NCBI RefSeq assembly: GCF_963676685.1 | Contig: NC_092347.1 | Location: 84,816,001-84,880,000, forward strand | Length of the DNA stretch: 64,000 bases | DNA from: Mytilus edulis | Lineage: Eukaryota | Direction of reading: 5' to 3' | In this document: positions 1 to 64,000 of the stretch, piece by piece | Layout: each line of letters begins with the position of its first letter | Position numbering within the stretch: the first letter of the stretch is position 1 | Made by a program: the position numbers and the translations under genes | The notes under the pieces: generated by a model | What the model saw: only the letters and a program-made list of their open reading frames with translations | What the model was told of the DNA's origin: nothing | Database searches by the model: none

Positions 1-199
1 AGTAACAGCTCTTCTACGAAATACAAATGAAGGCAAAGTCATTCTATGCATTTCCAAGGAAGATAACTTTTCCAAAGAATGAAGTTATTTAGAGGGAGGT
101 TATTTTAACAGATAGAAACCAGTAATCAATCATCCTGAAAACTGCTCAAAGCACTTTAGAGTAATGGTTTTGAAAACTGGATCCCCCTTTTTTATGAAT

Positions 200-425
200 A
201 AAATCCCATACACAATATACTTCAGAAACTTAAAATATTAAATTTACAAAAAGTGAAAGTGAGCTTACATCCATAGATATATAAACAATTCACAAAAGTT
301 TCATAATAAATTGGTTAAAGCCTCTGAGTTTTTTTCCAACATGTAAACTTGACAACTAACAGACAGACAGACATAATGACGGACAGTTGTACACCATAAT
401 GTGTCCTGTAAAGGGGCATATAAAA
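200..425 (-). mobile_element. Degraded Helentron/HINE-like 5' end (left boundary approximate)
   Basis: Minus strand reads TTTTTATATGCCCC followed by a (GTCT/GTCC) microsatellite, like the other HINEs in the window. Confidence 0.4.
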
Positions 426-1525
426 ACAGATATTTATACTTACTTAATTTACAATGTGTAATTTAATATAATGATTAAAACAGATAAATCAGTTATAGAG
501 GTACATGTGGTAAAAATTAAAAAAAAATATCATTTCAAATTAAAATAATACATTGTAAAAAATAGGAACTTATCAGGATTGTGTCAGATACTTCTTGATA
601 CCTTTTTTTTTTAAATTAAAAAGTGTTTAAGGACTTTACTACACATTTTTTATAGTAGTTTTATAGATATAAAGATAACATATTTTTCTACACATTGGTC
701 TCCTGTTAACCTTGTTTGTTATCTAGGATGATAAGTTATTATTGTGTCTTTAGTGAAAACAGGTTTAAATGTATGTACAGAAAAATTAATGAGTCCTCGG
801 TAGGATGTAGGACGAGAAACACTAGGCTTTAAACATATATTTTGGTTCTTCTGTGACTAACTATGGAAGTAAGATTAGTCTTTACATTTAAACATTGTTT
901 TAAATTTGTATACATTTTACAGTAGAATTTGTACAACTGTGGTTCCAATTACTTGTCATTTTTCATTCAGCACTGTCAAAGTCAGAGTGTCGCTCCAATA
1001 GACTCAATGTTACAGTAAAAAAAAAAAACAATCAAAACTAAAAACAAAATTCCTACCTACATGTACAATGTACCTATCAAAGAGTACCCTAACTTTTTTA
1101 AATGTAACTGGAAATGCACATACTATTTTATTTGGCCCTAATTTGGTCCTCATGTGCAAAAAGTGTCAATTTTGACGTTTTTATGTTATTTTTCTCGACC
1201 AGGAGGTAAGAGGAATGCTAATAGATGCATCCAGCTATTGTTTAGATGTAGAGTGGACCCCAGTGAACACATTTATCACAACAGTTGTTAGATTAGAGTG
1301 AAACTGATCTGGGTAAATCAGTCTAAAAAAGGTCGTTTGCACCAAAATTCTAAAAAATTCTGATTTCAGACCTCGAAGGTAAGCCCACCACTCAAAAAAA
1401 ACAACACTTTGGTCTGATTTCAATTTTCCAAGTTTGTATTTGAGCTCAAAATGAACTTTAAAAGTGAGAAAGATGACAATTAATTGTGCAAGATTGAGGA
1501 AACATGCATACACTTCCAATTAAAT

Positions 1526-3389
1526 CACTGTGCTTAAACGGCTGTGGGTAACTTAAGTTACCCACAGCCCAAGATGGAGCCGCCTTGCGTCGGTTAGATA
1601 CTTTTCTTCTATAGAATAACAATACCACGAATGCATCAACTTAAACAACTGAATTTAAAAGTTGTATTAATCGTTTAGGGAAACCCCTAAATTGGAAAGG
1701 TGATTAAATTCTACAAAATAAACGATCACAGCACGATTTTAAAAAACACTTAGGCTGTCCGTAACTTCAAAACAACTTGTCCGTAACTTTTTTCATCATA
1801 CCAATAGAGATGTCCGTAACTTTCAAAGAATCGACATACGCGGATGTAATGTTTAAACTGATGATAGAGATTGCATCGAATACATATTCACAAAACGAAG
1901 TAGATGTCTAGTATGATATAATTCATTGTATCGATGGAAGACAAAATTGGGAAAATATGAAAAAAATCACGATAAATCCGCAAAACTCTCATTTTGTATA
2001 ACGTCGGGGTACCCGAATCGCCTAGTTCGGAGGGTTGTTTCCGATCATAGCAGATAAACTGTTGAAACATCATTGTTCGTTTTTATTTTTGAACAAGTAG
2101 ACTACACAAGTATTTTTTACACATACATGTAGCATGTATACACTTACTGATTTTCTGCCAGCAACGTTACGACAAGGGTAGCGTGAATTCGGGATTTTGG
2201 AGGGGAACCCAAATTGCCCAGGCATGCAGTGGATAGACTATACGAGACTTAAGTGCACAAACTTTTCCCGTCTTTTTGAAAAAGCCAAAAACACTTTTCT
2301 CTCATCCCCACACAAACAAATCCCATCAGCATTGACAGTAAAATAAAAGGGGTGTCAATCTGGACACACTGGGACGTTGCGCACGGTGATATTGCGGCAC
2401 CCTGGCCAAGATTTACAGTAAATGGGAAAACTTTTAAAAAAAAAGGACATTTTGTATAAATGAATAAACCTAGTTTTACAGCTAGCTGCATATTTCATTT
2501 GTATGCAAGTTGCATCAAATCTCATTAAACTGAATAAAACTAAAAGACACAATAGGTAAAAGTCAGTGACAATAAAAGGAAAAGAGCAGTCAACATAACT
2601 GTAACAATTCGACATAGTATATAAAAATATAAATAACTACGTAGGACAACAGGGTAATTTAATAGTCTAACAACCCCTGATAACATACAAAGAGAGAAAA
2701 AAAAACATACTAGGAAACATATTCAAAAAATCATAACACTATAACTAACTGGTGGGATGTATAAATACCGAGCCTCGTCAAAGAGTATTCATCAAAATAC
2801 ACATAGAAAGAAACAGAGGTGAAGGTAAACCGCAAACATATAATTAAACTCAAAACATTAAAGAGTATGGAAAAGCCTTGGTCTGACAAGCCAAAAACGT
2901 CGATAAGACGCACATCAGTAAATAAAAGTTCAAACCATAACCAGGATGGAGTACCACAAACCCCACATAAAACTTCTGTGGTGTAAGTATGATGCGTTGA
3001 TAAAATCACATTTGGTGGTGAATGAGTAGTATAAACGGCCGCGAAGGTTACAAATATGATGTTAATTGTCTTCTAATTTTAAAATTTTAAATCAAAAGTT
3101 ACCCACATCTAAAAATAAAGTTACGGACAGTCTGCTTAGTTTCGATAAAAAAGTTACGGACATATTATGCATTTTTTAAAGTTGACCTTGCGCTTTAGTG
3201 AACTCTATATTAACAAATTTATGGTAATTGTTAGTCATTTCTTTATTCAATAATCCTATAAAGATTTACATTCTGCATGAAAAACGTCGCAAAAGGTACA
3301 TTTTGTATGAATTAAATATCAACGAGTTTAGAGTCCGCCATCTTGGGCTGTGGGTAACTTAAGTTACCCACAGCCGTTTAAGCACAGTG
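1526..3389. mobile_element. Non-autonomous DNA transposon, Transib/RAG-like ends
   Basis: 52-bp perfect TIRs starting CACTGTG, 5-bp TSD TAAAT (1521-1525, 3390-3394), subterminal TGTCCGTAACTT x3 at left and inverted x2 at right; no transposase ORF. Confidence 0.85.
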
Positions 3390-4699
3390 TAAATGGCATG
3401 ACGTTGACCTCAAAATGTTTGGAGCGTGCCAAATAACAGTGCTTTGGGTGTGGCCATAATATTACGGCCCTCGCATGGTAAGGGTTAATTTTTGCTCAAA
3501 TTTCATTAACAGATTAAAAGAGAAGAAAATAATATACACTGCAATTGGTATATATCTCAGTTTACATCAAATAATTTGTGACCTGGTATATTCTACATGA
3601 ATTAAATTATATTATTCTATTTACTGGATATTCCTGAACTGTACATCTTGATCTTGATATGGTTACACAACACATCAGACAGACATTTAAAATGTTATAA
3701 GCATTGTGCACCCATCTAAAAGCAATACATTTGTATATCCAAATGCCCCTAGCTCACAATATCTCTTGTTGAAAAATGTCCAGTGGTGCTCATTGAGATC
3801 CAGTTCTTAAAAGTATTTGTGATACCGATAAAACTAAATTTGAGTGATTCTCTTGATCTGGTTGGTATCCAATAAAATAATCAAATTATACCTATCGCCA
3901 AATCATATACATTTATCATACATCAAATGTAATTTGTATACTGTTTATGCTTTTTTAATGGAAATTGTGATGTCACAATCAATCTAATAAACACAATAAA
4001 TGTAGATTTTTGGGTTTACTACACAAAGATATCATAAAATATCAGCCGTGAGCCACAATGTGAACTTTTTGGGGTGAGTGAGCACAGCAAAAGAGCTTAA
4101 AAGCTTCAAGTTGTGGAGCATACACAAAACCAAATTCATCTGTTTATCGTATTATTACCGTCTAACTCTTTTTTCCTTCTCTAAGAAAGTTTTATGCTTG
4201 ACAGAAACAAGCTTAATTACGTCTCCTCTCACATTGAAACGTCGCTGATAACTTCTGCTTAGATGTCATTGTGACTTCGCTGATTATGCCTGGTCTCAAA
4301 CTCAAAGCTGTGATACAAGAATAACTGATCACTGATTGAAGGTGCAGGGAAGAAGATAACCAATAATACAAGGATATGCAGGGAATAGGTGATGTTTAAA
4401 GTATATTAAATAAATGTTTAATCGTTCTAAAAAACGCATGAAATATTTGCCACTGGACTTCAAGCAATCTAGTATGTTTGAAAATAGTGATTGTAATTAT
4501 TCTGCTCATTCTAGATTGGCAAACAAAAATATATACATGTGTTTGTTTATATGTGTACATATTTGTTATTGAAGCATCTTACTTCTGTTCAATCTTTTTA
4601 CTGTTTTAATGATTCAAACTTGTTGTTTCCTGAATCGTGCATGTGAAATATTTCAGAAGCGGATGTAAACAAAAATAATCCAAGTTGTTGAAGTTACAC

Positions 4700-4790
4700 A
4701 TGCTATGATTGGATAATTTCCCTTAATTCAAAGAAGCACAATTTTGATTAGGTGAACCCGGAGGTCAATGTATTACGCGGGAAATTTCCA
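4700..4790 (+). promoter_or_regulatory. Putative cell-cycle-type UNG promoter: inverted CCAAT (4708-4712), CHR-like TTCAAA (4727-4732), E2F site GCGGGAAA (4777-4784)
   Basis: Motif matches within ~125 bp upstream of the ATG; short motifs, so function is inferred. Confidence 0.5.
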
Positions 4791-4830
4791 CATGGTTATC
4801 AATAACAACATTCAACTCCTTAGAATAATA

Positions 4831-4908
4831 ATGAATAATCAAGCAAAGATTTCAACATTTTTCACAAAAGTTTCACCTGGAAAACGGCAAAATACTGGAG
4901 CTTTAGAG
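4831..4908 (+). CDS. UNG: UNG exon 1 ([26 protein letters not shown]), PCNA-binding PIP box
   Basis: ATG at 4831; QAKISTFF fits Q-x-x-I/L-x-x-F-F as in vertebrate UNG2; donor GAG|gtacat in phase 0 matches exon 2. Confidence 0.85.
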
Positions 4909-7900
4909 GTACATGCAACAAGACAAGTTTATTGAATTTAACCCTGATTTAACCTATTTAGCTATTAAAATTTGAGTGCCCATTATCTCAAATTATTATA
5001 TCTGATCTTATCTAGGGCAAAATTATATATGCTTATAAATTACGGTTGATGATTGATTCAAAATTTAGAGAAGCCATTTTTATAAATTATAGTGTCATAC
5101 ATGTAAGTTTGTGATTTGACACACTGATAAATCTGGGACCAAGAGATAGTTGCATGTACTTAATTGTCTTTGAAAAACAATACACCTTATCGCTATTTGT
5201 CCGCCAATACTGGACATCACAAAATTATATATATATGACATCAAATTTTTATGGGAACTTTGAAATAGTAAATAGGCACTGGCTACGGTTACATGGAAAT
5301 GTAACAATAATAAAAAATATTATTGTTACATTGGAGAGTAAATGCCGGAATGCATGGTTGGGTAAGGACCGGCTTAATTACGAATGTAACAATAATTATT
5401 GAGGCTACGGTTACATTGCGTTATTGTTACATGAAAAAAGCAATGCACGATGGGACTAGTAATATGTACTAAATAATGAAAGTTGAGGACATTTATTACA
5501 TACATTTATAACATACAATTTATTTACTGTAATTTTTTATTCACAATGACAATTTCTACAAATCCAGTAAGTTGTTTTTAAAGTCCGACACATTTTTGAT
5601 GAACGAAATTACGTCCTCCACGCATACGTGTACATACAGAATTTCTTAGTATTTAAGTTACAGTTAGCAAACTTTGCTTTTGATTATCAATTTGCGTCAA
5701 GTTATAAAGCTGTATGAAATGTATGTCTTGATATTCTTTCAGTTTCATTTAAAACGCATCCCAAGTTTTATTTTTTTCACCATAAACAAAATTGGTCCAA
5801 AATATAATGACAGTAATAAGAGTAGGTGTGCAGTTAAATACTTTAAAAAAGTGAAACCATTGAACTATATTTTTCGCCTTTGACAGTCACACTCCTAATC
5901 TTGAGTAGTATCTTTAAGAACATCAAAACCATTAATACGTAGTAAAACTATTCAAGTTGTACACCATTTGTTGAATAATAATATTTTATTATTTATCAGT
6001 ATTAAACTACAAGTAATGTTTGGTACATATGAAATAATGAAGCAATACAACTATAGAAGATTTAAGTTTAATCAATCTAGCGTACATTGCTGTTTTTCAT
6101 GTAACAATAAAGTAATGTAACCGTAGCCTCAGTAATTATTGTTACATTTGTAATTAATCAATTCCTTACCCAACTTTGCATTCCGGCAATTAGTCTCCAA
6201 TGTAACCGTAGCCAGTTCCTAGTAAATATCTGATGCCACAGTGGAAAAGTGATTATTGTATATATGACGTCAGAAGTTCAAGCAGGACAGATTCTTGGGT
6301 CCAGCGGGACAGATTTTCAAATGACAAGGTGTATATACTTGATTATAACACTATGTACTTATTTCACTAATAATTTTTTGAGAAATGTCACACGGTCACG
6401 AACTTGCTTTAAATTTTCATTCTGCTGTTGTCTATATCTTTGAACTTTGTTAAGTTGTAATAAATATTATCTTAGGAAATACATTGTACATGTAGTGCTA
6501 AAGACACCTATTTCTGTTGTCAGAATAAATCATGGCAGACCTTCCAAATACTTTTTTTTTGGTCAACAGTAAGTTATTTTGTCTTCTCACAGCCAAGTGG
6601 CAAAGTTAATCATTTGTCACTGAAAAAAAAATAATTGGAAAACCAAAATCAGGGTTCACACTTAGACAATCGAGTCATATTAGTCAACAGAACTCCTAAA
6701 AATCTGTCTGGATTCATCATTTTCAAAACTGGTATTTACAGTCCAAGGTTTGCATTAATATTGTAAGATATTGCATCAACTTTGCCATGGCCTTAAATGA
6801 GGAGTCACCAACATTGCAAGGGCTGTAAAGCAAGTCAAGGTCGTTAAACACTTCCATCATCAACCCCTTATATTTTTTTTCAACATGATACTACATTAAT
6901 ACATGAACATGTGTAGTAGATATAAAAACAAAAAAAGTAATGTATTTGGGTAGAGTGACTTAACAACATTTTTTAGTATTTCCCTATCCATGGTACAATG
7001 GGCTCCATATTATTTTACGGGTAGGTCTTTTCACCACCGCACACTGCCGAACACCACCGAACACCCCAAAAGTTTATTACTTTGTCTTTTACCGTTATAA
7101 ATGTGACTTAAATATAATATTCATGTTAGGCCACCCTTAAAAAAATGTTTGTTTGGCATTGCCGACCCACACTATCAGCAGGTGGGTAGGTAGGTAGGGA
7201 TTTTTTTTATTTTTTTACATTTAAAAGCTTTATACATGTAAATCATACAGTCTCTAGATCAATGTTGTCTAAAAGATTGCAGCATTGTTGTGTGTACATG
7301 CTGGTGGTTTCTTTGAAAGAGGTCAACTGTCAATTTCACATTCTACATCATGGATAATTTCATGTAAGACAGTCAGTTTTATTGGCAGAGTTAAACAAAG
7401 CACCCAGAAAAAAACACAGAACTGAGACAGGAAACTGACAAATTAACCATATAAAATGTATGACGTGAAAAATTAACTTTTATTGTGGGACTGTCCATTG
7501 AACAGAGGCCTGATGTCACATCTTGAAGTTGTGGTCACAGTTTGGTAAAATTACCATAAGTTAAATGGCTCAACCACTACGGCTCCTTGTACAAATGGAC
7601 AAAGATTTAAAGCTTTGATTGTTTGCTTTGGTTTTATAAACATCACTTTCTACAACATATGGGTAATTTCATGGCAGTCAGTTTTAGTGGCGTACTAAAC
7701 CGTAGTACTTGAAGGAAAACGCCAACCTGCAGGAGGAAACTGACTAAACCTTATCACATATGACATGAAAATCAAACCTTAATTTTGCAACTGCCCAACT
7801 AGGGCTCAAACCAATACCTAGAGGCTAGTAATCATACATGCCATACAAACACACCTATACTGCCCCTGATAAGTTTTGAGGATAAAGGATCTGTACCAAA

Positions 7901-10900
7901 TTAGAATAGCAAAATATTAAAAATTTGGAAGGTTGGCACAAATAGACATGGTGTTTATACTAATATTATCCAAGTGCAAGGTTTTTCAGGGCTAGGTTTA
8001 AAACGTATGATAAATTCAAAATGGAAAGATGCAGCAGGACAGACAATTGTTGCAGATAAATAAATTCTGGGTTGTAATGCTTGTTTGATTAACAGAAATC
8101 TGGACATGCATTACATGAATACAGATAGATTAATGAGCCCTTAGAATTGTGGAAAAGGAAGGGATTTTATTCATCACTAGTACACTAGATACATTTATAA
8201 ATATGTTTTTCTATCAGTATCTTTTATGTTTTAAGAATGATCTTATTCATGTTAAGAAGAAAGGCAAGAAAAGGGGGAAGTACAGTCAATTGTCACAAGA
8301 TGCTAGTCTTTAAAATATGTATGTTTTGTACCAGGCTAGCATCTACTGGTACAAAACTACTATAAACCTGTAAATATGGGACCATTTTGGTCTTTAATTA
8401 AGCTTTGGTGCTTACAGCCATAATTATCTTGAATGCATCATTGTGGTTCTGACTATAGTAGATACTTTGTTCTCTGGTTCAAGGGAAAATTTGTCAATGA
8501 TAAATTTCAAATGCTTAATAAGTTCAACAAATGTAAGAGCCACGCATATTTGTTCTGTGATGTCCCAGTGAAAAACTTCTATCTCATGAAGCGACAAAGT
8601 CAAGCAGAAATCATCTGTTTCTGCTTTACAAAAGATAAAATTTGAGTCCTCTACAAGGTCTCTCAGAACGTTTCTTTCAAAGAATAGCTGAAAATTTGTT
8701 TTTTGATAAAATCCATCTCCCTTAACCAATGCATTGCAGCATAGGGAGATGCTTTCCCCTGCCGGCCTCTTTGACATTAATTTTGGCAGACTTTTTCTAT
8801 TCCATGTCATTTAAATGTTTGCTCCCAATACAGTGTAAGGCTAGCGCTTTTAAGATCGTGATTTAAAATAAGTCAAGCCAGGAACAAACTCAGCGGATAC
8901 GATCAAATTCCGGCACGATTTCGATTTTTTTTAAATAATAAAAAAAAAAAAATTCTGAAACGCAAATAAAATTATTGGGGCGGCAAGTTTTTCAGTGGGT
9001 CGGGCGGCAATGCCAAACAAATGAAATTTTATTTTAGGCCTTATTGATTCAACAAATCAGAAGATTGGGAGTCCAAATATCTACAGAAAACAGAAAGGGA
9101 GAGTCTATAACACCCCACTTTTTGAACTGCGCAGACCCCCATGGAGACCTCAAATATATGATTTTCCTTTTTTTTTCTTCTTCAATCTCTTCTATAAAAT
9201 AGTTGTACCAATAATAATAAAAGAGACAAATAACAAAATTTTACCGAGCACAGAGATCAAAGATACTTCAAATGATTACTAATTATGAATTTATTTGAAT
9301 TTTATTATTTTAATAACACACATGTACACAATGTAATCCGGAAAGTGATGAATCCGGAGACGTTTGTCCTTACATGTATATTGATTATCGATTTTAACAT
9401 AAAAATGATGCCCTTAAAAATCTAAAAATCATTTAATTATACGTAATATGATATGTTTTATCGTTTTATTGTATAATATCACAGTTTTTCTTAGTGGTTG
9501 GTGGTTTTTGGGGTGTTTGGCGGTGTTCGGTGGTGTGCGGTGGTGTTCGGTGGTGAAAAAGACCCACCCTTATCTTACCAGTACAGCTTTCTGTCCATTA
9601 TAAAGATACTTAGTCTAATGTTTAACTTAGATTCTTACTGTATTTGTTTTTGTTTTACAGAAACCTTCAAAGAAAGCAAGAATAGACAATGAAAATATTC
9701 CTCCCTCACCAAAAACAGATTATGCAAATAAAGAACCAGCTCCTCTTTTAAAGAAAGGTGATACAAGTCCAGTCAGGGACCTTCCATCTTCTCCTGGTGG
9801 GGATATGCCAAAAACTGAATGTTTATCCCCTGAACAGAAAGATCGAGTGAACGGGAATAAAGCTGCTGCTTTGGCCAAGTTAAGAGAAAAACAGACCAAT
9901 GGATTACTGACTAAAGTTGGTGATTCCTGGTATAAAGCTCTTCAGGAAGAATTTACTAAACCATACTTTGTTGAGGTAAAGTTTGTTTTTGATGATGAAA
10001 GTTAATAATAAATAATTTGGTTGAATTAGATAAGAAGCCTACAGAGACTTTTCAGGCTTATTCATTCTCTCCAAATTAATTGATGATGATTAAAAGTGGT
10101 ATTTGGATCCTTTTATACCACTGAGTGTTACCTTGTCATTTAGAAACTACCATTTTTCTATAGGAATCTATGAAAAACTTTAATTAGTACTAAATCAATC
10201 TTTGAAGTTTTAGTGCATTTTCCTTACTATGTTTTTACAATAAAGAACCATAAAAACCTGTGACAATTCTGCTTCTAGTGGTAAAAGTTTATTGAAATCT
10301 CAGCAGAAATATCCCAACAATAATTTTTGTATTTGAGTGTAAAGGAAAAAAGCATACATGACATCAACAGCAATCTAAAACTGAAACCTCTATTATTTTT
10401 CGTATGTATGTATCCTGCATTAAAGTATGGATTTTTAATAATGTTTTTTTTTTACAGTTGTCGAAGTTTGTAGAATCAGAAAGAAAAAAAGGAACAATTT
10501 ATCCTCCTGCTGACCAGGTCTTTAGCTGGACAAGGTATTGTAAAGTCAATGATGTAAGTTTGTAAGTATAGATTCTTATATTGAATATTGTGACCCATAT
10601 CAGTCCAAAAAACAATCATGCAAGCAAAAAAAAGGATTAAGTTGAACTTTGTTTGATGATGCCTTTAAATATTTAAATTTTATTTTATTAAATGTTTGGC
10701 AAACATCATGGTTCTTCTCGTATTGCCATGGCAAAATGGACTTGAAAGTTGCAAAGAAATGCACTGCAGATAATGGAGTTATCTCCACTTACATAACTTG
10801 CATAATGCATTTTATATGTAACCAATATTTCCTATGAACAGTGGTTGAAAAAGAAATTATTATCAGCTTTTATTATAGCTATTCATGCTGAATATAATTT

Positions 10901-13900
10901 CAGAAATAATTAATATTATTAGACTTTCCTCCAACAAAAACTTTTTGCATTCTTTTTGGGTGGCTGGACTGAAAGAAAAACATTTTTGATTCACTGCATT
11001 GTCAGTGTTTTTAAAATTCCAATTCTGTAATTGGTTGTTTTAAAAATTAAATTGTATGGGTTGTTTGGTAAAAAAAATAGTACCTTCTCAGAGTTTGGGT
11101 ATACTTTTTCTTGATCAGTCCCAATGGCTTGTTATTAACAATATTTATCAGTCAATTTGTGGACATGTACTTATGTGTACGTTCCACTCACATGTATGTA
11201 TAAAAATTTAGTATACACCAGTTCACTAGGTATCAGTAAGACATGTTACCCTACAAGACACATTATTATAACTTTTACTTGAAAATAATTAATGATGAAG
11301 TTGACAAAAGCAACAAGAATGAATAATACATCAAGTTCTTATTTTCAATTATCATAAGCTTGTTCCAGATCCATGAAATATATAAAGGAAGATGTTTATC
11401 TTTTAATGTTCTGTTTTGTATGTTAAAAAGAAGAATGATGTTATAGAAGATTGTACTGTATTATGTTAGATATGAAATAAAGATACACAATTAATTTTTA
11501 AGGTTTTCTGTAGTTTGATAATTGTCTCTCTTTCTATATAATTTAGGTAAAAGTAGTAATACTAGGACAGGATCCTTACCATGGACCAAGACAAGCACAT
11601 GGTGAGCTATAACTTATATTTATAACTTCAAAAAACATTACAAGTTGTACATATAAACTGGCTTACCTTAATAATTCTGTTGAAGTCTTTTATGGCAAGA
11701 ATGGATAAAGTCCAAAGCCAGCTCAGATAAAGATGGCAGGCTGGTAATTAAAGAAATGTTGGTACATTTTTTTACATAGTTTGTTTAATCAACTCATACA
11801 GCTTTCAAATTAGATCCCTTAAACTTCACAGTTTAGAACCTCAACAAAATTGAACTTGGTTTTTCAATGGTTTTCCTCATATAAACAAGATAGATGAATA
11901 AGGGTTCTTCAGTAGTTTTCCCAGCAGCTTTTTCTGAAATCTTAATTGTTATTCTCACATTTTTGTCCATTCTTCTAAAATGGCAATAAAAAATACCACC
12001 AATAATTTCTAAATTTACAGTAAGAAGTTTTTTTAATTCATGATATAATTATGTTTAAATTTATATATTATTTCAGGTCTTTGTTTTAGTGTACAGAAGG
12101 GAGTGCCTCCTCCACCAAGGTAAATTTCGTAGGTTCTTGTTGCTATCTATTAATAACTCCCAGTGGTGAAAAAAATCTGAATAAATTACCAGTCAAAAAT
12201 AAACTCAGAATCAAGGAACTCATATTACAGGAAAGCTATGTTCTATGACTAATCTGAAACCTTACTTCAGTGTTATTATCACAATAAATACTTTGATATT
12301 ACAAATATACTCTCAAGTTATTAAGTACAACTGACATTCTGAATTTTCAACATCAATGGTTAAAGGATTTTCAACATCAATGGTTAAAGGATGAGTTATT
12401 CCCCTTGGTTAATTGAAATAGGAAAAAAATTAATGGTGAGTAGATTTGAATAAAAAGAAATGTGCGATAAATACAAAAGAAACAGAAACCCAATGACATG
12501 ATAAACAAATTGCAACAAGAGATAAATATATGGTCTTATAAAATAGACTGGTGTCTTCAGGACAAATTCTACAAAATTAAAACAACTATATATTTTCAGG
12601 TATTAAAAAAATCCACTTGACTAGAGACAGGCACACAAACTATTGTTGTGATTGTATTTATTATTTGGAATCTCAACCATCCCTATTGTCTATTGTTGCG
12701 ATTGTATTTATTATTTGGAATCTCAACCATCCCTATTGTCTATTGTTGTGATTGTATTTATTATATGGAATCTCAACCATCCCTATTGTCTATTGTTGTG
12801 ATTGTATTTATTATTTGGAATCTCAACCATCCCTATTGTCTATTGTTGTGATTGTATTTATTATATGGAATCTCAACCATCCCTATTGTCTATTGTTGAT
12901 ACCACTCCTGGTGGACTACTAGTCCCAGAGGTTCTCATGTCATGATAAATTAAGAAATATTAGATAGGACTGATACTGTATATAAATTAGGAGATGTGGT
13001 ATGGTTGCCACGGAGATGAACTATCCAATCCATGAATAGATAATCCACAGTATGTTGAATTGTTTTCTTTCAGCCTTGTTAATATGTATAAAGAACTGGT
13101 GAATGACATAAAAGGATTTGAACGTCCAAGTCATGGAACATTGACAGGCTGGTCTGAGCAAGGTAGGTTGTCCTTAGTTCATTAGAAATGTATTTGATGA
13201 CACAGGCAAGGTTATTTAAGACTTTGAAATCACTGCAAATTATATTAAACAAAATAACAATTTTAAAATTTAAAACCCTGTGTTTTATTGATGGAATCTT
13301 TAAATGTACACATTTGTGTTGTATTTCAACTTTTTGCTTTAACTTTGTTTGTCAGCTGCATTATCATATATGCATGATTACAAGGTGAACATTTTTCGTT
13401 TAATATTTTGTTTGAATTCCTGTTCAACAGTTGAAATCAAGCTATACTGCAATCATTCATTAGTTCTTTGTGGTAATAGTTGCAGCATCAGGTACTCAAG
13501 GGAGTGATGCTGGTTCATTGAAGTCTATAGTTTATTATTTTTACTCCTCTTTATCAACCTCTTGACAAATCCTTCCATGCAGGAATACATGATCCATTTT
13601 TGCCTTTTAATGACTCTTGCTTAATATGTTGTAATGTTTTAATAAAATTACATTTTAATATACTTTTAATTGATGCATTGCTTTTAAAAATGAACAATGT
13701 GATTTTAATGAAAAGACCTTTTCAGTACATGTAGAAGAAAACTAGTTAATAATACATAAAGCTTTTGAGAAACACTAGCTCATTGGCAACTTGGCAGTAA
13801 GACACTTTTTTGATATATGAGAAATTTCTTTTTTCTAACTAGGTGTCCTGTTTTGATATATGAGAAATTTCTTTTTTCTAACTAGGTGTCCTATTTTGAT

Positions 13901-15815
13901 ATATGAGAAATTTCTTTTTTCTAACTAGGTGTCCTGTTTTGATATATGAGAAATTTCTTTTTTCTAACTAGGTGTCCTGTTTTGATATATGAGAAATTTC
14001 TTTTTTCTAAATAGGTGTCCTGTTTTGATATATGAGAAATTTCTTTTTTCTAACTAGGTGTCCTGTTTTGATATATGAGAAATTTCTATTTTCTAACTAG
14101 GTGTCCTGTTGTTGAATGCCTGTTTAACTGTGAGGGCAAGTCAGGCAAATTCTCACAAAGACAAAGGTTGGGAGAAACTAACAGATGCTGTTATTTCTTG
14201 GCTAAATAAAAATTGTTCCGGTATAGTGTTTATGCTGTGGGGAGCTTATGCTCAAAAGAAAGGAGCTTTTATTGATAAGGTAAGATATTGGTAAGAAAAG
14301 TGATGCTCTTCATTTTGTAAACAAACGTTCTTGTTAGTTTTTAACAAATATATACTGTACTATTTTTGATTATGCAGAGGACATAGTTCTTTGTGTATGG
14401 ATATAAGGTTTGTAGTAAATGTTCTTTGTGTATGGATATAAGGTGTGTAGTAAATGTTCTTTGTGTATGGATATAAGGTGTGTAGTAAATGTTCTTTGTG
14501 TATGGATATAAGGTGTGTAGTAAATGTTCTTTGTGTATGGATGTAAGGTGTGTAGTAAATGTTCTTTGTGTATGGATGTAAGGTGTGTAGTAAATGTTCT
14601 TTGTGTATGGATATAAGGTGTGTAGTAAATGTCAATAAGACCACAGTCCTAATTGTACAAATCAAATATATCATGATCTCCTTATAGGTTCTAAACGATG
14701 GACAAACACCAAAACTTTTAATATTCTCATGTGTAAGGAATATAAGATAGACTCAAGATTTCAAACCCACAACATTCCCTTTTTACTTGGGTTAGGCACA
14801 TGACTTCATGAAACTATTTTACTGAGTATTCATTTAAAAGTCTCAGTGGAAGAAGTACATCAAATTTATCTATTTCTGTGAGATGTTTAAATTATGCCAA
14901 AAATGAAATTGGCTGTTCATGAGCCAAATAAGAACAACCAATCGAAAGTTGTATAGCATTACATTTATGCAAAATTCTCTTGATATCTGCTTCATATATC
15001 TGATACTTGTATGCCCTTGTGGCAGCAGAGGGGCATCAAGTGTTCCCTTTGTACATCTAAGTTTTATTTGCCTCAACCAAATGTTATGAAACTTATACAT
15101 GTTACTTATTACCACAAGATAGACAGAGCAAGTTGGAATTTGGGTGACATCACCTTTATCATTCTAGAGTTATACCCTTTTCTAAAGTATATGCAAACAG
15201 GCCCATCATCTGTGTTCCATGGACACATTCTGCATTTATTTTCTGTTCAAGATTAATTAACTGTTATTTTGCATTAAAAATTACAATGAAAATCAAACTA
15301 GAAAAAAAAATTTATTCAATATTTAAATATGAAACATAAAATAATCCCTTGCAGTTTGCACATCTGCGTAATTCATACATGATTCAACACAATCTTCAAT
15401 TCTTCAAACCTGACACAAATAGTTTTACCTTAAAATTATAGAAAAAGGTTAGAAAGATTCACAACTGCTATGTCTTTTCAAATGACAGCTAAAATTGATT
15501 TTGAATTTTGGCATTTAGAGAATGTGAATTGCTTCTGCAGTCACTGTTCGGAAGGTTTATCCCTGATAACAGTATAACTTAACAAAACTAAGCATAAGGA
15601 CAATATTGAATCGTAATCTTTTGTTGGAAGTTACATATGATTATATACTATTTTGTTTACAGAAGAAGCATCATATCCTGAAATCAGTCCATCCATCTCC
15701 GCTGTCTGCACACAGAGGATTCATTGGCTGCAAACATTTTTCAGAGTGTAACAATCTCCTCAACAAAGATGGCAAAACTCCTATTGACTGGTGTCGCCTA
15801 CCACCACAAGAGTGA
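4831..15815 (+). CDS. UNG: Uracil-DNA glycosylase (family 1, nuclear UNG2-like), 8 coding exons: 4831-4908, 9661-9975, 10458-10553, 11547-11601, 12077-12119, 13074-13162, 14101-14279, 15663-15815; 1008 nt, 335 aa
   Basis: All introns are GT-AG and phases join consistently (0,0,0,1,2,1,0). The spliced protein has [48 protein letters not shown] and HPSPLS, plus an N-terminal PIP box and RPA2-binding motif. Confidence 0.96.
5275..6219. mobile_element. Mutator-like MITE in UNG intron 1
   Basis: Long imperfect TIRs (~140-175 bp), GG...CC ends, 9-bp TSD TAGTAAATA (5266-5274, 6220-6228). Confidence 0.85.
7019..9569. mobile_element. MITE with CACCACCGAA-repeat TIRs (outer element of a nest)
   Basis: GGGTAGGTCTTTTCACCACCG...CACCCCAAAA is mirrored at 9507-9569; TSD not clearly recoverable. 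Confidence 0.7.
7129..9040. mobile_element. PIF/Harbinger-like non-autonomous element nested in the previous MITE
   Basis: GGCC ends, imperfect TIR sharing TTTGTTTGGCATTGCCG, TTA TSD on both sides. Confidence 0.8.
9661..9975 (+). CDS. UNG: UNG exon 2 (basic NLS-like KPSKKAR, SP motifs, RPA-binding [35 protein letters not shown])
   Basis: Acceptor ttttacag|, donor GAG|gtaaag, open frame of 105 codons. Confidence 0.93.
10458..10553 (+). CDS. UNG: UNG exon 3 ([32 protein letters not shown])
   Basis: ttttacag| acceptor, |gtaagt donor, conserved YPP..QVF.W motif. Confidence 0.95.
11547..11601 (+). CDS. UNG: UNG exon 4 ([18 protein letters not shown]), catalytic Asp motif
   Basis: atttag| acceptor, G|gtgag donor, GQDPYH motif. 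Confidence 0.96.
12077..12119 (+). CDS. UNG: UNG exon 5 ([15 protein letters not shown])
   Basis: tttcag| acceptor, AG|gtaaat donor, proline-rich loop. Confidence 0.95.
12641..12898. repeat. 50-bp minisatellite x5 in UNG intron 5
   Basis: Unit TATTGTTGTGATTGTATTTATTATTTGGAATCTCAACCATCCCTATTGTC at 50-bp spacing. Confidence 0.95.
13074..13162 (+). CDS. UNG: UNG exon 6 ([29 protein letters not shown])
   Basis: ttctttcag| acceptor, AAG|gtaggt donor. Confidence 0.95.
13808..14110 (+). repeat. 43-bp tandem repeat x7 spanning the UNG intron 6/exon 7 junction
   Basis: Unit TTTTGATATATGAGAAATTTCTTTTTTCTAACTAG|GTGTCCTG; junctions at 13843, 13886, 13929, 13972, 14015, 14058, 14101. Confidence 0.97.
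14101..14279 (+). CDS. UNG: UNG exon 7 ([25 protein letters not shown]...[18 protein letters not shown])
   Basis: ctaactag| acceptor, AAG|gtaaga donor, conserved uracil-pocket Asn. Confidence 0.95.
14386..14632. repeat. 35-bp minisatellite x7 in UNG intron 7
   Basis: Unit GTTCTTTGTGTATGGATATAAGGTGTGTAGTAAAT. Confidence 0.95.
15008..15240 (+). mobile_element. Short degraded HINE-like element in UNG intron 7
   Basis: 5' ATGCCC...GGGGCAT hairpin and 3' TGTGTTCCATGGACACA hairpin, as in other HINEs here. Confidence 0.45.
15663..15815 (+). CDS. UNG: UNG exon 8 ([20 protein letters not shown]...PIDW), stop TGA
   Basis: tttacag| acceptor (CAG-AAG-AAG, NAGNAG type), HPSPLS leucine loop. Confidence 0.95.
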
Positions 15816-15910
15816 AAAATAGAATGGCTAGGATATTGATTGAAAGCTGTACACTGCCAAACATCTCAAATACGGCAACTGTAAATCAGTGTTAGTGTTT
15901 TGATACCAAA

Positions 15911-16202
15911 TTAGTGTTGGTGTAATTTAATTATACTTTATGTATGCTATACAAGTGCCTATTGTGAATACTAAATGTGATTTAGTGTTGGTGTACATAT
16001 ATTTCACAGTACATGTTTGCTATACAAGTGCTTGTTGTGAATACTAAATGTGATTTAGTGTTGGTGTAAATATATTTCACAGTACATGTTTGCTATACAA
16101 GTGCTTGTTGTGAATACTAAATGTGATTTAGTGTTGGTGTAAATATATTTCACAGTACATGTTTGCTATACAAGTGCTTGTTGTGAATACTAAATGTGAT
16201 TA
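15911..16202 (+). repeat. 73-bp tandem repeat (3 copies + 1 diverged) in UNG 3'UTR
   Basis: TTTAGTGTTGGTGTA... recurs at 15981, 16054, 16127; diverged copy at 15911. Confidence 0.93.
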
Positions 16203-16252
16203 AAGATTTGCTCTAAAGTATTGATACATCAAAATACCTAAAAATGAGTATA

Positions 16253-16258
16253 AATAAA
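16253..16258 (+). terminator. Probable UNG polyadenylation signal AATAAA
   Basis: First AATAAA I found downstream of the stop codon. Confidence 0.5.
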
Positions 16259-16991
16259 TGAGAGCACCTAAAAAATAATTGCACACATTTTATGTGATCA
16301 TTATTAGGCCAACTAAAATTAATTAGTAGATTTTCATCCAAAGTTTTGAAAAAAATGGGGCGGGTGGGAGGATTTTATTTTTTAAATTTTATTGAATGAA
16401 ACCTTCTTTTGATCGACGTGAACTTCATATATATATGACGCAAGTGTTATTATTAGCTTATATCATGTACATGTGTAAACATGTATTAAGAATCGTACAT
16501 ATTTTTCATATTCTTAAATAAATAACTCTGATTGGCAAGGACTGTTCTACATGAAATTGCTACATGTACTTAAAAAACCTACTTTCAGTATAAACAGTAA
16601 AATCATGGAGAAATTCTCTATTCAGTTGGACTTACCAACTCCAAATTTATTTTGCTTTCGAAGCGATGGTTTGTAGTCCCCATAAAAAAATGCAAATGCA
16701 ATGGTATGCAACACATGTATTATGAATGAAATGAGAACTCAAACAGTGTTGGAACTGGTAGGGTTGTGCTTTTAAGATTTAAGTTATGCAAGACTGAAGC
16801 CAAGACTAAAGCATATATACATAATTAGTATTTACATTGTAAAACATGAAGTTGTTTAATGACTCTTTTAAAAGTGTTTTGTGTTTTTAAACAAAACCAA
16901 TAGCCATGGGTAAATCTAAGGGCTTTCTATAACACAATTTGTATGTTTGCCGACTTTTTAACTCAATATAGATCAATATACGGTCATAGAT

Positions 16992-17016
16992 CACAGGGGC
17001 TTGTTAAGCCCCTGTG
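16992..17016. other. 25-bp hairpin insertion with 7-bp TSD (candidate transposon excision footprint)
   Basis: CATAGAT|CACAGGGGCTT-GTT-AAGCCCCTGTG|CATAGAT. Confidence 0.7.
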
Positions 17017-17173
17017 CATAGATCTAACAAGTTCGTGCTTTTGTCAATTTCTATAATCCAGTTATATTTTTTCTACCAATTTGTTGCACGATTCTTGCGC
17101 TATGGAAATCATTCACAGCCCAAATTTGCTGACATAAAGTCGATGTAGTATTAAAAAATCTACGGTTTTCTAA

Positions 17174-17456
17174 GGGAGCTACCATTTGATTTTTATGGGG
17201 GGGCTAGGATGAAAAATTTTGTCCTGCCTTTTTTTTTAGTTGTAATCTCTGTCCTGCCTTTTTATTTTTCACTCTATTCGGTCCTGCCTTTTTTTTTATT
17301 AGTTTATCCTAACTTTTTTTACCTAAATTGTCATCCTGCCTTTTTTTTTTGCAAAGTGTCTCATCCTGCCTTTTTTTTTTTACTCAAAACTCCTGTCCTG
17401 CCTATTTTTTTCAAATTTCATCCTAGCCCCCCCATAAAAATCAAATGGTAGCTCCC
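17174..17456. mobile_element. Young 283-bp Harbinger/Tourist-like MITE nested in previous element
   Basis: ~40-bp perfect TIR GGGAGCTACCATTTGATTTTTATGGGGGGGCTAGGATGAAA, TAA TSD, internal TCCTGCCTTTTT repeats. Confidence 0.92.
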
Positions 17457-18556
17457 TAATGACAGAGATTTCCAATAATTTTGTGATGTACCGCGATTTG
17501 CGTTCTTAGACACAGCGTATTACTCGTAACCCGAATATTTCACGCCCTTCTTGTAATCTATCTTTATCCTCCGTAGATGATATTGTCATCATTGAGCAGC
17601 AGAATTTGTGAAAGTAATCGTTTTAAAGTACTCGAATCAAGAAATATGAAAACCAAACATTGAAACAGGAAGTTCAAATGAAACGAAATTATTGACCGTT
17701 ACCGGTAATGGAAATGAACAAAATCCGGAAATGGTTATTTTTTTTAAATAAAAAATATCGGGGCGGGACGATTTCAGAGGGGCGGGCGGGGATGAAAATC
17801 TATCAATTAATTTTAATTGGCCTTATTATTTTACATTGTGGATATATTATTTTCTTCTAGTATTACAGATCATTAGTGTTGATTTTTTAAGGAAATTATG
17901 TTTTACTGATTTAATTTGTTATATAAAGCAGTACAAGTGGTTATGTTTTAAGTTATGAAATATGTACAATTGCATTTAAATAGTCCAAAGTACAAGTGAA
18001 ACAGCTTGGTTAATTATTTACCTATGGGTATATAATTCTAGAAATATGTATTATATTTAGGTTAGTAATCAGTGGTTAGTCCCTCCTCATACATTTGGAA
18101 AAAAAATAATCAGTTTTCCTGTTGTTTTACTAATAAAATTCTGATGCAGATTTTATGCAGCAGCTTATTATCTCATGAATGTAGCAAGTATAGATAATTG
18201 ACCCTTTACCGGTATCTGTCAATTTAACCTTGAAAGCGCTCTCATGATACAGTCAAATAGATTTTTAAAATCTCATCAATTTTCATGGAAGTTATTCCCT
18301 ATATAAATGTAAAATATATGGATAATAATCTTGTTTATGCTTTAATTGATTTATGGATTTTAGTGAAATTCACTTTTTATTATGCCAATACAATGCAATA
18401 CAAATAAATCCTTAGGATTGCATTGGGGTATGTGTATGCATTTAATTAAAATGTTCATTTGCATATTTTAACTGCATTGTTAATAAAAAAAAAACTACCT
18501 TTTGAGTTTTTTGGCCCTTGATAGATTTGGCCATCACTATCTGTCTGTCTTTTGTT

Positions 18557-20450
18557 ATGAAACATGAAACATGAAACAAACATGAAAACTTAATTAAACG
18601 CCTATTTCTACATATACAATATGTATTCAATGGCGTTGTACATAAATGACATATAAAATACAAAAATACTAAACAAAAATACAATATGTATGTACAATAC
18701 CAAAAATTGAAAATTTATACTGTGATACACAAGAAAAAAGTCAGAAAAGTTCAAAATAATTTTGGAAATACAATGTTTTCAACCGACATTTAAAAATATC
18801 CAAAGATTCAGAGTTTCTTACATTTGTACCTAGTTCATTCCACAATTTTGGCCCAGTAGTACTAAAGCTTCTATCTGAAAAAGTTTTCTTTTTGTTATAT
18901 GGGACTGCATAACAACCAATAGATGACTCTGACGACCTTAATGAACGTTTCGACACTTGAGGATTTATCAAATTGATCAAATAAGACGGTGCATTACCTA
19001 CATGACAGTTGTACATGTATGTTAAGATTTTAAATGTAATTCTGGCTTTGATCGGAAGCCAGTGTAAGTCAAACAATGCCTGCTTGGCACTGTCATACTT
19101 AGAACGGTTTAACACAAGTTTGGCACACATATTCTGTATACGTTGCAATTTATATAAATCAGTTTGTGAAACTCCAAAAAGTATAACATTGCAATAATCT
19201 AAATGTGAAATAACCAAAGATAAGACCAAAGTTTCAGTTGCTTCTTTCGATAGATAGGATCTTATGCACTTTATTTTGTAGTAGTTCATCATTGCTGTCT
19301 TACATTTTTTAGTAATATGGTCTTTGAAGTTTAGAGTCTCATCCAGAAAAGCTCCTAAGTACCGTATACATGTTTTTGATTTTATAACATCTCCACAAAT
19401 GATTATTTCTTTTGTCTGACATTTAGAGAGTTGTTGTCGACTGCCAAAGAGAATAAACTCTGTTTTCGCATTGTTCATTTTTAGTTTGTTACTGTTCATC
19501 CAGGTGTTTATAAGAACAGCGCAGTCCTGTAAGTCACGAATTGCATCCATCTCATTCGTTAATGTTGGCACGAAACGTTTATTAGCAGTATGGTCGTCGG
19601 CAAATCCGTACACAGTAATAGATGGTGGAATAATGTCGAATAGGGTTCCGGCGTAGACTAAATAAAGCCAGGGACCTAAGCAACTTCCCTGTGGTACGCT
19701 ACACTCAAGTTGTCGCTCTGATGATGTTGTAGAGCTGACATTTACACGACAGCTTCGAGGTCTCAAGTAGGAATCGATCCATTTAAGTGCGGTTCCATTT
19801 ACACCGTACTGATATTCGAGTACATTTATCAAAATACTATGATCTACAGTATCGAATGCTGCACTTAAATCAACGGCGATCATAGCGGTGACTTCTTGAT
19901 GCTCCATCCCATCGAGTATGTCATTAACGAGTCGTAGAAGGGCCGATTCGCACGAATGGAATTGACGATACGCAGATTGGTTTGTAGGAAGGAGATCATG
20001 ATCTTTCACGTGTTCATTCAGTCTATATAGCGCACATTTTTCAATTAATTTAGACAGGAAAGACAAGTTGCTTACTGGTCTATAATTTGAGTAAATTAGT
20101 TCAAGACCAGCCTTTTTCAGCAGAGGCCTGACTACCGCTTGCTTCCATCTTAATGGGAAGACGCCTTGACTAAGAGACAAGTTAACTAACTTTGTGATAA
20201 CAGGCAACAATTCACTAAGGAACGATTTAAGTACTTTCGTAGGCAAAATGTCAAGTTCGCATGATTTACATTGCAATTTATTTATGATGGTCTTAACTTC
20301 GTCTTCTGATAGATTTTTAAAAGATGTAAATAACGGAACGTCTTTGAACAATGGTTTGTAATCTTTCATAAACTTGTCTTCAAAATTACTCTCTGAAACT
20401 GCTCATTAAACTGAAGCCAAAGTTTGTCTACTTCATCTATAAAGTTTGTG
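18557..20450 (-). mobile_element. 5'-truncated L2/CR1-group LINE (5' boundary approximate)
   Basis: RT ORF followed by a 3'UTR ending in a (TTTCATG)n-type microsatellite tail at about 18557-18590. Confidence 0.85.
18741..20369 (-). CDS. Non-LTR retrotransposon reverse transcriptase (L2/CR1 group), 542 aa, endonuclease domain absent
   Basis: Motifs YRPVSNLSFLSKLIEK, QSAYRQFHSCESAL, DLSAAFDTVDH, VPQGSCLGP, FADD, RYLG, LHWLPI. Confidence 0.93.
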   Translation of the reverse strand: MKDYKPLFKDVPLFTSFKNLSEDEVKTIINKLQCKSCELDILPTKVLKSFLSELLPVITKLVNLSLSQGVFPLRWKQAVVRPLLKKAGLELIYSNYRPVSNLSFLSKLIEKCALYRLNEHVKDHDLLPTNQSAYRQFHSCESALLRLVNDILDGMEHQEVTAMIAVDLSAAFDTVDHSILINVLEYQYGVNGTALKWIDSYLRPRSCRVNVSSTTSSERQLECSVPQGSCLGPWLYLVYAGTLFDIIPPSITVYGFADDHTANKRFVPTLTNEMDAIRDLQDCAVLINTWMNSNKLKMNNAKTEFILFGSRQQLSKCQTKEIIICGDVIKSKTCIRYLGAFLDETLNFKDHITKKCKTAMMNYYKIKCIRSYLSKEATETLVLSLVISHLDYCNVILFGVSQTDLYKLQRIQNMCAKLVLNRSKYDSAKQALFDLHWLPIKARITFKILTYMYNCHVGNAPSYLINLINPQVSKRSLRSSESSIGCYAVPYNKKKTFSDRSFSTTGPKLWNELGTNVRNSESLDIFKCRLKTLYFQNYFELF

Positions 20451-20451
20451 A

Positions 20452-23200
20452 TTTTTATACGCCCGGGACGGGACGTATTATGGTATACCGTTGTCCGTCC
20501 GTCCATCTGTCCGTCCGTCCGTCTGTCCGTCCGTCGTCCACACTTCGGACAATAACTCAAAAACACCTACACCAATTTCCATGAAACTTAAGTGAATTGT
20601 TTATATCTATTGACGTAAGCTCCCTTTCGTTTTTTTTTAATTTCAGATTTTAAGTTTTGGATTTATGGGGCTTTATTCATAAAAAAGGGGGGATTTTCAA
20701 CACTTCGGACAATAACTCAAAAAGGCTTTCACCAATGTCCATGAAACTTTGGTGAATTGTTTATATCTATTGATGTAAGCTCCCTTTCGTTTTTTTTTAA
20801 TTTCAGATTTTAAGTTTTGGATTTATGGGGCTTTATTCATAAAAAAGGGGGGATTTTCAACACTTCGGACAATAACTCAAAAAGGCTTTCACCAATGTCC
20901 ATGAAACTTTGGTGAATTGTTTATATCTATTGATGTAAGCTCCCTTTCGTTTTTTTTTAATTTCAGATTTTAAGTTTTGGATTTATGGGGCTTTATTCAT
21001 AAAAAAGGGGGGATTTTCAACACTTCGGACAATAACTCAAAAAGGCTTTCACCAATGTCCATGAAACTTTGGTGAATTGTTTATATCTATTGATGTAAGC
21101 TCCCTTTCGTTTTTTTTTAATTTCAGATTTTAAGTTTTGGATTTATGGGGCTTTATTCATAAAAAAGGGGGGATTTTCAACTTTTTGGACAATAACTCAA
21201 AAAGGCTTTCACCAATGTCCATGAAACTTTGGTGAATTGTTTATATCTATTGATGTAAGCTCCCTTTCGTTTTTTTTTAATTTCAGATTTTAAGTTTTGG
21301 ATTTATGGGGCTTTATTCATAAAAAAGGGGGGATTTTCAACACTTCGGACAATAACTCAAAAAGGCTTTCACCAATGTCCATGAAACTTTGGTGAATTGT
21401 TTATATCTATTGATGTAAGCTCCCTTTCGTTTTTTTTTAATTTCAGATTTTAAGTTTTGGATTTATGGGGCTTTATTCATAAAAAAGGGGGGATTTTCAA
21501 CACTTCGGACAATAACTCAAAAAGGCTTTCACCAATGTCCATGAAACTTTGGTGAATTGTTTATATCTATTGATGTAAGCTCCCTTTCGTTTTTTTTTAA
21601 TTTCAGATTTTAAGTTTTGGATTTATGGGGCTTTATTCATAAAAAAGGGGGGATTTTCAACACTTTGGACAATAACTCAAAAAGGCTTTCACCAATGTCC
21701 ATGAAACTTTGGTGAATTGTTTATATCTATTGATGTAAGCTCCCTTTCGTTTTTTTTTTAATTTCAGATTTTAAGTTTTGGATTTATGGGGCTTTATTCA
21801 TAAAAAAGGGGGGATTTTCAACACTTTGAACAATAACTCAAAAAGGCTTTCACCAATGTCCATGAAACTTTGGTGAATTGTTTATATCTATTGATGTAAG
21901 CTCCCTTTCGTTTTTTTTTAATTTCAGATTTTAAGTTTTGGATTTATGGGGCTTTATTCATAAAAAAGGGGGGATTTTCAACACTTCGGACAATAACTCA
22001 AAAAGGCTTTCACCAATGTCCATGAAACTTTGGTGAATTGTTTATATCTATTGATGTAAGCTCCCTTTCGTTTTTTTTTAATTTCAGATTTTAAGTTTTG
22101 GATTTATGGGGCTTTATTCATAAAAAAGGGGGGATTTTCAACACTTCGGACAATAACTCAAAAAGGCTTTCACCAATGTCCATGAAACTTTGGTGAATTG
22201 TTTATATCTATTGATGTAAGCTCCCTTTCGTTTTTTTTTAATTTCAGATTTTAAGTTTTGGATTTATGGGGCTTTATTCATAAAAAAGGGGGGATTTTCA
22301 ACACTTTGGACAATAACTCAAAAAGGCTTTCACCAATGTCCATGAAACTTTGGTGAATTGTTTATATCTATTGATGTAAGCTCCCTTTCGTTTTTTTTTA
22401 ATTTCAGATTTTAAGTTTTGGATTTATGGGGCTTTATTCATAAAAAAAGGGTGATTTTTAACACTTCGGACAATAACTCAAAAAGGCTTTCACCAATGTC
22501 CATGAAACTTTGGTGAATTGTTTATATTTATTGATGTAAGCTCCCTTTCAATTTTTATAAATTTCAGATTTTAAGTTTTGGATTTATGGGGCTTTATTCA
22601 TAAAAAAAAAGGGTGATTTTTAACACTTCGGACAATAACTCAAAAAGGCTTTCACCAATGTCCATGAAACTTTGGTGAATTGTTTATATCTATTGATGTA
22701 AGCTCCCTTTCAATTTTTATAAATTTCAGATTTTAAGTTTTGGATTTATGGGGCTTTATTCATAAAAAAAGGGTGATTTTTAACACTTCGGACAATAACT
22801 CAAAAAGGCTTTCACCAATGTCCATGAAACTTTGGTGAATTGTTTATATCTATTGATGTAAGCTCCCTTTCAATTTTTATAAATTTCAGATTTTACATTT
22901 CCGTGTTATGAATTTTTATGCTTAAAAAAGGGGGGATTTTTCCAATTTCAGGACAATAACTAACACTTTCACAAAATTTTATGTATGGATGAAAAATTAA
23001 AGACAACAAACTTAGTTAAATTTGAGGTAGCCTTAATAGTGCCAATTTTTTTGTGCATTTTTATTTATTATTTGGGGGGGGGGGGGGGTATTTGACAGGG
23101 CTCACACTATTTCTAGTTGATCATATAAATTCATTTAAAGCATAAAAGACAAGTTAAAAGAGCAACGGGCGTATCATGCGCTAAAGCGCAGCCCTTTATT
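20452..23200 (+). mobile_element. Helentron-associated non-autonomous element (HINE/DINE-1-like) carrying a satellite array
   Basis: T-run start, subterminal IR ATACGCCCG (20457-65)/CGGGCGTAT (23166-74), (GTCC)n microsatellite, central tandem array, 3' hairpin TGCGCT-AA-AGCGCA (23177-90). Confidence 0.88.
20541..22920. repeat. 160-bp satellite, ~15 near-identical copies
   Basis: CACTTCGGACAATAACTCAAAA... recurs every 160-162 bp. Confidence 0.97.
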
Positions 23201-23229
23201 GTCTAACGTGGTAATCATGTTCAAAATTT

Positions 23230-24330
23230 AATAAAGGCAACATAAAGCTGTTCACATGTCCTAATTTGATTGAGATTAAACAAATCCCAGTTACAAACTA
23301 AAACCAAGGGAAACACATAACATTCAGCTATAAGAGAAAACAGCAGAAACACTGAGGTGCAACAAAAACAAACTTTAACATACATAGAAACGAAACTGCC
23401 ATATTCCTGACTTGGTACAGGACATTTGAAGAAACAATGGTGGGTTGAATCTGGTTTTATGCCTAGCCAAACCTCCGGCTTACCGGTAAGCCAAGCCTCC
23501 TGCTTACTAGGTCATGTTGAAAATACTGCTAAAATTACTGACAGGAATACAGTCCAAATAAGTTCAGGAACGCTCAGGACAGAGAAATACATAAATAGAT
23601 ATGGATAAAACTTAAGGTCAGACAACAGTTTTTGGCTAATATCTATAATACTAAAATAACGAGGTCTAATTTGTCAGCCATAATGGGGTAAAAACGACAA
23701 ATCAAAGAATTCAACTTTATATATAGCTAATATAGGACAATGGTGTAGATTTAAAATTACACCACTCCAGACCCTTTTGTTTTTCACATAATTAATATTG
23801 CCAATAATTAACAAGTTCCGGGTTGAATATGATACCGATACCATTAGTATATTCACCTGTTACCTATTACCTTATCTGTACGTCCCGCATCTGACAGGCG
23901 CACCATCAAACGGTGTATTTAGGATTTTGCTATATACACAGGTCACAATCACAGGGTTGACACTACTAAATTCAATCATTGTCAAATTGTTTCCTAGTGT
24001 AGTATTTTAATCAGTAAGACTTTCTAAGAGATAACAATACGAATACTAAAAATCTGAACTTAAAATAAGGTGTATAGGTAGTTTGATAGTTTTGCCGTGT
24101 GAAGCATGGGTTCATTTGCCTATTACCATTAAAGACGTGTGATACAACTGATACAAATTTACAATCCACGACAACAAGGATAATTAAGGACATTAAGGTA
24201 AAAAAGAACTCAGTCCGAAATACTGTAAATCCATATGAAAAATCTAAGCTCTTGATGTGCATGACAGCAGTAGTACCACTAGAAGACTGGGATTGGCCTA
24301 TTTTAGTCAATAATCTGCCAGAACTAACAA
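23230..24330 (-). mobile_element. Probable Penelope-like element remnant
   Basis: 23230-23400 resembles 36084-36240, which adjoins a Penelope-like RT fragment; no clean ORF. Confidence 0.4.
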
Positions 24331-24929
24331 CTACCTGTGCTCTACTTTGTGGTTTCTAACTCCGTTTCTGTATCACCAATAGACCACAGACACAAAGGAC
24401 TTATTTTAACTCGCAGAAAGGAAATTTCAGATGTGCTTACATTTAGAAAATTGTATAGTTAACTGTGTCTCAGAAAACCAATTATCATACACAATATATG
24501 GATCATTTCTACTGTATCTATTATTAAATAGTCAAAATACGGGTAAACTCCAGAGTTTGGTGTCTTGCTCGTTGAGGCTATATGTTATTGTGTGTAGCAA
24601 TACTGTTGAAAAACAGATGGATAGAAATTTCTAAAATAAAGGAGGACATTCTTGAAATGTGGACAAGTAATTTCCGTGAGCTACCGAATCCAAACTATAC
24701 GTATACAGGACTTTGTTTAAGAAATATATTGGCTCTTATCCCAGCAAAATGCCATAATCGAAACCAATAAAACAGGAGGAAATACCTGATGTAAAAAACA
24801 TCCCACAAATGCTGCTGACAGGAGATGTAATGGCACCAGTATTGAAGAAACCCTAGCGAACTTTAAAATAAATACAGTGACCAATATCTTCACTTTAATC
24901 CAGTAGAGCATTAAAATCCAGAATAGATA

Positions 24930-25625
24930 CATGCATTAAGATCTATCTACTCCAAAACCAACTACAAAGAATATTTAATGAAGCCATACTTTTGATATTT
25001 GCCGCATTCCTGGCTTCGGAAAGTAATAATACAATCTTGTGAATATCACCAGGAAATCCTGCTACTATGTTTGGATGCAGAAAAGGCTTTTGATAAACTA
25101 ACATGAAATATTATTCAACAAGGTATATCACTATGGCATTGGTAGGGATACTACGTCATATGTATAGATAAAAAGCATTGTATTAGATGGGGATCTGGTT
25201 TCTGACAAGATATCTGTCGGCCAAGGAATTCAAATCAGTAAGGAGGAAAACTATCAACCTCCTTATACAAATCCTCTAATAATGTAATTGTAGATAGTGT
25301 AACAGAAAGTGGATTATGAAGCCATAAGGGGACAATAGCTATTGCTACACTATAGGTGACACATTAGTTAGTACTGGTATGGACATTGTATACCGCCATG
25401 CATAGACCAAATATAAAAAAGAAGATGTGGTATGACCAAGTCAAAATCAAACCACAAAAGTCGTACCTCGTATCCTATAATACCCAGCAGGAAATGGTAG
25501 TTAATATTTGCAGCTCTCCGATAGATAGAAATACATCTGCAAAACATCTAGGTATAACCAGAAATAAAAAGAATAAAACAGATATTGAGAAACTTAACGT
25601 AGGAATGGCCACTATCTAAAGTACG
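24930..25625 (+). pseudogene. Decayed non-LTR RT fragment
   Basis: Broken frames encode LDAEKAFDK, LFNKVYHYGI, GGKLSTSLYK and KHLGITR. Confidence 0.65.
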
Positions 25626-25631
25626 TTGGGG

Positions 25632-25665
25632 CAAGGATTTGTATAGTATACTATACAAATCCTTG
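25632..25665. other. 34-bp perfect palindrome with 7-bp TSD (candidate P-type excision footprint)
   Basis: GTTGGGG|CAAGGATTTGTATAGTA-TACTATACAAATCCTTG|GTTGGGG. Confidence 0.85.
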
Positions 25666-25796
25666 GTTGGGGGAATAAAAATAAAATAAAAAAAAAAACC
25701 CAAAGGAAATGCAAAACTGAAAGTGCTTTTAAAAAAGAAAAAAATGAACCAAATGAAAAGCTTTTAAAGAGATGAAAACAACGCATCATAAATTTG

Positions 25797-25842
25797 ATGC
25801 GTCCGAAGCGCTTTCCTAATTTTTCCTCATTCAGGATCGTCC
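25797..25842 (-). ncRNA. Degenerate type I hammerhead-like motif
   Basis: Minus strand CCTGAATGAGGAAAAATTAGGAAAGCGCTTCGGACGC: core remnants and GCGC stem III, but an extra base in the core and a broken stem II. Confidence 0.35.
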
Positions 25843-27206
25843 CGGCATAGCCGAATATTAAGACAGCTACAGGTCCTTCACAGTCAGGTAGCTAACACAG
25901 TTGTCTTCATTTTAATCAAGACAGTACCAATCTGCACGATAATAGACGAAATATGCTATCTTTTTGGATGAATTCGATTAGAATCAACTAATCATAACAG
26001 TCAGGAATCTACTTCGTCAAAATTATCTCCCCATTACGCCAGTTAATTTTCACATTCGTAGAAATGGAAGCAATTGTAGGGATGACGCGCTGCAAATTTT
26101 GCTCTTGGAAACCGATAAATTTATCCACATTGCACCATTACGATCCTTATATGTCAGTTGCATTATAAAAGACAAGTTAATGATCTTGTCTGCATTGATT
26201 CAACTGAAAACTTTTGTCTAATCGGTTGTCAGGTGGAATTTTTAAAATTTCATAAACATTTTAAAAAATTCTAATTAAATATTTCGTGGAAGGGCAGACT
26301 AGATTTTTTTAGTGGTTGGAGACTATAAACCTTAGTTATCACACACAAAAAATTGATTTTTTTCGAAGATATGCATTTTCATCATCCAACTTGAAAGACT
26401 GTCGTCAAGTACTTTTAGTAAAAACAATAGCTATTAGAACACACCTTTTATGGTTCATTAGATAGGTATTTCACTTGATCCATATATTTCATCTTTTAGT
26501 ACTGTGATTTGTTTATGTTATAAAGTCAACCTGTAGCTCTAATATATAACAATATTAGAATCTGAACCGAGATGATGTATCAAATATTCTTGCTTTGTAC
26601 GTTTTCAAGACAAAATATTCAACTCATTAAACACATCCTAACATAAAAGGTGCACTCGATTTTCTCTTTTCGATACAATTGTTACCCATTTTTTAGAATT
26701 TTTTCTTGAGTCACATAATGGAAGGGCAGAAACGAAAATTACTGAACTAATAGATTAATATGTTCTCCGTCCGTGGTAATTTTTTCAAAAAAATCGGAGG
26801 TTATGCATTTTCTACATCCAACTTGATAAATACCCATGTTGTTGACTTGATGTCTTATTGTTCTGCTTAACTTTGTAAGTTATAGATAAATTGAAATCTT
26901 ATGCAAACCATGTTTTTAAAATGAAAAGAAAATTGTTATTTTATTAGTTTCAATTAACTTTTAATTTTTTTGTTACTATAGTAAACATTACAGTAAGCAT
27001 TTATCGCCTTCTCTAACAAAGAATTTCGATTCTTTTGTTCTGTTTCAACCAGGTTTCCGACTGATAAGACTTTCAAATCCTATAATGTCAACTTGCAACT
27101 TAGAAAACAATTGCAATTAAAAACGTTAGAACCACTTTTAAAATACAGAAAAAAATATCCTTTGTCCCTCATAAAATCTGAGAGTGTACAGGAAACACTT
27201 TGTTAG

Positions 27207-27423
27207 TCTTGTATTATTTTAATTTTAGTTTCTTGTGTACAATTTGGAAATTAGTATGGCGTTCATTATCACTGGACTAGTGTTTATGGGCCAGCTGAAG
27301 GACGCCTCCGGGTGCGGGAATTTCTCGCTACATTGAAGACCTGTTGGTGACCCTCTGCTGTTGTTTTTTATTTGGTCGGGTTGTTGTCTCTTTGACACAT
27401 TCCCCATTTCCATTCTCAATTTT
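27207..27423. mobile_element. Abundant SINE-like interspersed repeat (other partial copies at 49590-49690 and inside the 54-57 kb satellite)
   Basis: GGTTGTTGTCTCTTTGACACATTCCCCATTTCCATTCTCAATTTT recurs across the window; absent from the paralogous region near 33935. Confidence 0.7.
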
Positions 27424-28077
27424 AATTTTACTATTCTTTTGAAAACAGGAGAAATAAATAGCAAACTAGTAACACAAACATATACGCTACAAATAGTTAT
27501 GTCTACCCTCACAAGAATATATCCCCAATAGGTACATGGTGTTATATAGCAGATGAAGATCTAAAACACTTACTTTTTTTCACGCAGTAAACCTTAGCAT
27601 ACACATAAAAATTACCTCCAGAAAATAAAATCATAACTGGACAATGTAAAGAATGGGTTCTATCATAATTTGGTTGACTGTGACATTTGTATACAAATTG
27701 TGATGGACTGTACCCACAAAAGCATTATCTATGGACTCCATATGAAGCAACAACAATGCATAGAGTTAGAAAAAACATTAAACGACTGCTCTGCTAAGAC
27801 ATGCATGCATACCAGCAGAATGCAATGTCTTCTTTTTTATACCAGTAGAATGCAATGTCTCTGCTTTGACCAATTCCATCCTGTTAAAAGTTGAAGTCAT
27901 CACCCGACTAGTAAGTCTAGATTACTTAGTAAAGATCTATTGACATATGTTTTAGATAACAGAACGACCATGCGTAGAGGTCTTTTTTTTTGTGGATTTG
28001 TGCCCAAATTTTTTCAAAGATTGTTTTCAGTTCTGATACATCAAAGCCTATAAACCTGTCTATCGCTACTAGGACTC

Positions 28078-28387
28078 TGTCCTGAATTGACAATTCTGAG
28101 GTATCACCAAATATAAGTGAACTGCAGCAGACAGAACGTCTGTTCACATCAAAATCTAGGTGTGCTCTGCCTAACCACTTTACCTGTATGAAAACCATGT
28201 GCTACTTGTCACATGATTTTTACCTGGCGCGTAAATCAATGAGTGGGGTGCCAATCAGGGTGCAATTTATACATACCTTTACAAACCATGAAAATAAGAT
28301 AGTGAGCTGCCTTTCATGAATTACAATTTATGAACAATAAGCAAATAATTAATAAAAGATAAAAATCACATAATGAAGTTCGTCACA
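28078..28387 (-). repeat. 3' LTR
   Basis: Matches 32106-32415; preceded on minus strand by the polypurine tract. Confidence 0.95.
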
Positions 28388-28529
28388 TACGTCCCCCTTC
28401 AAAAGACTAAACTATGATTTAGTCCAGCCAACACCAACGAACTTCAAAACAAAAACAATCTGAAATTAATACCTCAATATATACATAGATACTAGATATA
28501 CACATCAGATGCTAATAACTGCTCAGGGG

Positions 28530-31070
28530 TCAATCTTCGTCACACCTAGAAAGTGCATCTGCTGCTATATTCTGCTTCCCTGGAATATGTGTAATCGTGT
28601 ACCTAAACTCCTGTAAAAATAAACTCCAGCGAAGTAAACGCTGGTTGCTGGTTTTCATTCTATAAAGCCACTGCAAAGGTGCATGGTCACTGAAAATAGT
28701 AAATTCACTACCTTCTAAATATACCCTCAATGTTTTTACCGCCCATACACATGATACAATAGCATAACATTCCTTTTCGATGACTGCATAGTTACATTCT
28801 GCACCACTCAGCTTCTTACTGATAAAAATAACTGGATGTCTGCCATCTTCAAATCCCTGCTCCAAAACAGCACTGAGACCAAACTGTGAAGCATCTGTCT
28901 GTAAAATAAATAATAAAATAAATATAATGATAATCCACGCAAAATTGAATACTGGAACCTTCTTCTTTACTAGAACCACTGGTGCTGCATAAGGACTGGT
29001 TGAAGGTTCAATAATACCAGGCTTTAACATCTCAACTTCTACCTTGACTTGGTTTCTAACTGCATACGGCAAAGGGTGTGGTTCCTTGAAAACTGGTTCA
29101 TCTGTCTTGTGAAATGGTTCGTCCATAGGAGGTATACTGACAAGTGGAGCTTTAGAAATTCTACCCTTCTGAACCCCTCTTAGACACTCTGGACATGATC
29201 TACAATACTGAGCAATATCAACAAATATTCTAGGCCAATAGAAATGCTGCATAATCCTATACCTGGTCTTAGTAATACCCAAATGACCTGCTAAAGAAAT
29301 ATCATGACCTAAGGTCAAAACTGTGTTCCGAAACTTCTGAGGGACAACAATTTGACTAATTGCCTCCCTTGACTGTGGCCTAAATATCCTGTAAAGAATA
29401 TCAGATCTTATTGTAAAATAAGACTGTTCATCCGAGTCATCTGTAATATAAGATCTAAGAGTATCTAAAGTATGATCAGACTTCTGTGCATCAATCAGCT
29501 CCTGTCTAGTACAAATCTGAAAATTAGAGTCAAAATTAGTAATTTGAAAAGGCTCTGTTAAAGGTAAATCATCACTATACTTCTCTGTGTTCTTCTCAAT
29601 TCTTATCTCCTCGTCCGACTGTTTAATCTTCTGTGATCTAGTCTTCACTGCTTGACATGGCTTTGAGGATGGATCTAAAACTGGATCTAAAACTGAAAAA
29701 TCTACAGAATCATCACCAACTACAACAGTGTCCTTAACACTAGTAGGTATATAAGTGTTAACATAGTTCCCTATGATGAGCTCTGCGAAAGGAGTATCCA
29801 AAACTAGAGCTAAAACAGTACCTGAAACAAAAGGAGTGTTAATATTAATCCAAACTTCCTTGCATACACGTGAAGAACCATCTGCAAGACAAATACCTCT
29901 ACTCTTACCTGTAAACTTATCTGAGTCAACATATTTTTGGTTTACAAAAACAGTTGAACATCCTGTGTCCCTTAACACTGAAACTGGTTTACTGTTTACC
30001 TTACCTTCAACTATATCTAATCCTGGTACTTCGTTTGTCTTCACCTCGTCACATGACACCCCTGGTAACCGAATTGTCATGCCACCTGCGTATTCGTCAA
30101 CTGTACTACATGGTTCTGTTTGTCCTGGCTTAACAAAACATAATCCTATTTTACCTTGTTGTCTATTCCTTAAAATACAATCTGAAGCAATATGTCCTTT
30201 GCGGTTACACACAAAGCATGTTCTGGTTTCAGGTTTATACTGACCTTGATTGTTCCCGTTCGATTTACTCTGCTGTTTCTTCTGATAATCACTGCTAGAC
30301 TGTGCTTTATCATTACCCTTACCTACATCTTTGTGTGCTGTTTGATAAGCTTCGGCTAGTTCTACTAAAGACCTAAGATCCGGTGGTTTATGCTCCTGAA
30401 TCCACAACCTTAAATCCTTATCACTACTTACTGTCAACTGATCCCTGACCATCAAATCATAGAGCTTATCAAAACTACCATCAATGTCTTCTCTGGCACA
30501 CCAGTGCCTTAAAAAACCCTCTATCCGTACAGAAAATTCCTTGAAAGACTCCCCAGCAAACTGAGCCGAATTCCTGAACTTAGCCCGATATGCCTCAGAA
30601 GTTAACTCATACCGAACCAAAATAGCTGTCTTAATCTTGTCGTATAACCTACTATCCTCATCACTCAACCTGGAATATGCCTCAAGAGCTTTACCACAAA
30701 GAAGGGGAATAAGTCGTAGTGGCCATTCACTCTTTTGAACTTTATGAAGTGTAACAAGTTTTTCAAAAGCTTTTAAAAATACATCTGGATCTTGACCTTC
30801 AGAAAATTTAGGTAACTTAGTCTTAATAGACTCTGACGTTTTAAAACTACTTTTACCTCCTGTTGCCAACTCTTTCTCTCTCAACTCCAGCTCTCTCAGT
30901 CTATAACTATTGTCCATCTCTGCTTTTCTCATATCTCGTTCAGCTGCTCTCTCATCTCTTTCTGCAGCTTGCATCTCTCTATACAAATTTAAACAAGTAG
31001 ATGCCGTTTCACCTTTATCAATCAAGTCTGCCATCCACTGTGGCAACTTTTCTGACGTCATGTTGTACAC
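28530..31070 (-). CDS. Gag-Pol remnant, 846 aa: SCAN-like capsid, CCHC knuckle, aspartic protease, integrase Zn-binding domain, RT N-terminal stub, RNase H; integrase core and RT core deleted
   Basis: YRAKFRN..GESFKEF, CFVCNRKGHIASDC, LRDTGCS, H...GHLG...FYWP...CRSCPEC, GIIEPSTSPYAAPVVLVKK, FILQTDAS...DHAPL...ADALSR; no YxDD and no DDE core. Confidence 0.92.
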   Translation of the reverse strand: MYNMTSEKLPQWMADLIDKGETASTCLNLYREMQAAERDERAAERDMRKAEMDNSYRLRELELREKELATGGKSSFKTSESIKTKLPKFSEGQDPDVFLKAFEKLVTLHKVQKSEWPLRLIPLLCGKALEAYSRLSDEDSRLYDKIKTAILVRYELTSEAYRAKFRNSAQFAGESFKEFSVRIEGFLRHWCAREDIDGSFDKLYDLMVRDQLTVSSDKDLRLWIQEHKPPDLRSLVELAEAYQTAHKDVGKGNDKAQSSSDYQKKQQSKSNGNNQGQYKPETRTCFVCNRKGHIASDCILRNRQQGKIGLCFVKPGQTEPCSTVDEYAGGMTIRLPGVSCDEVKTNEVPGLDIVEGKVNSKPVSVLRDTGCSTVFVNQKYVDSDKFTGKSRGICLADGSSRVCKEVWININTPFVSGTVLALVLDTPFAELIIGNYVNTYIPTSVKDTVVVGDDSVDFSVLDPVLDPSSKPCQAVKTRSQKIKQSDEEIRIEKNTEKYSDDLPLTEPFQITNFDSNFQICTRQELIDAQKSDHTLDTLRSYITDDSDEQSYFTIRSDILYRIFRPQSREAISQIVVPQKFRNTVLTLGHDISLAGHLGITKTRYRIMQHFYWPRIFVDIAQYCRSCPECLRGVQKGRISKAPLVSIPPMDEPFHKTDEPVFKEPHPLPYAVRNQVKVEVEMLKPGIIEPSTSPYAAPVVLVKKKVPVFNFAWIIIIFILLFILQTDASQFGLSAVLEQGFEDGRHPVIFISKKLSGAECNYAVIEKECYAIVSCVWAVKTLRVYLEGSEFTIFSDHAPLQWLYRMKTSNQRLLRWSLFLQEFRYTITHIPGKQNIAADALSRCDED

Positions 31071-31208
31071 AATCTAATCTGATAATGATACAAAAAATAT
31101 ACAAATATTTCGGAGTAAGGTTACCAGAAATAAAATCTCAAAAATAAATCAACAGTGTCTGGTTATACCTTCATAACAAATGAACTCTATGAATGTTGGA
31201 CCTGTGAC

Positions 31209-31227
31209 AATCCCACCGCTGCCACCA
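31209..31227 (-). promoter_or_regulatory. Primer-binding site, tRNA-Leu type (TGGTGGCAGCGGTGGGATT)
   Basis: Complement of the metazoan tRNA-Leu 3' end AATCCCACCGCTGCCACCA (tRNA sequence recalled, not searched). Confidence 0.85.
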
Positions 31228-32105
31228 TTGTAAAGACGTAGGATAATCGGATTGTCAGTTGGCCAACATTCATAGAAACACAAGTAAAAAATAATATTTT
31301 ACTAAAACAAAAATAAACAAAATCAAACAAAACTAAACATAATTATAACATGCAAATGAATACAAATAAACAAAGTAAACAACTGAAATGTTAGTAAGTA
31401 TAAATTGAAACTAATCAGAAAAATGTCTCATCACATCTGCTATCATTCACTCTGTTTGCGGTCAAGATCTAGGACGTCGCTTGGAACGAACATCAAATAC
31501 TTTCAGATTGAATTATTCTAAACTTTTACTTTATTAAACTTTTCACTATTTAATATTGACTTGTGTACACTTGTAACATCAATAAGATGTATGGCTCACT
31601 ATATATTCACTTATAAAATACATTTCACTAATTGCATAGCTTCTATATTGATATGCCACTTCCGTTAAATGAAACACGGACTTCCGGTAAACTAACACCA
31701 ACTTCCGGTGAATATACCACAGCTTCTATAAACGTAAATACGTAATTTCTGCCACATAACATATATATATTGGCCGTTGTATGATACGTTAAACTAAACC
31801 TCACAACTGGTATTTGGGAAGATCTGTGTCAATAAATGGGACGTACGTTGTCTGACCATTTAAATGCTGCCGCTCCAAAACTGAGCATTAAAACTGCATG
31901 GACCAACCCCTGAAACAAATAATTGAACCCCAAATAAATTTATAATCAAATGAAAACAAGATTTCAAACCATAAATCGACCGCCACGTGAATGAAAAGTC
32001 TCCGGGTCTGTTTGATAAGTCAAAATGACAACTAAATGATAACACCTTCAAAAATATAAATGTTCTTACCTGAGCAAATTCATTATATTGTCCTGTGAAT
32101 CTCCA

Positions 32106-32415
32106 TGTCCTGAATTGACAATTCTGAGGTATCACCAAATATAAGTGAACTGCAGCAGACAGAACGTCTGTTCACATCAAAATCTAGGTGTGCTCTGCCT
32201 AACCACTTTACCTGTATGAAAACCATGTGCTACTTGTCACATGATTTTTACCTGGCGCGTAAATCAATGAGTGGGGTGCCAATCAGGGTGCAATTTATAC
32301 ATACCTTTACAAACCATGAAAATAAGATAGTGAGCTGCCTTTCATGAATTACAATTTATGAACAATAAGCAAATAATTAATAAAAGATAAAAATCACATA
32401 ATGAAGTTCGTCACA
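32106..32415 (-). repeat. 5' LTR (repeated portion)
   Basis: Matches 28078-28387. Confidence 0.93.
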
Positions 32416-35400
32416 GACTCCATCCCGAGTGCTATCGTTAATAACCAGATTACTTGTGTACGATAGGAATACAGGAAACAGATTTATGCCGCTGTGAAAT
32501 GTAAAATTACTCATCTTATTTTATTGATGCATCTCCAATATGACAATAATTAAGTTTTATATCATATAAGAATTAGTTACAAGTACATTACATTTTTGTT
32601 CATTTTCCTAAGTTCAATACAAAATGATTGAAATGTACAATCATATGAAAATTTGATTTAAAAACATTTTGATTACGATAATTTAGTCGATTTAAAAACA
32701 ATTCGTTTGATGTTATCTATACTATTTGAACACTGAAATTACTATTTTTTTGTACATCAACAATTACCAAAAAAATTACAGAAAATCATAAATAATGTGT
32801 GCTAGAGTTTACCTATGACAAGTCAAACACTGCTTATGATATTACACTAACTTAGATTTTGAGATGAAACTTAATGTAATTCAGCTTTAAACGGTTGAAA
32901 TTTCACTATGATTATAGGGACAAGGTTTAAATTTTATTGCACAGTTTAATTAAATCAACATACATTTAGAAAAAAAAGAAAAGAGTTTTTATATCAGTCT
33001 TTTGGTTAGAATTACATGTATGGTATTGAATATGTAAGGATTTCGTAATACCTTTTGTATATTTAATGGATCAGTTTTATGTACATAGTTGGTAAACTTT
33101 GCTATTTATAATTTGAAACGATTGTTTGAAGGTAACATTTCATAATTCGATGAAATTAAAAAAGCCTTACTTAAAATAATGTTTTGCTCAAATGAAGCTT
33201 TTTAACTTATTTTCCCATCATGAAACCAATGTTTGTAATTTTTTTGTACCCTTTTAAGATAAGAAGATGTGGTATAATTGACAATTATACATCTTTCCAC
33301 CAGAGTCTAAATGAGCAATTATAGGTCACATTAAGGCCTAGAACATTTGAGATATCTCATTCTGTTCATTTCAAGTTAAAGAGTAGTTTTTCATTGTTAA
33401 TTTTAAAAAGTAACCTTGAAATATGCTTTAATTAAATTAATAATACCAAGCAGTAAAGTGTAGTCACTATTGACAGATCACAGCAAGGTAGAAGTACAAT
33501 TCCAAAACACCTAGGTATAACAAGAAATGAATAGAAATTATGAAAATAGGACGGACCACTCTCTACGGCATGTATGGAGAAAAAAAAAATAAAAAAAAAA
33601 AACTCTAAGGGAAATTCAAAACGTTAAGTGTCAATTAAAAAAAAGAAATGGAACCAAATGGAAAACTAAAGGCCATTACAGGGCCTACACAGTCAGGTAG
33701 CTAACACAGCAGTCTACACTTTAATTGGGACAGCACCAATCCGTTTGACAATAGACCAAAATACGCTATCTTTTTGAATGACCATGATAAGAACCAACTT
33801 ATCGTTAGACTTCCAAATCCCATAGCGTCAACTTGCAACTGAGAATACTAGTCCAACAAACAGACATTGAAATACCCCCAAATACAAGAAAAACCATCCT
33901 TTGTGTCTCATAAAGTCTGGCAATGAACAGGAAACAAGCCAATTAATTTGAAACCAGGAGAAAATAAGTAGCAAACTATTAACAAAAACATATTGCCTAC
34001 ACATAGTTAAGTCTAGACACAATAAGAATATATCTTCAAAAAGATACATTTTATAATACAGCAGATGAAGATTTAGATTTTTTCACGCAGAAGACCTAAG
34101 CATAAACGTGAAAGTTACCCCCAGAAAAAAAATCATACCTGGAAAACTTAAAGAATGGGCTCTATCATAATGTGGTTGACTGTGACATGCTGACATGCTT
34201 ATACAATTTGTGATGAACTGTATTCACAAAAGTATAATTCAAAACTATTGACTCCATATAAAGCAACAACACTACGTAGAGTTAGAAAACTTTACACGGC
34301 TGTTCTGCTAACATGCATGCATACCAACAGGTTGAAACAGATGGGGTTAAATTGTGTGAATCCATTGCCATCAGGAAAGTCTACGGCATGGGTTGGATTT
34401 TTCTGCATGTTCTGTTCTTTAGCGTTCGGTTTTGTTTGACCATGGACATATCATACAATTTTAACGCATTATTTTCTTCGATCTGACCAATTCCATTCTG
34501 TAAGGCTGAAGACATCACCCCACGAGTAAGCCTAGATTACTTATGAAGCACTATTGACAGATTTTTTATGATAACAGAATGACCATACGCGCAGAGGTTA
34601 TTTGCTCCTGTCCAAATTATTTCAAAGTTTGTTTTCAGTTATGGTACCTCAAAGCTTATAAACTTTTTTGTAGCTATCAGGAGTCCATCCTGCGTTTCAT
34701 TGTTTTTTTTTTAACAAGAGTATCGATGATCCTTGTGTGTGATAGATGTTACATGCTGGTGGAAATATTTTGTCATTGATGATACATTTGTACTAACGGG
34801 GTTTCTGGACTGAAGTTAACATTAAGGATCATTTATGCTATAGATGGTTGAAGTATTTCAGTTTACTTTTATTTCTTGTTTATTTTGCAGTTTTTATATT
34901 TTTTATTATTAAGCTGTACTGATGTCAAGTAAACATTCTGGTTGTGAGTTAACACTGTTATATGTTAGAATAGCTGCTCAACCATAGCATAGTGGATTGT
35001 GGATTAAAATCCCATTACACCGAGATGTTTCTCTCATAAGATTTTGCTTTGTATGGCTTAGCAGTTGATATGATACCTTGTCACAAATATGTCATATATT
35101 ACCGTTGTCGTCCTATGTTAAACATTGGTCACATGTTATTCAGTGGTATCGTGCTATTATCGCGTTTTGGTCCTGAGTTTGGATTTACATTATTCGGATT
35201 TATAAATCTATAAACTTATTTTTAAGCACCTTGATATTGTTCAGCAATTTTTATCGGAATCTTGTATTTTTTTAGTATAGTGTTTATATGTAGTTTCATT
35301 GTTTTGGTGTTATAGTCTAATGATCTGTAAGATAACAGGTTCGGGCCGTTCCTAACCATGATGAAAAGTCTTTTGATTGCTTCAGTAATTTCTTCGATCC

Positions 35401-36083
35401 ATCGATCGAAGTCGCCAATGCATACGCCCGAGATATACCAGGATTCTAGAAATAACAACTCACTGTCTTGATAGGCGTTACCCAATGGTAAATTGTTGTT
35501 TCTTTTGTAAAGTGTTTACAGTCTCATTGTTTTGGTGTTGAAGTCTAATGAGCTGTCCTTCTGTCATGGTAAGATAACAGGTTCGGTCCGTTCCTGATAA
35601 AAGGTAAAACATGATGATGTAAAGTCTTTTGACTGCTTTAGTAATTCATCGATCGATCAAAGTCTACCAATTCATACGCTATGACTCAGAGATGCATCAG
35701 GATTCTAGTAAGGACTGTCTTGAACGGTGTTACCCAACAATAAACCGATTGCTATCAGATAAAAGTATTGGGGTTTTAAATTTAAAGCCGCGTGGTATTC
35801 GGGATAGTTCAGCAATGCATTTCTCTAATTTTTAGCTCGTTGTAAAACAGTATAGTCAGTTTAAAAAATTTCTTCAAATCTGAAATGACATAACAATGTA
35901 CCTTTGATAACTATGTACACCACTAGGTCGATGCCACTGCTGGTGGACGTTTCGTCCCCGAGGGTATCACCAGCCCAGTAGTCAGCACTTCGGTGTTGAC
36001 ATGAATATCAATTATGTGGTCATTTTTATAAATTTCCTGTTTACCAAACTTTGAATTTTTCGAAAAACTTAAGATTTTCTTAT

Positions 36084-36802
36084 AAATAACGGCAACAGAG
36101 GTATACCGATGTTCAAAACTCATAAATCGATAGAAAAAAAGCAAATCCGGATCACAAACCAAAACCGAGGGAAACGCATTAAATATAAGAAGAGAATGAC
36201 GACACAACATTAAAATGTAACACACACAGAAACGAACTAAGTATAAGACAAAATTCGATGAGAATTCTGAATCAAACTGCTTACGTAATACATCGTACAA
36301 ATAACGTTGAACCAAATCACATCTAATAAATGAAGGCGGTGATTAATTTTCTTTACCATAACACATGAATATAACCGAAAAGACGTCAAGACATTTGTCG
36401 AAATCCGATGAGAATTACAAATATAACATCAAAACTAAATACATGAATTTGGGACAGAAAAGTACCGTAACACGTCTTATAGCAATGCGAATTCACACCC
36501 AGCAAAACATTCACGTTCGGTAATTCAAAGATTAGACGACGTAATGACAAACCACAATATAACATGCGGTGAAAATGTCCTTAGCTAGTTTGGACAAAGA
36601 CACATCGTATGGATCAATCGATTCGTGATGGTGTCCGTAAAGTTTACGGAGTGTCAATTTTAATCTGTCCTCCTCATAACTTTGTTGGAGCAGTTTCTGC
36701 GTAGGGAGCACACTCCTGTATATGAAGTCCGTATGACTGAATTTGACAAGCACGAAAATAACGTATCAATTGAGATATGTAAACACCATACGAAGGGGTA
36801 GA
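36084..36802 (-). mobile_element. Penelope-like retroelement 3' fragment inserted in the retrozyme
   Basis: Minus strand encodes PSYGVYISQLIRYFRAC / DF...TQKLLQQSYEEDRLKLTLRKLYGHHH (PLE RT C-terminal region), frameshifted. Confidence 0.75.
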
Positions 36803-36909
36803 GGGCATAGATTACCTTAGCCGTATTTGGCACAACTTTTTTTGAATTTTGGATCCTCAATAGCTCTACGACTTCGTACTTGTTTGGCTTTAAAACTATT
36901 TTGATATGA

Positions 36910-36953
36910 GCGTCATTGATGAGTCTTATGTAGACGAAAAGCGCGTCGGGCGT
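36910..36953 (+). ncRNA. Type I hammerhead ribozyme, copy 1 (core variants C3U and stem III C>A)
   Basis: GCGTCA TTGATGA GTC TTATGTA GAC GAAA A GCGC GTC GGGCGT. Confidence 0.8.
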
Positions 36954-37264
36954 ACTAAATTATAATCCTGGTACCTTTGATAACTATTTACACCACTGGA
37001 TCGATGCCACTGCTGGTGGACGTTTCGTCCCCGAGGGTATCACCAGCCCAGTAGTCAGCGCTTCGATGTTGACATGAATATCAATTATATGGTCATTTTT
37101 ATAATTTTCCTGTTTACAAAACTTTGAATTTTTCGAAAAACTAAGGATTTTCTTATCCAAGGCATATATTACCTTAGCCGAATTTGGCACAACTTTTGGG
37201 GATTTTGGATCCTCGATGCTCTACAACTTCGTACTTGTTTGGCTTTACATCTATTTTGATATAA

Positions 37265-37308
37265 GCGTCGCTGGTGAGTCTTATGTAGACGAAACGCGCG
37301 TCTGGCGT
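37265..37308 (+). ncRNA. Type I hammerhead ribozyme, copy 2 (core variant A6G)
   Basis: GCGTCG CTGGTGA GTC TTATGTA GAC GAAA C GCGC GTC TGGCGT; palindromic minimal stem III ACGCGCGT. Confidence 0.82.
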
Positions 37309-38034
37309 ACTAAATTATAATCCTGGCACCTTTGATAACAGTCACGATCCGTTACCAGAGCTTTCACGATCGTCTCTCAATACTTGACCGTCGTTAGATA
37401 TTCTTTCACGATCATTTCTCTCGTTAAAATGAATGACACCCGTGAAGAAGTTATTCACTGTTTATGGGGAAATAATAAAATCAATTCGCATCAAATCGAA
37501 TATGTCCAGTTAGGGACAATTGTTTGAAAAAATGTGAAAATATCATTTCTAACGATAAAAAGCTTAAATATTGAAATTTTATTATTCAAACTATAAAGTT
37601 CTTGATTTTCCGATTAGAAGTTTTAACAGGTGATAACCGTATAAATCTCCAGGGCTTTTATTATTCAACACAGACTGTTTCACCTGAAAAGAAAATATCG
37701 ACTTGTACCATCAATAATTAATAGATAAACAAGGTCTACCCGTAAATTGCTAACGTGAACTGTACTCTTTTGAAATCAGTATCATATTATAGTGCCTGTT
37801 TTTACCCTCAGTTTGTGAAAGACGCACAAAACGGAGAGTTAAACTGTGTTTAAATTTCTAAAATCTTTGATCCGAAACAAAGTTATATGATAAAGACATG
37901 ATTATGTAGAGGTACATACCAAAACAACGATTTGTTTATAGTGTGTGTGGATTAAAAGGCTCTCAGCTTCTAGTGACTAAATACTACCATTCAAAAACTT
38001 AGGAGAAACAACCTCCTTGTACAGTGGACTAATA

Positions 38035-38067
38035 ATGTCGGGGAGTTACCGGTTCAATCACGCTGAG
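38035..38067 (+). CDS. Candidate first coding exon of an unidentified gene (MSGSYRFNHAE)
   Basis: ATG in ATAATG context, strong donor GAG|GTAAGA, phase 0 compatible with the exon at 51252. Confidence 0.4.
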
Positions 38068-38706
38068 GTAAGATTATATGACCGTTTGTTCAGACTTATG
38101 ATGTAGTGTTGTAAGAACCATCCTAATTATCGGGTGGACTGTAAAAAGTCTCAATCAGTTGATTTTCAAATATATATAACGGCAGAATAAATTTTAAGTA
38201 AACTCAAAATATAGTTAAGTGATAGAAATAATAACAATACTGAATAATGATAACAATATTAATAATAATAATAATATCCCAATAATAATTAAATGAGAAA
38301 TTAAAAATGTTTAATTGCTGTTATATAATAACGTCTTCTGTTAAAGTTGTAATATACTTTAAATACAAAAGCTTAAAATATTTTTCACAATCACAAAACC
38401 ATTTGAATTAACTAGACGCCCTTGAGTAAATTATTATTGATTTTTTTGTAACATATATTCAATGAACTGCAGATATATATGAACTTATGATATCAAAATA
38501 CTTTAAATCATAGCTCACGCGTAGCATGTCTATACCTTGGTACGTTCTGTTAACATTATTTTTATATTCATTTCATTTTGAATTTTTTGAGGGTTTGAAT
38601 TAAAAACAAATTGAACAGAATCAACATATTGCATTGTCAATTCATCTTTTTATCAAAATATTCTCGCTAAGCGACGATAGAATTTGTAACAATTGTACCA
38701 TCAACT

Positions 38707-40520
38707 AAATCAAATCAAATCAAAGTTTTATTTATTGTCGATATATAGTTAACAAAGTAACACAAGCTCTAGTGAGCTTTTTAAAATCGACATTATAAGA
38801 CGCCCTTCTCAGTATGCATGTCGTAAGCAATTCCTTAGCAAATATCACAAATGATTTGCTGTTTCTTTTGGGGACAACTTGCTTCATGTAGTATGACGAA
38901 AAACAAATAGCAGCTCGCGGGGAAATTTCACAGTCCCTTGACTCAAGTATTTTTTGAAAATCATGACCACCACCATTATAACATCATATATATCTCAGTG
39001 TTCATGAGTACCCCATTTAGTTACCATGACCGGCATGGGAATGGACCATGTGGACTGCAGTATGATCAAACATGTGATTTTAGGCATTAGACACTTAGAA
39101 ATGTAAAAACGCGTTTGGTGTTGTTTTTATTGTGAAACTGCAGCATTTTTAGTTTCAAACACAGTGTATATACTATACAAATTATTGCAATAAAATTATG
39201 AATGAATTTTATTTCTCATAAACTACAAATTACATAGTTACAGAGAATTTATAAACAATTACATTAATATCAGTTTTAAAAATTCTATAACATAAGCATT
39301 CAGGAGTAGTGTTAATTTCGCTTAGGCAATTCTGCAAAAACTGGTCTTTAAGTTTCAACTCAATACTTTTAATTACCCATTTATCCAACATTTGGTTCAA
39401 CCAGATATTTGACATTCCACAGGTATCAAAAACATTTTTTACAAATGATGTCCATTTACATTTAAGACCATAGGTTTGAAAATTGATAAAAAATAGTTTA
39501 TGTAAAAGACATGAAATTTTACTTTCTTTGCCACATAGTAATCTACATAAGAAACTAACTTTACGAACTTTGGCATTAACAATTACAGGATATCTACCCA
39601 ATTCCGCATAAACAATACAGCTAGGTGTACTCTGTTTTAAATGTAAAACAAGCTTTGAAAATTTTAAATGTTCTATCAAATCAAAATTTTCAAATCCAAA
39701 ATTTCCGAACCATAAAGATGAATAGGTAAAACTATCTAATCAAACATGTATAACTGACATTCCAGTATAGTCAAACTGTTTTGTCTACACTTTTTTATTT
39801 TAAAATACCATACATTGCTTTTGTAGCTTGTTCACAAATATATTTTCGGGTCTTTAAAAAAGAACCACTTCTAGCAAAAATATACCGAGGTATTTATATT
39901 CAGTTACAATTTCTTATTCTCTTCTGTATAACAAATCTAATATTTTTGGGTTGTCTCCCTTTGGAGAATATAAGAACTTTTGTCTTGTTAACATTTATTT
40001 TGAGTTGCCATTTTTCACAATAATCATCAAATTCATTAAGCATGTTTTGTGAATCTTCTCTACTCTCGGAAAACATCACAGTGTCATCCGCATATAATAA
40101 CATAAATATTTTTTAAAATACTGTTAACTCGTGTTCGAGGTCATCCGCACTAATAAAATTTACACCAAGTACATCTTTGCCTTCCAAAAAATGCTGTAAA
40201 TCATTTAAAAATAATACAAACAGAGCAAGGGAAAGATGTTCTCCCTGTCTTACACCCATTTCACAAGTAGATAACTCTGATTTCTCACCATTAAATATAA
40301 TGCGTGATTTTACATTTTCGTACATATTTTGTATAATACGGAAAAATTTGCCATTTATATTATTCTCTAACAGTTTAAATAATAAAAAAATTCTTTGTAT
40401 AAAATCAAATTAGGCGGCCTTTTCAAAGTCGACAAAGGCACAGTAAAGTTCCTTCTTCCTTAATCTTAGTAACTCGAATAGTGCATATACCATGTACTGA
40501 AAATAAATGATCAGTTATAC
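38707..40520 (-). pseudogene. Decayed LINE (RT fragments, frameshifted)
   Basis: Fragments FVDFEKA, GVRQGEHLSLALF, LLYADDT, NVNKTKVLIF, ELGRYP; (TTTGA)n tail with AATAAA at about 38707-38735 may belong to this or an adjacent element. Confidence 0.8.
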
Positions 40521-40762
40521 ATTGATATTTTTTTTAAATTGATAGGCCTTACATGCATAGACAAGAGGGGGTCAATTTAGGCGCCTGTGATGAAATCGCA
40601 TGGATATTAGCAAGAAAACATAACACACTATCAGTGAAAATGAGTTGAAATAGTAAGGAAATTATATTTTACCAGAGACATAAATATCTCTTACTATTAT
40701 ATTATATATATATTATACACACACACACACACACACATATGTCACTGACCAATGATTTGTAT

Positions 40763-42389
40763 CAGGGGCGGATCCAGGATTTCAGATTAGGGGGTGCAAA
40801 TTATATATTCGCCGAGCGGAGCGATGCGAAAAAATTTTGAGGTAAAATTATTGAAATATTCTTCTAAAGGGGTACAGTGTAGGTATTACGAACTATTCTG
40901 AGGTAAATTTAGCGAGAAATTAAAGTTTCTAGCAGAAACCGCCTAAATCCACCCTGTCAACATTATACAATCACTAGTGACTGACTACCGAATGGACGGA
41001 CAGATGTAAAACAATATATATGTATATATATATATGTGTGTTCCTTTTCCGCGTAGAACTTCAAGTTATGATGGCAAGGTCTCCTACAAATTAGAAAAAA
41101 TTACAACAATCTTCTAACACCCCTTACTTACGCACTAAGAGATTCATTTGCATACTATGAGTTAATAAAGCTACAGTCATAAAGCTGCAGCCCTAAAAAC
41201 AGAATCTGAAGACCATGTGAACATTTTATTTTGATTCTGTGTTCCTATGCAAACCAATCTACAATAAAGACACCAGCACTTTTTGTAAGATGATCTATAA
41301 AGCAATATCAGGTAATAAATATCTCAACTAATCCTTGAAGAAAGACATGGCGCTGGTAGTTGTGACAAACAGAAATACAGAAACATCACAAAAAGAAATT
41401 ACCCTTGTTTGCACATCGCCGGTCAATGTGTCAAAGCCGATTGTACATGCTTTCAATAATGTGAAATGAAATCGGTTCACATTAGAGTTATTTTACCACT
41501 CCATAACACCATGAACACCAGCCGCGACAAACTTGGTTAAGACGATGGAAATGTGAAGAGTTGACAGCTAGACGGGCGGACCGACGGAAGCAAGGTGAGA
41601 CGAGACAGATCAAAACAGCTCACCTGACCAATACTTGTTTTAGATTTGGCAAACGAAAATTTCTACTTTTCTCCGTGAATTTGAATTAAATTGTCCTCTC
41701 ATATTATATCTGTTTTTACTTTTTTGATTTTCGGAGGTCGTGCCAGACTTTATATATACTGTGTTCGGCACAAACCACATAAAATCAGAATGAGATGCAT
41801 TTACGTTGTTATGTTTTTTTTTTCTGAGGATCCCATGCATGTAATAATGCGGTACATAATTCGGAAAAATTTTCAGGTTACAAGTAAGAAATATATAAAG
41901 ACACAGCTCTAGAGATACAAATTATGAACTAACCTTTCGCTCGAAACAGTATTTCTACATTAAGAAAGAATCTCACCTTGACTGTTTTCTTGGCCCGTGC
42001 CATGATGAAATTGTGAAAGTGAGTAAGTCCGTTAGGGATGCTTTAGAAATTCGATTATCAAAGAAATTGATTATAAAACCGCAAATACAATGTAACAATT
42101 GTTTGTACTTTAACTGCTAAAACCCTATTTCATTTGTCATCAAACGCAGCTCCGTGTTTGACACCTTCCTTTTAGGTATATGATATACATATTACAGAAC
42201 TTAAATAAATCGTAGGTCAGTTAAATGATAATAACGTTGACTCTGTCAAACTGACTGTTTTATATACTTTCAATGTTAAAAAAGATGAAATGGTCTCTTC
42301 TGATCTTTAAATAAGTTAGAAGACAACCCATGCTTTGCAAATTTTAGGGGGGGGCACGCCCGCCACGCCCCCGCCTAAATCCGCCCCTG
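40763..42389. mobile_element. Old hAT-like non-autonomous element
   Basis: TIR CAGGGGCGGAT...ATCCGCCCCTG; flanks only partly match as a TSD. Confidence 0.6.
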
Positions 42390-42423
42390 TACAGTATAGT
42401 AAGCGGAAGGTTACTATGTATAC

Positions 42424-42546
42424 GTACAAATCCTTGCACTGACTACTCATTAATTTAACCAAGGATTTGTACATACAAATACAAATCCTTGCACTGACTA
42501 CTCATTAATTTAACCAAGGATTTGTATATACAAATACAAATCCTTG
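42424..42546. other. Locally duplicated CAAGGATTTGTA...TACAAATCCTTG hairpin; 32-bp copy 42515-42546 has 7-bp TSD ATTTAAC
   Basis: Same terminal 12 bp as the palindrome at 25632. Confidence 0.75.
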
Positions 42547-42968
42547 ATTTAACATATTAGTAGTACACACAAAATTATATAGAATTTTCAAAACATTATA
42601 TAATCTAGACAATACTTGTATAAATAAAGCATTAGTTAGCAAATGATATTAACAGCATATTCTCTTCTCTGAGAACGGAAACAGTTCATATAAATACCGA
42701 AAAACGGTTCATGAATTATAAGTTGACTGGTACCTGATAATTTTTTCAAAGATGAGCTGGCTGGTCATAGTACAGATACAGTAAATAGGCGGAACACTAA
42801 AAAAACTGAGATGCTGATCTCTATAAAGAAAGATCTATTATTGAAACCTTGGTGTAAAAATTATCACGAATTTCAAAAAGCATCCAACAGTAATGAGTAA
42901 GCGCATGCCAAGAACAGATAAAAACACGAGACCATAATGATATTTTTGAGGGATTGTCTTGTTTTCAT

Positions 42969-43836
42969 CAGAGACATAGACAATAACTGTTTAGTGTCTT
43001 TGAATATCAGCTGTATTTGTACGAGGCTAGGAAACAAGGTGTATGCGAGCTTTTAGCGAGCTATTACACCTGTTTCGAGCCGAGTACAAATACAGCTGAT
43101 ATTTAAAGTCACTAATCAGTTATTGTCTTTATCCTGCAATTGATTCTGTATATTATTTGTGTTTTGAAAGATATAAAAACACATGTTTTGCATTTATTTT
43201 CGATTTGAAATCCCTTGAGGCCCGTGTAGTGATACGATACAGTAATCACACATTCAGCTGAAGACAGGTTCGCCAAAAAAGATTCTCGAATGGTCAACAT
43301 AATAATACATCGCTCAAGGTGAATAATTATCTATTTTAACATAACAACTAATTTCAACAGTAAAAACAAATAACAAAACATTGTCCAATTTGAAACAAGA
43401 GTGTACGAGTTGTCCTACGCTTCAGACTCGACATTCACTAAACATGCATGCTGAAATTGACATGGTTGTTTTTGTTACACAATCATAAACATTTAAGTCT
43501 TGAAATCGATAGTTGTCATCGTAGAAAATACTGCTGTTCATGTGTGTATGTTATGAGAAAAATTGTGTGATTCTTATTGCTCTAAAGAAATGTTTGAAAA
43601 TAAACAGAACGTATAAAAGAAATCGTTAATTCGCAAAAAATACGTCATTGGAATGCTACTGCAATACACATTCTGAGGTCACGCAGGTTCATACAATACT
43701 AAGTCCGGCAGTGGGCGGAGCTTTAAAGCGATATCTGTATAGTATACAGATACAGCATAGCGATATCTGTAGGGCTGTATCTGTATAGTAGAACACCCAA
43801 TTGCAGGATAAATATATATACACATATATGTCTCTG
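42969..43836. mobile_element. CAGAGACATA...TATGTCTCTG-bounded element (7-bp TSD TTTTCAT) containing a long-hairpin repeat
   Basis: 10-bp TIR plus TSD; ~70-bp-arm imperfect palindrome 42978-43128; second IR TTATCCTGCAATT/AATTGCAGGATAA. Confidence 0.7.
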
Positions 43837-46800
43837 TTTTCATCGAGTTTCCCATTGTTTCCTACAGGAATGCTACAGTGTACAAAATACAGATTAAGAT
43901 TGCTTTGATGGCGACTACAGTTATTTTTAGTATATTGAGGGTGTAATTATGCCAAATTTCTAAAAAAGAACAACAGAAAAAAACCACTTTAATTATTCAA
44001 ACTAGTTCTATTAATTAGGTTTAAGCAATTTTAAAAGGACAAACAACACAGTTTTGATGATCCCTTATTTAAATTTTGCTGATCCCTTATTTAAATTTTG
44101 CTGACAATTTGCATATATGCTATTTTTTGCCTGATTAAATCAAATATGAAATATGTAATAAAAAATATACCTTCATGTGCTACTTTTTGAGTAAACATGG
44201 TAAAATGAGGTCCAAATTTTATATTTTTTTTACATTTGCTAAAAAATTTGGTATTTGTGCCAGGACATATTTTTCCATTCAACAGAAATACATAACTTTT
44301 TTGTTTTAAAAGATAAACATAGTTTTTTTCACTAATCCCCCCCCCCCACCCCCCAGAAAAAAAAGAAAAAAAACCTATTTGATTTTTGGTGTAAAAAAGG
44401 AAATGTGTATATCATGTATATGTAGTCATTATTTGATCAATCCTTAAAAATAACTTTAGGCCAGGCCTTAATGTCATAATGAGACAGAATTGAATTATTA
44501 GTGAATAACATCTGTTTTAAATCATTTAGATAGGTATGCTGATAACAGTTTTAAGTTTTGTACAAACATTGTTAAGGTTATTTGTCATATTAACCCTGGA
44601 AATCAAACATTTTCATATCGATTAGAAGTCTGAAGTTACTCATCTTATTGATGCATCTTCTATTTGACAATAATTAAGTTTTAAATCATATTAGAAATAG
44701 TTACAACTACATTTAATTTTTGATAATTTTTCTAAGTTCTATACAAAATGTTTGAAATGTAAAATCATATGAAAAATTTAATTTAAAAATGATTTTTGAT
44801 AAAGATAATTTAGTTGATTAATAAAAAATCAGTTTTTAGTAAGAATCATAATATTACCTGTTTAAAATATATTCATAGTAATACACCAGTTCCCAGATAG
44901 GGTAATTAAGTAAATGTCTGCTATGTGACTTTCATCACCTCATGACCAAAATGTAGACATCCTCACTTCCAACAAATGTTGAACAAATGAGAAAAAAAGT
45001 GGTGATATATACTGCACAAAATATTAGGGAAATAAAAATCTCATTAACTGGTCACCCTCCATACAAAAGTACAAAGAGATACAACATTTGTACAATGTCA
45101 TACATGTCACAAGGGAGTGTGTAATTCAAGATCTTTTCCTGTCAAAGACATGATTCCAGAAAATATTTTGTTCCAAAATATGAATAAATTAATATTGTAG
45201 TTAAAACTATGCAGAATTTGTCTTCTTTTTGAATATCCCAAACCGTAATCTGAATAATAAATCAGTGATTGTAACAATTCTTCTGCCATTATCTATGCTT
45301 TGAAAGAAAAATCATTTAAACACTAAAATAAAATTACTGGTTTTTTTTTTACATCAGTGATTATAACAAAATTATAGAAAACCATGAACAATGTATACCA
45401 CAGTTTACCTATGACAAGTTAAACACTGATTATAATAATACAGTAACTTAGATTTTTAAATGTAACTTAAAGTAATTCTTCTTTCAGTGGAAAAAATTTC
45501 ACAAAAAAAGATGGGCATTAATCTTAAAATAGTTATATGGAAAATGTTTAAATTGTAGTGTACAATTAAAGCAGCATACATTTAGAGAAAGTGTTGGTTA
45601 TTTAATTACATAAATGGTAATAAATATGTAAGGATTTCGTAATACCTTTTGTATATTGAATAGATTAGTTATATCATGTATGTGTTAAAGTATGTACAAA
45701 GTTGGTGAACTTTTTTCTCACGAGTATTTGCTATTTATAAATTGAAATGATTGTCTGAAGGTTTACATTGCGTAATTCTGTGATTTTATAAAAGCCTTAC
45801 TTGAAATTATGTTTTGCACAAAATTCAGCTTTTTAACTTGTTTACCCCAAATGAAACCATTTTTTTGCCATTTCATTTGTACCCCTATAAAGATAAGAAG
45901 ATGTGGTATGATTGACAATAAGACAACTTTCCACCAGAGTCTAAATGGACAACTTAAGGTCACCTTAAGGCCTAGACAGTTGAGACACCTTATTCTCTTC
46001 ATTTCAAATGAAAGAGAAGTCTTTCATTGTAAATTTTAAATAGTAACCTGGAAATATGCTTTAATTAAATTAAAAGTTGACTTTTGTCTTCTTTTAACTT
46101 TTATGTGTATGTATCATGTATGTGTAATGGCTATGTTGACATCATAACTAAATATTGCATCTGGTATTTTTTTATGGATTGATATCATTTCCCTAATTTG
46201 TAGATTTTCTGTTTTGAAACTGCACAAATTACTTTTGATATTGCACAAGTAAATGTCTTTTTGCGCTGCTTGAAAAATAGCTGTATGAAATCTACTCAGT
46301 GGTACAGCAGCCAATATTTGGTGAATTACACAAATATTTATTATCAGTTAAGTTTCAGTACTTTGAGCTCATTAAATGATAGCGCATTCTTTTGGATTTA
46401 GGAACTTGTCATATAATGTAAAAAAAAATGTATAAGCCCCTAAAATGACCCCTAGATGTGTTTTGTTTGATATTTGTCTCTTTGACATTAATTATACCCC
46501 ACATCTTTTATTTATTGATATATAAGCACCAATTATGGTAATTTTACAAATAAAAAGTCTTATTTGGATCATTTATATTTTAAATTATTCACTGGTGATC
46601 TACATGTCACAATGCCTTCAGTCTAAGACAGCCATGGCTGTAACCTGAATAGAAGAACTGTACATGTATACAATAGCACAATATATTACATTATGATTAA
46701 TCAGACTATTTTTTTCCAAATATTACTTAAAACACTGCAAATGGCCCTTTATAAAATTTACATGATCTGGAGGTTTCATACCTGTGTGTAGATACCTTAT

Positions 46801-47390
46801 GTTCTGTAATATGTCCATTGTCTTTGACCTCATTTTCATAGCTCAGTGACATTTTATTTTTGTAAAGTGAAATTCTCTCTTATTATGAGTAATTTGAATA
46901 ACTATATTTAGTATATAGGTGCCATGCAACATCTACATGTCTGTCAGGTAGAGTTTACCTGACCTCAACCTTATTTGATGGATTAGTGTTCAAGGTTAAA
47001 GTTACATGGTAAAGTCTGTATCTCAGATACCATAATCAATAGCTGGTCAACTATATTGGTGTAATTGGAAGGATTGTAAGGTGTATATGTCCAACTGACA
47101 GGTTTCATTTGACCTTGACCTTAATTTGATGGTTCATTGGTCAATTTTTTGTTTTTGTGGTATATGTATGGTCTATTTCTCAGATATTACTAGCAATAGA
47201 TCAATTATGTTTAGTGTATGGAACCATTGTCTGTCTGGTAGGATTTATATAACCTTGACCTAATTTTCATGGTCCATTGGTCAATTATAATGGTTTTTTT
47301 TTTTTATAATTTTGGTCAGTTAATCAGATACTTTAAGCAATAGGTCAACTATATTTAATGTATTGAATGATTGTAAGATGTACATTTAGA

Positions 47391-48243
47391 GGGAGAGATC
47401 CGTTTGCGCCAAAAATGCGTCCTTTTGCGCCACAACTTTTTTTCTCTAATGCTACGTTTGCGCCACCTGTTTAAAAATTACATGGTATCAATTGCGCCAA
47501 AAATAAAATATACGATTGCGCCAATTTAAAGAAAAACATTCCTTAAACACAGAAATTTTTTTCTATTACAGTTTCCTGATTTAGATGGCAAAAGGCAATC
47601 TAAAAGTGGAATACAAATTAAATGTCCATTCCTGAATCCATGTATTGTATGCAAAAACACCTTCTGCCCCGCATACAAAGATATTTCAAGTTAGCTTCAC
47701 AACCGAGAATAACAATGCCACTATCAATATCATTTACTAAAACAAACTCTTCTTCTTTATTTGTGATCACTATACCTCAATTAAATTTTTTGAAATTCTA
47801 CTGAACTTTTTAGTTGGGCAAAGAACAGTTATCTTCTCTCTCTGTACATAGCTTTTCTTTTGCATGCTGTTCGTAGTATTTGACGCTCTAACTTTTGTGG
47901 GTCTGTCTTATGTGTATGTGCAATAAAATTAACGGTATCAATTTTCTTGCACCAGATGCGCTTTTCGACAATACATGTCTCTTCAGTGATGCTCGTGGCC
48001 AAGCCAAAATATTTGAAATCCAAAGCTTATATAAAAGATGAAGAGCTATAATTCAAGATTTCCCCTCAGACAAAAATGATACTAAATATATATTAATCTT
48101 TGATATGTACGATCAATATGTGTTCAGGTAAATTGGCGCAAATGAGTTCCGAAAACTGGCGCAATTGATACATTTGAAGAAAATAAAATTGGCGCAAATG
48201 ATACCCCTGAAAAACAGTAATTGGCGCAAAAGGAGTGTTGCCC
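47391..48243 (+). mobile_element. MITE with arrays of TTGCGCCA subterminal motifs (copy A)
   Basis: GGG...CCC ends, 7-bp TSD ATTTAGA, multiple TGCGCCA at left and inverted at right. Confidence 0.82.
47949..47992 (-). ncRNA. Type I hammerhead ribozyme with intact core
   Basis: Minus strand GCATCA CTGAAGA GACA TGTAT TGTC GAAA A GCGC ATC TGGTGC: stems I and II pair, AUC cleavage triplet, one stem III mismatch. Confidence 0.8.
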
Positions 48244-50330
48244 ATTTAGATGTCTGTCACGCAGGATTTAAATAACCTTGACCTCAATTTCATGGTTCAT
48301 TGGTCAATGTTAAGTTTATGTGATACTTGTAGTAAAACCTTCGTATTACATACTTTCAGCATGAATCCAATAATAATTAAAACAGCATGTGCACTCTTGT
48401 TTCATTTTAGGTTCAGGTAAAAAAGCACAAATTTTTTATATTATAAACTTATATTTAATATTGTTTGTATTCTGCTAATCCTGTTATTTGTTGTGATTTG
48501 GTGTTTTAGACTTGTTTTTTTGTTGTTGAAAATAAACTATCTATAGAAAAACGTTCATGCAAACCTGCTAACTTTAATACCCATTGAAGGGGGATTTCCC
48601 AGATGAGAGTTTTTGACCAAAGTCCTTAGTTTTGATCTGAATAGCACAAGGAATACATTTAAAGGAGCTTAAAAGGGTATTTAACCACATATATACCCAT
48701 TAAAATAGTTCAGTTGATAGCACCTATGATATGTATACAAGATGCATTTTAAGGTTCTCATGTGCAAAAAATGCCCTTTTGAGATTTTAAGAAGCTGGCA
48801 GCAATGAGCATGTGTGTTTTGGCATTATTTGGTTTGTACTTTTAGATTGTCTCCTTGTTTAAAAAATTTCATAATTAATTCCCTTATATTTGTAAACTCA
48901 ATTATGCCCTTTATGTTACTTTTAATTGAATGTTGTATTAATTATTATTGAGAGATTAGACTTAAATAAAATATTGATTTGAATTGAAATGCCCTTCCAG
49001 CAAGAACCAGATATTTAGCATTGCAAGCTCCATGTCCACCCTTATTAATTTGATTCTACAGACAAATAATAAGATTACTAATATATACATGTATAATATA
49101 TAATTGAACTATTAAATACACATGTATACACAGAGAATTTAGATTGTTACTGGAAACTTTATTACTTTTTCACGTGGAAAGTGAATAACAGTTTATAATT
49201 TGATTTCTCTTTTTCGGAATTTTACTGAATTATTATGGAAAACACATTTTCATTAACCACATGTTGTTCTTCATGAAAATTAAGAAAAAAAAATTAACAA
49301 TTGTACACATGGTCTAGAAAGATCTTTTTGTTTGTTTTAAAGAGAGGATTAAACATTATTTTTGTGGCATGTGTTTCTGCTTTCCAAAACAATTATTTAA
49401 TGCTACATTTGAAATAAACATAAGTATGATGTCCAGTAATGACATCCTTTTTAAATGGTTTTCACTACAACAAAATGAAAGCCATCTAACTAGCAGCATG
49501 GTGATTTATTATGAAGACTTGCGATGTGCTCCTTGCCTAAAAACTTCACAGCAATTGGAAACTTTGTTGGCAATAAAGACATTTTCCCGCTGAGTTGAAG
49601 ACCCATTGGTTGCCTGTCAGCTGTTTTCTGCTCTTTAGTCGGGTTGTTGTTATTATTGTTGTTGACATATTCCCCATTTTCATTCTCAATGTAGATGTAC
49701 ATATAGATAAGAAATTATGATTTATTATTTTTCTAATGATTATGCTCCCTTAAACTTAGAAGATTGACCTAAATATACTACTGCATTCATTTGTTAGCCC
49801 AAATCATCTGAAACCAGAAACAAACAAAGATAAATGAAGCTTTGTAGTTAATGAGAACATGATTTTTAGATGTACTTATCCACAAGAATCATAATCAGTT
49901 TACTTTGTTAGGAATTAGGAGTCTTTGAACTTATGATTGTTTGCCCAGTGCCCAGCATGGGGTATGTCTGCATGCTCAGAAATGTTCTTTCATTATACCA
50001 TTACAGTAACTTGACTGTTAGTGTTGCTCTCTGACTATTGCAACTCATTCACAATTCTGACCAAATTGCAATTTATTATATAAAACCAAACTGTTCAACT
50101 GGTCAGAATTTTGAACAAACTGAAGAATCAGACATCATTTGAATTAAAACATCATATATTCGGTATTAAACATGTGTGAAATAACAATATATACATCTAT
50201 GTATCATACAAATAAGTACTAAGATGTGGTATTATTGCCAGTGACACAACTATCTATCAGAGTTCAAATGATATAATCATTGTTTGTAATTAAATATGTA
50301 TCAAAATTTTATGTATAGCTATAGTTCTAT

Positions 50331-51085
50331 TGGCAGCAGTCCTTTTGCGCCAATTACTGTTTTTCAGGGGTATCATTTGCGCCAAATTTTATTTTCAAAA
50401 TGTATCAATTGCGCCAATATTCAGAACTCATTTGCGCCAATTTACCTGTACATATATCTATCATGAATATTAATGATTACTATAGATGTATTCTTATTTT
50501 TGCCCCAAAAGGTATCACATGTTAGGAGATATTTCATCATAAAGATGAGTTTCTGAAGAGAATTAAATGACTTAAGCAGCATTAGACAGTCAATGTACAG
50601 AGAGAGAATAAAACTTATTGCTTTGCTTAACAAAGATATGCCAATATAGAAAATAGAAGTTTTTGCTCTTTATGTTTTAGCCACAAATGTTGATGACACA
50701 GAGCTTTGTTCCACCATGCGTATGGGCTTTATTATTATTATGAACTATTATTAACTATTTTATGGATTTCATCCTTCAATGTTTGTGTTTTTGGACAATA
50801 AAAAGAAGTTAAAAGCTACTACATACATTAAATTGGGAAGTACCCATGCAGCAGCAGTAATAAAAATATGTTTTAGAAAAGGAAACATGTGCCGTGTTAC
50901 ACTGCCGGTTCCAAGTCCGAATAAAGGAGAAAGGAAGTAATTTTCTTTAAACTGGCGCAATCGCATGTTTTATTTTTGGCGCAAATGAAACAATCTAATT
51001 TTAAAACATGTGGCGCAAACGTAGCATTTGAGAAAAAAAGTTGTGGCGAAAAAGGATGCATTTTTGGCGCAAACGGATCTCTCCC
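50331..51085 (-). mobile_element. Same MITE family (copy B), inverted relative to copy A
   Basis: Ends are reverse complements of copy A ends; TSD GTTCTAT/GTTCTAC; different interior. Confidence 0.8.
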
Positions 51086-51251
51086 GTTCTACTTTCCTCA
51101 TTTTTAAGGACTCCTTGTTTCCAAAACCACTTATGTTGGTAATCATTAAACATGTTGAATAAGATACAAAAAAAATATATATGTATTATATGTCATAAAC
51201 TATTCTATTTCATATACATTGTATTTCATGATGACTTTTTGTTTATATCAG

Positions 51252-51468
51252 AATTCCTGGTATAATGTCCATAAGCTGCATCTTCCTGACCATGATTATA
51301 CTAACAACGCAAATTCTTGGTACTCACAGAGTGATCCTGGTGTAAAGAATGGTGAAAGAAAAGATGGAATGGTTTCTGGTGGACTGGCCTACTACGACAA
51401 TGCTACATACAGTGGTCCACATACTAATAAAGGTTCCTTTGCTAGGGGCTCTGATGAGCACTCTGATG
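51252..51468 (+). CDS. Probable coding exon of unidentified gene (NSWYNVHKLHLPDHDY...GSDEHSD)
   Basis: tttatatcag| acceptor, ATG|gtgagt donor, 217-nt open frame with protein-like composition in AT-rich surroundings. Confidence 0.65.
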
Positions 51469-51890
51469 GTGAGTAAATTTAAAATTAATTGTAGAAACAA
51501 AAAGTTGATGAAGTGTGTACTCTTATGAAATCCTCTTGTAAAATGTGGATGGTTTGATCACTTTGATGATAACAGTACACACGAACCAATCAGTTTGTTT
51601 GGAAATAACTGATGTTTCAGTCAAGAAGAATAGAAAGTTAGTCCAAAGTCCATCCATCTCTGTCATGTCTTTTCCTCAGAATTAGATTTATTTTGAATGT
51701 TTTCATAGTTTCCATGACTAAAGTTTTCAACATCACTTCGTATTGATGAAAGAAGGAAGTGAAATCTATTATTGATAGTTATGAATGTAATCCCAAATTT
51801 TAGGGAGTTTCAGTCATAATTATTTATGAAATTTGACCAATTCACATAAAATTTTGATGAATTTGGTTAATGGACATTCTTTATAATATA

Positions 51891-52100
51891 TACTGTAAAT
51901 TCAGAAATTATTGCGTGCATTTGTTATTGCGATTTTGTCATTTTAGACCAAAATGCGATTTTAATTTTTGCATTATTGAGAAAAATTCTGTTTAATTCAT
52001 GTAAAAAATATCTAAATATGATTTTAAATTATTGCGATTATAACCCTGTCACATTTTTCGCAATGATAAAAACATTGCAATAATTTCTGAAATTACAGTA
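51891..52100. mobile_element. Short TA-flanked MITE (Tc1/mariner-like)
   Basis: TACTGTAAATTCAGAAATTATTGC ... GCAATAATTTCTGAAATTACAGTA. Confidence 0.8.
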
Positions 52101-53214
52101 ATAAATGAAAAATAAATAAATAAATAAAACAAATAAATAAATTTCTAAAAACATAGAATTAATAAATAAACTACAATGAACTCTTTTCATTTACATATAA
52201 TTTTATAGCATGTTTTGGTCAGTGATTCTCTAATATCAATTATTAAAATCTTGAATGTGTTACCAGACTGCCTTAATTTCACTTAAACATGGTAAATTGA
52301 AAATATTTCCTTGTTATATTGATCAGATAGTCATATCTTGACATGGAATTTACAAAAGGAGTGTATAAAATGGGATTTTACAGTTTGTAAAGATTTACGT
52401 CGTTTTATTTTTTAGAGGGCAACAGTGTACTTGTATTACTCTTGTCAGATACATATCACAAAAGTTCATTGACTGTGATACATAAAAATCATGTAATAAA
52501 TATTGGCCTTTAAAATGCGTTAAGAAGTCAAGATTGAAAGAAAATGAATAATACTGTGTAACTCAGTTGGAATTTCATTGAACTTCTTAAAAATAAAGAG
52601 ACATTGGTGTTTGTAGTCCTTTATATGTATTTTGTATTCATTGATAAAAGTTGTAGTTAAAACATAATTTTTTAAAAACTGTTTTGATTTCCTGTTTCAA
52701 AGGGGGCTGTATTATAGTGATTTATAATAAGTCATCATGTTTGTCTGTCTATATATATTATAGATCCCTGCATTCCGTTAATCTTTTTTATTTGTTAGTA
52801 TTTAAACCAACGTAGTAGAATTGAACCTTATCATTGTGCTTAAGGACAAAAGCTGTGTACATTGTAACTTAATATGTTTTTAATGTCAGTTTCATGACTA
52901 TATATTTCAAAACTATGAAATCAATATTATGAAAATAATAAGGGATAAAGGTTTGGCCCATATCATTAGTGTTACCACAAATTACGCATTAAATTGAGGA
53001 AATGAAGTTCTTCCTTAAAAATACTTTTACTACGTAATCACAAAGATTTTTTGGTTTTCATTTGTGGAATGTTTGATTACAGAACTTTTCCTTTTTAAAA
53101 ATCAATTATCTATACAATATCCTTTTAGTAGAAACAATTTCATATTGACCACTTAAAACATTTTTTGTCACACCTGGTCAAAATAGGTAGAAGCAAGACT
53201 TGTCAGTTTATGAT

Positions 53215-53857
53215 GTCAACCCATTAACAGTTGTTAAAGGTTGTGATAAGGTAGTGAGACATGCCTCTGTGTTAACACATTAACAGTTGTTAAAGGTTGT
53301 GATAAGGTAGTGAGACATATCTCTGTGTCAACACATTAACAGTTGTTAAAGATTAATTTTGTTATAAGGTAGTGAGACATGCCTCTGTGTTAACACATTA
53401 ACAGTTGTTAAAGGTTGTAGTAAGGTAGTGAGACATGCCTCTGTGTCAACACATTAACAGTTGTAAAAGATTAATTTTGTTATAAGGTAGTGAGACATGC
53501 CTCTGTGTTAACACATTAACAGTTGTTAAAGGTTGTAGTAAGGTAGTAAGACATGCCTCTGTGTCAACACATTAACAGTTGTTAAAGGTTGTGATAAGTT
53601 AGTGAGACATGCCTCTGTGTTAACAGATTAACAGTTGTTAAAGGTTGTGATAAGGTAGTGAGACATGCCTCTGTGTTAACACATTAACTGTTGTTAAAGA
53701 TTAATTTTGTTATAAGGTAGTGAGACATGCCTCTGTGTTAACACATTAACAGTTGTTAAAGGTTGTAGTAAGGTAGTGAGACATGCCTCTGTGTTTACAC
53801 ATTAACAGTTGTTAAAGGTTGTAGTAAGGTAGTGAGACATGCCTCTGTGTTAACAGT
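53215..53857. repeat. 56/62-bp minisatellite, ~11 copies
   Basis: CATTAACAGTTGTTAAAGGTTGTGATAAGGTAGTGAGACATGCCTCTGTGTTAACA with a 6-bp longer variant interspersed. Confidence 0.95.
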
Positions 53858-55457
53858 TTTTGATTCAGCCATGCTGGAGATGGTACAGATTTCTAAATTG
53901 AAGACATATCATGAAACTAAATATGTATTTATACTAATTGGCTATTTGCAGACACTTCATACACAATTTGATCATTTACTGTCCACTTTTGATATGCTTT
54001 TTTGCTAATTTGGTTAGACCTTTCTGTCAACAGAATATTTGGCAAAGCCTTTTCTGTAAACAGGATATTTGGTCAGGCCTTTTCTGTAAATTTGATATTT
54101 GGTCAGGCCTTTTCTGTAAATTTGATATTTGGTCAGGCCTTTTCTGTAAATAGGATATTTGGTCAGGCCTTTTCTGTAAAAAGGATATTTGGTCAGACCT
54201 TTTCTGAAAACAGGATATTTGGTAAGGCCATTTCTGTGAACAGGATATTTGGTCATGCTTTTTATGAACAGGATATTTTGTCTGTTTGGTCTTCTCACTC
54301 TATGAACAGGATATATATTTTAAAATTAAGAATGAAAATGGGGAATGTGTCAAAGAGACAACAACCTGACCATAGAACAAAAAAGGATATTTGGTCAGCC
54401 TTTTAGTGTTGCCTTTTCTGTAAACGGGATATTTGGTCATGCTTTTTATGAACAGGATATTTTGTCTGTTTGGTCTTCTCACTCTATGAACAGGATATTT
54501 TGTCTGTTTGGTCCTCTCTCTCTCTCTCTCTCTCTGTGGACAGGATATTTTGTCTGTTTGGTCTTGTCTCTCTGTGAACAGGATATTTCTCTGTTTGGTC
54601 TTCTTTCTCTGTGAACAAGATATTTTGTCTGTTTGGTCTTCTCTCTCCGTGAACAGGATATTTTGTCCGTTTGGTCTTCTCACTCTATGAACAGGATATT
54701 TTGTCTGTTTGGTCCTCTCTCTCTGTGAATAGGATATTTTGGCTGTTTGGTCTTCTCTCTCCGTGAACAGAATATTTTGTCTGTTTGGTCTTCTCTCTCT
54801 CTGTGAACAGGATATTTTGTCTGTTTGGTCTTCTCTCTCTGTGAACAGGATATTTTAAAATTGAGAATGAAAATGGGGAATGTGTCAAAGAGACAACAAC
54901 CTGACCATAGAACAAAAAAGGATATTTGGTCAGCCTTTTAGTGTTGCCTTTTCTGTAAACAGGATATTTGGTCATGCTTTTTATGAACAGGATATTTTGT
55001 CTGTTTGGTCTTCTCACTCTATGAACAAGATATTTTAAAATTGAGAATGAAAATGGGGAATGTGTCAAAGAGACAACAACCTGACCATAGAACAAAAAAG
55101 GATATTTGGTCAGCCTTTTAGTGTTGCCTTTTCTGTAAACGGGATATTTGGTCATGCTTTTTATGAACAGGATATTTTGTCTGTTTGGTTCTCTCTCTGT
55201 GAACAGGATATTTTGTCTCTGGTTTTCTCTCTCTGTGAACAGGATATTTTGTCTCTGGTTTTCTCTCTCTGTGAACAGGATATTTTGTTTGTTTGATCTT
55301 CTTTCTGTGAACAGGCTATTTTGTCTCTGGTTTTCTCTCTCTGTGAACAGGATATTTTGTCTGTTTGGTTTTCTCTCTCTGTGAATAGGATATTTTGTCT
55401 GTTTGGTTCTCTCTCTGTGAACAGGATATTTTGTCTCTGGTTTTCTCTCTCTGTGAA

Positions 55458-56534
55458 CAGTGTTCTAGGATTCCCATTACCCGTTACCCGGGGTAAGTGG
55501 ATTAGGACAACGGGTAAGTCATTTTTTAGCCTTTGTCACCCGGTGGTAAGTCAATTTTCAAGTTCGGGGAAGCCGAAAAACTCTTGAAATTTCCCGATCC
55601 TCTTCAATTTTCCCATATCTGCTTTTTATTTTTATTAAATCACGAGAAAAAACTTTGAAAAAAAGATCGAACATTTTGTCGATGTCTATCGGCGCTTTTA
55701 TTCAAGCACTCGTTTACTAGGTGTAATCAAGCGCAAAAGAGACCACATTCTTCTCCTATCATTCTAAAAGTCGGTCACGGTGTCGGTAAAATCGGAAAAT
55801 CCGGATTGATAACTGGTGGTTAAATCGGGACATAAACGATTTTTTTTCTTGTCATCGGAGGAAAATAAACTTACAGTTGCATTTATTATAGCTCTTAATA
55901 AATGACATAGTAATAACTATAACATATTTGTCAAATTTAGTAAGAAATCGTTTTTTTTAAATTTTGTACAAAATTCAATCGTATCCGAATCCAGCTTTGT
56001 TCAGACAAACTTCACAACATATAATTTAAAGCATGTCATAAAAGTTTTTAAATTTAAAATCTTATCCTTAATCATTAATGTTCAGTGAATCAGCCTGAAA
56101 AATATTCAGTATTTTATAAAGAGCATGTCTGATTTTTAAAAAGAGTTGCATGTAAGTCCCTTATTTTTTTTACAGTGGATTATTGGTATGAAAGTCAGTG
56201 AAGTACTGTTATAGTTCAATGTACTTTTCTGGTGGTATAGGTATATAGTTACAATTAAGCCGTTACAATTAAGCCATATATTTCAAATACTTTTCAATAC
56301 ACTTTAGTCATCATTGCTTCATACAAAACATCATTTGACATCACAAAAAAGGGTACTTTCTGAAGCATGAAAAAGGTGCCAGGAAATGGCTAGAATGCAG
56401 GATTTTGCATCATTTACCCCAGACCCCCGGCGTCCGCATTGGTTGGCGGATTTAACTTTTAGATGTGGGTAAGTAATTTTTTTATTGATCTTACCCGTGG
56501 TAAGTCAAGGTGCCAAAAAAATCCTAGAACACTG
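55458..56534. mobile_element. hAT-like MITE inserted in the satellite
   Basis: TIR CAGTGTTCTAGGAT/ATCCTAGAACACTG; flanking duplication TGTGAA (6 bp); GGTAAG subterminal motifs. Confidence 0.85.
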
Positions 56535-57806
56535 TGTGAACAGGATATTTTGTTTGTTTGATCTTCTTTCTGTGAACAGGATATTTTGTCTCTGGTTTTC
56601 TCTCTCTGTGAACAGGATATTTTGTCTGTTTGGTCTTCTCTCTTTCTGTGAACAGGATATTTTGTTTGTTTGATCTTCTTTCTGTGAACAGGATATTTTG
56701 TCTGTTTGGTCTTCTCTCTCTGTGAACAGGATATTTTGTCTGTTTGGTCTTCTCTCTCTGTGAACAGGATATTTGTCTGTTTGATCTTCTTTCTGTGAAC
56801 AGGATATTTTGTCTGTTTGGTATTCTTTCTGTGAACAGGATATTTTGTCTGTTTGGTCTTCTCTCTCTGTGAACAGGATATTTTGTCTGGTCTTCTCTCT
56901 CTGTGAACAGGATATTTTGTCTGTTTGATCTTCTTTCTGTGAACAGGATATTTTGTCTGGTCTTCTCTCTCTGTGAACAGGATATTTGTCTGTTTGGTCT
57001 TCTCTCTCTGTGAACAGGATATATTTTAAAATTGAGAATGAAAATGGGGAATGTGTCAAAGAGACAACAACCTGACCATAGAACAAAAAAGGATACTTGG
57101 TCAGCCTTTTAGTGTTGCCTTTTCTGTAAACAGGATATTTGGTCATGCTTTTTAAGAACAGGATATTTTGTCTGTTTGGTCTTCTCACTCTATGAACAGG
57201 ATATTTTAAAATTGAGAATGAAAATGGGGAATGTGTCAAAGAGACAACAACCTGACCATAGAACAAAAAAGGATATTTGGTCAGCCTTTTAGTGTTGCCT
57301 TTTCTGTAAAAGGGATATTTGGTCATGCTTTTTATGAACAGGATATTTTGTCTGTTTGGTCTTCTCACTCTATGAAGAGGATATTTTGTCTGTTTGGTCC
57401 TCTCTCTCTCTGTGTGGACAGGATATTTTGTCTGTTCGGTCTTGTCTCTCTGTGAACAGGATATTTCTCTGTTTGGTCTTCTTTCTCTGTGAACAAGATA
57501 TTTTGTCTGTTTGGTCTTCTCTCTCCGTGAACAGGATATTTTGTCCGTTTGGTCTTCTCACTCTATGAACAGGATATTTTGTCTGTTTGGTCCTCTCTCT
57601 CTGTGAATAGGATATTTTGGCTGTTTGGTCTTCTCTCTCCGTGAACAGGATATTTTGTCTGTTTGGTCTTCTCTCTCTCTGTGAACAGGATGTTTTGTCT
57701 GTTTGGTCTTCTCTCTCTGTGAATAGAATATTTTGTCTGTTTGGTTCTCTCTCTCTGTGAACAGGAAATTTTGTCTGTTTGGTGTTGTCTCTTTATGAAT
57801 AGGATA

Positions 57807-58131
57807 TTTTTATGCCCCACCTACAATAGTAGAGGGGCATTACGTTTTCTGGTCTGTATGTCTGTTCGTCTGTCCATCCGTCTGTCTGTCTGTTCATTCG
57901 TCCATGCATCCGTTCGTCCCACTTCAGGTTAAAGTTTTTGGTCAAGGTAGTTTTTGGTGAAGTTGAAGTCCAATCAACTTGAAACGTAGTACACATGTTC
58001 CTTATGATATTATCTTACTAATTGTAATGCAAAAATAAGAGTTTTGACCCCAATTTCACAGTCCACTGAACATAGAAAATGATAGTGTGAGTGGGGCATC
58101 TGTGTAAGTAACTGGGGACAAATTCTTGTTT
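57807..58131 (+). mobile_element. Short HINE inserted in the satellite
   Basis: TTTTTATGCCCCAC...GTGGGGCAT subterminal IR, (GTCY)n tract, inserted in a T-run. Confidence 0.75.
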
Positions 58132-61100
58132 CTCTTTGGTTTTCTCTCTGTGAACAGGATTTTTTGTCTGTTTGGTTTTCTCTCTCTGTGAACAGGATTT
58201 TTTGTCTGTTTGGTTTTTCTCTCTCTGTGAACAGGATTTTTTGTCTGTTTGGTTTTCTCTCTCTGTGAACAGGATTTTTTGTCTCTTTGCTTTTCTCTCT
58301 CTGTGAACAGGATATTTTGTCTCTTTGGTTTTCTCTCTCTGTGAACAGGATATTTTGTCTCTGGTTTTCTCTCTGTGTGAACAGGATATTTTGTCTGTTT
58401 CGTCTTCTCACTCTGTGAACAGGATATTTTGTCTGTTTGGTTTTCTCACTCTGTGAACAGGATATTTTGTCTCTTTGGTTTTCTCTCTCTGTGAACAGGA
58501 TATTTTGTCTGTTTGGTCTTCTCTCTTTCTGTGAACTGGATATTTTGTTTGTTTGATCTTCTTTCTGTGAACAGAATATTTTGTCTCTTTGGTTTTCTCT
58601 CTCTGTGAACAGGATATTTTGTCTGGTTGGTCTTCTCTCTTTCTGTGAACAGGATATTTTGTCTGTTTGATCTTCTCTCTCTGTGAACAGGATTTTTTGT
58701 CTTTTTGGTTTTCTCTCTCTGTGAACAGGATTTTTTGTCTGTTTGGTTTTCTCTCTCTGTGAACAGGATATTTTGTCTGTTTGATCTTCTCTTTCTGTGA
58801 ACAGGATATTTTGTGTTTGGTCTTCTCTCTCTGTGAACAGGATATTTTGTCTGTTTGGTCTTGTCTCTCTGTGAACAGGATATTTCTCTGTTGGTCTTCT
58901 CTTTCTGTGAACAGGATATTTTGTCTGTTTGGTCTTGTCTCTCTGTGAACAGGATATTTCTCTGTTGGTCTTCTCTTTCTGTGAACAGGATATTTTGTCT
59001 GTTTGGTCTTCTCTCTCTTTCTGTGAACAGGATATTTTGTCTGTTTGGTTCTCTCTCTCTCTCTGAACAGGATATTTTGTATGTTTGGTCTTCTCTCTCT
59101 CTGTGAATAGGATATTTTGTCTGTTTGGTCCTCTCTCTCTCTGAACAGGATATTTTGTCTGCTTGGTCTTGTCTCTCTGTGAACAGGATATTTCTCTGTT
59201 GGTCTTCTCTTTCTGTGAACAGGATATTTTGTCTGTTTGGTCTTCTCTCTCTGTGAACAGGATATTTTGTCTGTTTGGTCCTCTCTCTCTCTGAACAGGA
59301 TATATTGTCTGTTTGATCTTTTCTCTCTGTGAACAGGATATTTCATTCCTTCATCTTCACTTCTTGAGAATATGATATTTGTCTGTTTGGTCTTCTCTCT
59401 CTGTGAACATGATACTTTTACTAATCCAAATCAATTATTTATGTGTTTACTAATTGTATTAATAACTCATTCAGAAATGAATAATAATAAAAGCTGGAGG
59501 ATATTTGAATTATTAATATTTATTTATTTCGATCAGATTTGTAAACAAAACTCTTTCCTTTTTTTATACCATTGTATATGTTTTGTCCTTGTAATGATAG
59601 ATATCTCTTTAGTATGTTTGATGTGAACAGATTTAATGTACCATATACCATTCAAGCAGACTATAATGGCAGGATAGATATAAAAATGTAAAAGATTGTT
59701 GTAAGTTAGAACCCAAAGTGTCTAGGGATTGTGACAAGAAACAATAAAATTCAGGTTAATTCAGCATTTTGTTTTAATTTCAACTAAATATTGTGGTCAA
59801 GGTTGAAATCTTGTTTAGTACCAAAATTAAACTGTTTATGTGCAATGTACAACCGGTAAAACTATATATTGTGAAAAAAACTGCTGTATACATGTTTCGG
59901 TTGAGAGAAAAACAAATCAGAAGGAGACTTCAACAACATTATCACCCAAAAAATCCTTTGGTGAATAAATAGGTGAAAATATATCTATTACATATATGAA
60001 ATTAAATATACCTACCCATACACTGTAGTGAAGGTACATTTGGGGTGTATTTTACCCATCTATTTGTTTTTAATGGTCAAGTGCACTTATTCATATGATA
60101 ACACTCCATGATAACACTTCATTTTGAATCAAAAAGTTAATACATTTGTAGTTAATGCTCCTCTCTGAGATCAGGAAATGCTGGGATTGGTTTTCTCTAA
60201 ACTGTGTTCTTGTTTGTAATAGTGAAAGTAAGCTTACCGTTCAAATTTTTACCCTCCTATTTATTGCAATTATTACACTTTTGCAATCTTTGATTTCTTT
60301 GAAAGTGGCACATCATGTTGTTTTAGTGAAATAATTTATGAATCTTTAAACAAGTGCTTTCAAATTTTCCTTTATTGTTACTGATGACAAAAATGAGGTC
60401 CAAGTTTGATAGTGAGGATTTTCACTTTTGCTGTTCAGAAGTTATGGTCCTAAATTTATTAGAATTTGGTACTTTTAGGAGTTTCCATGCAACAACTTGA
60501 CAATTGTTGTATTAATTCTTTTCAAATGTTTATATGTTGTTACTGATGATCTAAAATCTAGTTCAATATTTGTGGTTTTCACCATTGCTGTTCAGAGGTT
60601 AATGGTCTTTTTTGATTGGAAAATGGATTTTTATGGCATTTCCATCCTGTTTTAGTTGAAAGCATTCTAATTATCATTTTCAAATATTGATATGTTACTG
60701 ATGACAAAATGAAGATCTAGCATAATATTGTAATCAAAAACACTAGTTGCCATCATTTTGACGGCCTGTTTTCGTTGTTGTGTGATTGGTCAAATTGTAG
60801 TCTAATTCCATTTCAAATTTATTTTCAATATGTAGCACTGTCAAATTGAGTATTCTTAGGTCCATTTTCTTAAAAATTTACACTTTTGTTGTGATTGGAG
60901 AATGTAAGGTACCTTAGATTTTAAAATTTTGTAGGTACTGTCGGTACATGTACTTACTTAGTTTCCAGAGTAACTGGATTCTAACTATTAAATTTAAGCA
61001 ATTAGCTGTACACCTTAACATGTGTTTTTGGAAGCTTTTATGCATGACCACTTTACTGACTTCTGATTTAATTATACTACAATTCCCATTTTATTCTGAT

Positions 61101-61714
61101 CAAAATTTTATAAGGGTAGAAGTCTAAAGCAAAAAATGTTATACTAGACATGTGTTGTTGGAAGTTTTTATGCATGGCCACATTACTGACTTCTGATTTA
61201 ATTATACTACAATTTTCCAGTTTATTCTGATGATCACTTTGAAAGCATAGAAGTCTAAAACAAAAAAATGTTATTCTAGATATTCTTTATAAAAATCCAA
61301 AGCCTCCAGGTTCATTCACATATGAACTTAATAATTATGTAAGTTACAAGGCTCTATACTGCATACCATAAAAACAAATTCATTCTGCATTTTCACATCA
61401 ATCCTATTTTAAATATTCATAGGACTTTAAATAAAAACTTATCATGGTTCGTGAAGTTCAAATGTAGCTATAATTACAATGTGAATTGACATTGCTCCAT
61501 CCATGCAAAACTGCTATACCTAATTTAATTCTTGTATAAAAAATACTGCTATATAACTTGTTTATTGTATATTTAAACTTGGGTGTGTGGATATAAAACT
61601 TAAGTCTATAATTTAGAGGAAGATCCCCGATTGTAGTGAATTAAGATAGGATTTACATTAGTGTTAACAATTGGGATATAAAAAGCATGTTTAATTTAAT
61701 GGATACTGCATAAA

Positions 61715-62123
61715 ATGATGGAAACAGGTGACCTTGAGAGTGGCAAAGGTTTTGAAAATGAGAATGGGATTAACACTAGTACTATAGGGCAGAATGGAAT
61801 GTCATCTGCTGACAATAATGTTCCTCATCCAGAAACTCAGGGTGCAGCATACATAAATCATGCTTATATCAGTACTGATAGTATAGACCTCTGTGGTAAC
61901 GAGGATGTGCCACAGATGAGAGAAACAAAAAGTTCTGCTGCTGCTGAAAAACGGAAAACAGAGTATTTTCATTTTAAAGACTATAAAGATAGTTCTGAAA
62001 ATTTACAAGAATTGGCTCAAAAGACGAGCAGTGACTGTAGCAAAAGTAGTGACAGGTTACCTAATACATATATAGATTATTCATCCAAAGAATGTGATAA
62101 CATGCCACATCAAATAAAATTTG
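61715..62123 (+). CDS. Probable first coding exon (136 aa, hydrophilic N-terminus) of unidentified gene or isoform
   Basis: AAAATGATGG start, long open frame with protein-like composition, donor TTG|gtaggt phase 1; the ORF tail after 62123 reads like intron. Confidence 0.65.
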
Positions 62124-63189
62124 GTAGGTACAATGAAGGCTGTTTTCTTTTTTTCTTTTCAGAAACTCAGGTTCAATACTTACTTCATTATTATTGTTTA
62201 AGAAGTGTTTCTAAATGTGATTTAAATTCGTTAATTTGCAAAGTGTTTGTGGATGACACATGAGGATTAAAACTTTTACTATTTACAAAAGTTTGTCATG
62301 CGAGAATAGTATTTTGTTAATATATACCGAATAAAAAAAGTTTAGCAACAATGCTTTTAATTTCTTATTTTAAAAATAAACTGTCTCCTAAACATAACAA
62401 TTAATACAATATTACAAGAAAGAAAAATAATTCAAAAAATAATCTTTGAATCATTGCGTACCCGGTAATATATAGTATGCATGTAAAAGTTGTTGTGTCT
62501 CATTTTTAAATAGCTTAACCTTTATACAGAAATGTAAATGTCATAGCCATGCTTTAAGATTTAAGATTAATGCAAATTATTTTAAGAATTTAAACAAATG
62601 ATTAATGAATATATTTAGTCTCTGCTTTAATTATTTAAGAAAATTATACTGAATATTGAAAGTGCCAAAGTTGAGAAAATTGTGTACAATTTGAAGGTGC
62701 ATAACACTCTTTTATCGTCCAGGGTAAACTGTTTTTGCATGGGCACAGGACGTTTGCGCTTTTTTACCTGTAAAACGATAGGACATTTGCGCTTCAAATA
62801 CTATGGACATTTGTGCTTCAAATACTATGGACATTTGCACTTTAAATTTTGAATCACCTGTATTCAATTGACCTGACATTTGCGCTTTTTACCTATCATT
62901 GTGCATCTGTAATTATAAGGAGAAATAATACAACGTAGATGAATTTAACTTATATTTTTTCATGATTATGACAAATGGTGCAGAATCCTTCCATGCCCAC
63001 TTAAATGAACAGTTCTACTCACTCATTCTGCAAATATTTTTTTTCTTTTTGAAGAGTATCATTTGACAACAGTCGGTTATTTACATTATGATTTGTTATA
63101 TTGATGAGCAGGCACCCCAACTATTGAGAAACATGATGATTTATTTGAAATATGGGAGAAATACCAGTCAGAACAGATAACAAGAGCTA

Positions 63190-64000
63190 TTTTTTTAGCT
63201 CACCTGGCCCGAAGGGCCAAGTGAGCTTTTCTCATCACTTGGCGTCCGTCGTCCGTCGTCCGTCGTCCGTCGTCGTCCGTCGTCGTCGTCCGTCGTCGTT
63301 AACTTTTACAAAAATCTTCTCCTCTGAAACTACTGGGCCAAATCAAACCAAACTTGGCCACAATCATCATTGGGGTATCTAGTTTAAAAAATGTATGGCG
63401 TGACCCGGTCAACCAACCAAGATGGCCGCCACGGCTAAAAATAGAACATAGGGGTAAAATGCAGTTTTTGGCTTATAACTCAAAAACCAAAGCATTTAGA
63501 GCAAATCTGACATGGGGTAAAAATGTTTATCAGGTCAAGATCTATCTGCCCTGAAATTTTCAGATGAATCGGTCAATCGGTTGTTGGGTTGCTGCCCCTG
63601 AATTGGTAATTTTGAGGAAATTTTGCTGTTTTTGGTTATTATCTTGAATATTATTATAGATAGAGATAAACTGTAAACAGCAATAATGTTCAGCAAAGTA
63701 AGATCTACAAATAAGTCAACATGACCAAAATGGTCAGTTGACCCGTTTAGGAGTTATTGCCCTTTATAGTCAATTTTTAACCATTTTTCGTTAATTAAAG
63801 TAATCTTTTACAAAAATCTTCTCCTCTGAAACTACTGGGCCAAATTAATCCAAACTTGGCCACAATCATCTTTGGGGTATCTAGTTTAAAAAATGTGTGG
63901 CGTGACCTGGTCAACCAACCAAGATGGCCGCCACGGCTAAAAATAGAACAAAGGGGTAAAATGCAGTTTTTGGCTTATAACTCAAAAACCAAAGCATTTT
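63190..64000 (+). mobile_element. HINE with ~502-bp internal tandem unit, runs off window end
   Basis: TTTTTAGCTCAC...GTGAGCT 5' hairpin, (CGTC/CGT)n microsatellite, unit start CTTTTACAAAAATCTTCTCC at 63303 and 63805. Confidence 0.85.

What the first reader, a model, noticed from the sequence alone, without database searches (positions are those of the whole stretch)
13808..14110. UNG exon-7 splice acceptor amplified 7x: six upstream stop-codon decoys, each also an AG|GT junction
Seen: a 43-bp unit containing the pyrimidine tract, CTAAC, AG and the first 8 nt of exon 7 is repeated 7 times. Only the last AG (14100) gives the UNG frame. Each of the six upstream AGs gives G-V-L-F-TGA, truncating the enzyme before the catalytic Asn and His. 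The true copy differs by one base (TTCTATTTTC vs TTCTTTTTTC). Known: the spliceosome generally favours the first suitable AG after a branch point, and premature stops trigger NMD. Inference: either this VNTR tunes UNG dosage via unproductive splicing, or exon definition picks the last copy, or splicing to a decoy regenerates CAAG|GTGTCC, a weak donor that could be re-spliced recursively to the correct mRNA.
Basis: partly seen in the sequence, partly recalled or inferred. Interest (0 to 1): 0.82.

Follow-up and report, generated by a model that had tools for sequence, protein, structure and literature searches.

The report
Copied splice acceptor in mussel UNG
An intron of a mussel's uracil-DNA glycosylase gene ends in seven tandem copies of its own 3' splice site plus the first 8 bases of the next exon; this is a small example of a known repeat type ("mirage" minisatellite), and the RNA available uses only the genuine last copy.

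Summary
A 43-bp unit (35 nt of intron end plus 8 nt of exon) is repeated 7 times at 13808-14108. Each of the six upstream AGs would read G-V-L-F-stop, and only the last AG (14100) keeps the UNG frame.

The regulatory and recursive-splicing ideas have no support. Three RNA data sets show only the junction 13162>14101: 2 raw reads, one Iso-Seq contig and one RNA contig from a related species. None puts RNA on the upstream copies. Depth is very low, however, and all the RNA carries non-reference SNP alleles, so splicing of an array-bearing allele was not observed directly.

A DNA contig from the best-matching run goes straight from the left flank into a single unit of the last-copy type. This suggests a one-unit allele, so the array is probably a young length polymorphism.

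This kind of repeat is already described: amphioxus "mirage" minisatellites (Adh3, globin BflGb6), and, as a mirror image at a donor site, the human F7 intron-7 VNTR. The scan has already noted many such arrays on other pieces of this same mussel genome, some with 30-45 copies.

One junction-spanning unit among this gene's five arrays is what chance gives (P about 0.34). Verdict: a real but ordinary new member of a known kind.

The parts
13074..13162 (+).
   Evidence: RNA junctions 12119>13074 and 13162>14101 in X24, X18 and X16; splice-site sequences
13163..14100 (+). Intron of 938 nt; its last 293 nt are the tandem array
   Evidence: (skips 938, GT..AG)
13808..14108 (+). Seven 43-bp copies of [35 nt of intron end with T-tract, CTAAC and TAG, plus 8 nt of exon start GTGTCCTG]. 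TRF extends the match to 14115.
13841..14057 (+). Six upstream pseudo-acceptors (TAG|GTG). Their AGs are at 13841-42, 13884-85, 13927-28, 13970-71, 14013-14 and 14056-57. The in-frame TGA of each lies at 13854-56, 13897-99, 13940-42, 13983-85, 14026-28 and 14069-71.
   Evidence: AG list; G-V-L-F-stop for all six
14099..14100 (+). Authentic acceptor AG, the only one seen in RNA
   Evidence: junction 13162>14101 in 2 raw reads (X24), a 1246-nt Iso-Seq contig (X18) and an 803-nt RNA contig (X16)
14088..14088 (+). A instead of T, private to the last (authentic) copy; it interrupts the T-run of the pyrimidine tract. The one-unit DNA contig lays its single unit on copy 7, which carries this A.
   Evidence: (X1 record 3, pieces 12869-13809 and 14071-14415)
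14101..14279 (+).
15663..15815 (+). Coding part of the last UNG exon, with the HPSPLS motif (catalytic His) and the stop codon

Best explanation
This is a 'mirage' minisatellite. A 43-bp segment that happened to span the intron/exon boundary of the mussel UNG gene was duplicated in tandem and then expanded to seven copies. An expansion of a segment spanning a 3' splice site always leaves the last copy joined to the rest of the exon, so the gene stays intact. The six upstream copies become intronic pseudo-acceptors.

The spliceosome uses the last copy (shown for the gene, inferred for the array-bearing allele). The likely reason is that only this copy is followed by real exon sequence (GC 39% against 26% in the array, purine-rich stretches) and lies nearest the downstream donor, that is, exon definition. 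Any leak to an upstream copy meets a stop after four codons and would be removed by NMD (inferred).

The array is young (copies 98-100% alike), probably polymorphic in length, and has no function of its own. At most it is a slightly deleterious burden.
For: - Anatomy: seven near-identical units, with the terminal one carrying the only private change in the pyrimidine tract. This is the pattern of tandem-repeat turnover, with boundary units left out of homogenisation, described for amphioxus mirages (PMC3087553).
- RNA: all junctions seen go from 13162 to 14101 in three independent RNA data sets. RNA depth on 13749-13945 is zero, and depth in 13946-14142 equals what the exon part alone gives.
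- Polymorphism: DNA contig X1 record 3 (1288 nt, depth 4.66) joins 13809 to 14071 with 'AT' in place of TTG. That is a one-unit form whose junction words are absent from the reference and so must come from reads. Other X1 contigs add depth of about 5 on the array interior.
- Uniqueness: the unit is found only at this locus in the genome, so it arose locally.
- Chance: the gene holds five minisatellites (20% of 10456-16300), and the other four are not junction-derived. The expected number of junction-spanning units by chance is 0.41, with P(>=1) = 0.34.
- Precedent: amphioxus Adh3 and globin mirages splice normally. The F7 VNTR pseudo-sites are functional but unused.
Against: - The RNA evidence is thin: 2 raw reads at the junction, and contigs drop rare isoforms.
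- All RNA carries G at 10496 and 13129, where the reference and the X1 DNA have A. None of it is shown to come from an array-bearing allele.
- By sequence the pseudo-acceptors are as good as the true one or slightly better (uninterrupted T6 tract), so some use of them is plausible.
- The one-unit contig could in principle be a product of graph simplification in a low-coverage run.
- No long reads were available to confirm seven copies.
Confidence: 0.7

Rival explanations
1. Leaky decoys. A noticeable fraction of pre-mRNA from array-bearing alleles is spliced to an upstream AG. This gives a transcript with a premature stop that NMD degrades, so longer arrays lower UNG output. The result would be a hypomorphic VNTR allele, or in the reader's version a dosage-tuning device.
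For: The six upstream sites are identical to the true site or have a better T-tract. All give a stop after 4 codons, more than 50 nt before the last exon junction. The RNA data have almost no power and are not from the reference haplotype. A second UNG-like locus exists and could buffer a loss.
Against: No read or contig supports any decoy junction, and no RNA lies on copies 1-6 in three RNA runs. Described mirages and the F7 VNTR leave splicing undisturbed. A likely one-unit allele in the same species speaks against a conserved regulatory role.
Confidence: 0.18
2. Recursive splicing. The donor is first joined to an upstream copy, which regenerates CAAG|GTGTCC. This is then used as a donor to step along to the last AG and yields the correct mRNA.
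For: Every copy is an AG|GT junction, and the end product would be indistinguishable from the mRNA seen.
Against: The regenerated donor is weak: GTGTCC has no +4A, +5G or +6T, whereas 4 of the gene's five donors have A at +4 and 4 have G at +5. The intron is short (938 nt), while known recursive sites sit in very long introns with near-consensus donors (own knowledge). The last step would be a 43-nt intron. AG|GT follows from the Gly-Val codons of the conserved GVLLLN motif.
Confidence: 0.03
3. Assembly artefact. The real genome has one unit and the seven copies were created by the assembler.
For: A contig of the best DNA holder has only one unit and otherwise matches the reference almost perfectly (2 other letters in 1286 nt).
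Against: Assemblers collapse tandem repeats rather than invent them. The copies carry three distinct point differences. The one-unit contig differs at the array's left edge (AT for TTG), as a separate allele would. Other X1 contigs lie on the array interior (depth 6.4-7.0 against the 1.4-1.7 that the one-unit contig contributes). Four other arrays of the same style lie in the same gene.
Confidence: 0.05

Closest known systems
Amphioxus 'mirage' minisatellites (Adh3: Canestro et al. 2002, Nucleic Acids Res 30:2871, cited in PMC3087553; globin genes BflGb6 and BflGb9: PMC3087553)
   Same: Both are minisatellite-like tandem duplications of an exon-intron boundary. BflGb6 copies the 3' end of an intron plus the 5' part of the next exon, exactly as here. 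Many units carry AG/GT signals, regular splicing is kept, haplotypes differ in copy number (6 against 3), and boundary units escape homogenisation.
   Different: The phylum (mollusc) and the gene (UNG) differ. The unit is short (43 bp, against 150-160 bp in the globins, but within the 10-72 bp given for Adh3) and holds only 8 exon bases. Somatic instability was not examined here.
Human F7 intron-7 37-bp VNTR (Borensztajn et al. 2006, PMC1557585)
   Same: A polymorphic minisatellite whose terminal unit spans an exon-intron boundary, so that 5-9 identical splice sites compete. Only the exon-adjacent one is used, and the others are functional but silent.
   Different: It is the mirror image. F7 multiplies the 5' splice site and the authentic copy is the first; here the 3' splice site is multiplied and the authentic copy is the last. 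The mechanism proposed for F7 (5'>3' scanning for the donor) cannot be carried over directly.
Recursive splice sites / ratchet points (Drosophila Ubx and long vertebrate introns; own knowledge)
   Same: An acceptor juxtaposed to a donor (AG|GT).
   Different: The regenerated donor is weak, the intron is short, and there is no conservation and no intermediates. See the membership test.
Other splice-junction minisatellites noted by this scan in the same mussel genome (nidogen about 44 copies, PCM1 about 33, GPR155, SLC46 genes; unchecked AI notes)
   Same: The same architecture: intron end plus exon start repeated ahead of the real exon. Where RNA was looked at, the last copy is the one used.
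   Different: This array is small (7 copies). It also shows a likely one-unit allele and an in-frame stop in every decoy.

Membership tests
Mirage minisatellite (tandem duplication of an exon-intron boundary) | Head-to-tail array with a minisatellite-size unit (about 10-160 bp) | tested here: met
   43 bp x 7.1, 97% matches, TRF score 586
Mirage minisatellite (tandem duplication of an exon-intron boundary) | The unit contains intron end plus exon start (or exon end plus intron start), and the terminal unit is the authentic junction | tested here: met
   35 nt of intron plus 8 nt of exon. The last copy's AG (14100) is the acceptor used in RNA.
Mirage minisatellite (tandem duplication of an exon-intron boundary) | Regular splicing is kept despite the extra splice signals | tested here: inconclusive
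   Only 13162>14101 is seen in 3 RNA runs. Depth is very low, however, and all the RNA carries non-reference SNP alleles, so the array status of the expressed alleles is unknown.
Mirage minisatellite (tandem duplication of an exon-intron boundary) | Length polymorphism or instability between haplotypes | tested here: inconclusive
   A one-unit contig in DNA run X1 (13809 > AT > 14071, depth 4.66) sits beside contigs on the array interior. This suggests 1-unit and 7-unit forms, but no long reads were available.
Mirage minisatellite (tandem duplication of an exon-intron boundary) | Origin from the gene's own sequence, not from a dispersed element | tested here: met
   The unit occurs only at this locus in the 1.37-Gb assembly, and its exon part encodes the conserved G-V-L of UNG.
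F7-type VNTR of 5' splice sites | The repeated signal is the donor site, with the authentic copy first | tested here: not met
   Here the acceptor is repeated and the authentic copy is last. It works alike but is not a member.
Recursive splice site (ratchet point) | After the first splice, a strong donor close to GTAAGT/GTGAGT is regenerated | tested here: not met
   The regenerated site is CAAG|GTGTCC. The gene's own donors are gtaagt, gtgagc, gtaaat, gtaggt and gtaaga.
Recursive splice site (ratchet point) | Splicing intermediates or lariats from stepwise removal | not testable with these tools
   This needs nascent-RNA or lariat data. The one reads call showed no RNA on the array.
Regulated unproductive splicing (poison acceptor coupled to NMD) | Isoforms with a premature stop are detectable and rise when NMD is blocked | not testable with these tools
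   No decoy junction is seen at the available depth, and no NMD-inhibited data exist.
Family-1 uracil-DNA glycosylase (UNG), the host gene | Conserved motifs GQDPYH, GVLLLN and HPSPLS in order | tested here: met
   [12 protein letters not shown] at 11547-11601. GVLLLN starts the exon at 14101 (E 7e-27 to human UNG). HPSPLS lies in the last exon (E 1e-17). Pfam UDG hits on single exons fall below the cut-off because the pieces are short.

The most novel reading that the evidence does not exclude
The array is a heritable dosage modifier. Pre-mRNA from long alleles is partly spliced to decoy acceptors and destroyed by NMD, so copy number sets UNG level, and with it uracil-repair capacity, among individual mussels. 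Together with the many other junction arrays noted in this genome, this would point to a mussel-specific mutational process that seeds tandem duplications at splice junctions, with consequences for gene dosage.
Probability: 0.1. Interest if true: 0.6.

Novelty: new member of a known kind. Interest (0 to 1): 0.2.

Why it matters
On its own it matters little. It is one more exon-boundary minisatellite, and a small one. Its modest value is as a natural competition experiment for 3' splice-site choice: seven practically identical branch/tract/AG modules 43 nt apart, of which the one used has the weakest tract. There is probably a one-unit allele to compare it with, and a phasing SNP lies 33 nt from the donor. 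As part of the set of such arrays in this mussel genome, it adds to the question of whether tandem duplications arise preferentially at splice junctions there. This gene alone gives no sign of such a preference.

Tried and rejected
- Two metagenome scans, one for the copy-to-copy junction and one for the authentic junction, found nothing. No independent contigs came from other animals.
- Canestro et al. 2002 (PMC117041) is not held. It is cited only through PMC3087553.
- I tested whether the other four arrays of the gene are also junction-derived. They are not: their alignment scores to all junctions lie at or barely above the null range.
- Rfam on 9000-17000 gave no family.
- RNA folding of the array gives a long imperfect hairpin (z = -5.9). 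This follows from the 10-nt palindrome AGAAATTTCT inside a repeated unit, and I give it no functional weight.
- I considered that CTAAC is the branch point of its own AG. I rejected this because its A lies only 4 nt before the AG. TTGAT about 29 nt upstream, or the CTAAC of the previous copy, are better placed (inference).
Exons were searched one by one by reference. The only joining was adding the single phase base G in a local script to read the frame.
- The large protein searches were not used, because the gene's identity was clear from the PDB search.

Full report
**What is there.** The window is AT-rich (67% A+T) and lies on a chromosome-size contig of a 1.37-Gb assembly. Run labels and earlier notes point to a mussel.

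On the + strand lies a family-1 uracil-DNA glycosylase gene.
- Exon pieces read [12 protein letters not shown] (11547-11601), [14 protein letters not shown] (12077-12119)...GWSEQ (13074-13162), [19 protein letters not shown]... (14101-14279) and ...HPSPLS...stop (15663-15815).
- The 60-residue peptide of 14100-14279 aligns end to end with human UNG at E 7e-27.
- The last exon aligns at E 1e-17.
- Pfam UDG hits on single exons are below the cut-off only because the pieces are short.
- All five internal junctions of this part of the gene are confirmed by RNA, and all are GT..AG.

**The repeat.**
- TRF reports 13808-14115, period 43, 7.1 copies, 97% matches, score 586.
- Written in register, the seven copies are identical except for 13893 (G>A, copy 2), 14011 (C>A, copy 5) and 14088 (T>A, copy 7).
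- Each unit holds 35 nt of intron end (TTTTGATATATGAGAAATTTCTTTTTTCTAACTAG) and the first 8 nt of the exon (GTGTCCTG).
- The 26-nt copy-to-copy junction occurs six times, against none in shuffles.
- The unit is found nowhere else in the genome, so it arose here.
- With the phase-1 donor at 13162, each of the six upstream AGs reads G-V-L-F-TGA, while the last AG gives the open 179-nt exon.

**RNA.** One search for runs and one laying of reads were allowed. I laid a raw-read RNA-seq run of the same species label (X24), an Iso-Seq run kept as contigs (X18), an RNA run of a related organism (X16) and the best DNA holder (X1).
- The junction 13162>14101 is seen in 2 raw reads of X24, in a 1246-nt X18 contig that runs from 10456 to 15991 through all exons, and in an 803-nt X16 contig.
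- No junction to any upstream copy is listed.
- RNA depth on 13749-13945 is zero in all three RNA runs.
- Depth in 13946-14142 equals what the 42 exon bases alone contribute. For example, X18 gives 0.99 against 4.43 x 42/197 = 0.94.

So the normal mRNA uses the last AG. Two limits apply. First, two raw reads cannot exclude even a large minority of decoy use; contigs drop rare forms, and NMD would remove the products. Second, all three RNA sets carry G at 10496 and 13129, where the reference and the X1 DNA have A (table 3). None of this RNA is shown to come from the reference haplotype, and whether the expressed alleles carry the array is unknown.

**DNA.** In X1 a 1288-nt contig (depth 4.66) covers 12869-13809 and 14071-14415, with only the two letters AT between (tables 5c and 8). 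That is a form with a single unit, laid on copy 7 (the copy with A at 14088), in which TTG at the unit's left edge is replaced by AT.
- The 31-letter words across that edge do not exist in the reference, so they must come from reads. I take this as a real one-unit allele rather than a collapsed path (inference).
- This contig contributes only about 1.4 and 1.7 to the two bins over the array, while the observed depths are 6.4 and 7.0. Other X1 contigs therefore lie on the array interior, as expected if the sample also holds the multi-unit form (inference).
- The likeliest picture is a length polymorphism (1 against 7 units) on closely related haplotypes.
- An assembly artefact is unlikely, because the copies carry three different point changes and assemblers collapse rather than create such arrays.
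- Long reads were not available to settle this.

**Is the position special?** The gene is full of minisatellites. There are five arrays between 12343 and 16201, making 20% of 10456-16300. The other four show no similarity to any junction beyond the null range. Under random placement, the expected number of units spanning one of the ten junctions is 0.41, with P(at least one) = 0.34. So this gene gives no evidence that the junction attracted the duplication.

**How it most likely works.** A segment spanning the acceptor was duplicated, with at most 2 nt of microhomology in register (TT at both edges, read), and then expanded. Such an expansion leaves the last copy continuous with the exon.

By sequence the upstream copies are as good as the true one or better: they have an uninterrupted T6, where the true copy has TATTTT. 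The choice must therefore come from context.
- Only the last copy is followed by exon-like sequence (GC 39% against 26% in the array).
- Only the last copy lies next to the exon's enhancers and nearest the downstream donor at 14279 (exon definition; inference from general knowledge).
- The CTAAC in each unit lies only 4 nt before its own AG and cannot be that AG's branch point. TTGAT about 29 nt upstream, or the CTAAC of the preceding copy, are better placed (inference).
- Leaks would carry a stop codon 11-13 nt into the extended exon and more than 50 nt before the last junction, which makes them NMD targets (inference).

**Recursive splicing.** This is improbable. The regenerated donor CAAG|GTGTCC lacks +4A, +5G and +6T, whereas 4 of the gene's five real donors have A at +4 and 4 have G at +5. 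The intron is only 938 nt, and the final step would be a 43-nt intron. The AG|GT coincidence follows from the codons G|GT GTC of the conserved GVLLLN motif.

**Comparison with what is known.** Tandem, minisatellite-like duplications of exon-intron boundaries are described in amphioxus as 'mirages'.
- They occur in Adh3 (units of 10-72 bp, somatic instability) and in globin genes.
- In BflGb6 the repeated piece is the 3' end of an intron plus the start of the next exon. Haplotypes carry 6 or 3 units, boundary units escape homogenisation, and RT-PCR shows regular splicing (PMC3087553).
- The human F7 gene has the mirror case: a 37-bp VNTR whose first unit spans the exon 7 donor. Its 5-9 identical donors are all functional, yet only the exon-adjacent one is used (PMC1557585).

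The array here meets the structural criteria of a mirage. The two behavioural criteria, normal splicing and length polymorphism, are supported but not proven for this locus. My literature searches found no report of such arrays in mussels.

The scan's own earlier notes list many in this same genome, some with 30-45 copies, with the same conclusion where RNA was examined. These are unchecked AI notes and are not counted as evidence here. I had found the mirage and F7 papers independently.

**Verdict.** The array is real and exactly as described, but it is an ordinary, small member of a known repeat type. The regulatory readings are not excluded but have no support. The most useful follow-up is allele-phased RNA from animals genotyped for the array.

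Noticed in passing
window 12869-14415 (X1 contig): A DNA contig of the best-matching run carries a single 43-bp unit, laid on copy 7 (the copy with A at 14088), with AT instead of TTG at 13810-13812. It otherwise differs from the reference at only 2 of 1286 positions. This is probably a one-unit allele on a closely related haplotype.
   Followed up: partly
window 10496 and 13129: All three RNA data sets (X24, X18, X16) read G where the reference and the X1 DNA read A. The expressed haplotypes sampled are not the reference one. Position 13129 lies 33 nt from the donor and could phase junction reads.
   Followed up: no
window 15056-15242 (inside the last UNG intron): A short stretch has enormous word depth in DNA (up to about 74,000 in X1) and high depth in all RNA runs, with many loose ends. 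It is a very abundant dispersed repeat. Rfam finds no family.
   Followed up: partly
window 12961-13157: Word depth is about 2,300 in X1, centred near 12988, just upstream of the exon at 13074. This is another high-copy repeat fragment.
   Followed up: no
window 15911-16201: A 73-bp x 4 minisatellite (94% matches) lies in the transcribed 3' UTR of UNG. RNA contigs enter it and break there.
   Followed up: no
window 12640-12898 and 14386-14632: Two more young intronic minisatellites lie in the same gene (50 bp x 5.2 and 35 bp x 7.1, 97-98% matches). They are not derived from any junction.
   Followed up: yes
window 13790-14140: Each unit contains the 10-nt palindrome AGAAATTTCT. The array is therefore predicted to fold into a long imperfect hairpin that pairs copies with each other (-88.4 kcal/mol, z = -5.9). 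This is probably just a by-product of repeating a palindrome.
   Followed up: partly
L004:1363-1701 (-) = G000:C2:72128281-72128430 region: A second UNG-like locus carries a 112-aa open frame that covers the equivalents of the last two UNG exons without the intron between them. It is 48% identical and keeps HPSPLS. It may be a paralog with a different exon structure.
   Followed up: partly
window 20540-22961 and 53214-59419: Large tandem arrays: 160 bp x 15 (97% matches), and a complex field of 36-38-bp units (TGAACAGGATATTTTGTCT...) of up to 76 copies, interleaved with 180-bp units.
   Followed up: no

What the first reader, a model, noticed from the sequence alone, without database searches (positions are those of the whole stretch)
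25625..25672. 34-bp (17+17) perfect palindrome with 7-bp TSD: signature of a P-element-type excision footprint
Seen: GTTGGGG|CAAGGATTTGTATAGTA TACTATACAAATCCTTG|GTTGGGG. It is too short to be a normal MITE yet has CA...TG ends and a clean target duplication. Known: P-element transposase makes 17-nt staggered cuts, and end-joining leaves roughly 15-17 nt of each TIR between the TSDs; P-superfamily TSDs are 7-8 bp. Inference: a germline record of P/THAP9-family excision in a mollusc, implying the 17-nt cut geometry is conserved.
Basis: partly seen in the sequence, partly recalled or inferred. Interest (0 to 1): 0.72.

Follow-up and report, generated by a model that had tools for sequence, protein, structure and literature searches.

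The report
Excision scars of mussel P transposons
This 34-base mirror-image insert is one of more than a thousand similar stubs in a mussel-like genome, most likely scars left when a relative of the fruit-fly P jumping gene cut itself out, and their lengths suggest that this family's enzyme cuts 20 bases into its own ends, and two sister families 19 and 18, rather than the fly's 17.

Summary
In detail: a perfect 17+17 palindrome (25632-25665) in a 7-bp duplication. Three public runs hold the empty site. The genome has 1,205 such stubs. Long elements with the same ends have 31-37-bp TIRs and 7-bp TSDs (18 of 20 exact), and five carry a P-type transposase (6P5A, Z 32.8; catalytic and GTP-contact residues kept; no THAP domain). 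The P-footprint reading therefore holds, but 'conserved 17 nt' fails. Arms stop at nt 20: 500 arms reach nt 20, only 20 reach nt 22; 34 of 50 stubs exceed 34 bp. Two sister P families cap at 19 and 18. In all three the cap falls where the TIR repeats its own nt 3-8 (register chosen post hoc), which would allow the fold-back duplex of the fly transpososome. The 17+17 symmetry here is probably a trimmed, uncommon repair product. This scan noted such scars, with family-specific depths, in other genomes. Verdict: new variant of a known kind; cut depth inferred, not assayed.

The parts
25625..25631 (+). Left copy of the 7-bp target-site duplication (GTTGGGG); the only copy in the empty allele
25632..25648 (+). 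First 17 nt of the family-A TIR (the TIR of long elements is 35 bp; inferred donor tail 20 nt, here trimmed by 3)
25649..25665 (-). First 17 nt of the opposite TIR, joined with no overlap and no spacer
25666..25672 (+). Right copy of the 7-bp target-site duplication; absent, with the palindrome, from contigs of runs X1, X2, X18
42508..42553 (.). Second stub of the same family in the window: 32 bp (42515-42546), 7-bp duplication ATTTAAC, a tandem TACAAA duplication at the junction

Best explanation
The insert is most likely the repaired donor site of a P-superfamily cut-and-paste transposon whose enzyme is inferred to leave 20-nt, not 17-nt, single-stranded tails. Shown: a 7-bp site was duplicated; long elements of the family end in a 35-37-bp TIR beginning with the same 17-mer; some encode a P-type transposase; stubs keep up to 20 nt of each end. 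Inferred steps: (1) an element inserted here and made the 7-bp duplication; (2) the transposase later cut one strand at each tip and the other strand 20 nt inside each TIR, leaving two identical, non-complementary 3' tails on the chromosome; (3) end joining, probably polymerase-theta-like, trimmed and joined the tails, using self-complementary TA/AT spots or short templated additions; here both tails lost AGA and were joined at nt 17, whose last two bases are such a TA; (4) the scar was inherited through the germline. Cut depth appears to be family-specific (20, 19, 18 nt in three families of this genome). It may be set by an internal repeat in the TIR that lets the new 5' end pair with the 3' tip of the transferred strand.
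For: Empty allele in 3 of 4 runs. 1,205 closed stubs with exact 10-bp ends, control 0. In the first 50 stubs less 1 duplicate: 7-bp TSD exact in 29 of 49, at most 1 mismatch in 42 of 49; 40 distinct sequences in 49. 18 of 20 long elements have an exact 7-bp TSD and none an 8-bp one. Transposase inside the TIRs in L064 and in four sister elements with G at nt 17, three with an exact 7-bp TSD. PF21787/21788/21789; sole PDB sequence hit 6P5A, E 3.3e-15; fold Z 32.8, rmsd 3.3 A over 361 residues, next hit Z 9.5. D467/D575/E826, D613-x2-H616 and the positions of all 8 GTP-contact residues listed in PMC7776569 section 8 are kept. Cliff at nt 20: 500 arms reach nt 20, 20 reach nt 22, although the TIR runs to nt 35; 18 of 21 arms that reach nt 20 stop there against 14 of 53 at nt 17 (Fisher p 4e-6). 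In 7 of 9 short elements with one long arm (6 of 8 independent events) the other arm is exactly 20 nt, as expected from one-sided gap repair joined to an intact tail. Family B arms: 28 of 94 reach nt 19, 9 reach nt 20 (7 of these share that G with the partner arm), 0 reach nt 21; family C: 25 of 92 reach nt 18, 7 reach nt 19; contrasts between families p 0.0006-0.003. Junction classes match those of fly P donor sites (PMC2895639 Table 1).
Against: No cleavage was assayed; cut depth is read from repair products. No allele with the full element at this site was seen. Arms decline steadily from nt 13 to 20, so most tails were trimmed and 17 is also a common stopping point (14 of 98). A minority class passes the cap: 20 arms reach nt 22 or more, 10 of them stop at nt 23, and two family-C arms stop at 21. 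7 of 49 family-A stubs have 2 or more TSD mismatches. The samples are the first rows listed (mostly contig C1), not random, and need exact 10-bp ends, so stubs under 20 bp and old ones are missed. The family-C TIR comes from one element and family B from two. For family C the 7-base pairing score ties at n=15, 18 and 25; only the run length singles out 18. The contigs with the empty site are 90-99% alike and come from other organisms' labels (A, B).
Confidence: 0.82

Rival explanations
1. One reading: the enzyme leaves 17-nt tails as in Drosophila, and arms of 18-20 nt come from repair synthesis off the sister chromatid or from chance junction bases.
For: This copy is exactly 17+17. 14 of 98 arms stop at nt 17. 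Sister-templated repair does occur in this family: stubs of 50-140 bp with one long arm exist. Most fly repair products involve incomplete synthesis followed by end joining (PMC2895639, passage).
Against: No step at 17 (39 of 53 arms go on) and a steep one at 20 (18 of 21 stop). Chance predicts about 1 arm at nt 20, 21 were seen. Synthesis has no reason to stop after exactly 3 bases in 480 of 500 arms. Caps differ between families. The partner arm of long-arm events is 20 in 7 of 9.
Confidence: 0.05
2. The stubs are extreme internal-deletion derivatives or mini-MITEs of the P family. Their length limit reflects instability of long palindromes or favoured microhomologies, not the enzyme's cut.
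For: Some sequences recur at unrelated sites (one 35-mer in 5 of 49). Long perfect palindromes are known to be unstable (established knowledge, not tested here). Stub lengths run on up to 140 bp and one 841-bp derivative was seen.
Against: 40 distinct sequences among 49 stubs, with varied junctions. Blunt cap+cap joins with no microhomology recur in each family (40 bp in A; 38 bp in B and 36 bp in C). The cap applies per arm, also when the other arm is long and the element is not a perfect palindrome. Stubs lack all sequence beyond the TIR tip; fly transposase needs internal sites (PMC7776569 section 7).
Confidence: 0.11
3. The ends belong to another superfamily and the P-type gene is cargo or a nested insertion.
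For: Most long family-A copies (about 4.2 kb) hold no transposase, and the transposase has no THAP domain.
Against: Five elements in two subfamilies have the same gene layout inside these TIRs. No inner TIR pair framing the gene stood out among the 25 longest inverted repeats of L064. The non-autonomous copies share 948 bp of the left end and 142 bp of the right end with L064. 7-bp TSDs are reported for the P-superfamily members Galileo and 1360 (PMC3698922, passage).
Confidence: 0.02

Closest known systems
Drosophila melanogaster P element and its end-joined donor sites (PMC7776569 sections 7-8; PMC2895639 Table 1)
   Same: TSD-tail-junction-tail-TSD layout; microhomology, blunt and templated-insertion junctions; RNase H fold with GTP-binding insertion, DDE triad, D(2)H motif and GTP-contact residues; TIR longer than the tail.
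   Different: Inferred tail 20 nt (sisters 19, 18) against 17; TSD 7 bp against 8; TIR 35-37 bp against 31; no THAP domain, a Cys-containing N-terminal region instead; one long ORF in the G17 subfamily; a second, convergent C2H2 zinc-finger ORF; scars are natural, inherited and over a thousand, not induced in crosses.
Galileo and 1360 (P superfamily; PMC3698922, PMC4168063, passages)
   Same: 7-bp TSD; palindromic target preference (here A/G-T-n-A/T-n-A-C/T; Galileo GTANTAC); intronless transposase; DDE and D(2)H.
   Different: Galileo has long TIRs and a THAP domain; neither paper contains the word 'footprint' in its main text.
Zebrafish Pdre2 / THAP9 (PMC10983969, passages)
   Same: Non-insect P-type transposase acting on its own elements.
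   Different: 13-bp TIR, 8-bp TSD, THAP domain; the passages seen describe larger donor deletions and give no stagger length.

Membership tests
P superfamily transposon (parent element) | RNase H transposase with GTP-binding insertion, homologous to fly P transposase | tested here: met
   PF21787, PF21788, PF21789 over cut-off; 6P5A E 3.3e-15; Foldseek E 2.3e-19; Z 32.8, rmsd 3.3, 361 aligned
P superfamily transposon (parent element) | DDE triad and D(2)H motif | tested here: met
   D467, D575, E826, D613-x2-H616 align with fly D230, D303, E531; motif as in PMC4168063
P superfamily transposon (parent element) | GTP-contact residues | tested here: met
   K667, K682, V683, S691, F720, D721, N724, D823 match the eight residues listed in PMC7776569 section 8; GTP use itself not assayed
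P superfamily transposon (parent element) | TIRs with 7-8-bp TSD | tested here: met
   31-37-bp TIRs; exact 7-bp TSD in 18 of 20 family-A and 3 of 4 G17 elements
Canonical P / THAP9 family | [quoted passage not shown] | tested here: not met
   No THAP hit in the ORF at E<=1; none listed for 59 homologues; two THAP-like regular expressions found nothing upstream in two elements. A small divergent upstream exon is not excluded.
Canonical P / THAP9 family | 17-nt staggered donor cleavage | tested here: not met
   Indirect test: arm cap at 20, 19 and 18 nt; no biochemistry
P-type excision footprint | TIR tips only, between an intact TSD, absent from the empty allele | tested here: met
P-type excision footprint | Same site carries the full element in another allele | tested here: inconclusive
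   Six runs laid on the site showed only the empty allele where they covered it
MITE (self-mobilised) | Homogeneous length and sequence across copies | tested here: not met
   18 lengths and 40 sequences among 49 stubs
   Conserved C190, C243, C252, C255, H153; whole-model search gave only Z 5.4-6.2 for residues 90-248, none to RAG1; the domain folded alone failed (pLDDT 35)

The most novel reading that the evidence does not exclude
The depth of the P-type staggered cut is not fixed at 17 nt but is a family trait (20, 19 and 18 nt in one genome), written in the TIR: the inner nick falls where the TIR repeats its own nt 3-8, so that the freed 5' end can pair with the 3' tip and form the fold-back duplex seen in the fly transpososome. 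A THAP-less bivalve P lineage has left about 2,000 inherited scars that record this, far more than its surviving elements.
Probability: 0.5. Interest if true: 0.75.

Novelty: new variant of a known kind. Interest (0 to 1): 0.6.

Why it matters
[quoted passage not shown] Here natural scars give a sequence-only read-out of cut depth for three uncharacterised P-type enzymes, and a rule linking depth to an internal TIR repeat that can be tested with oligonucleotides and an intact 889-aa ORF. The scars are also a large set of germline end-joining junctions from one defined break in a non-model animal, and a class of 41-47-bp presence/absence variants that repeat libraries would not label as transposon history.

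Tried and rejected
A left-end pattern taken from L030 matched only that locus: it was a repair junction, not a TIR. (non-G at nt 21; 474 arms) added nothing. No transposase ORF in the 4.2-kb copies; long ORFs in L059 and L063 are a reverse transcriptase and a zinc-knuckle ORF, probably insertions. Of 10 transposase loci checked for ends, 3 gave no convincing TIR plus TSD (L152/153, L154/155, L160/161, whose output was cut inside the L142/143 listing). The N-terminal domain folded alone failed; the Atlas gave no usable hit; RAG1 was not listed for that region. The left flank has RT-like motifs by eye, but tblastn with one RT did not hit it, so 'decayed LINE' stays a lead. The third tiny element in the window (16992-17016) has only one relative with exact 10-bp ends; its parent was not sought. 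Ghanim 2019, Beall and Rio 1997 and Majumdar and Rio 2015 are not held, so the pairing register in the fly structure could not be checked. Ten paper searches listed no title or abstract on genome-wide natural P footprints or on staggers other than 17 nt; subscription papers and Repbase reports are outside the library, and no supplements were read. Searches of earlier notes by protein and for the fold-back idea found nothing; one search listed no note on these stubs in this genome among the 8 of 14 shown.

Full report
Observation. The window holds GTTGGGG at 25625-25631 and 25666-25672 around a perfect 34-bp palindrome. A second stub with the same ends lies at 42515-42546, and an unrelated one at 16992-17016; ten shuffled windows gave one such hit in total. 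Contigs from runs X1, X2 and X18 leave the window sequence at 25631 and continue with the bases that follow the second 7-mer; two of them also map to the right flank, with 35-36 letters between where 37 are expected for an empty site. The 41 bases are therefore an insertion. X16 did not reach the site, and no run showed a stub or full element there.

A family of stubs. The 17-mer occurs 1,824 times in G000. The pattern of two exact 10-bp ends up to 30 bases apart gives 1,205 elements. I fetched the first 50 listed. They are 24-50 bp long; 34 of 50 exceed 34 bp and 45 of 50 are at most 40 bp. After dropping one tandem duplicate, 29 of 49 have an exact 7-bp TSD and 42 of 49 at most one mismatch; there are 40 different sequences. 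None is a blunt 17+17 join.

The parent. Extending the end to nt 28 gave 96 matches, among them 22 facing pairs 1.5-10 kb apart (my count from the listing). Of 20 fetched, 18 have an exact 7-bp TSD, one has two mismatches, and one is a fold-back of two left ends. TIRs are 31-35 bp. Most are non-coding copies of about 4.2 kb. L064 (9,827 bp) holds P-type transposase frames of 667 and 229 codons and a convergent C2H2 ORF. Four loci whose transposase is 87-89% identical over a 202-aa query lie in elements with a 37-bp TIR differing at nt 17; three have an exact 7-bp TSD (11.8-14.2 kb), the fourth sits in an inverted duplication. One has an uninterrupted frame giving 889 aa from the methionine at which its closest homologue starts. 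Its only PDB sequence hit is fly P transposase, the model matches 6P5A at Z 32.8, and catalytic and GTP-contact residues are kept. No THAP domain was detected. The closest named homologues are Mytilus proteins (96% identity), so the host is probably a mussel.

Where the arms stop. In the fly, one strand is cut at the tip and the other 17 bp inside the 31-bp TIR (PMC7776569 section 7); the donor keeps 17-nt non-complementary 3' tails, which are joined through short microhomologies, bluntly or with templated insertions (PMC2895639, passages and Table 1). If that held here, arms would stop at 17. They do not: of 98 arms 53 reach nt 17, 39 nt 18, 28 nt 19, 21 nt 20 and 3 nt 21. Genome-wide, 500 arms of closed stubs reach nt 20 and 20 reach nt 22. 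Of 26 joins without inserted bases, 15 cannot be built from tails of 17 nt or less. Among 25 loci with an arm of 28 nt or more (24 reported by the script), 10 close within the locus and 9 are under 150 bp; in 7 of those 9 the other arm is exactly 20 nt (two of the seven are one duplicated event), often joined through its last bases to a matching spot in the long arm. This is what one-sided gap repair followed by end joining to an intact tail would give. Against a single clean cut: 10 of the 20 arms passing nt 21 stop at nt 23, which may be a minor second nick.

Sister families. Two other P-type elements with 7-bp TSDs were found around transposase hits. Their ends give 702 (family B) and 96 (family C) stubs. 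I fetched 48 of the first 50 listed for each and dropped 1 and 2 duplicates. B caps at 19 (28 of 94 arms reach it, 9 reach nt 20, none nt 21; no insertion-free join needs more than 19), C at 18 (25 of 92, then 7). The families differ at p 0.0006-0.003. Exact TSDs: 30 of 47 and 30 of 46.

A possible rule. In the fly strand-transfer complex the transferred strand loops out and doubles back to pair with the 5' part of the non-transferred strand, and this helix is needed for transposition (PMC7776569 section 8). Such pairing needs the bases just inside the nick to resemble bases near the tip. Scanning cut positions 10-27, the longest run of pairing with the complement of TIR nt 3 onward falls at 20 in family A and G17 (6 pairs), 19 in B (7, two wobbles) and 18 in C (5). 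The register was chosen after looking at family A, so B and C are the tests; in C the summed score ties at three positions. I could not read the structure paper, so the fly register is unchecked.

This copy. Both arms end at nt 17, whose last two bases, TA, are self-complementary and a common stopping point (14 of 98 arms). The 34-mer can arise by trimming AGA from both tails and joining, or by priming at a TA, copying three bases and re-annealing; both are inference. The match to the fly's 17 is probably coincidence.

Novelty. P donor-site scars are known from fly experiments. Ten library searches (listed under Tried and rejected) showed no title or abstract on natural genome-wide P scars or other stagger lengths; the library lacks most subscription papers. 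Papers seen: PMC7776569 (passages, sections 7 and 8), PMC2895639, PMC10983969, PMC3698922 and PMC4168063 (passages only); others as search listings. Earlier notes of this scan report such scars in other genomes, two with family-specific depths; my counts for family A and the B and C listings preceded that look-up. The finding is a new variant of a known kind: same chemistry by homology, different inferred geometry, in a THAP-less lineage. Interest 0.6.

Noticed in passing
window 42508-42553: Second family-A stub (32 bp, TSD ATTTAAC) with a tandem TACAAA duplication at the junction, typical of templated end joining
   Followed up: partly
window 16985-17023; L257: 25-bp palindrome with a 7-bp TSD (CATAGAT) of another family; one relative with a 7-bp TSD in G000; parent unknown
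   Followed up: partly
L064:687-1907; L145:3271-4572: A second, convergent ORF of 406-433 codons with one C2H2 finger, about 51% identical between the two subfamilies, with weaker matches in families B and C; weak Tnp_P_element_C hit (E 0.046). Function unknown
   Followed up: partly
L099:208-2877, residues 90-280: THAP-less N-terminal region with conserved H153, C190, C243, C252, C255, modelled with good confidence but without a clear fold match
   Followed up: partly
L083, L224-L239 (family A); L303, L336 (family C): Minor class of arms ending 3 nt past the cap (23 in A, 21 in C), after AGG in both; possibly a second nick position
   Followed up: no
L142/L143 (G000:C10:60587087-60599135); L160/L161: P elements flanked by kilobase-long inverted duplications of host DNA instead of a TSD; L074 is a fold-back of two left ends
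   Followed up: no
G000:C4:31894466 and nine other places: A further P-type family with at least ten copies of identical score (798-codon frame), five within 0.6 Mb on C6; its ends were not resolved
   Followed up: no
window 1526-1577 and 3338-3389: 52-bp perfect inverted repeats, each with an internal 30-bp palindrome, 1.76 kb apart
   Followed up: no
window 47391-51085 and 5325-6206: Elements with long inverted ends (145 and 114 bp)
   Followed up: no
window 24900-25620: Reverse-transcriptase-like motifs in broken frames left of the stub, followed by a poly-A run; not confirmed by tblastn
   Followed up: partly

Follow-up and report, generated by a model that had tools for sequence, protein, structure and literature searches.

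Gmr1-like elements have been described, in the accessible parts of two reports, as Ty3/gypsy retrotransposons with a SCAN-type Gag and an integrase placed upstream of reverse transcriptase (RT) and RNase H (PMC8220671; bioRxiv 10.1101/2025.03.03.638093). Splicing has been described in other retroelements: in HTLV-1 both a splice donor and an acceptor lie within the long terminal repeat (LTR), as shown in vectors according to the available part of that study (bioRxiv 10.1101/2023.01.28.526022), and the accessible portion of PMC12786077 reports that passage of an engineered Ty1 intron reporter via spliced RNA gives intron-less copies and that the natural introns of Ogre and EVADE yield subgenomic RNAs. 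Here, sequence comparison of a locus of Mytilus edulis showed that its primer binding site (PBS) and LTR are arranged in the ordinary way with one damaged end; the new part is a likely intron in the LTR which is repeatedly lost and yet kept.

The window, that is, the whole stretch of 64,000 nucleotides analysed (NC_092347.1, positions 84,816,001 to 84,880,000), contains at 32415..28078 on the minus strand a young and probably Gmr1-like LTR retrotransposon that carries an internal deletion and whose LTR and PBS are of the ordinary kind. It has LTRs bounded by TG...CA, a 5-bp target site duplication (TSD), a PBS by the 5' LTR and a polypurine tract (PPT) by the 3' LTR, as follows.

32416..32420, minus strand, 5' copy of the TSD, GAGTC, read from the sequence
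31229..32415, minus strand, true 5' LTR of 1187 bp, TG...CA; solo LTRs and a sister element share its TTTACA end and have 5-bp TSDs of their own
32106..32415, minus strand, LTR positions 1-310, the sole part repeated in the 3' LTR; ends in CAGGACA, then TGGAGA
31209..31227, minus strand, tRNA-Leu PBS with a 1-nt spacer (31228) to the LTR end; 19/19 against host tRNA-Leu(AAG) plus CCA
28530..31073, minus strand, open frame of 847 aa, with domain matches; 98.4% over 2840 bp to the copy on C7
28392..28400, minus strand, PPT a few bases upstream of the 3' LTR, read from the sequence
28078..28387, minus strand, shortened 3' LTR of 310 bp, ending in ACA and equal to 5' LTR positions 1-310
28073..28077, minus strand, 3' copy of the TSD, GAGTC; in two other samples the flank contigs agree exactly as far as this position

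The 847-aa frame gave matches to a SCAN-type Gag (PF02023, E 1.6e-08, above the cut-off), a zinc knuckle, a protease-like region, an integrase zinc domain (577-632) and, downstream of it, RNase H (722-823). Because no domain match to an integrase core or RT was found in this frame, the window element was taken as internally deleted and non-autonomous, and the C7 copy was found to have the same coding layout and the same internal deletion. The putative Gmr1-like assignment draws on the SCAN domain and on the domain order, which was SCAN, integrase, RT and RNase H in both sister families checked. An abundant young SCAN-Gag family with 605-bp LTRs (L160, L161) is also present in the genome, with long open frames and many copies 98-100% alike; this outgroup lacks both the U5-leader stem and a consensus donor, its PBS is a different one set off from the LTR by 4-5 nt, and all 40 scored of its 769 candidates, a biased sample, had full-length LTRs. 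Elsewhere in the window, a 553-aa frame at 18741-20402 (minus strand) matches RVT_1 (E 4.6e-27) and adjoins a near-perfect 160-bp tandem array of ~15 copies at 20470-23012, and long arrays with units of 30-62 bp, mostly 36-38 bp, and a strong T skew occupy 53158-59430.

The initial annotation of this stretch had described a 310-bp LTR and a tRNA-Leu PBS displaced ~880 bp from it. The 310-bp repeat is real (28078-28387 against 32106-32415, zero mismatches) and so is the PBS at 31209-31227 with TTTACA-A preceding it; TGGAGA after LTR position 310, AATAAA at LTR position 881 and the donor CAG/GTAAGA at 32069 are all present as well. The PBS is however not displaced, since the 878 bases between the repeat and the PBS are LTR sequence and the 1-nt spacer, and a nested insertion at 31229-32105 falls away likewise, this stretch being LTR sequence. 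When the genome was searched with the LTR region, 61 matches were obtained, many of which run from the repeat start through TTTACA. Eleven solo loci were given to the TSD script; both ends were located in eight, a perfect 5-bp TSD was found in seven of these, and at the solo locus L009 the TSD agrees by eye. Furthermore, the sister element on C7 is bounded by LTRs that both measure 1028 bp, with the TSD GCTTC and a PBS 1 nt beyond its 5' LTR. In a sister family at 57% Gag identity the LTRs are 1118 bp long and the PBS is that of the window family, and another with 32% Gag identity has 1334-bp LTRs and a different PBS, which we take to be tRNA-Leu-like, at 2-nt spacing. Relatives with full-length frames showed the same layout, with perfect TSDs in 5/5 elements. 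Thus, because of the TSDs of solo LTRs, the sister elements with long LTRs and the adjacent PBS, the LTR of this family is 1187 bp, its PBS is adjacent and its priming is ordinary.

The comparison of copies and solo LTRs that the initial annotation had proposed gave solo LTRs of 1.0-1.2 kb with TSDs. It had offered two explanations, the first of which combined a true LTR of ~1187 bp with priming of this copy at a cryptic TGG; the solo LTRs and the sister element bear out the length, and for priming at the cryptic TGG we put the probability low. The second, a non-canonical priming or jump mechanism of the whole family, is refuted by the sister element and the intact relatives, whose paired LTRs are long and lie next to a tRNA-Leu PBS. 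The 3' end of host tRNA-Leu(AAG) had 174 genomic matches, and host tRNA genes were seen in long tandem arrays (L031-L060, L087-L092), such as Thr-CGT with Gly-CCC, Lys-TTT with Met, and Leu-AAG. In self-primed elements of the Tf1 type the PBS is complementary to the element's own RNA instead of a tRNA 3' end; this was considered for the window element and rejected, the PBS pairing with host tRNA-Leu plus CCA at 19/19 positions.

The short 3' LTR is a one-off. An LTR match ending at 310 was found once in 29, in the window's own copy; four diverged matches of the window's family (family 1) end between 279 and 320, the ends having been read for part of them, and no second case of a short LTR was found in 30 of 51 family-2 matches or in 30 of 57 family-3 matches and 8 fetched loci. 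Flank contigs from two other samples match the locus exactly up to 28077 and continue with 25 and 453 differing letters. These were read as empty sites because a full-length LTR end would match three bases further, and the TSD is therefore a real target sequence. The remaining two of the four runs either had no coverage of the junction or diverged 28 bases earlier.

Incomplete LTRs of other kinds were also observed. More than 10 copies of the last ~125 nt of the LTR with ATGGT or ATGAT occur at G000:C12 7.4-8.2 Mb and on C23 (L100-L120); they are followed by a shared unrelated sequence and look like a single fragment that was multiplied along with a large segmental repeat. A tandem pair at G000:C3:93.79 Mb (L004/L005), 2.3 kb apart, has LTRs starting at 104 and identical flanks. 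Two family-3 LTR pieces at G000:C9:85.24 Mb (L223) end at 1027 before the same downstream sequence, probably by local duplication after the truncation, and the LTR of one fetched copy of family 4 is truncated.

A deletion, cryptic priming, the use of an internal end by integrase and an assembly error all yield the identical final sequence at this 3' LTR. We lean towards a deletion from ACA to ACA, by which the 3' LTR would have lost 877 bp once and its internal ACA (308-310) would have been joined to the terminal ACA. A template slip as reverse transcription began could have caused it, or an event accompanying or following integration, routes that are indistinguishable by sequence. A single event suffices for it, and these LTRs commonly show one-off deletions, with nine of at least 20 nt in 14 LTR rows. 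The microhomology at position 310 is however minimal (3 nt), as 10 of the 22 internal ACA sites offer more and one offers 7 nt, and the endpoint exactly on the final three LTR bases demands a cause. The deletion also leaves unexplained the TGG downstream of the site and the likeness of the site to a real LTR end, both of which bear on the readings that follow.

It is possible, although we hold it unlikely, that a tRNA, with or without a few copied bases, annealed at ACA/TGG inside the LTR. Such priming would set the right end at 310 with normal integrase processing, and the long 5' LTR would arise via read-through or from a second RNA. TGG follows just two of the 22 internal ACA sites, ACA-TGG resembles the real junction ACA-A-TGG and the 5-bp TSD is perfect. 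The motif CAGGACATGGA at the truncation site (LTR 304-314, 32112-32102 on the minus strand) is also shared with family 2, where it lies ~35 nt upstream of the donor as in family 1; family 3 has ACAATGG ~37 nt upstream of its donor, and CAGGACATGGA could act as a promoter element or supply a short upstream ATG. Against this reading, only the three leading letters agree with the tRNA-Leu PBS, and letters 311-330, identical in 5/5 other copies checked, include none derived from a tRNA. In the host genome, a loose T-arm pattern for a tRNA pairing with TGGAGA gave 896 matches against 1035 in the control. A tighter pattern, defined as a T-arm ending that pairs with 7 letters and one that would miss mitochondrial tRNAs and those with unusual T-arms, gave 32 against 10, with no tRNA gene in the 30 of 32 loci read, where 8-11 of 18 letters pair beyond LTR position 310, 7 of which the pattern itself imposes. 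Scoring in the Rfam tRNA search covered 63 candidates, short of a full tRNA set, and among the loci read no host tRNA gene was found that would make TGGAGA an ordinary PBS, a case the initial annotation had also considered. Priming at this site would furthermore require a start site upstream of 310 and, as we infer, additional rare template switches, and it left no second case among the matches examined in three families.

Improbable too is that a cDNA which was broken or left incomplete at an att-like internal ACA was accepted there by integrase and inserted with its two ends in concert. Position 310 does share 6 of the 7 positions common to both real LTR ends and the 5-bp TSD is clean; but two other sense-strand ACA sites tie with it in this post hoc comparison, and the break would be required within a few bases of the site. 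We give still less credit to an assembly error at a locus that truly has two long LTRs. No contig spanning the 28077/28078 junction was found in the four runs and this is the sole such copy, but the error would need an exact ACA-to-ACA join, and both informative runs could not bridge the junction because they look like empty-site alleles.

The PBS of this element had further been described as presented in a hairpin loop, and the predicted structure and the LTR end next to it were laid out as follows.

31298..31303, minus strand, AGTAAA, candidate poly(A) signal, inferred from its position by comparison with relatives
31249..31276, minus strand, U5 arm of the predicted U5-leader stem, from the fold
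31186..31213, minus strand, leader arm of the predicted stem, overlapping the last 5 PBS letters, from the fold

Both inverted-repeat arms are present, the lower one starting at 31187 with one extra pair that reaches 31186/31276, and the loop placement holds in part, as the last 5 PBS letters form the top of the stem. The stem is predicted to pair approximately the last 47 nt of the LTR with the leader. Its fold gave -43.9 kcal/mol with z = -5.0, and none of 200 shuffles was as good. Duplexes within the families' own sequences were -38.3, -28.9, -20.1 to -24.4 and -15.9 kcal/mol in four families, compared with cross-family duplexes of -24 to -26 kcal/mol between families 1 and 2 and -8 to -12 kcal/mol between families 1 and 3. 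The folding z of families 3 and 4 is modest (-1.5 to -4.1), and the outgroup family with a different PBS showed a duplex of -6.4 kcal/mol, a folding z of +1.1 to -0.5 (7 rows) and no stem. The MAFFT alignment of the hairpins was not structure-true; conservation was read from the predicted folds and from own-versus-cross duplexes, by which the predicted hairpin is co-evolving in four Gmr1-like families, kept despite letter changes. The modelled stem would likely act in the manner of a retroviral U5-leader stem and gate tRNA annealing, and it is no evidence for unusual priming. Family-wide priming guided by structure, in which the LTRs would be 310 bp and the PBS internal, can be dismissed even with a real and conserved hairpin, since long LTRs and an adjoining PBS are found in the solo LTRs and in those two-LTR elements that have kept both ends.

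Near the LTR end, relatives have ATTAAA or AATAAA 75-90 nt before it and a poly(A)-like hexamer is found there in all five families, whereas two sister families lack an equivalent of the AATAAA at LTR position 881. From the position of this hexamer, U5 would hardly exceed the stem arm. Searches for TATA, ETS and Inr motifs of a start site found nothing conserved across the families.

The consensus donor of the LTR at 32069 pairs with TTTCAG/G at 31910, and together they bound a segment of the LTR with the features of an intron.

31910..32069, minus strand, 160-bp GT-AG segment, LTR positions 347-506, CAG/GTAAGA ... TTTCAG/G; missing at 6 other loci of the family

A GT-AG segment was found in 3/3 families examined in depth, with lengths of 160, 154 and 500 bp and a branch-like TTGAT in two of the three; each of these families has its donor, GTAAGA or GTAAGT, at a distance of 828-866 nt from the LTR end. 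Few stretches can still be aligned between the LTRs of families 1 and 2, and both splice sites, donor and acceptor, belong to these. In family 1 the segment is absent at six loci (C7 in both LTRs, L014, L015, L020, L025 and L026) and kept at at least nine; a substitution is found in the intron-less junctions of L014 and L025, and the copy at L026 has diverged. In family 2 the 154-bp segment is absent at four loci and present in at least seven young ones, and in family 3 seven loci lack the 500-bp segment while 18 LTRs in the tree contain it. In all four intron-less elements with two LTRs it is absent from both. The intron-less LTRs of family 1 do not form one clade (AU p = 2e-50), the C7 pair being nested among intron-bearing LTRs with support of 100/99 in a tree that left out L025, L012 and L024, and the losses of family 3 fall in both of its strongly supported subclades. 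The segment was thus lost repeatedly and independently at the splice sites, and intron-bearing copies are still the majority.

These patterns point very strongly to a spliceosomal intron lost via an RNA stage: the segment would be spliced from some RNAs, which would then be reverse-transcribed into the genome. Direct repeats of 4-5 nt at the junctions (TCAGG, CAGG and AGGT in the three families) are what an unspliced segment removed by repeated slips of RT between its end repeats would show, and we regard such slips as improbable. In 14 aligned rows of family 1 and 26 of family 3, 1033-4038 direct-repeat pairs of the junction-repeat length were available and none other was recurrently used, the segment being the only recurrent deletion. 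Slips would thus have to recur at the GT-AG pair alone in three families with segments of three lengths, and the splice sites are conserved although the LTRs of the families are otherwise mostly unalignable. For the spliced intron, the intron-less copies are probably in the main dead ends derived from intron-bearing masters. As the loss of the segment could stem from either LTR copy in the RNA, 5' or 3', it does not place the start site, and no conserved peptide across the splice junction was found by eye.

Since intron-bearing LTRs are the majority despite loss by splicing, we tentatively suggest, from these sequence patterns, that the Gmr1-like lineage may keep a working LTR intron against a one-way ratchet of loss because the element needs it. 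In the boldest form of this proposal the LTR donor would be joined to either of two acceptors. The near acceptor would leave the PBS in place and give rise to intron-less insertions, and an acceptor between the PBS and gag would give a PBS-less mRNA for translation only. A pyrimidine-rich AG is present between the PBS and gag in each of three families (31079-31061 on the minus strand in the window; leaders of L125, L132 and L138), ranks first or second among the candidate acceptors by a crude score with ties, and suggests a second, PBS-removing splice. In family 2 it lies 1 nt upstream of the gag ATG, and splicing to it would bring an LTR ATG into the reading frame of Gag. If the switch between two acceptors were true, the element would have a long R region with its start site within the first 346 bp, and the 310-bp LTR could be a fossil of mispriming.

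In retroviruses, U5-leader or U5-IR stems form between U5 and leader sequence beyond the PBS; reportedly, such stems were treated by Beerens in 2000 and a U5-IR-like structure of Tf1 by Lin and Levin in 1998. A literature search for U5-leader stems in retrotransposons found nothing. The Mytilus stem has in common with these structures a pairing of U5 and leader beyond the PBS, but it is longer and near-perfect (22 bp plus) and covers the PBS 3' end, and unlike Tf1 the Mytilus element is tRNA-primed and not self-primed. With Gmr1-like elements, as far as their accessible descriptions go, the window element shares the SCAN Gag, TG...CA LTRs, 5-bp TSD, PBS and PPT, as well as the domain order, which is seen in part in the window and fully in the sister families. 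It differs from them in that the window copy is without integrase core and RT and has a 3' LTR of 310 bp, and an LTR-internal intron is absent from the accessible parts of the Gmr1-like descriptions (PMC8220671; bioRxiv 10.1101/2025.03.03.638093). A search of the openly accessible literature found no LTR retrotransposon reported to have a natural intron in its LTR together with insertions that lack it.

This likely LTR intron would be a natural counterpart of the intron-loss experiment, a single genome offering LTRs of all ages in pairs with and without the intron, and it raises the question of why a retroelement retains an intron that is removed as it replicates, for which expression, export, escape from silencing and the sorting of mRNA from genomic RNA come into view. 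A further caution is that splicing may have produced subfamilies defined by LTR length, and that LTR-finding tools can go astray where a perfect TSD flanks a short pair of repeats. HTLV-1 is a retrovirus that, like the Mytilus families, has donor and acceptor in the LTR; what the Mytilus families have beyond the available part of its account is integrated intron-less LTR copies, at 17 loci in three families. The introns of Ogre and EVADE sit in the internal region. Compared with Ty1, Ogre and EVADE, as they are described in the accessible text, the likely intron of Mytilus is natural, lies in the LTR and persists despite repeated loss.

Follow-up and report, generated by a model that had tools for sequence, protein, structure and literature searches.

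Which enzyme copies the small non-coding retrozymes of mussels, and does the copy at 35898–37339 still release RNA? The array lies in a 64-kb window (the whole stretch of Mytilus edulis DNA analysed, 64,000 nucleotides), which belongs to a 1.37-Gb assembly, and the first-pass annotation read it as two head-to-tail monomers that release a circularisable RNA of 355 nt. We consider it probable that the locus is a decayed retrozyme of two monomers that was later interrupted by a Naiad insertion, and that the retrozyme family is copied by a Naiad reverse transcriptase (RT), which would bind a hairpin shared by the two kinds of element and start just upstream of it. The locus itself is ordinary, a dead member of a published family with thousands of copies; the informative parts are the two that the first-pass annotation overlooked, the Naiad insertion and the Naiad-type hairpin.

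Registers are counted from the first base 3′ of the GUC, and N1–N3 (Naiad families) and A and B (retrozyme subfamilies) are labels of the present analysis. Hammerhead positions (C3, A6, C15.2 and so on) follow what we take to be the usual numbering scheme. Statements on PMC8557442, PMC7761336, PMC3088659, PMC7229834 and PMC4918200 refer to the portions of these papers used here.

Layout of the array and its nested insertion

The array is made up of the following parts.

35898–36083, + strand: 5′ part of retrozyme monomer 1, registers 24–209 (179/186 matches to the family majority, 176/186 to monomer 2)
35922–35979, + strand: Naiad-type bulged hairpin, copy 1 (hairpin model R1 at 35914–35983, 88.6 bits; a member of the training set)
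36084–36808, − strand: 3′-end fragment of Naiad N1, 5′-truncated and internally deleted (tblastn, alignment to the N1 majority)
36804–36970, + strand: 3′ part of monomer 1 (156/167 matches to the family majority; 5-base overlap with the Naiad fragment)
36910–36953, + strand: hammerhead 1, cut site after 36947 (C3U, C15.2A, U1.1G; two broken helix pairs; no Rfam match)
36971–37325, + strand: retrozyme monomer 2, 355 nt, unbroken (GUC-to-GUC unit 36948–37302)
36995–37052, + strand: Naiad-type bulged hairpin, copy 2 (model R1 at 36987–37056, 91.4 bits; a member of the training set; covariation with Naiad starts)
37265–37308, + strand: hammerhead 2, cut site after 37302 (helices intact; A6G and an A2.1G wobble; RF00163 24.6 bits)
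37326–37339, + strand: first 14 bases of a third monomer (stops 37 nt past the GUC, just inside the 36–50-nt range of family 3′ ends)

With a 355-nt unit and two hammerheads, the array agrees with the general definition of a retrozyme as tandem 150–450-bp repeats with one type I hammerhead per unit. The type I anatomy and the two GUC ends, at 36947 and 37302 and 355 nt apart, are as first annotated. There are indeed two monomers, and the retrozyme monomer has neither coding capacity nor an LTR, but monomer 1 as it stands is 1,073 bp long and contains an antisense Naiad insert, the sole coding trace. The aligned parts of the two monomers are identical at 339/365 positions. The GUC-to-GUC unit 36948–37302 shows 93.8% identity to the family majority (48 other distinct monomers) and is the lowest-scoring of the 49 (median 97.5%), which, together with the mutations in both cores, bears out the earlier suspicion of a decayed copy. 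The array is absent from the list produced by Tandem Repeats Finder. Its right edge adjoins the end of another repeat and its left flank is unique; a 6-nt candidate target-site duplication, ATAACA, was rejected for this array, the chance rate in controls being 6.7%.

The insert of ~720 bp consists of the ~81 last RT codons with a frameshift (36808–36565), followed by 3′ UTR as far as 36265 and, after a jump of ~990 nt, by the element's terminal 183 nt. Its coding part is 82–86% identical to the N1 protein (tblastn) and its DNA 89% to the N1 majority, in two blocks. Since the retrozyme, which breaks off at register 209, resumes at 214 beyond the insert, with short shared bases at both joints, the fragment is a later nested insertion that removed 4 target bases. 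A 1,073-nt chimeric family was also considered and rejected: among the 40 scored of about 6,600 first-look genome candidates for the N1 fragment, other N1 copies stop matching at 36808 and none continue into retrozyme, so that the insert is private as well as nested.

Insertion ends and RNA of the retrozyme family

From 119 loci, chosen for holding a hammerhead, we kept 101 distinct insertions that the locus contains from end to end. Their 3′ ends are fixed 36–50 nt past the GUC in 84/101 cases, and their 5′ ends are scattered over registers 1–346. A fixed 3′ start with scattered 5′ ends is the pattern of target-primed copying, established for non-LTR elements. The copies start past the cleavage site and cross it, so the template was ligated or uncut, with the condition that the loci were selected by their hammerhead. 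The circular template proposed earlier thus fares well in the wider form of a head-to-tail template, which fits a fixed 3′ end lying past the cleavage site. The coincidence of register at the two ends of the window array had also been singled out; CCTTTGATAAC does recur, at 35901, 36974 and 37329, but the array starts at register 24 and ends at register 37, and its shared register is half family rule, reflecting mostly the family-wide fixed 3′ end, and half chance.

Tandem arrays of the family reach 9 monomers (locus L021). Divergence between monomers is 1.7% within arrays versus 4.5% between arrays, a similarity that fits later DNA-level duplication equally well. Target-site duplications of mussel retrozymes have been described as longer than 4 bp when present; set against that criterion, duplications of at least 6 nt flank 13/101 insertions, versus 6.7% of mismatched flank pairs, and none is general.

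The class of mussel non-LTR retrozymes to which the first-pass annotation referred exists, and the window copy belongs to it: the same core, tail and hairpin are found, compared by eye, in the printed 375-nt retrozyme of M. galloprovincialis (Cervera et al. 2016, PMC4918200, Additional file 11). The Mytilus retrozyme is described as 350–390-bp repeats in thousands of copies, with circles seen by northern blot and a 353-nt construct tested; a cloned genomic repeat was cleaved at ~0.1/min during transcription, RtcB closes the monomers in vitro, and circles accumulate in tissue (Cervera and de la Pena 2020, PMC7229834).

RNA runs were mapped to the family, with the provisos that the animals may be of another species and may lack the window insertion, that strandedness is assumed, and that short reads leave circles and uncut multimers indistinguishable. 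An intact monomer (L009:1680–2033) collected 5,800, 6,571, 9,905 and 3,272 reads from 8.7, 8.3, 7.3 and 12.7 million records, respectively, with hundreds of head-to-tail joints among them. Three runs are strand-biased as hammerhead-sense RNA in a usual stranded library would be, under the assumed strandedness. In these three runs 68–74% of the depth on the sense strand passes through the fixed end, versus 35–43% on the other strand, and the value is 26–27% in the fourth, random-primed run; among genomic cores, 10/30 continue into a next monomer. The read ends do not pile up at the GUC. These data fit a family expressed as abundant head-to-tail RNA, circular or multimeric.

The hairpin common to the retrozyme and Naiads

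Directly 3′ of the fixed end of the family lies a bulged stem-loop, at registers 48–105 (the Naiad-type part at about 40–107), and the same hairpin opens N1, N2 and N3 in this genome, where it is placed between the end of the pseudo-LTR and the ATG. By motif it was found at 25/30 N3 loci and at 15/20 further loci, with a 16th of the 20 recovered by the model; the model also matched 8 N3 starts at 23–28 bits, N3 being outside its training rows. Among distinct N1 3′ ends, 33/38 lie no more than 5 nt from the terminal motif and stop short of the hairpin, whereas the other 5/38 run into the hairpin as tandem junctions; N2 and N3 show a like pattern. Retrozyme and Naiad insertions thus both stop a few bases before the hairpin, which makes it, with this end rule, a candidate for a shared recognition sequence. 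The N1 pseudo-LTR itself is seen in L276–L279 as a fragment of the 3′ end that immediately precedes the hairpin and the ORF.

The ORF of N1 (locus L070) has GIY-YIG (PF01541) at residues 10–98, RVT_1 at residues 583–728 (a weak match, E 0.047) and, between EN and RT, a CxC motif (CSC at about residue 308 of the translation). Full N1 copies carry open ORFs of 1,007 aa that are 97–99.8% identical to L070, and the N2 and N3 ORFs have 1,000 and 1,053 aa. Naiads were described as PLEs with GIY-YIG before the RT, 5′-truncated copies and partial tandems (Craig et al. 2021, PMC8557442), all of which holds for N1, N2 and N3. In both DNA and protein, N3 agrees with the start of Naiad_Mgal as printed in PMC8557442, a start that locus L248 reproduces, and N1, with 57–59% amino-acid identity to N3, is assigned to Naiad pairwise only. 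Furthermore, the hairpin motif opens 13 published Naiad consensuses (CGi, Sglo, Olur, Tgra, Pmar, Mcor, Mgal, Bpla, Mphi, 1_Skow, 1_Pfla, 2_Pfla and Cmel), and a variant of it opens three Acropora consensuses (Amil, Aacu and Anas); these 16 come from a word search of the PMC8557442 supplement and are positives, not a share of all Naiads. The words 'hairpin' and 'stem-loop' were not found in the portion of the PMC8557442 main text used, and a literature search, mainly outside subscription journals, turned up neither a 5′ hairpin of Naiads nor a link between Naiads and retrozymes.

Pairing in the stem was assessed on 9 related rows from four lineages (retrozyme A and B, N1 and N2), N3 being omitted for its inserted arm. 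In this set, 96% of cells are paired, versus 34–48% in slid controls, and 5/22 pairs have changed on both sides; RNAalifold recovers the same rod. The count of two-sided changes is not above that of shuffles (124/500), and the 9–10 most conserved central pairs never vary. As the shuffle control was not beaten and the rows are related, the support for the hairpin comes from few independent changes. Divergence among 96 retrozyme copies (55 loci) is 2.7% in the hairpin, versus 5.2% in the middle of the unit (p 0.001). The retrozyme hairpin is nearer to that of N2 (54–56 identical columns) than to that of N1 (45–50).

We propose the following route for the family. As published work has shown for this family, its hammerheads reduce multimeric transcripts to monomers, RtcB can close these in vitro, and circles accumulate in mussel tissue. 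The Naiad enzyme would then bind the hairpin and prime where its GIY-YIG domain has broken the DNA, with copying that presumably starts 0–7 nt upstream of the hairpin and runs away from it. On a circle, copying would run round and leave arrays whose 3′ end is constant and whose 5′ end varies at random, and the same rule, acting on circular or end-joined Naiad RNA, would produce the pseudo-LTR. The window locus may record one such event of two turns or more, followed by decay, and is now probably a silent circle source.

A first alternative holds that common descent alone accounts for the shared hairpin, or that the hairpin has a role in transcription, stability or translation, and that the retrozyme is copied by a canonical hammerhead PLE (of the Neptune/Poseidon type) or by a LINE. 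This genome does contain several young canonical PLE families whose ORFs are long and open and which have their own hammerheads, Xenopus retrozymes match PLE pseudo-LTRs in a study where Naiads occur only in a coral (10.64898/2026.07.22.740005), and the Naiad hairpin lies just before the ATG, as a role in expression would have it. We nevertheless judge this reading unlikely. At 19 canonical RT-then-GIY loci (about eight families, from 150 scored of 858 GIY-YIG candidates, with LINEs left out, a sample in which a closer partner could be missed) the hairpin model found no match save two inside retrozyme-like copies in L225, and outside such copies these loci show no homology to the retrozyme: their hammerheads have no sequence in common with it beyond the core, and a canonical PLE with the retrozyme's 3′ end, which was looked for as a candidate partner, does not occur among them. 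In the retrozyme the hairpin is conserved although no ORF follows it, and a role in promoter function or translation leaves unexplained why the insertions of both elements end beside it.

The hairpin could also direct RNA processing, tandem transcripts being cut on its 5′ side either by the hairpin itself, as a self-cleaving RNA of unknown kind, or by a nuclease that recognises it. The fixed 3′ end would then be where a linear RNA physically stops. In favour of this, the position of the hairpin coincides exactly with the boundary of the unit, and in other retrotransposons 5′ ends are processed by ribozymes (PMC7761336). Against this, an Rfam search of L276 gave no match at E up to 5, and the RNA reads cross the fixed 3′ boundary freely with no pile-up of ends; moreover, efficient cutting would open circles and preclude multi-monomer arrays such as the 9-monomer one, and we regard the idea as improbable. 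Copying by the Naiad RT from a start beside the hairpin is the reading that we retain.

Hammerheads of the locus and of N1

Hammerhead 1 carries C3U (36916), C15.2A (36940) and U1.1G (36948), of which C15.2A disrupts stem III and its palindrome and U1.1G disrupts stem I; hammerhead 2 carries A6G (37274) and a tolerated A2.1G wobble, with 0 broken helix pairs. Both core substitutions had been annotated correctly, and the palindromic stem III ascribed to each core holds for core 2 and is broken in core 1. In the Rfam check that had been suggested, Hammerhead_1 (RF00163) matched core 2 with E 0.016, its 24.6 bits being below the cut-off of 34, and gave no match to core 1; among the matches listed, 26/34 of those elsewhere are above the cut-off. 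In its intact form the core, taken as 32 nt, has 8,118 exact genome copies versus 0 for the reversed control, which is more than chance would give. The A6G form has 260 genome copies (reversed control 0). Intact catalytic cores in consecutive units are lacking at the window locus and are present in other arrays. Two candidates were rejected along the way. A second hammerhead on the minus strand (35940–35975) is a look-alike core formed by the hairpin reversed, whose GAAAC is kept neither in subfamily B nor in Naiads, and a hint from four arrays that A6G is enriched in terminal monomers was not upheld (19/30 terminal, versus 20/30 for intact cores, p 1.0).

The description of these ribozymes as minimal and working as dimers proved overstated. 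Stem III has 2 bp and a GCGC tetraloop, and so lies outside the helix III-less definition of 'minimal', and the cloned mussel repeat cleaves by itself at the rate given above; the 8-bp palindrome does permit dimers. We predict that hammerhead 1 is dead and hammerhead 2 weak or dead, the published A6 changes considered here, which do not include A6G, lowering activity (PMC3088659); the locus likely releases no circle. That it still releases the 355-nt RNA, whether by pairing of two hammerheads into a dimer or assisted in trans by intact transcripts of the family, is very improbable: the unit between the two GUC sites is uninterrupted, hammerhead 2 keeps all its helices and is predicted to form with its like an 8-bp intermolecular stem III (−14.7 kcal/mol), and certain core variants retain modest activity (PMC3088659), but hammerhead 1 has three breaks, the predicted mixed duplex of hammerheads 1 and 2 has only 6 bp and loses the A15.1–U16.1 pair, C3 pairs with G8 and a natural variant changed at A6 cleaves at <0.1/min (PMC3088659), and at 98% likeness the reads lie only partly on the locus in 125/125, 131/132 and 51/51 cases, leaving 1/308 wholly on it in three runs of animals that may lack the insertion.

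The 3′ UTR of N1 contains, in sense orientation, a homologue of retrozyme registers about 105–355 plus 1–41, which in 15 N1 copies starts at 103–110 in 14 and ends at 40–41 in 12. The hairpin and this relic together therefore span the whole retrozyme monomer. The majority sequence of the ~290-nt relic is 74% identical to subfamily A and 71% to B. Of 39 N1 copies, 34 span the hammerhead site, with an intact core in 0/34 and a recognisable relic in 34/34; 2–8 of 12 core bases are changed, differently in different sub-lineages. By parsimony the core has taken 3.08 steps per site, the stems 1.50, the rest of the relic 1.30 and other UTR 1.24, so that the core has changed about 2.4 times as much as its surroundings; 4/1,369 slid patterns reach the core total, and the excess persists without CpG sites. 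This suggests that Naiads were selected against self-cleavage ~550 nt before their end, and a local hot spot of mutation or editing may also account for the fast change. The N2 UTRs contain no relic. A 27-nt retrozyme tail in the Naiad UTR of L208, considered as a shared end, is a one-off insertion, absent from the counterpart in L056 and from an internal duplicate.

In a tree with 11/27 relic rows (2 poor rows omitted, no outgroup root), the N1 relics group in a single clade with 100/100 support, midpoint rooting places this clade as sister to all retrozymes, and monophyly of subfamily A is not rejected (p-AU 0.21). The two possible histories are close to evenly balanced. Capture of a retrozyme by the N1 UTR would explain why the 3′ edge of the relic is at the fixed end, and descent by internal deletion would explain why its 5′ edge is at the hairpin, a place in which only about 4/101 retrozyme insertions have their 5′ end, at the price of a later extension of the UTR. 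In a fuller version of descent, which we put forward tentatively as a minority view, the retrozyme is an internally deleted Naiad that kept the 5′ RT-binding hairpin and the last ~290 nt of an ancestral UTR, in which a functional hammerhead lay 41 nt short of the end; for Naiads this would imply copying of circular RNA from a set start next to the hairpin, and N1 would later have lengthened its UTR and been selected to destroy the ribozyme. If true, this would explain both the pseudo-LTRs and the seeming lack of hammerheads in Naiads.

Comparison with known systems

Minimal hammerheads of canonical PLE pseudo-LTRs were reportedly treated by Lunse and colleagues in 2017. They resemble the mussel ribozyme in being of type I and in cleaving as dimers through a palindromic stem III (PMC7761336); 'minimal' means in that paper the absence of helix III, whereas the mussel ribozyme has its short stem III and tetraloop, and most invertebrate hammerheads form a stable helix III (PMC7761336). 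The window copy differs from the published active Mytilus retrozyme in being broken, and from the printed 375-nt one, which is of the longer subfamily B, in belonging to the 355-nt subfamily A, A and B being 85% identical. In the portions of PMC7229834 and PMC4918200 used, PLEs are named just as likely helpers, with no signal, fixed end or Naiad link given.

Naiads are said to lack canonical hammerheads, and in the portion of PMC8557442 used the two Mytilus consensuses carry no HHR_core comment; unlike the Naiads described there, N1 has a full but broken hammerhead in its 3′ UTR. Selection against internal self-cleavage is a possible reason for the reported lack. With the shared hairpin, the enzyme that mobilises animal retrozymes, as well as the choice of template and start by a PLE RT, become testable at the bench, the hairpin offering a 60-nt candidate signal and a prediction of the start site, and three families supplying intact ORFs of the presumed helper. 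If the proposal is true, a hairpin that steers a telomerase-related RT to a chosen RNA circle would itself be a tool.

The nearest parallel is in vertebrates, whose retrozymes are homologous to terminal non-coding parts of PLEs; in Xenopus, 24/57 retrozyme families match 22 Repbase elements, 21 of them PLEs (Li, Clavereau and Pollet, 2026 preprint, 10.64898/2026.07.22.740005). That study includes no molluscs, places non-vertebrate retrozymes outside its scope, gives no RNA signal and proposes local tandem expansion. Compared with the Xenopus pairing, the mussel partner belongs to a clade thought to be hammerhead-less, and the homology includes the element's 5′ start. The retrozyme itself is known, and its link to Naiads is a new variant of the pairing between retrozymes and PLEs.

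Retrozyme sequence within Naiad untranslated regions

In one intact copy of N3, one of the Naiad Penelope-like element (PLE) families of this genome, which carry GIY-YIG before the RT, the 3' UTR contains a sense insertion of a 27-nt retrozyme 3' tail (L208:1590-1618, minus strand), and the homologous stretches lack this tail. This insertion shows that retrozyme copies land in Naiad UTRs and that they can be very short.

Flanks of the array and other repeats of the window

The decayed two-monomer array (35898..37339) is flanked closely on its left by a degenerate direct repeat with a period of ~230-260 bp (35292-35744), and on its right by the terminal ~105 bp of a different dispersed repeat (37342-37445). 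Copies of the latter, for which there were 729 first-look candidates, share at least 1.5 kb upstream and often form inverted pairs. Since this body is missing at the window locus, a deletion probably joined the repeat end to the array end. Elsewhere, the window holds the following repeats and open frames.

18744-20402, minus strand: 553-aa open frame, retroelement gene-like (LINE RT-like by eye)
20540-22961: young tandem array, 15 copies of a 160-bp unit, 97% matches
23394-23926: pieces of other repeats, among which 23399-23475 matches 3' UTR sequence of the Naiad family N1
28533-31073, minus strand: 847-aa open frame, retroelement gene-like (gag-like by eye)
53214-59419: long region of 30-56-bp minisatellites

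Canonical PLE families

Canonical PLEs, with the RT ahead of GIY-YIG, are represented in the genome by five or more families whose ORFs are long and open (loci L207; L211/L221/L222; L213-L216/L224; L225; L226); several copies are arranged as inverted pairs. These families carry hammerhead cores of their own (CUGAUGA, CUGACGA and CUGAAGA), and their sequence is unrelated to the retrozyme.

Hairpins and 3' ends

By eye, an RGTA word lies ~21-25 nt before the 3' end in retrozyme subfamilies A (355 nt, including the window copy) and B (longer) and in N1-N3, all of which close with a T-rich stretch, often TTTA; possibly, both features belong to the start signal. In the window, the bulged Naiad-type 5' hairpin has on its 3' side another, small hairpin whose loop is UUCG (35980-36000, 37053-37073); this second hairpin is conserved no better than the monomer middle (5.3% versus 5.2% divergence). 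N3 starts (L294:1584-1674 and others) carry an extra hairpin arm of ~21 nt at one and the same bulge of the 5' hairpin, and a similar insertion is present in two published consensuses, Naiad-1_Skow and Naiad_Mphi (supplement of Craig et al., 2021, PMC8557442), suggesting that the junction is tolerant.
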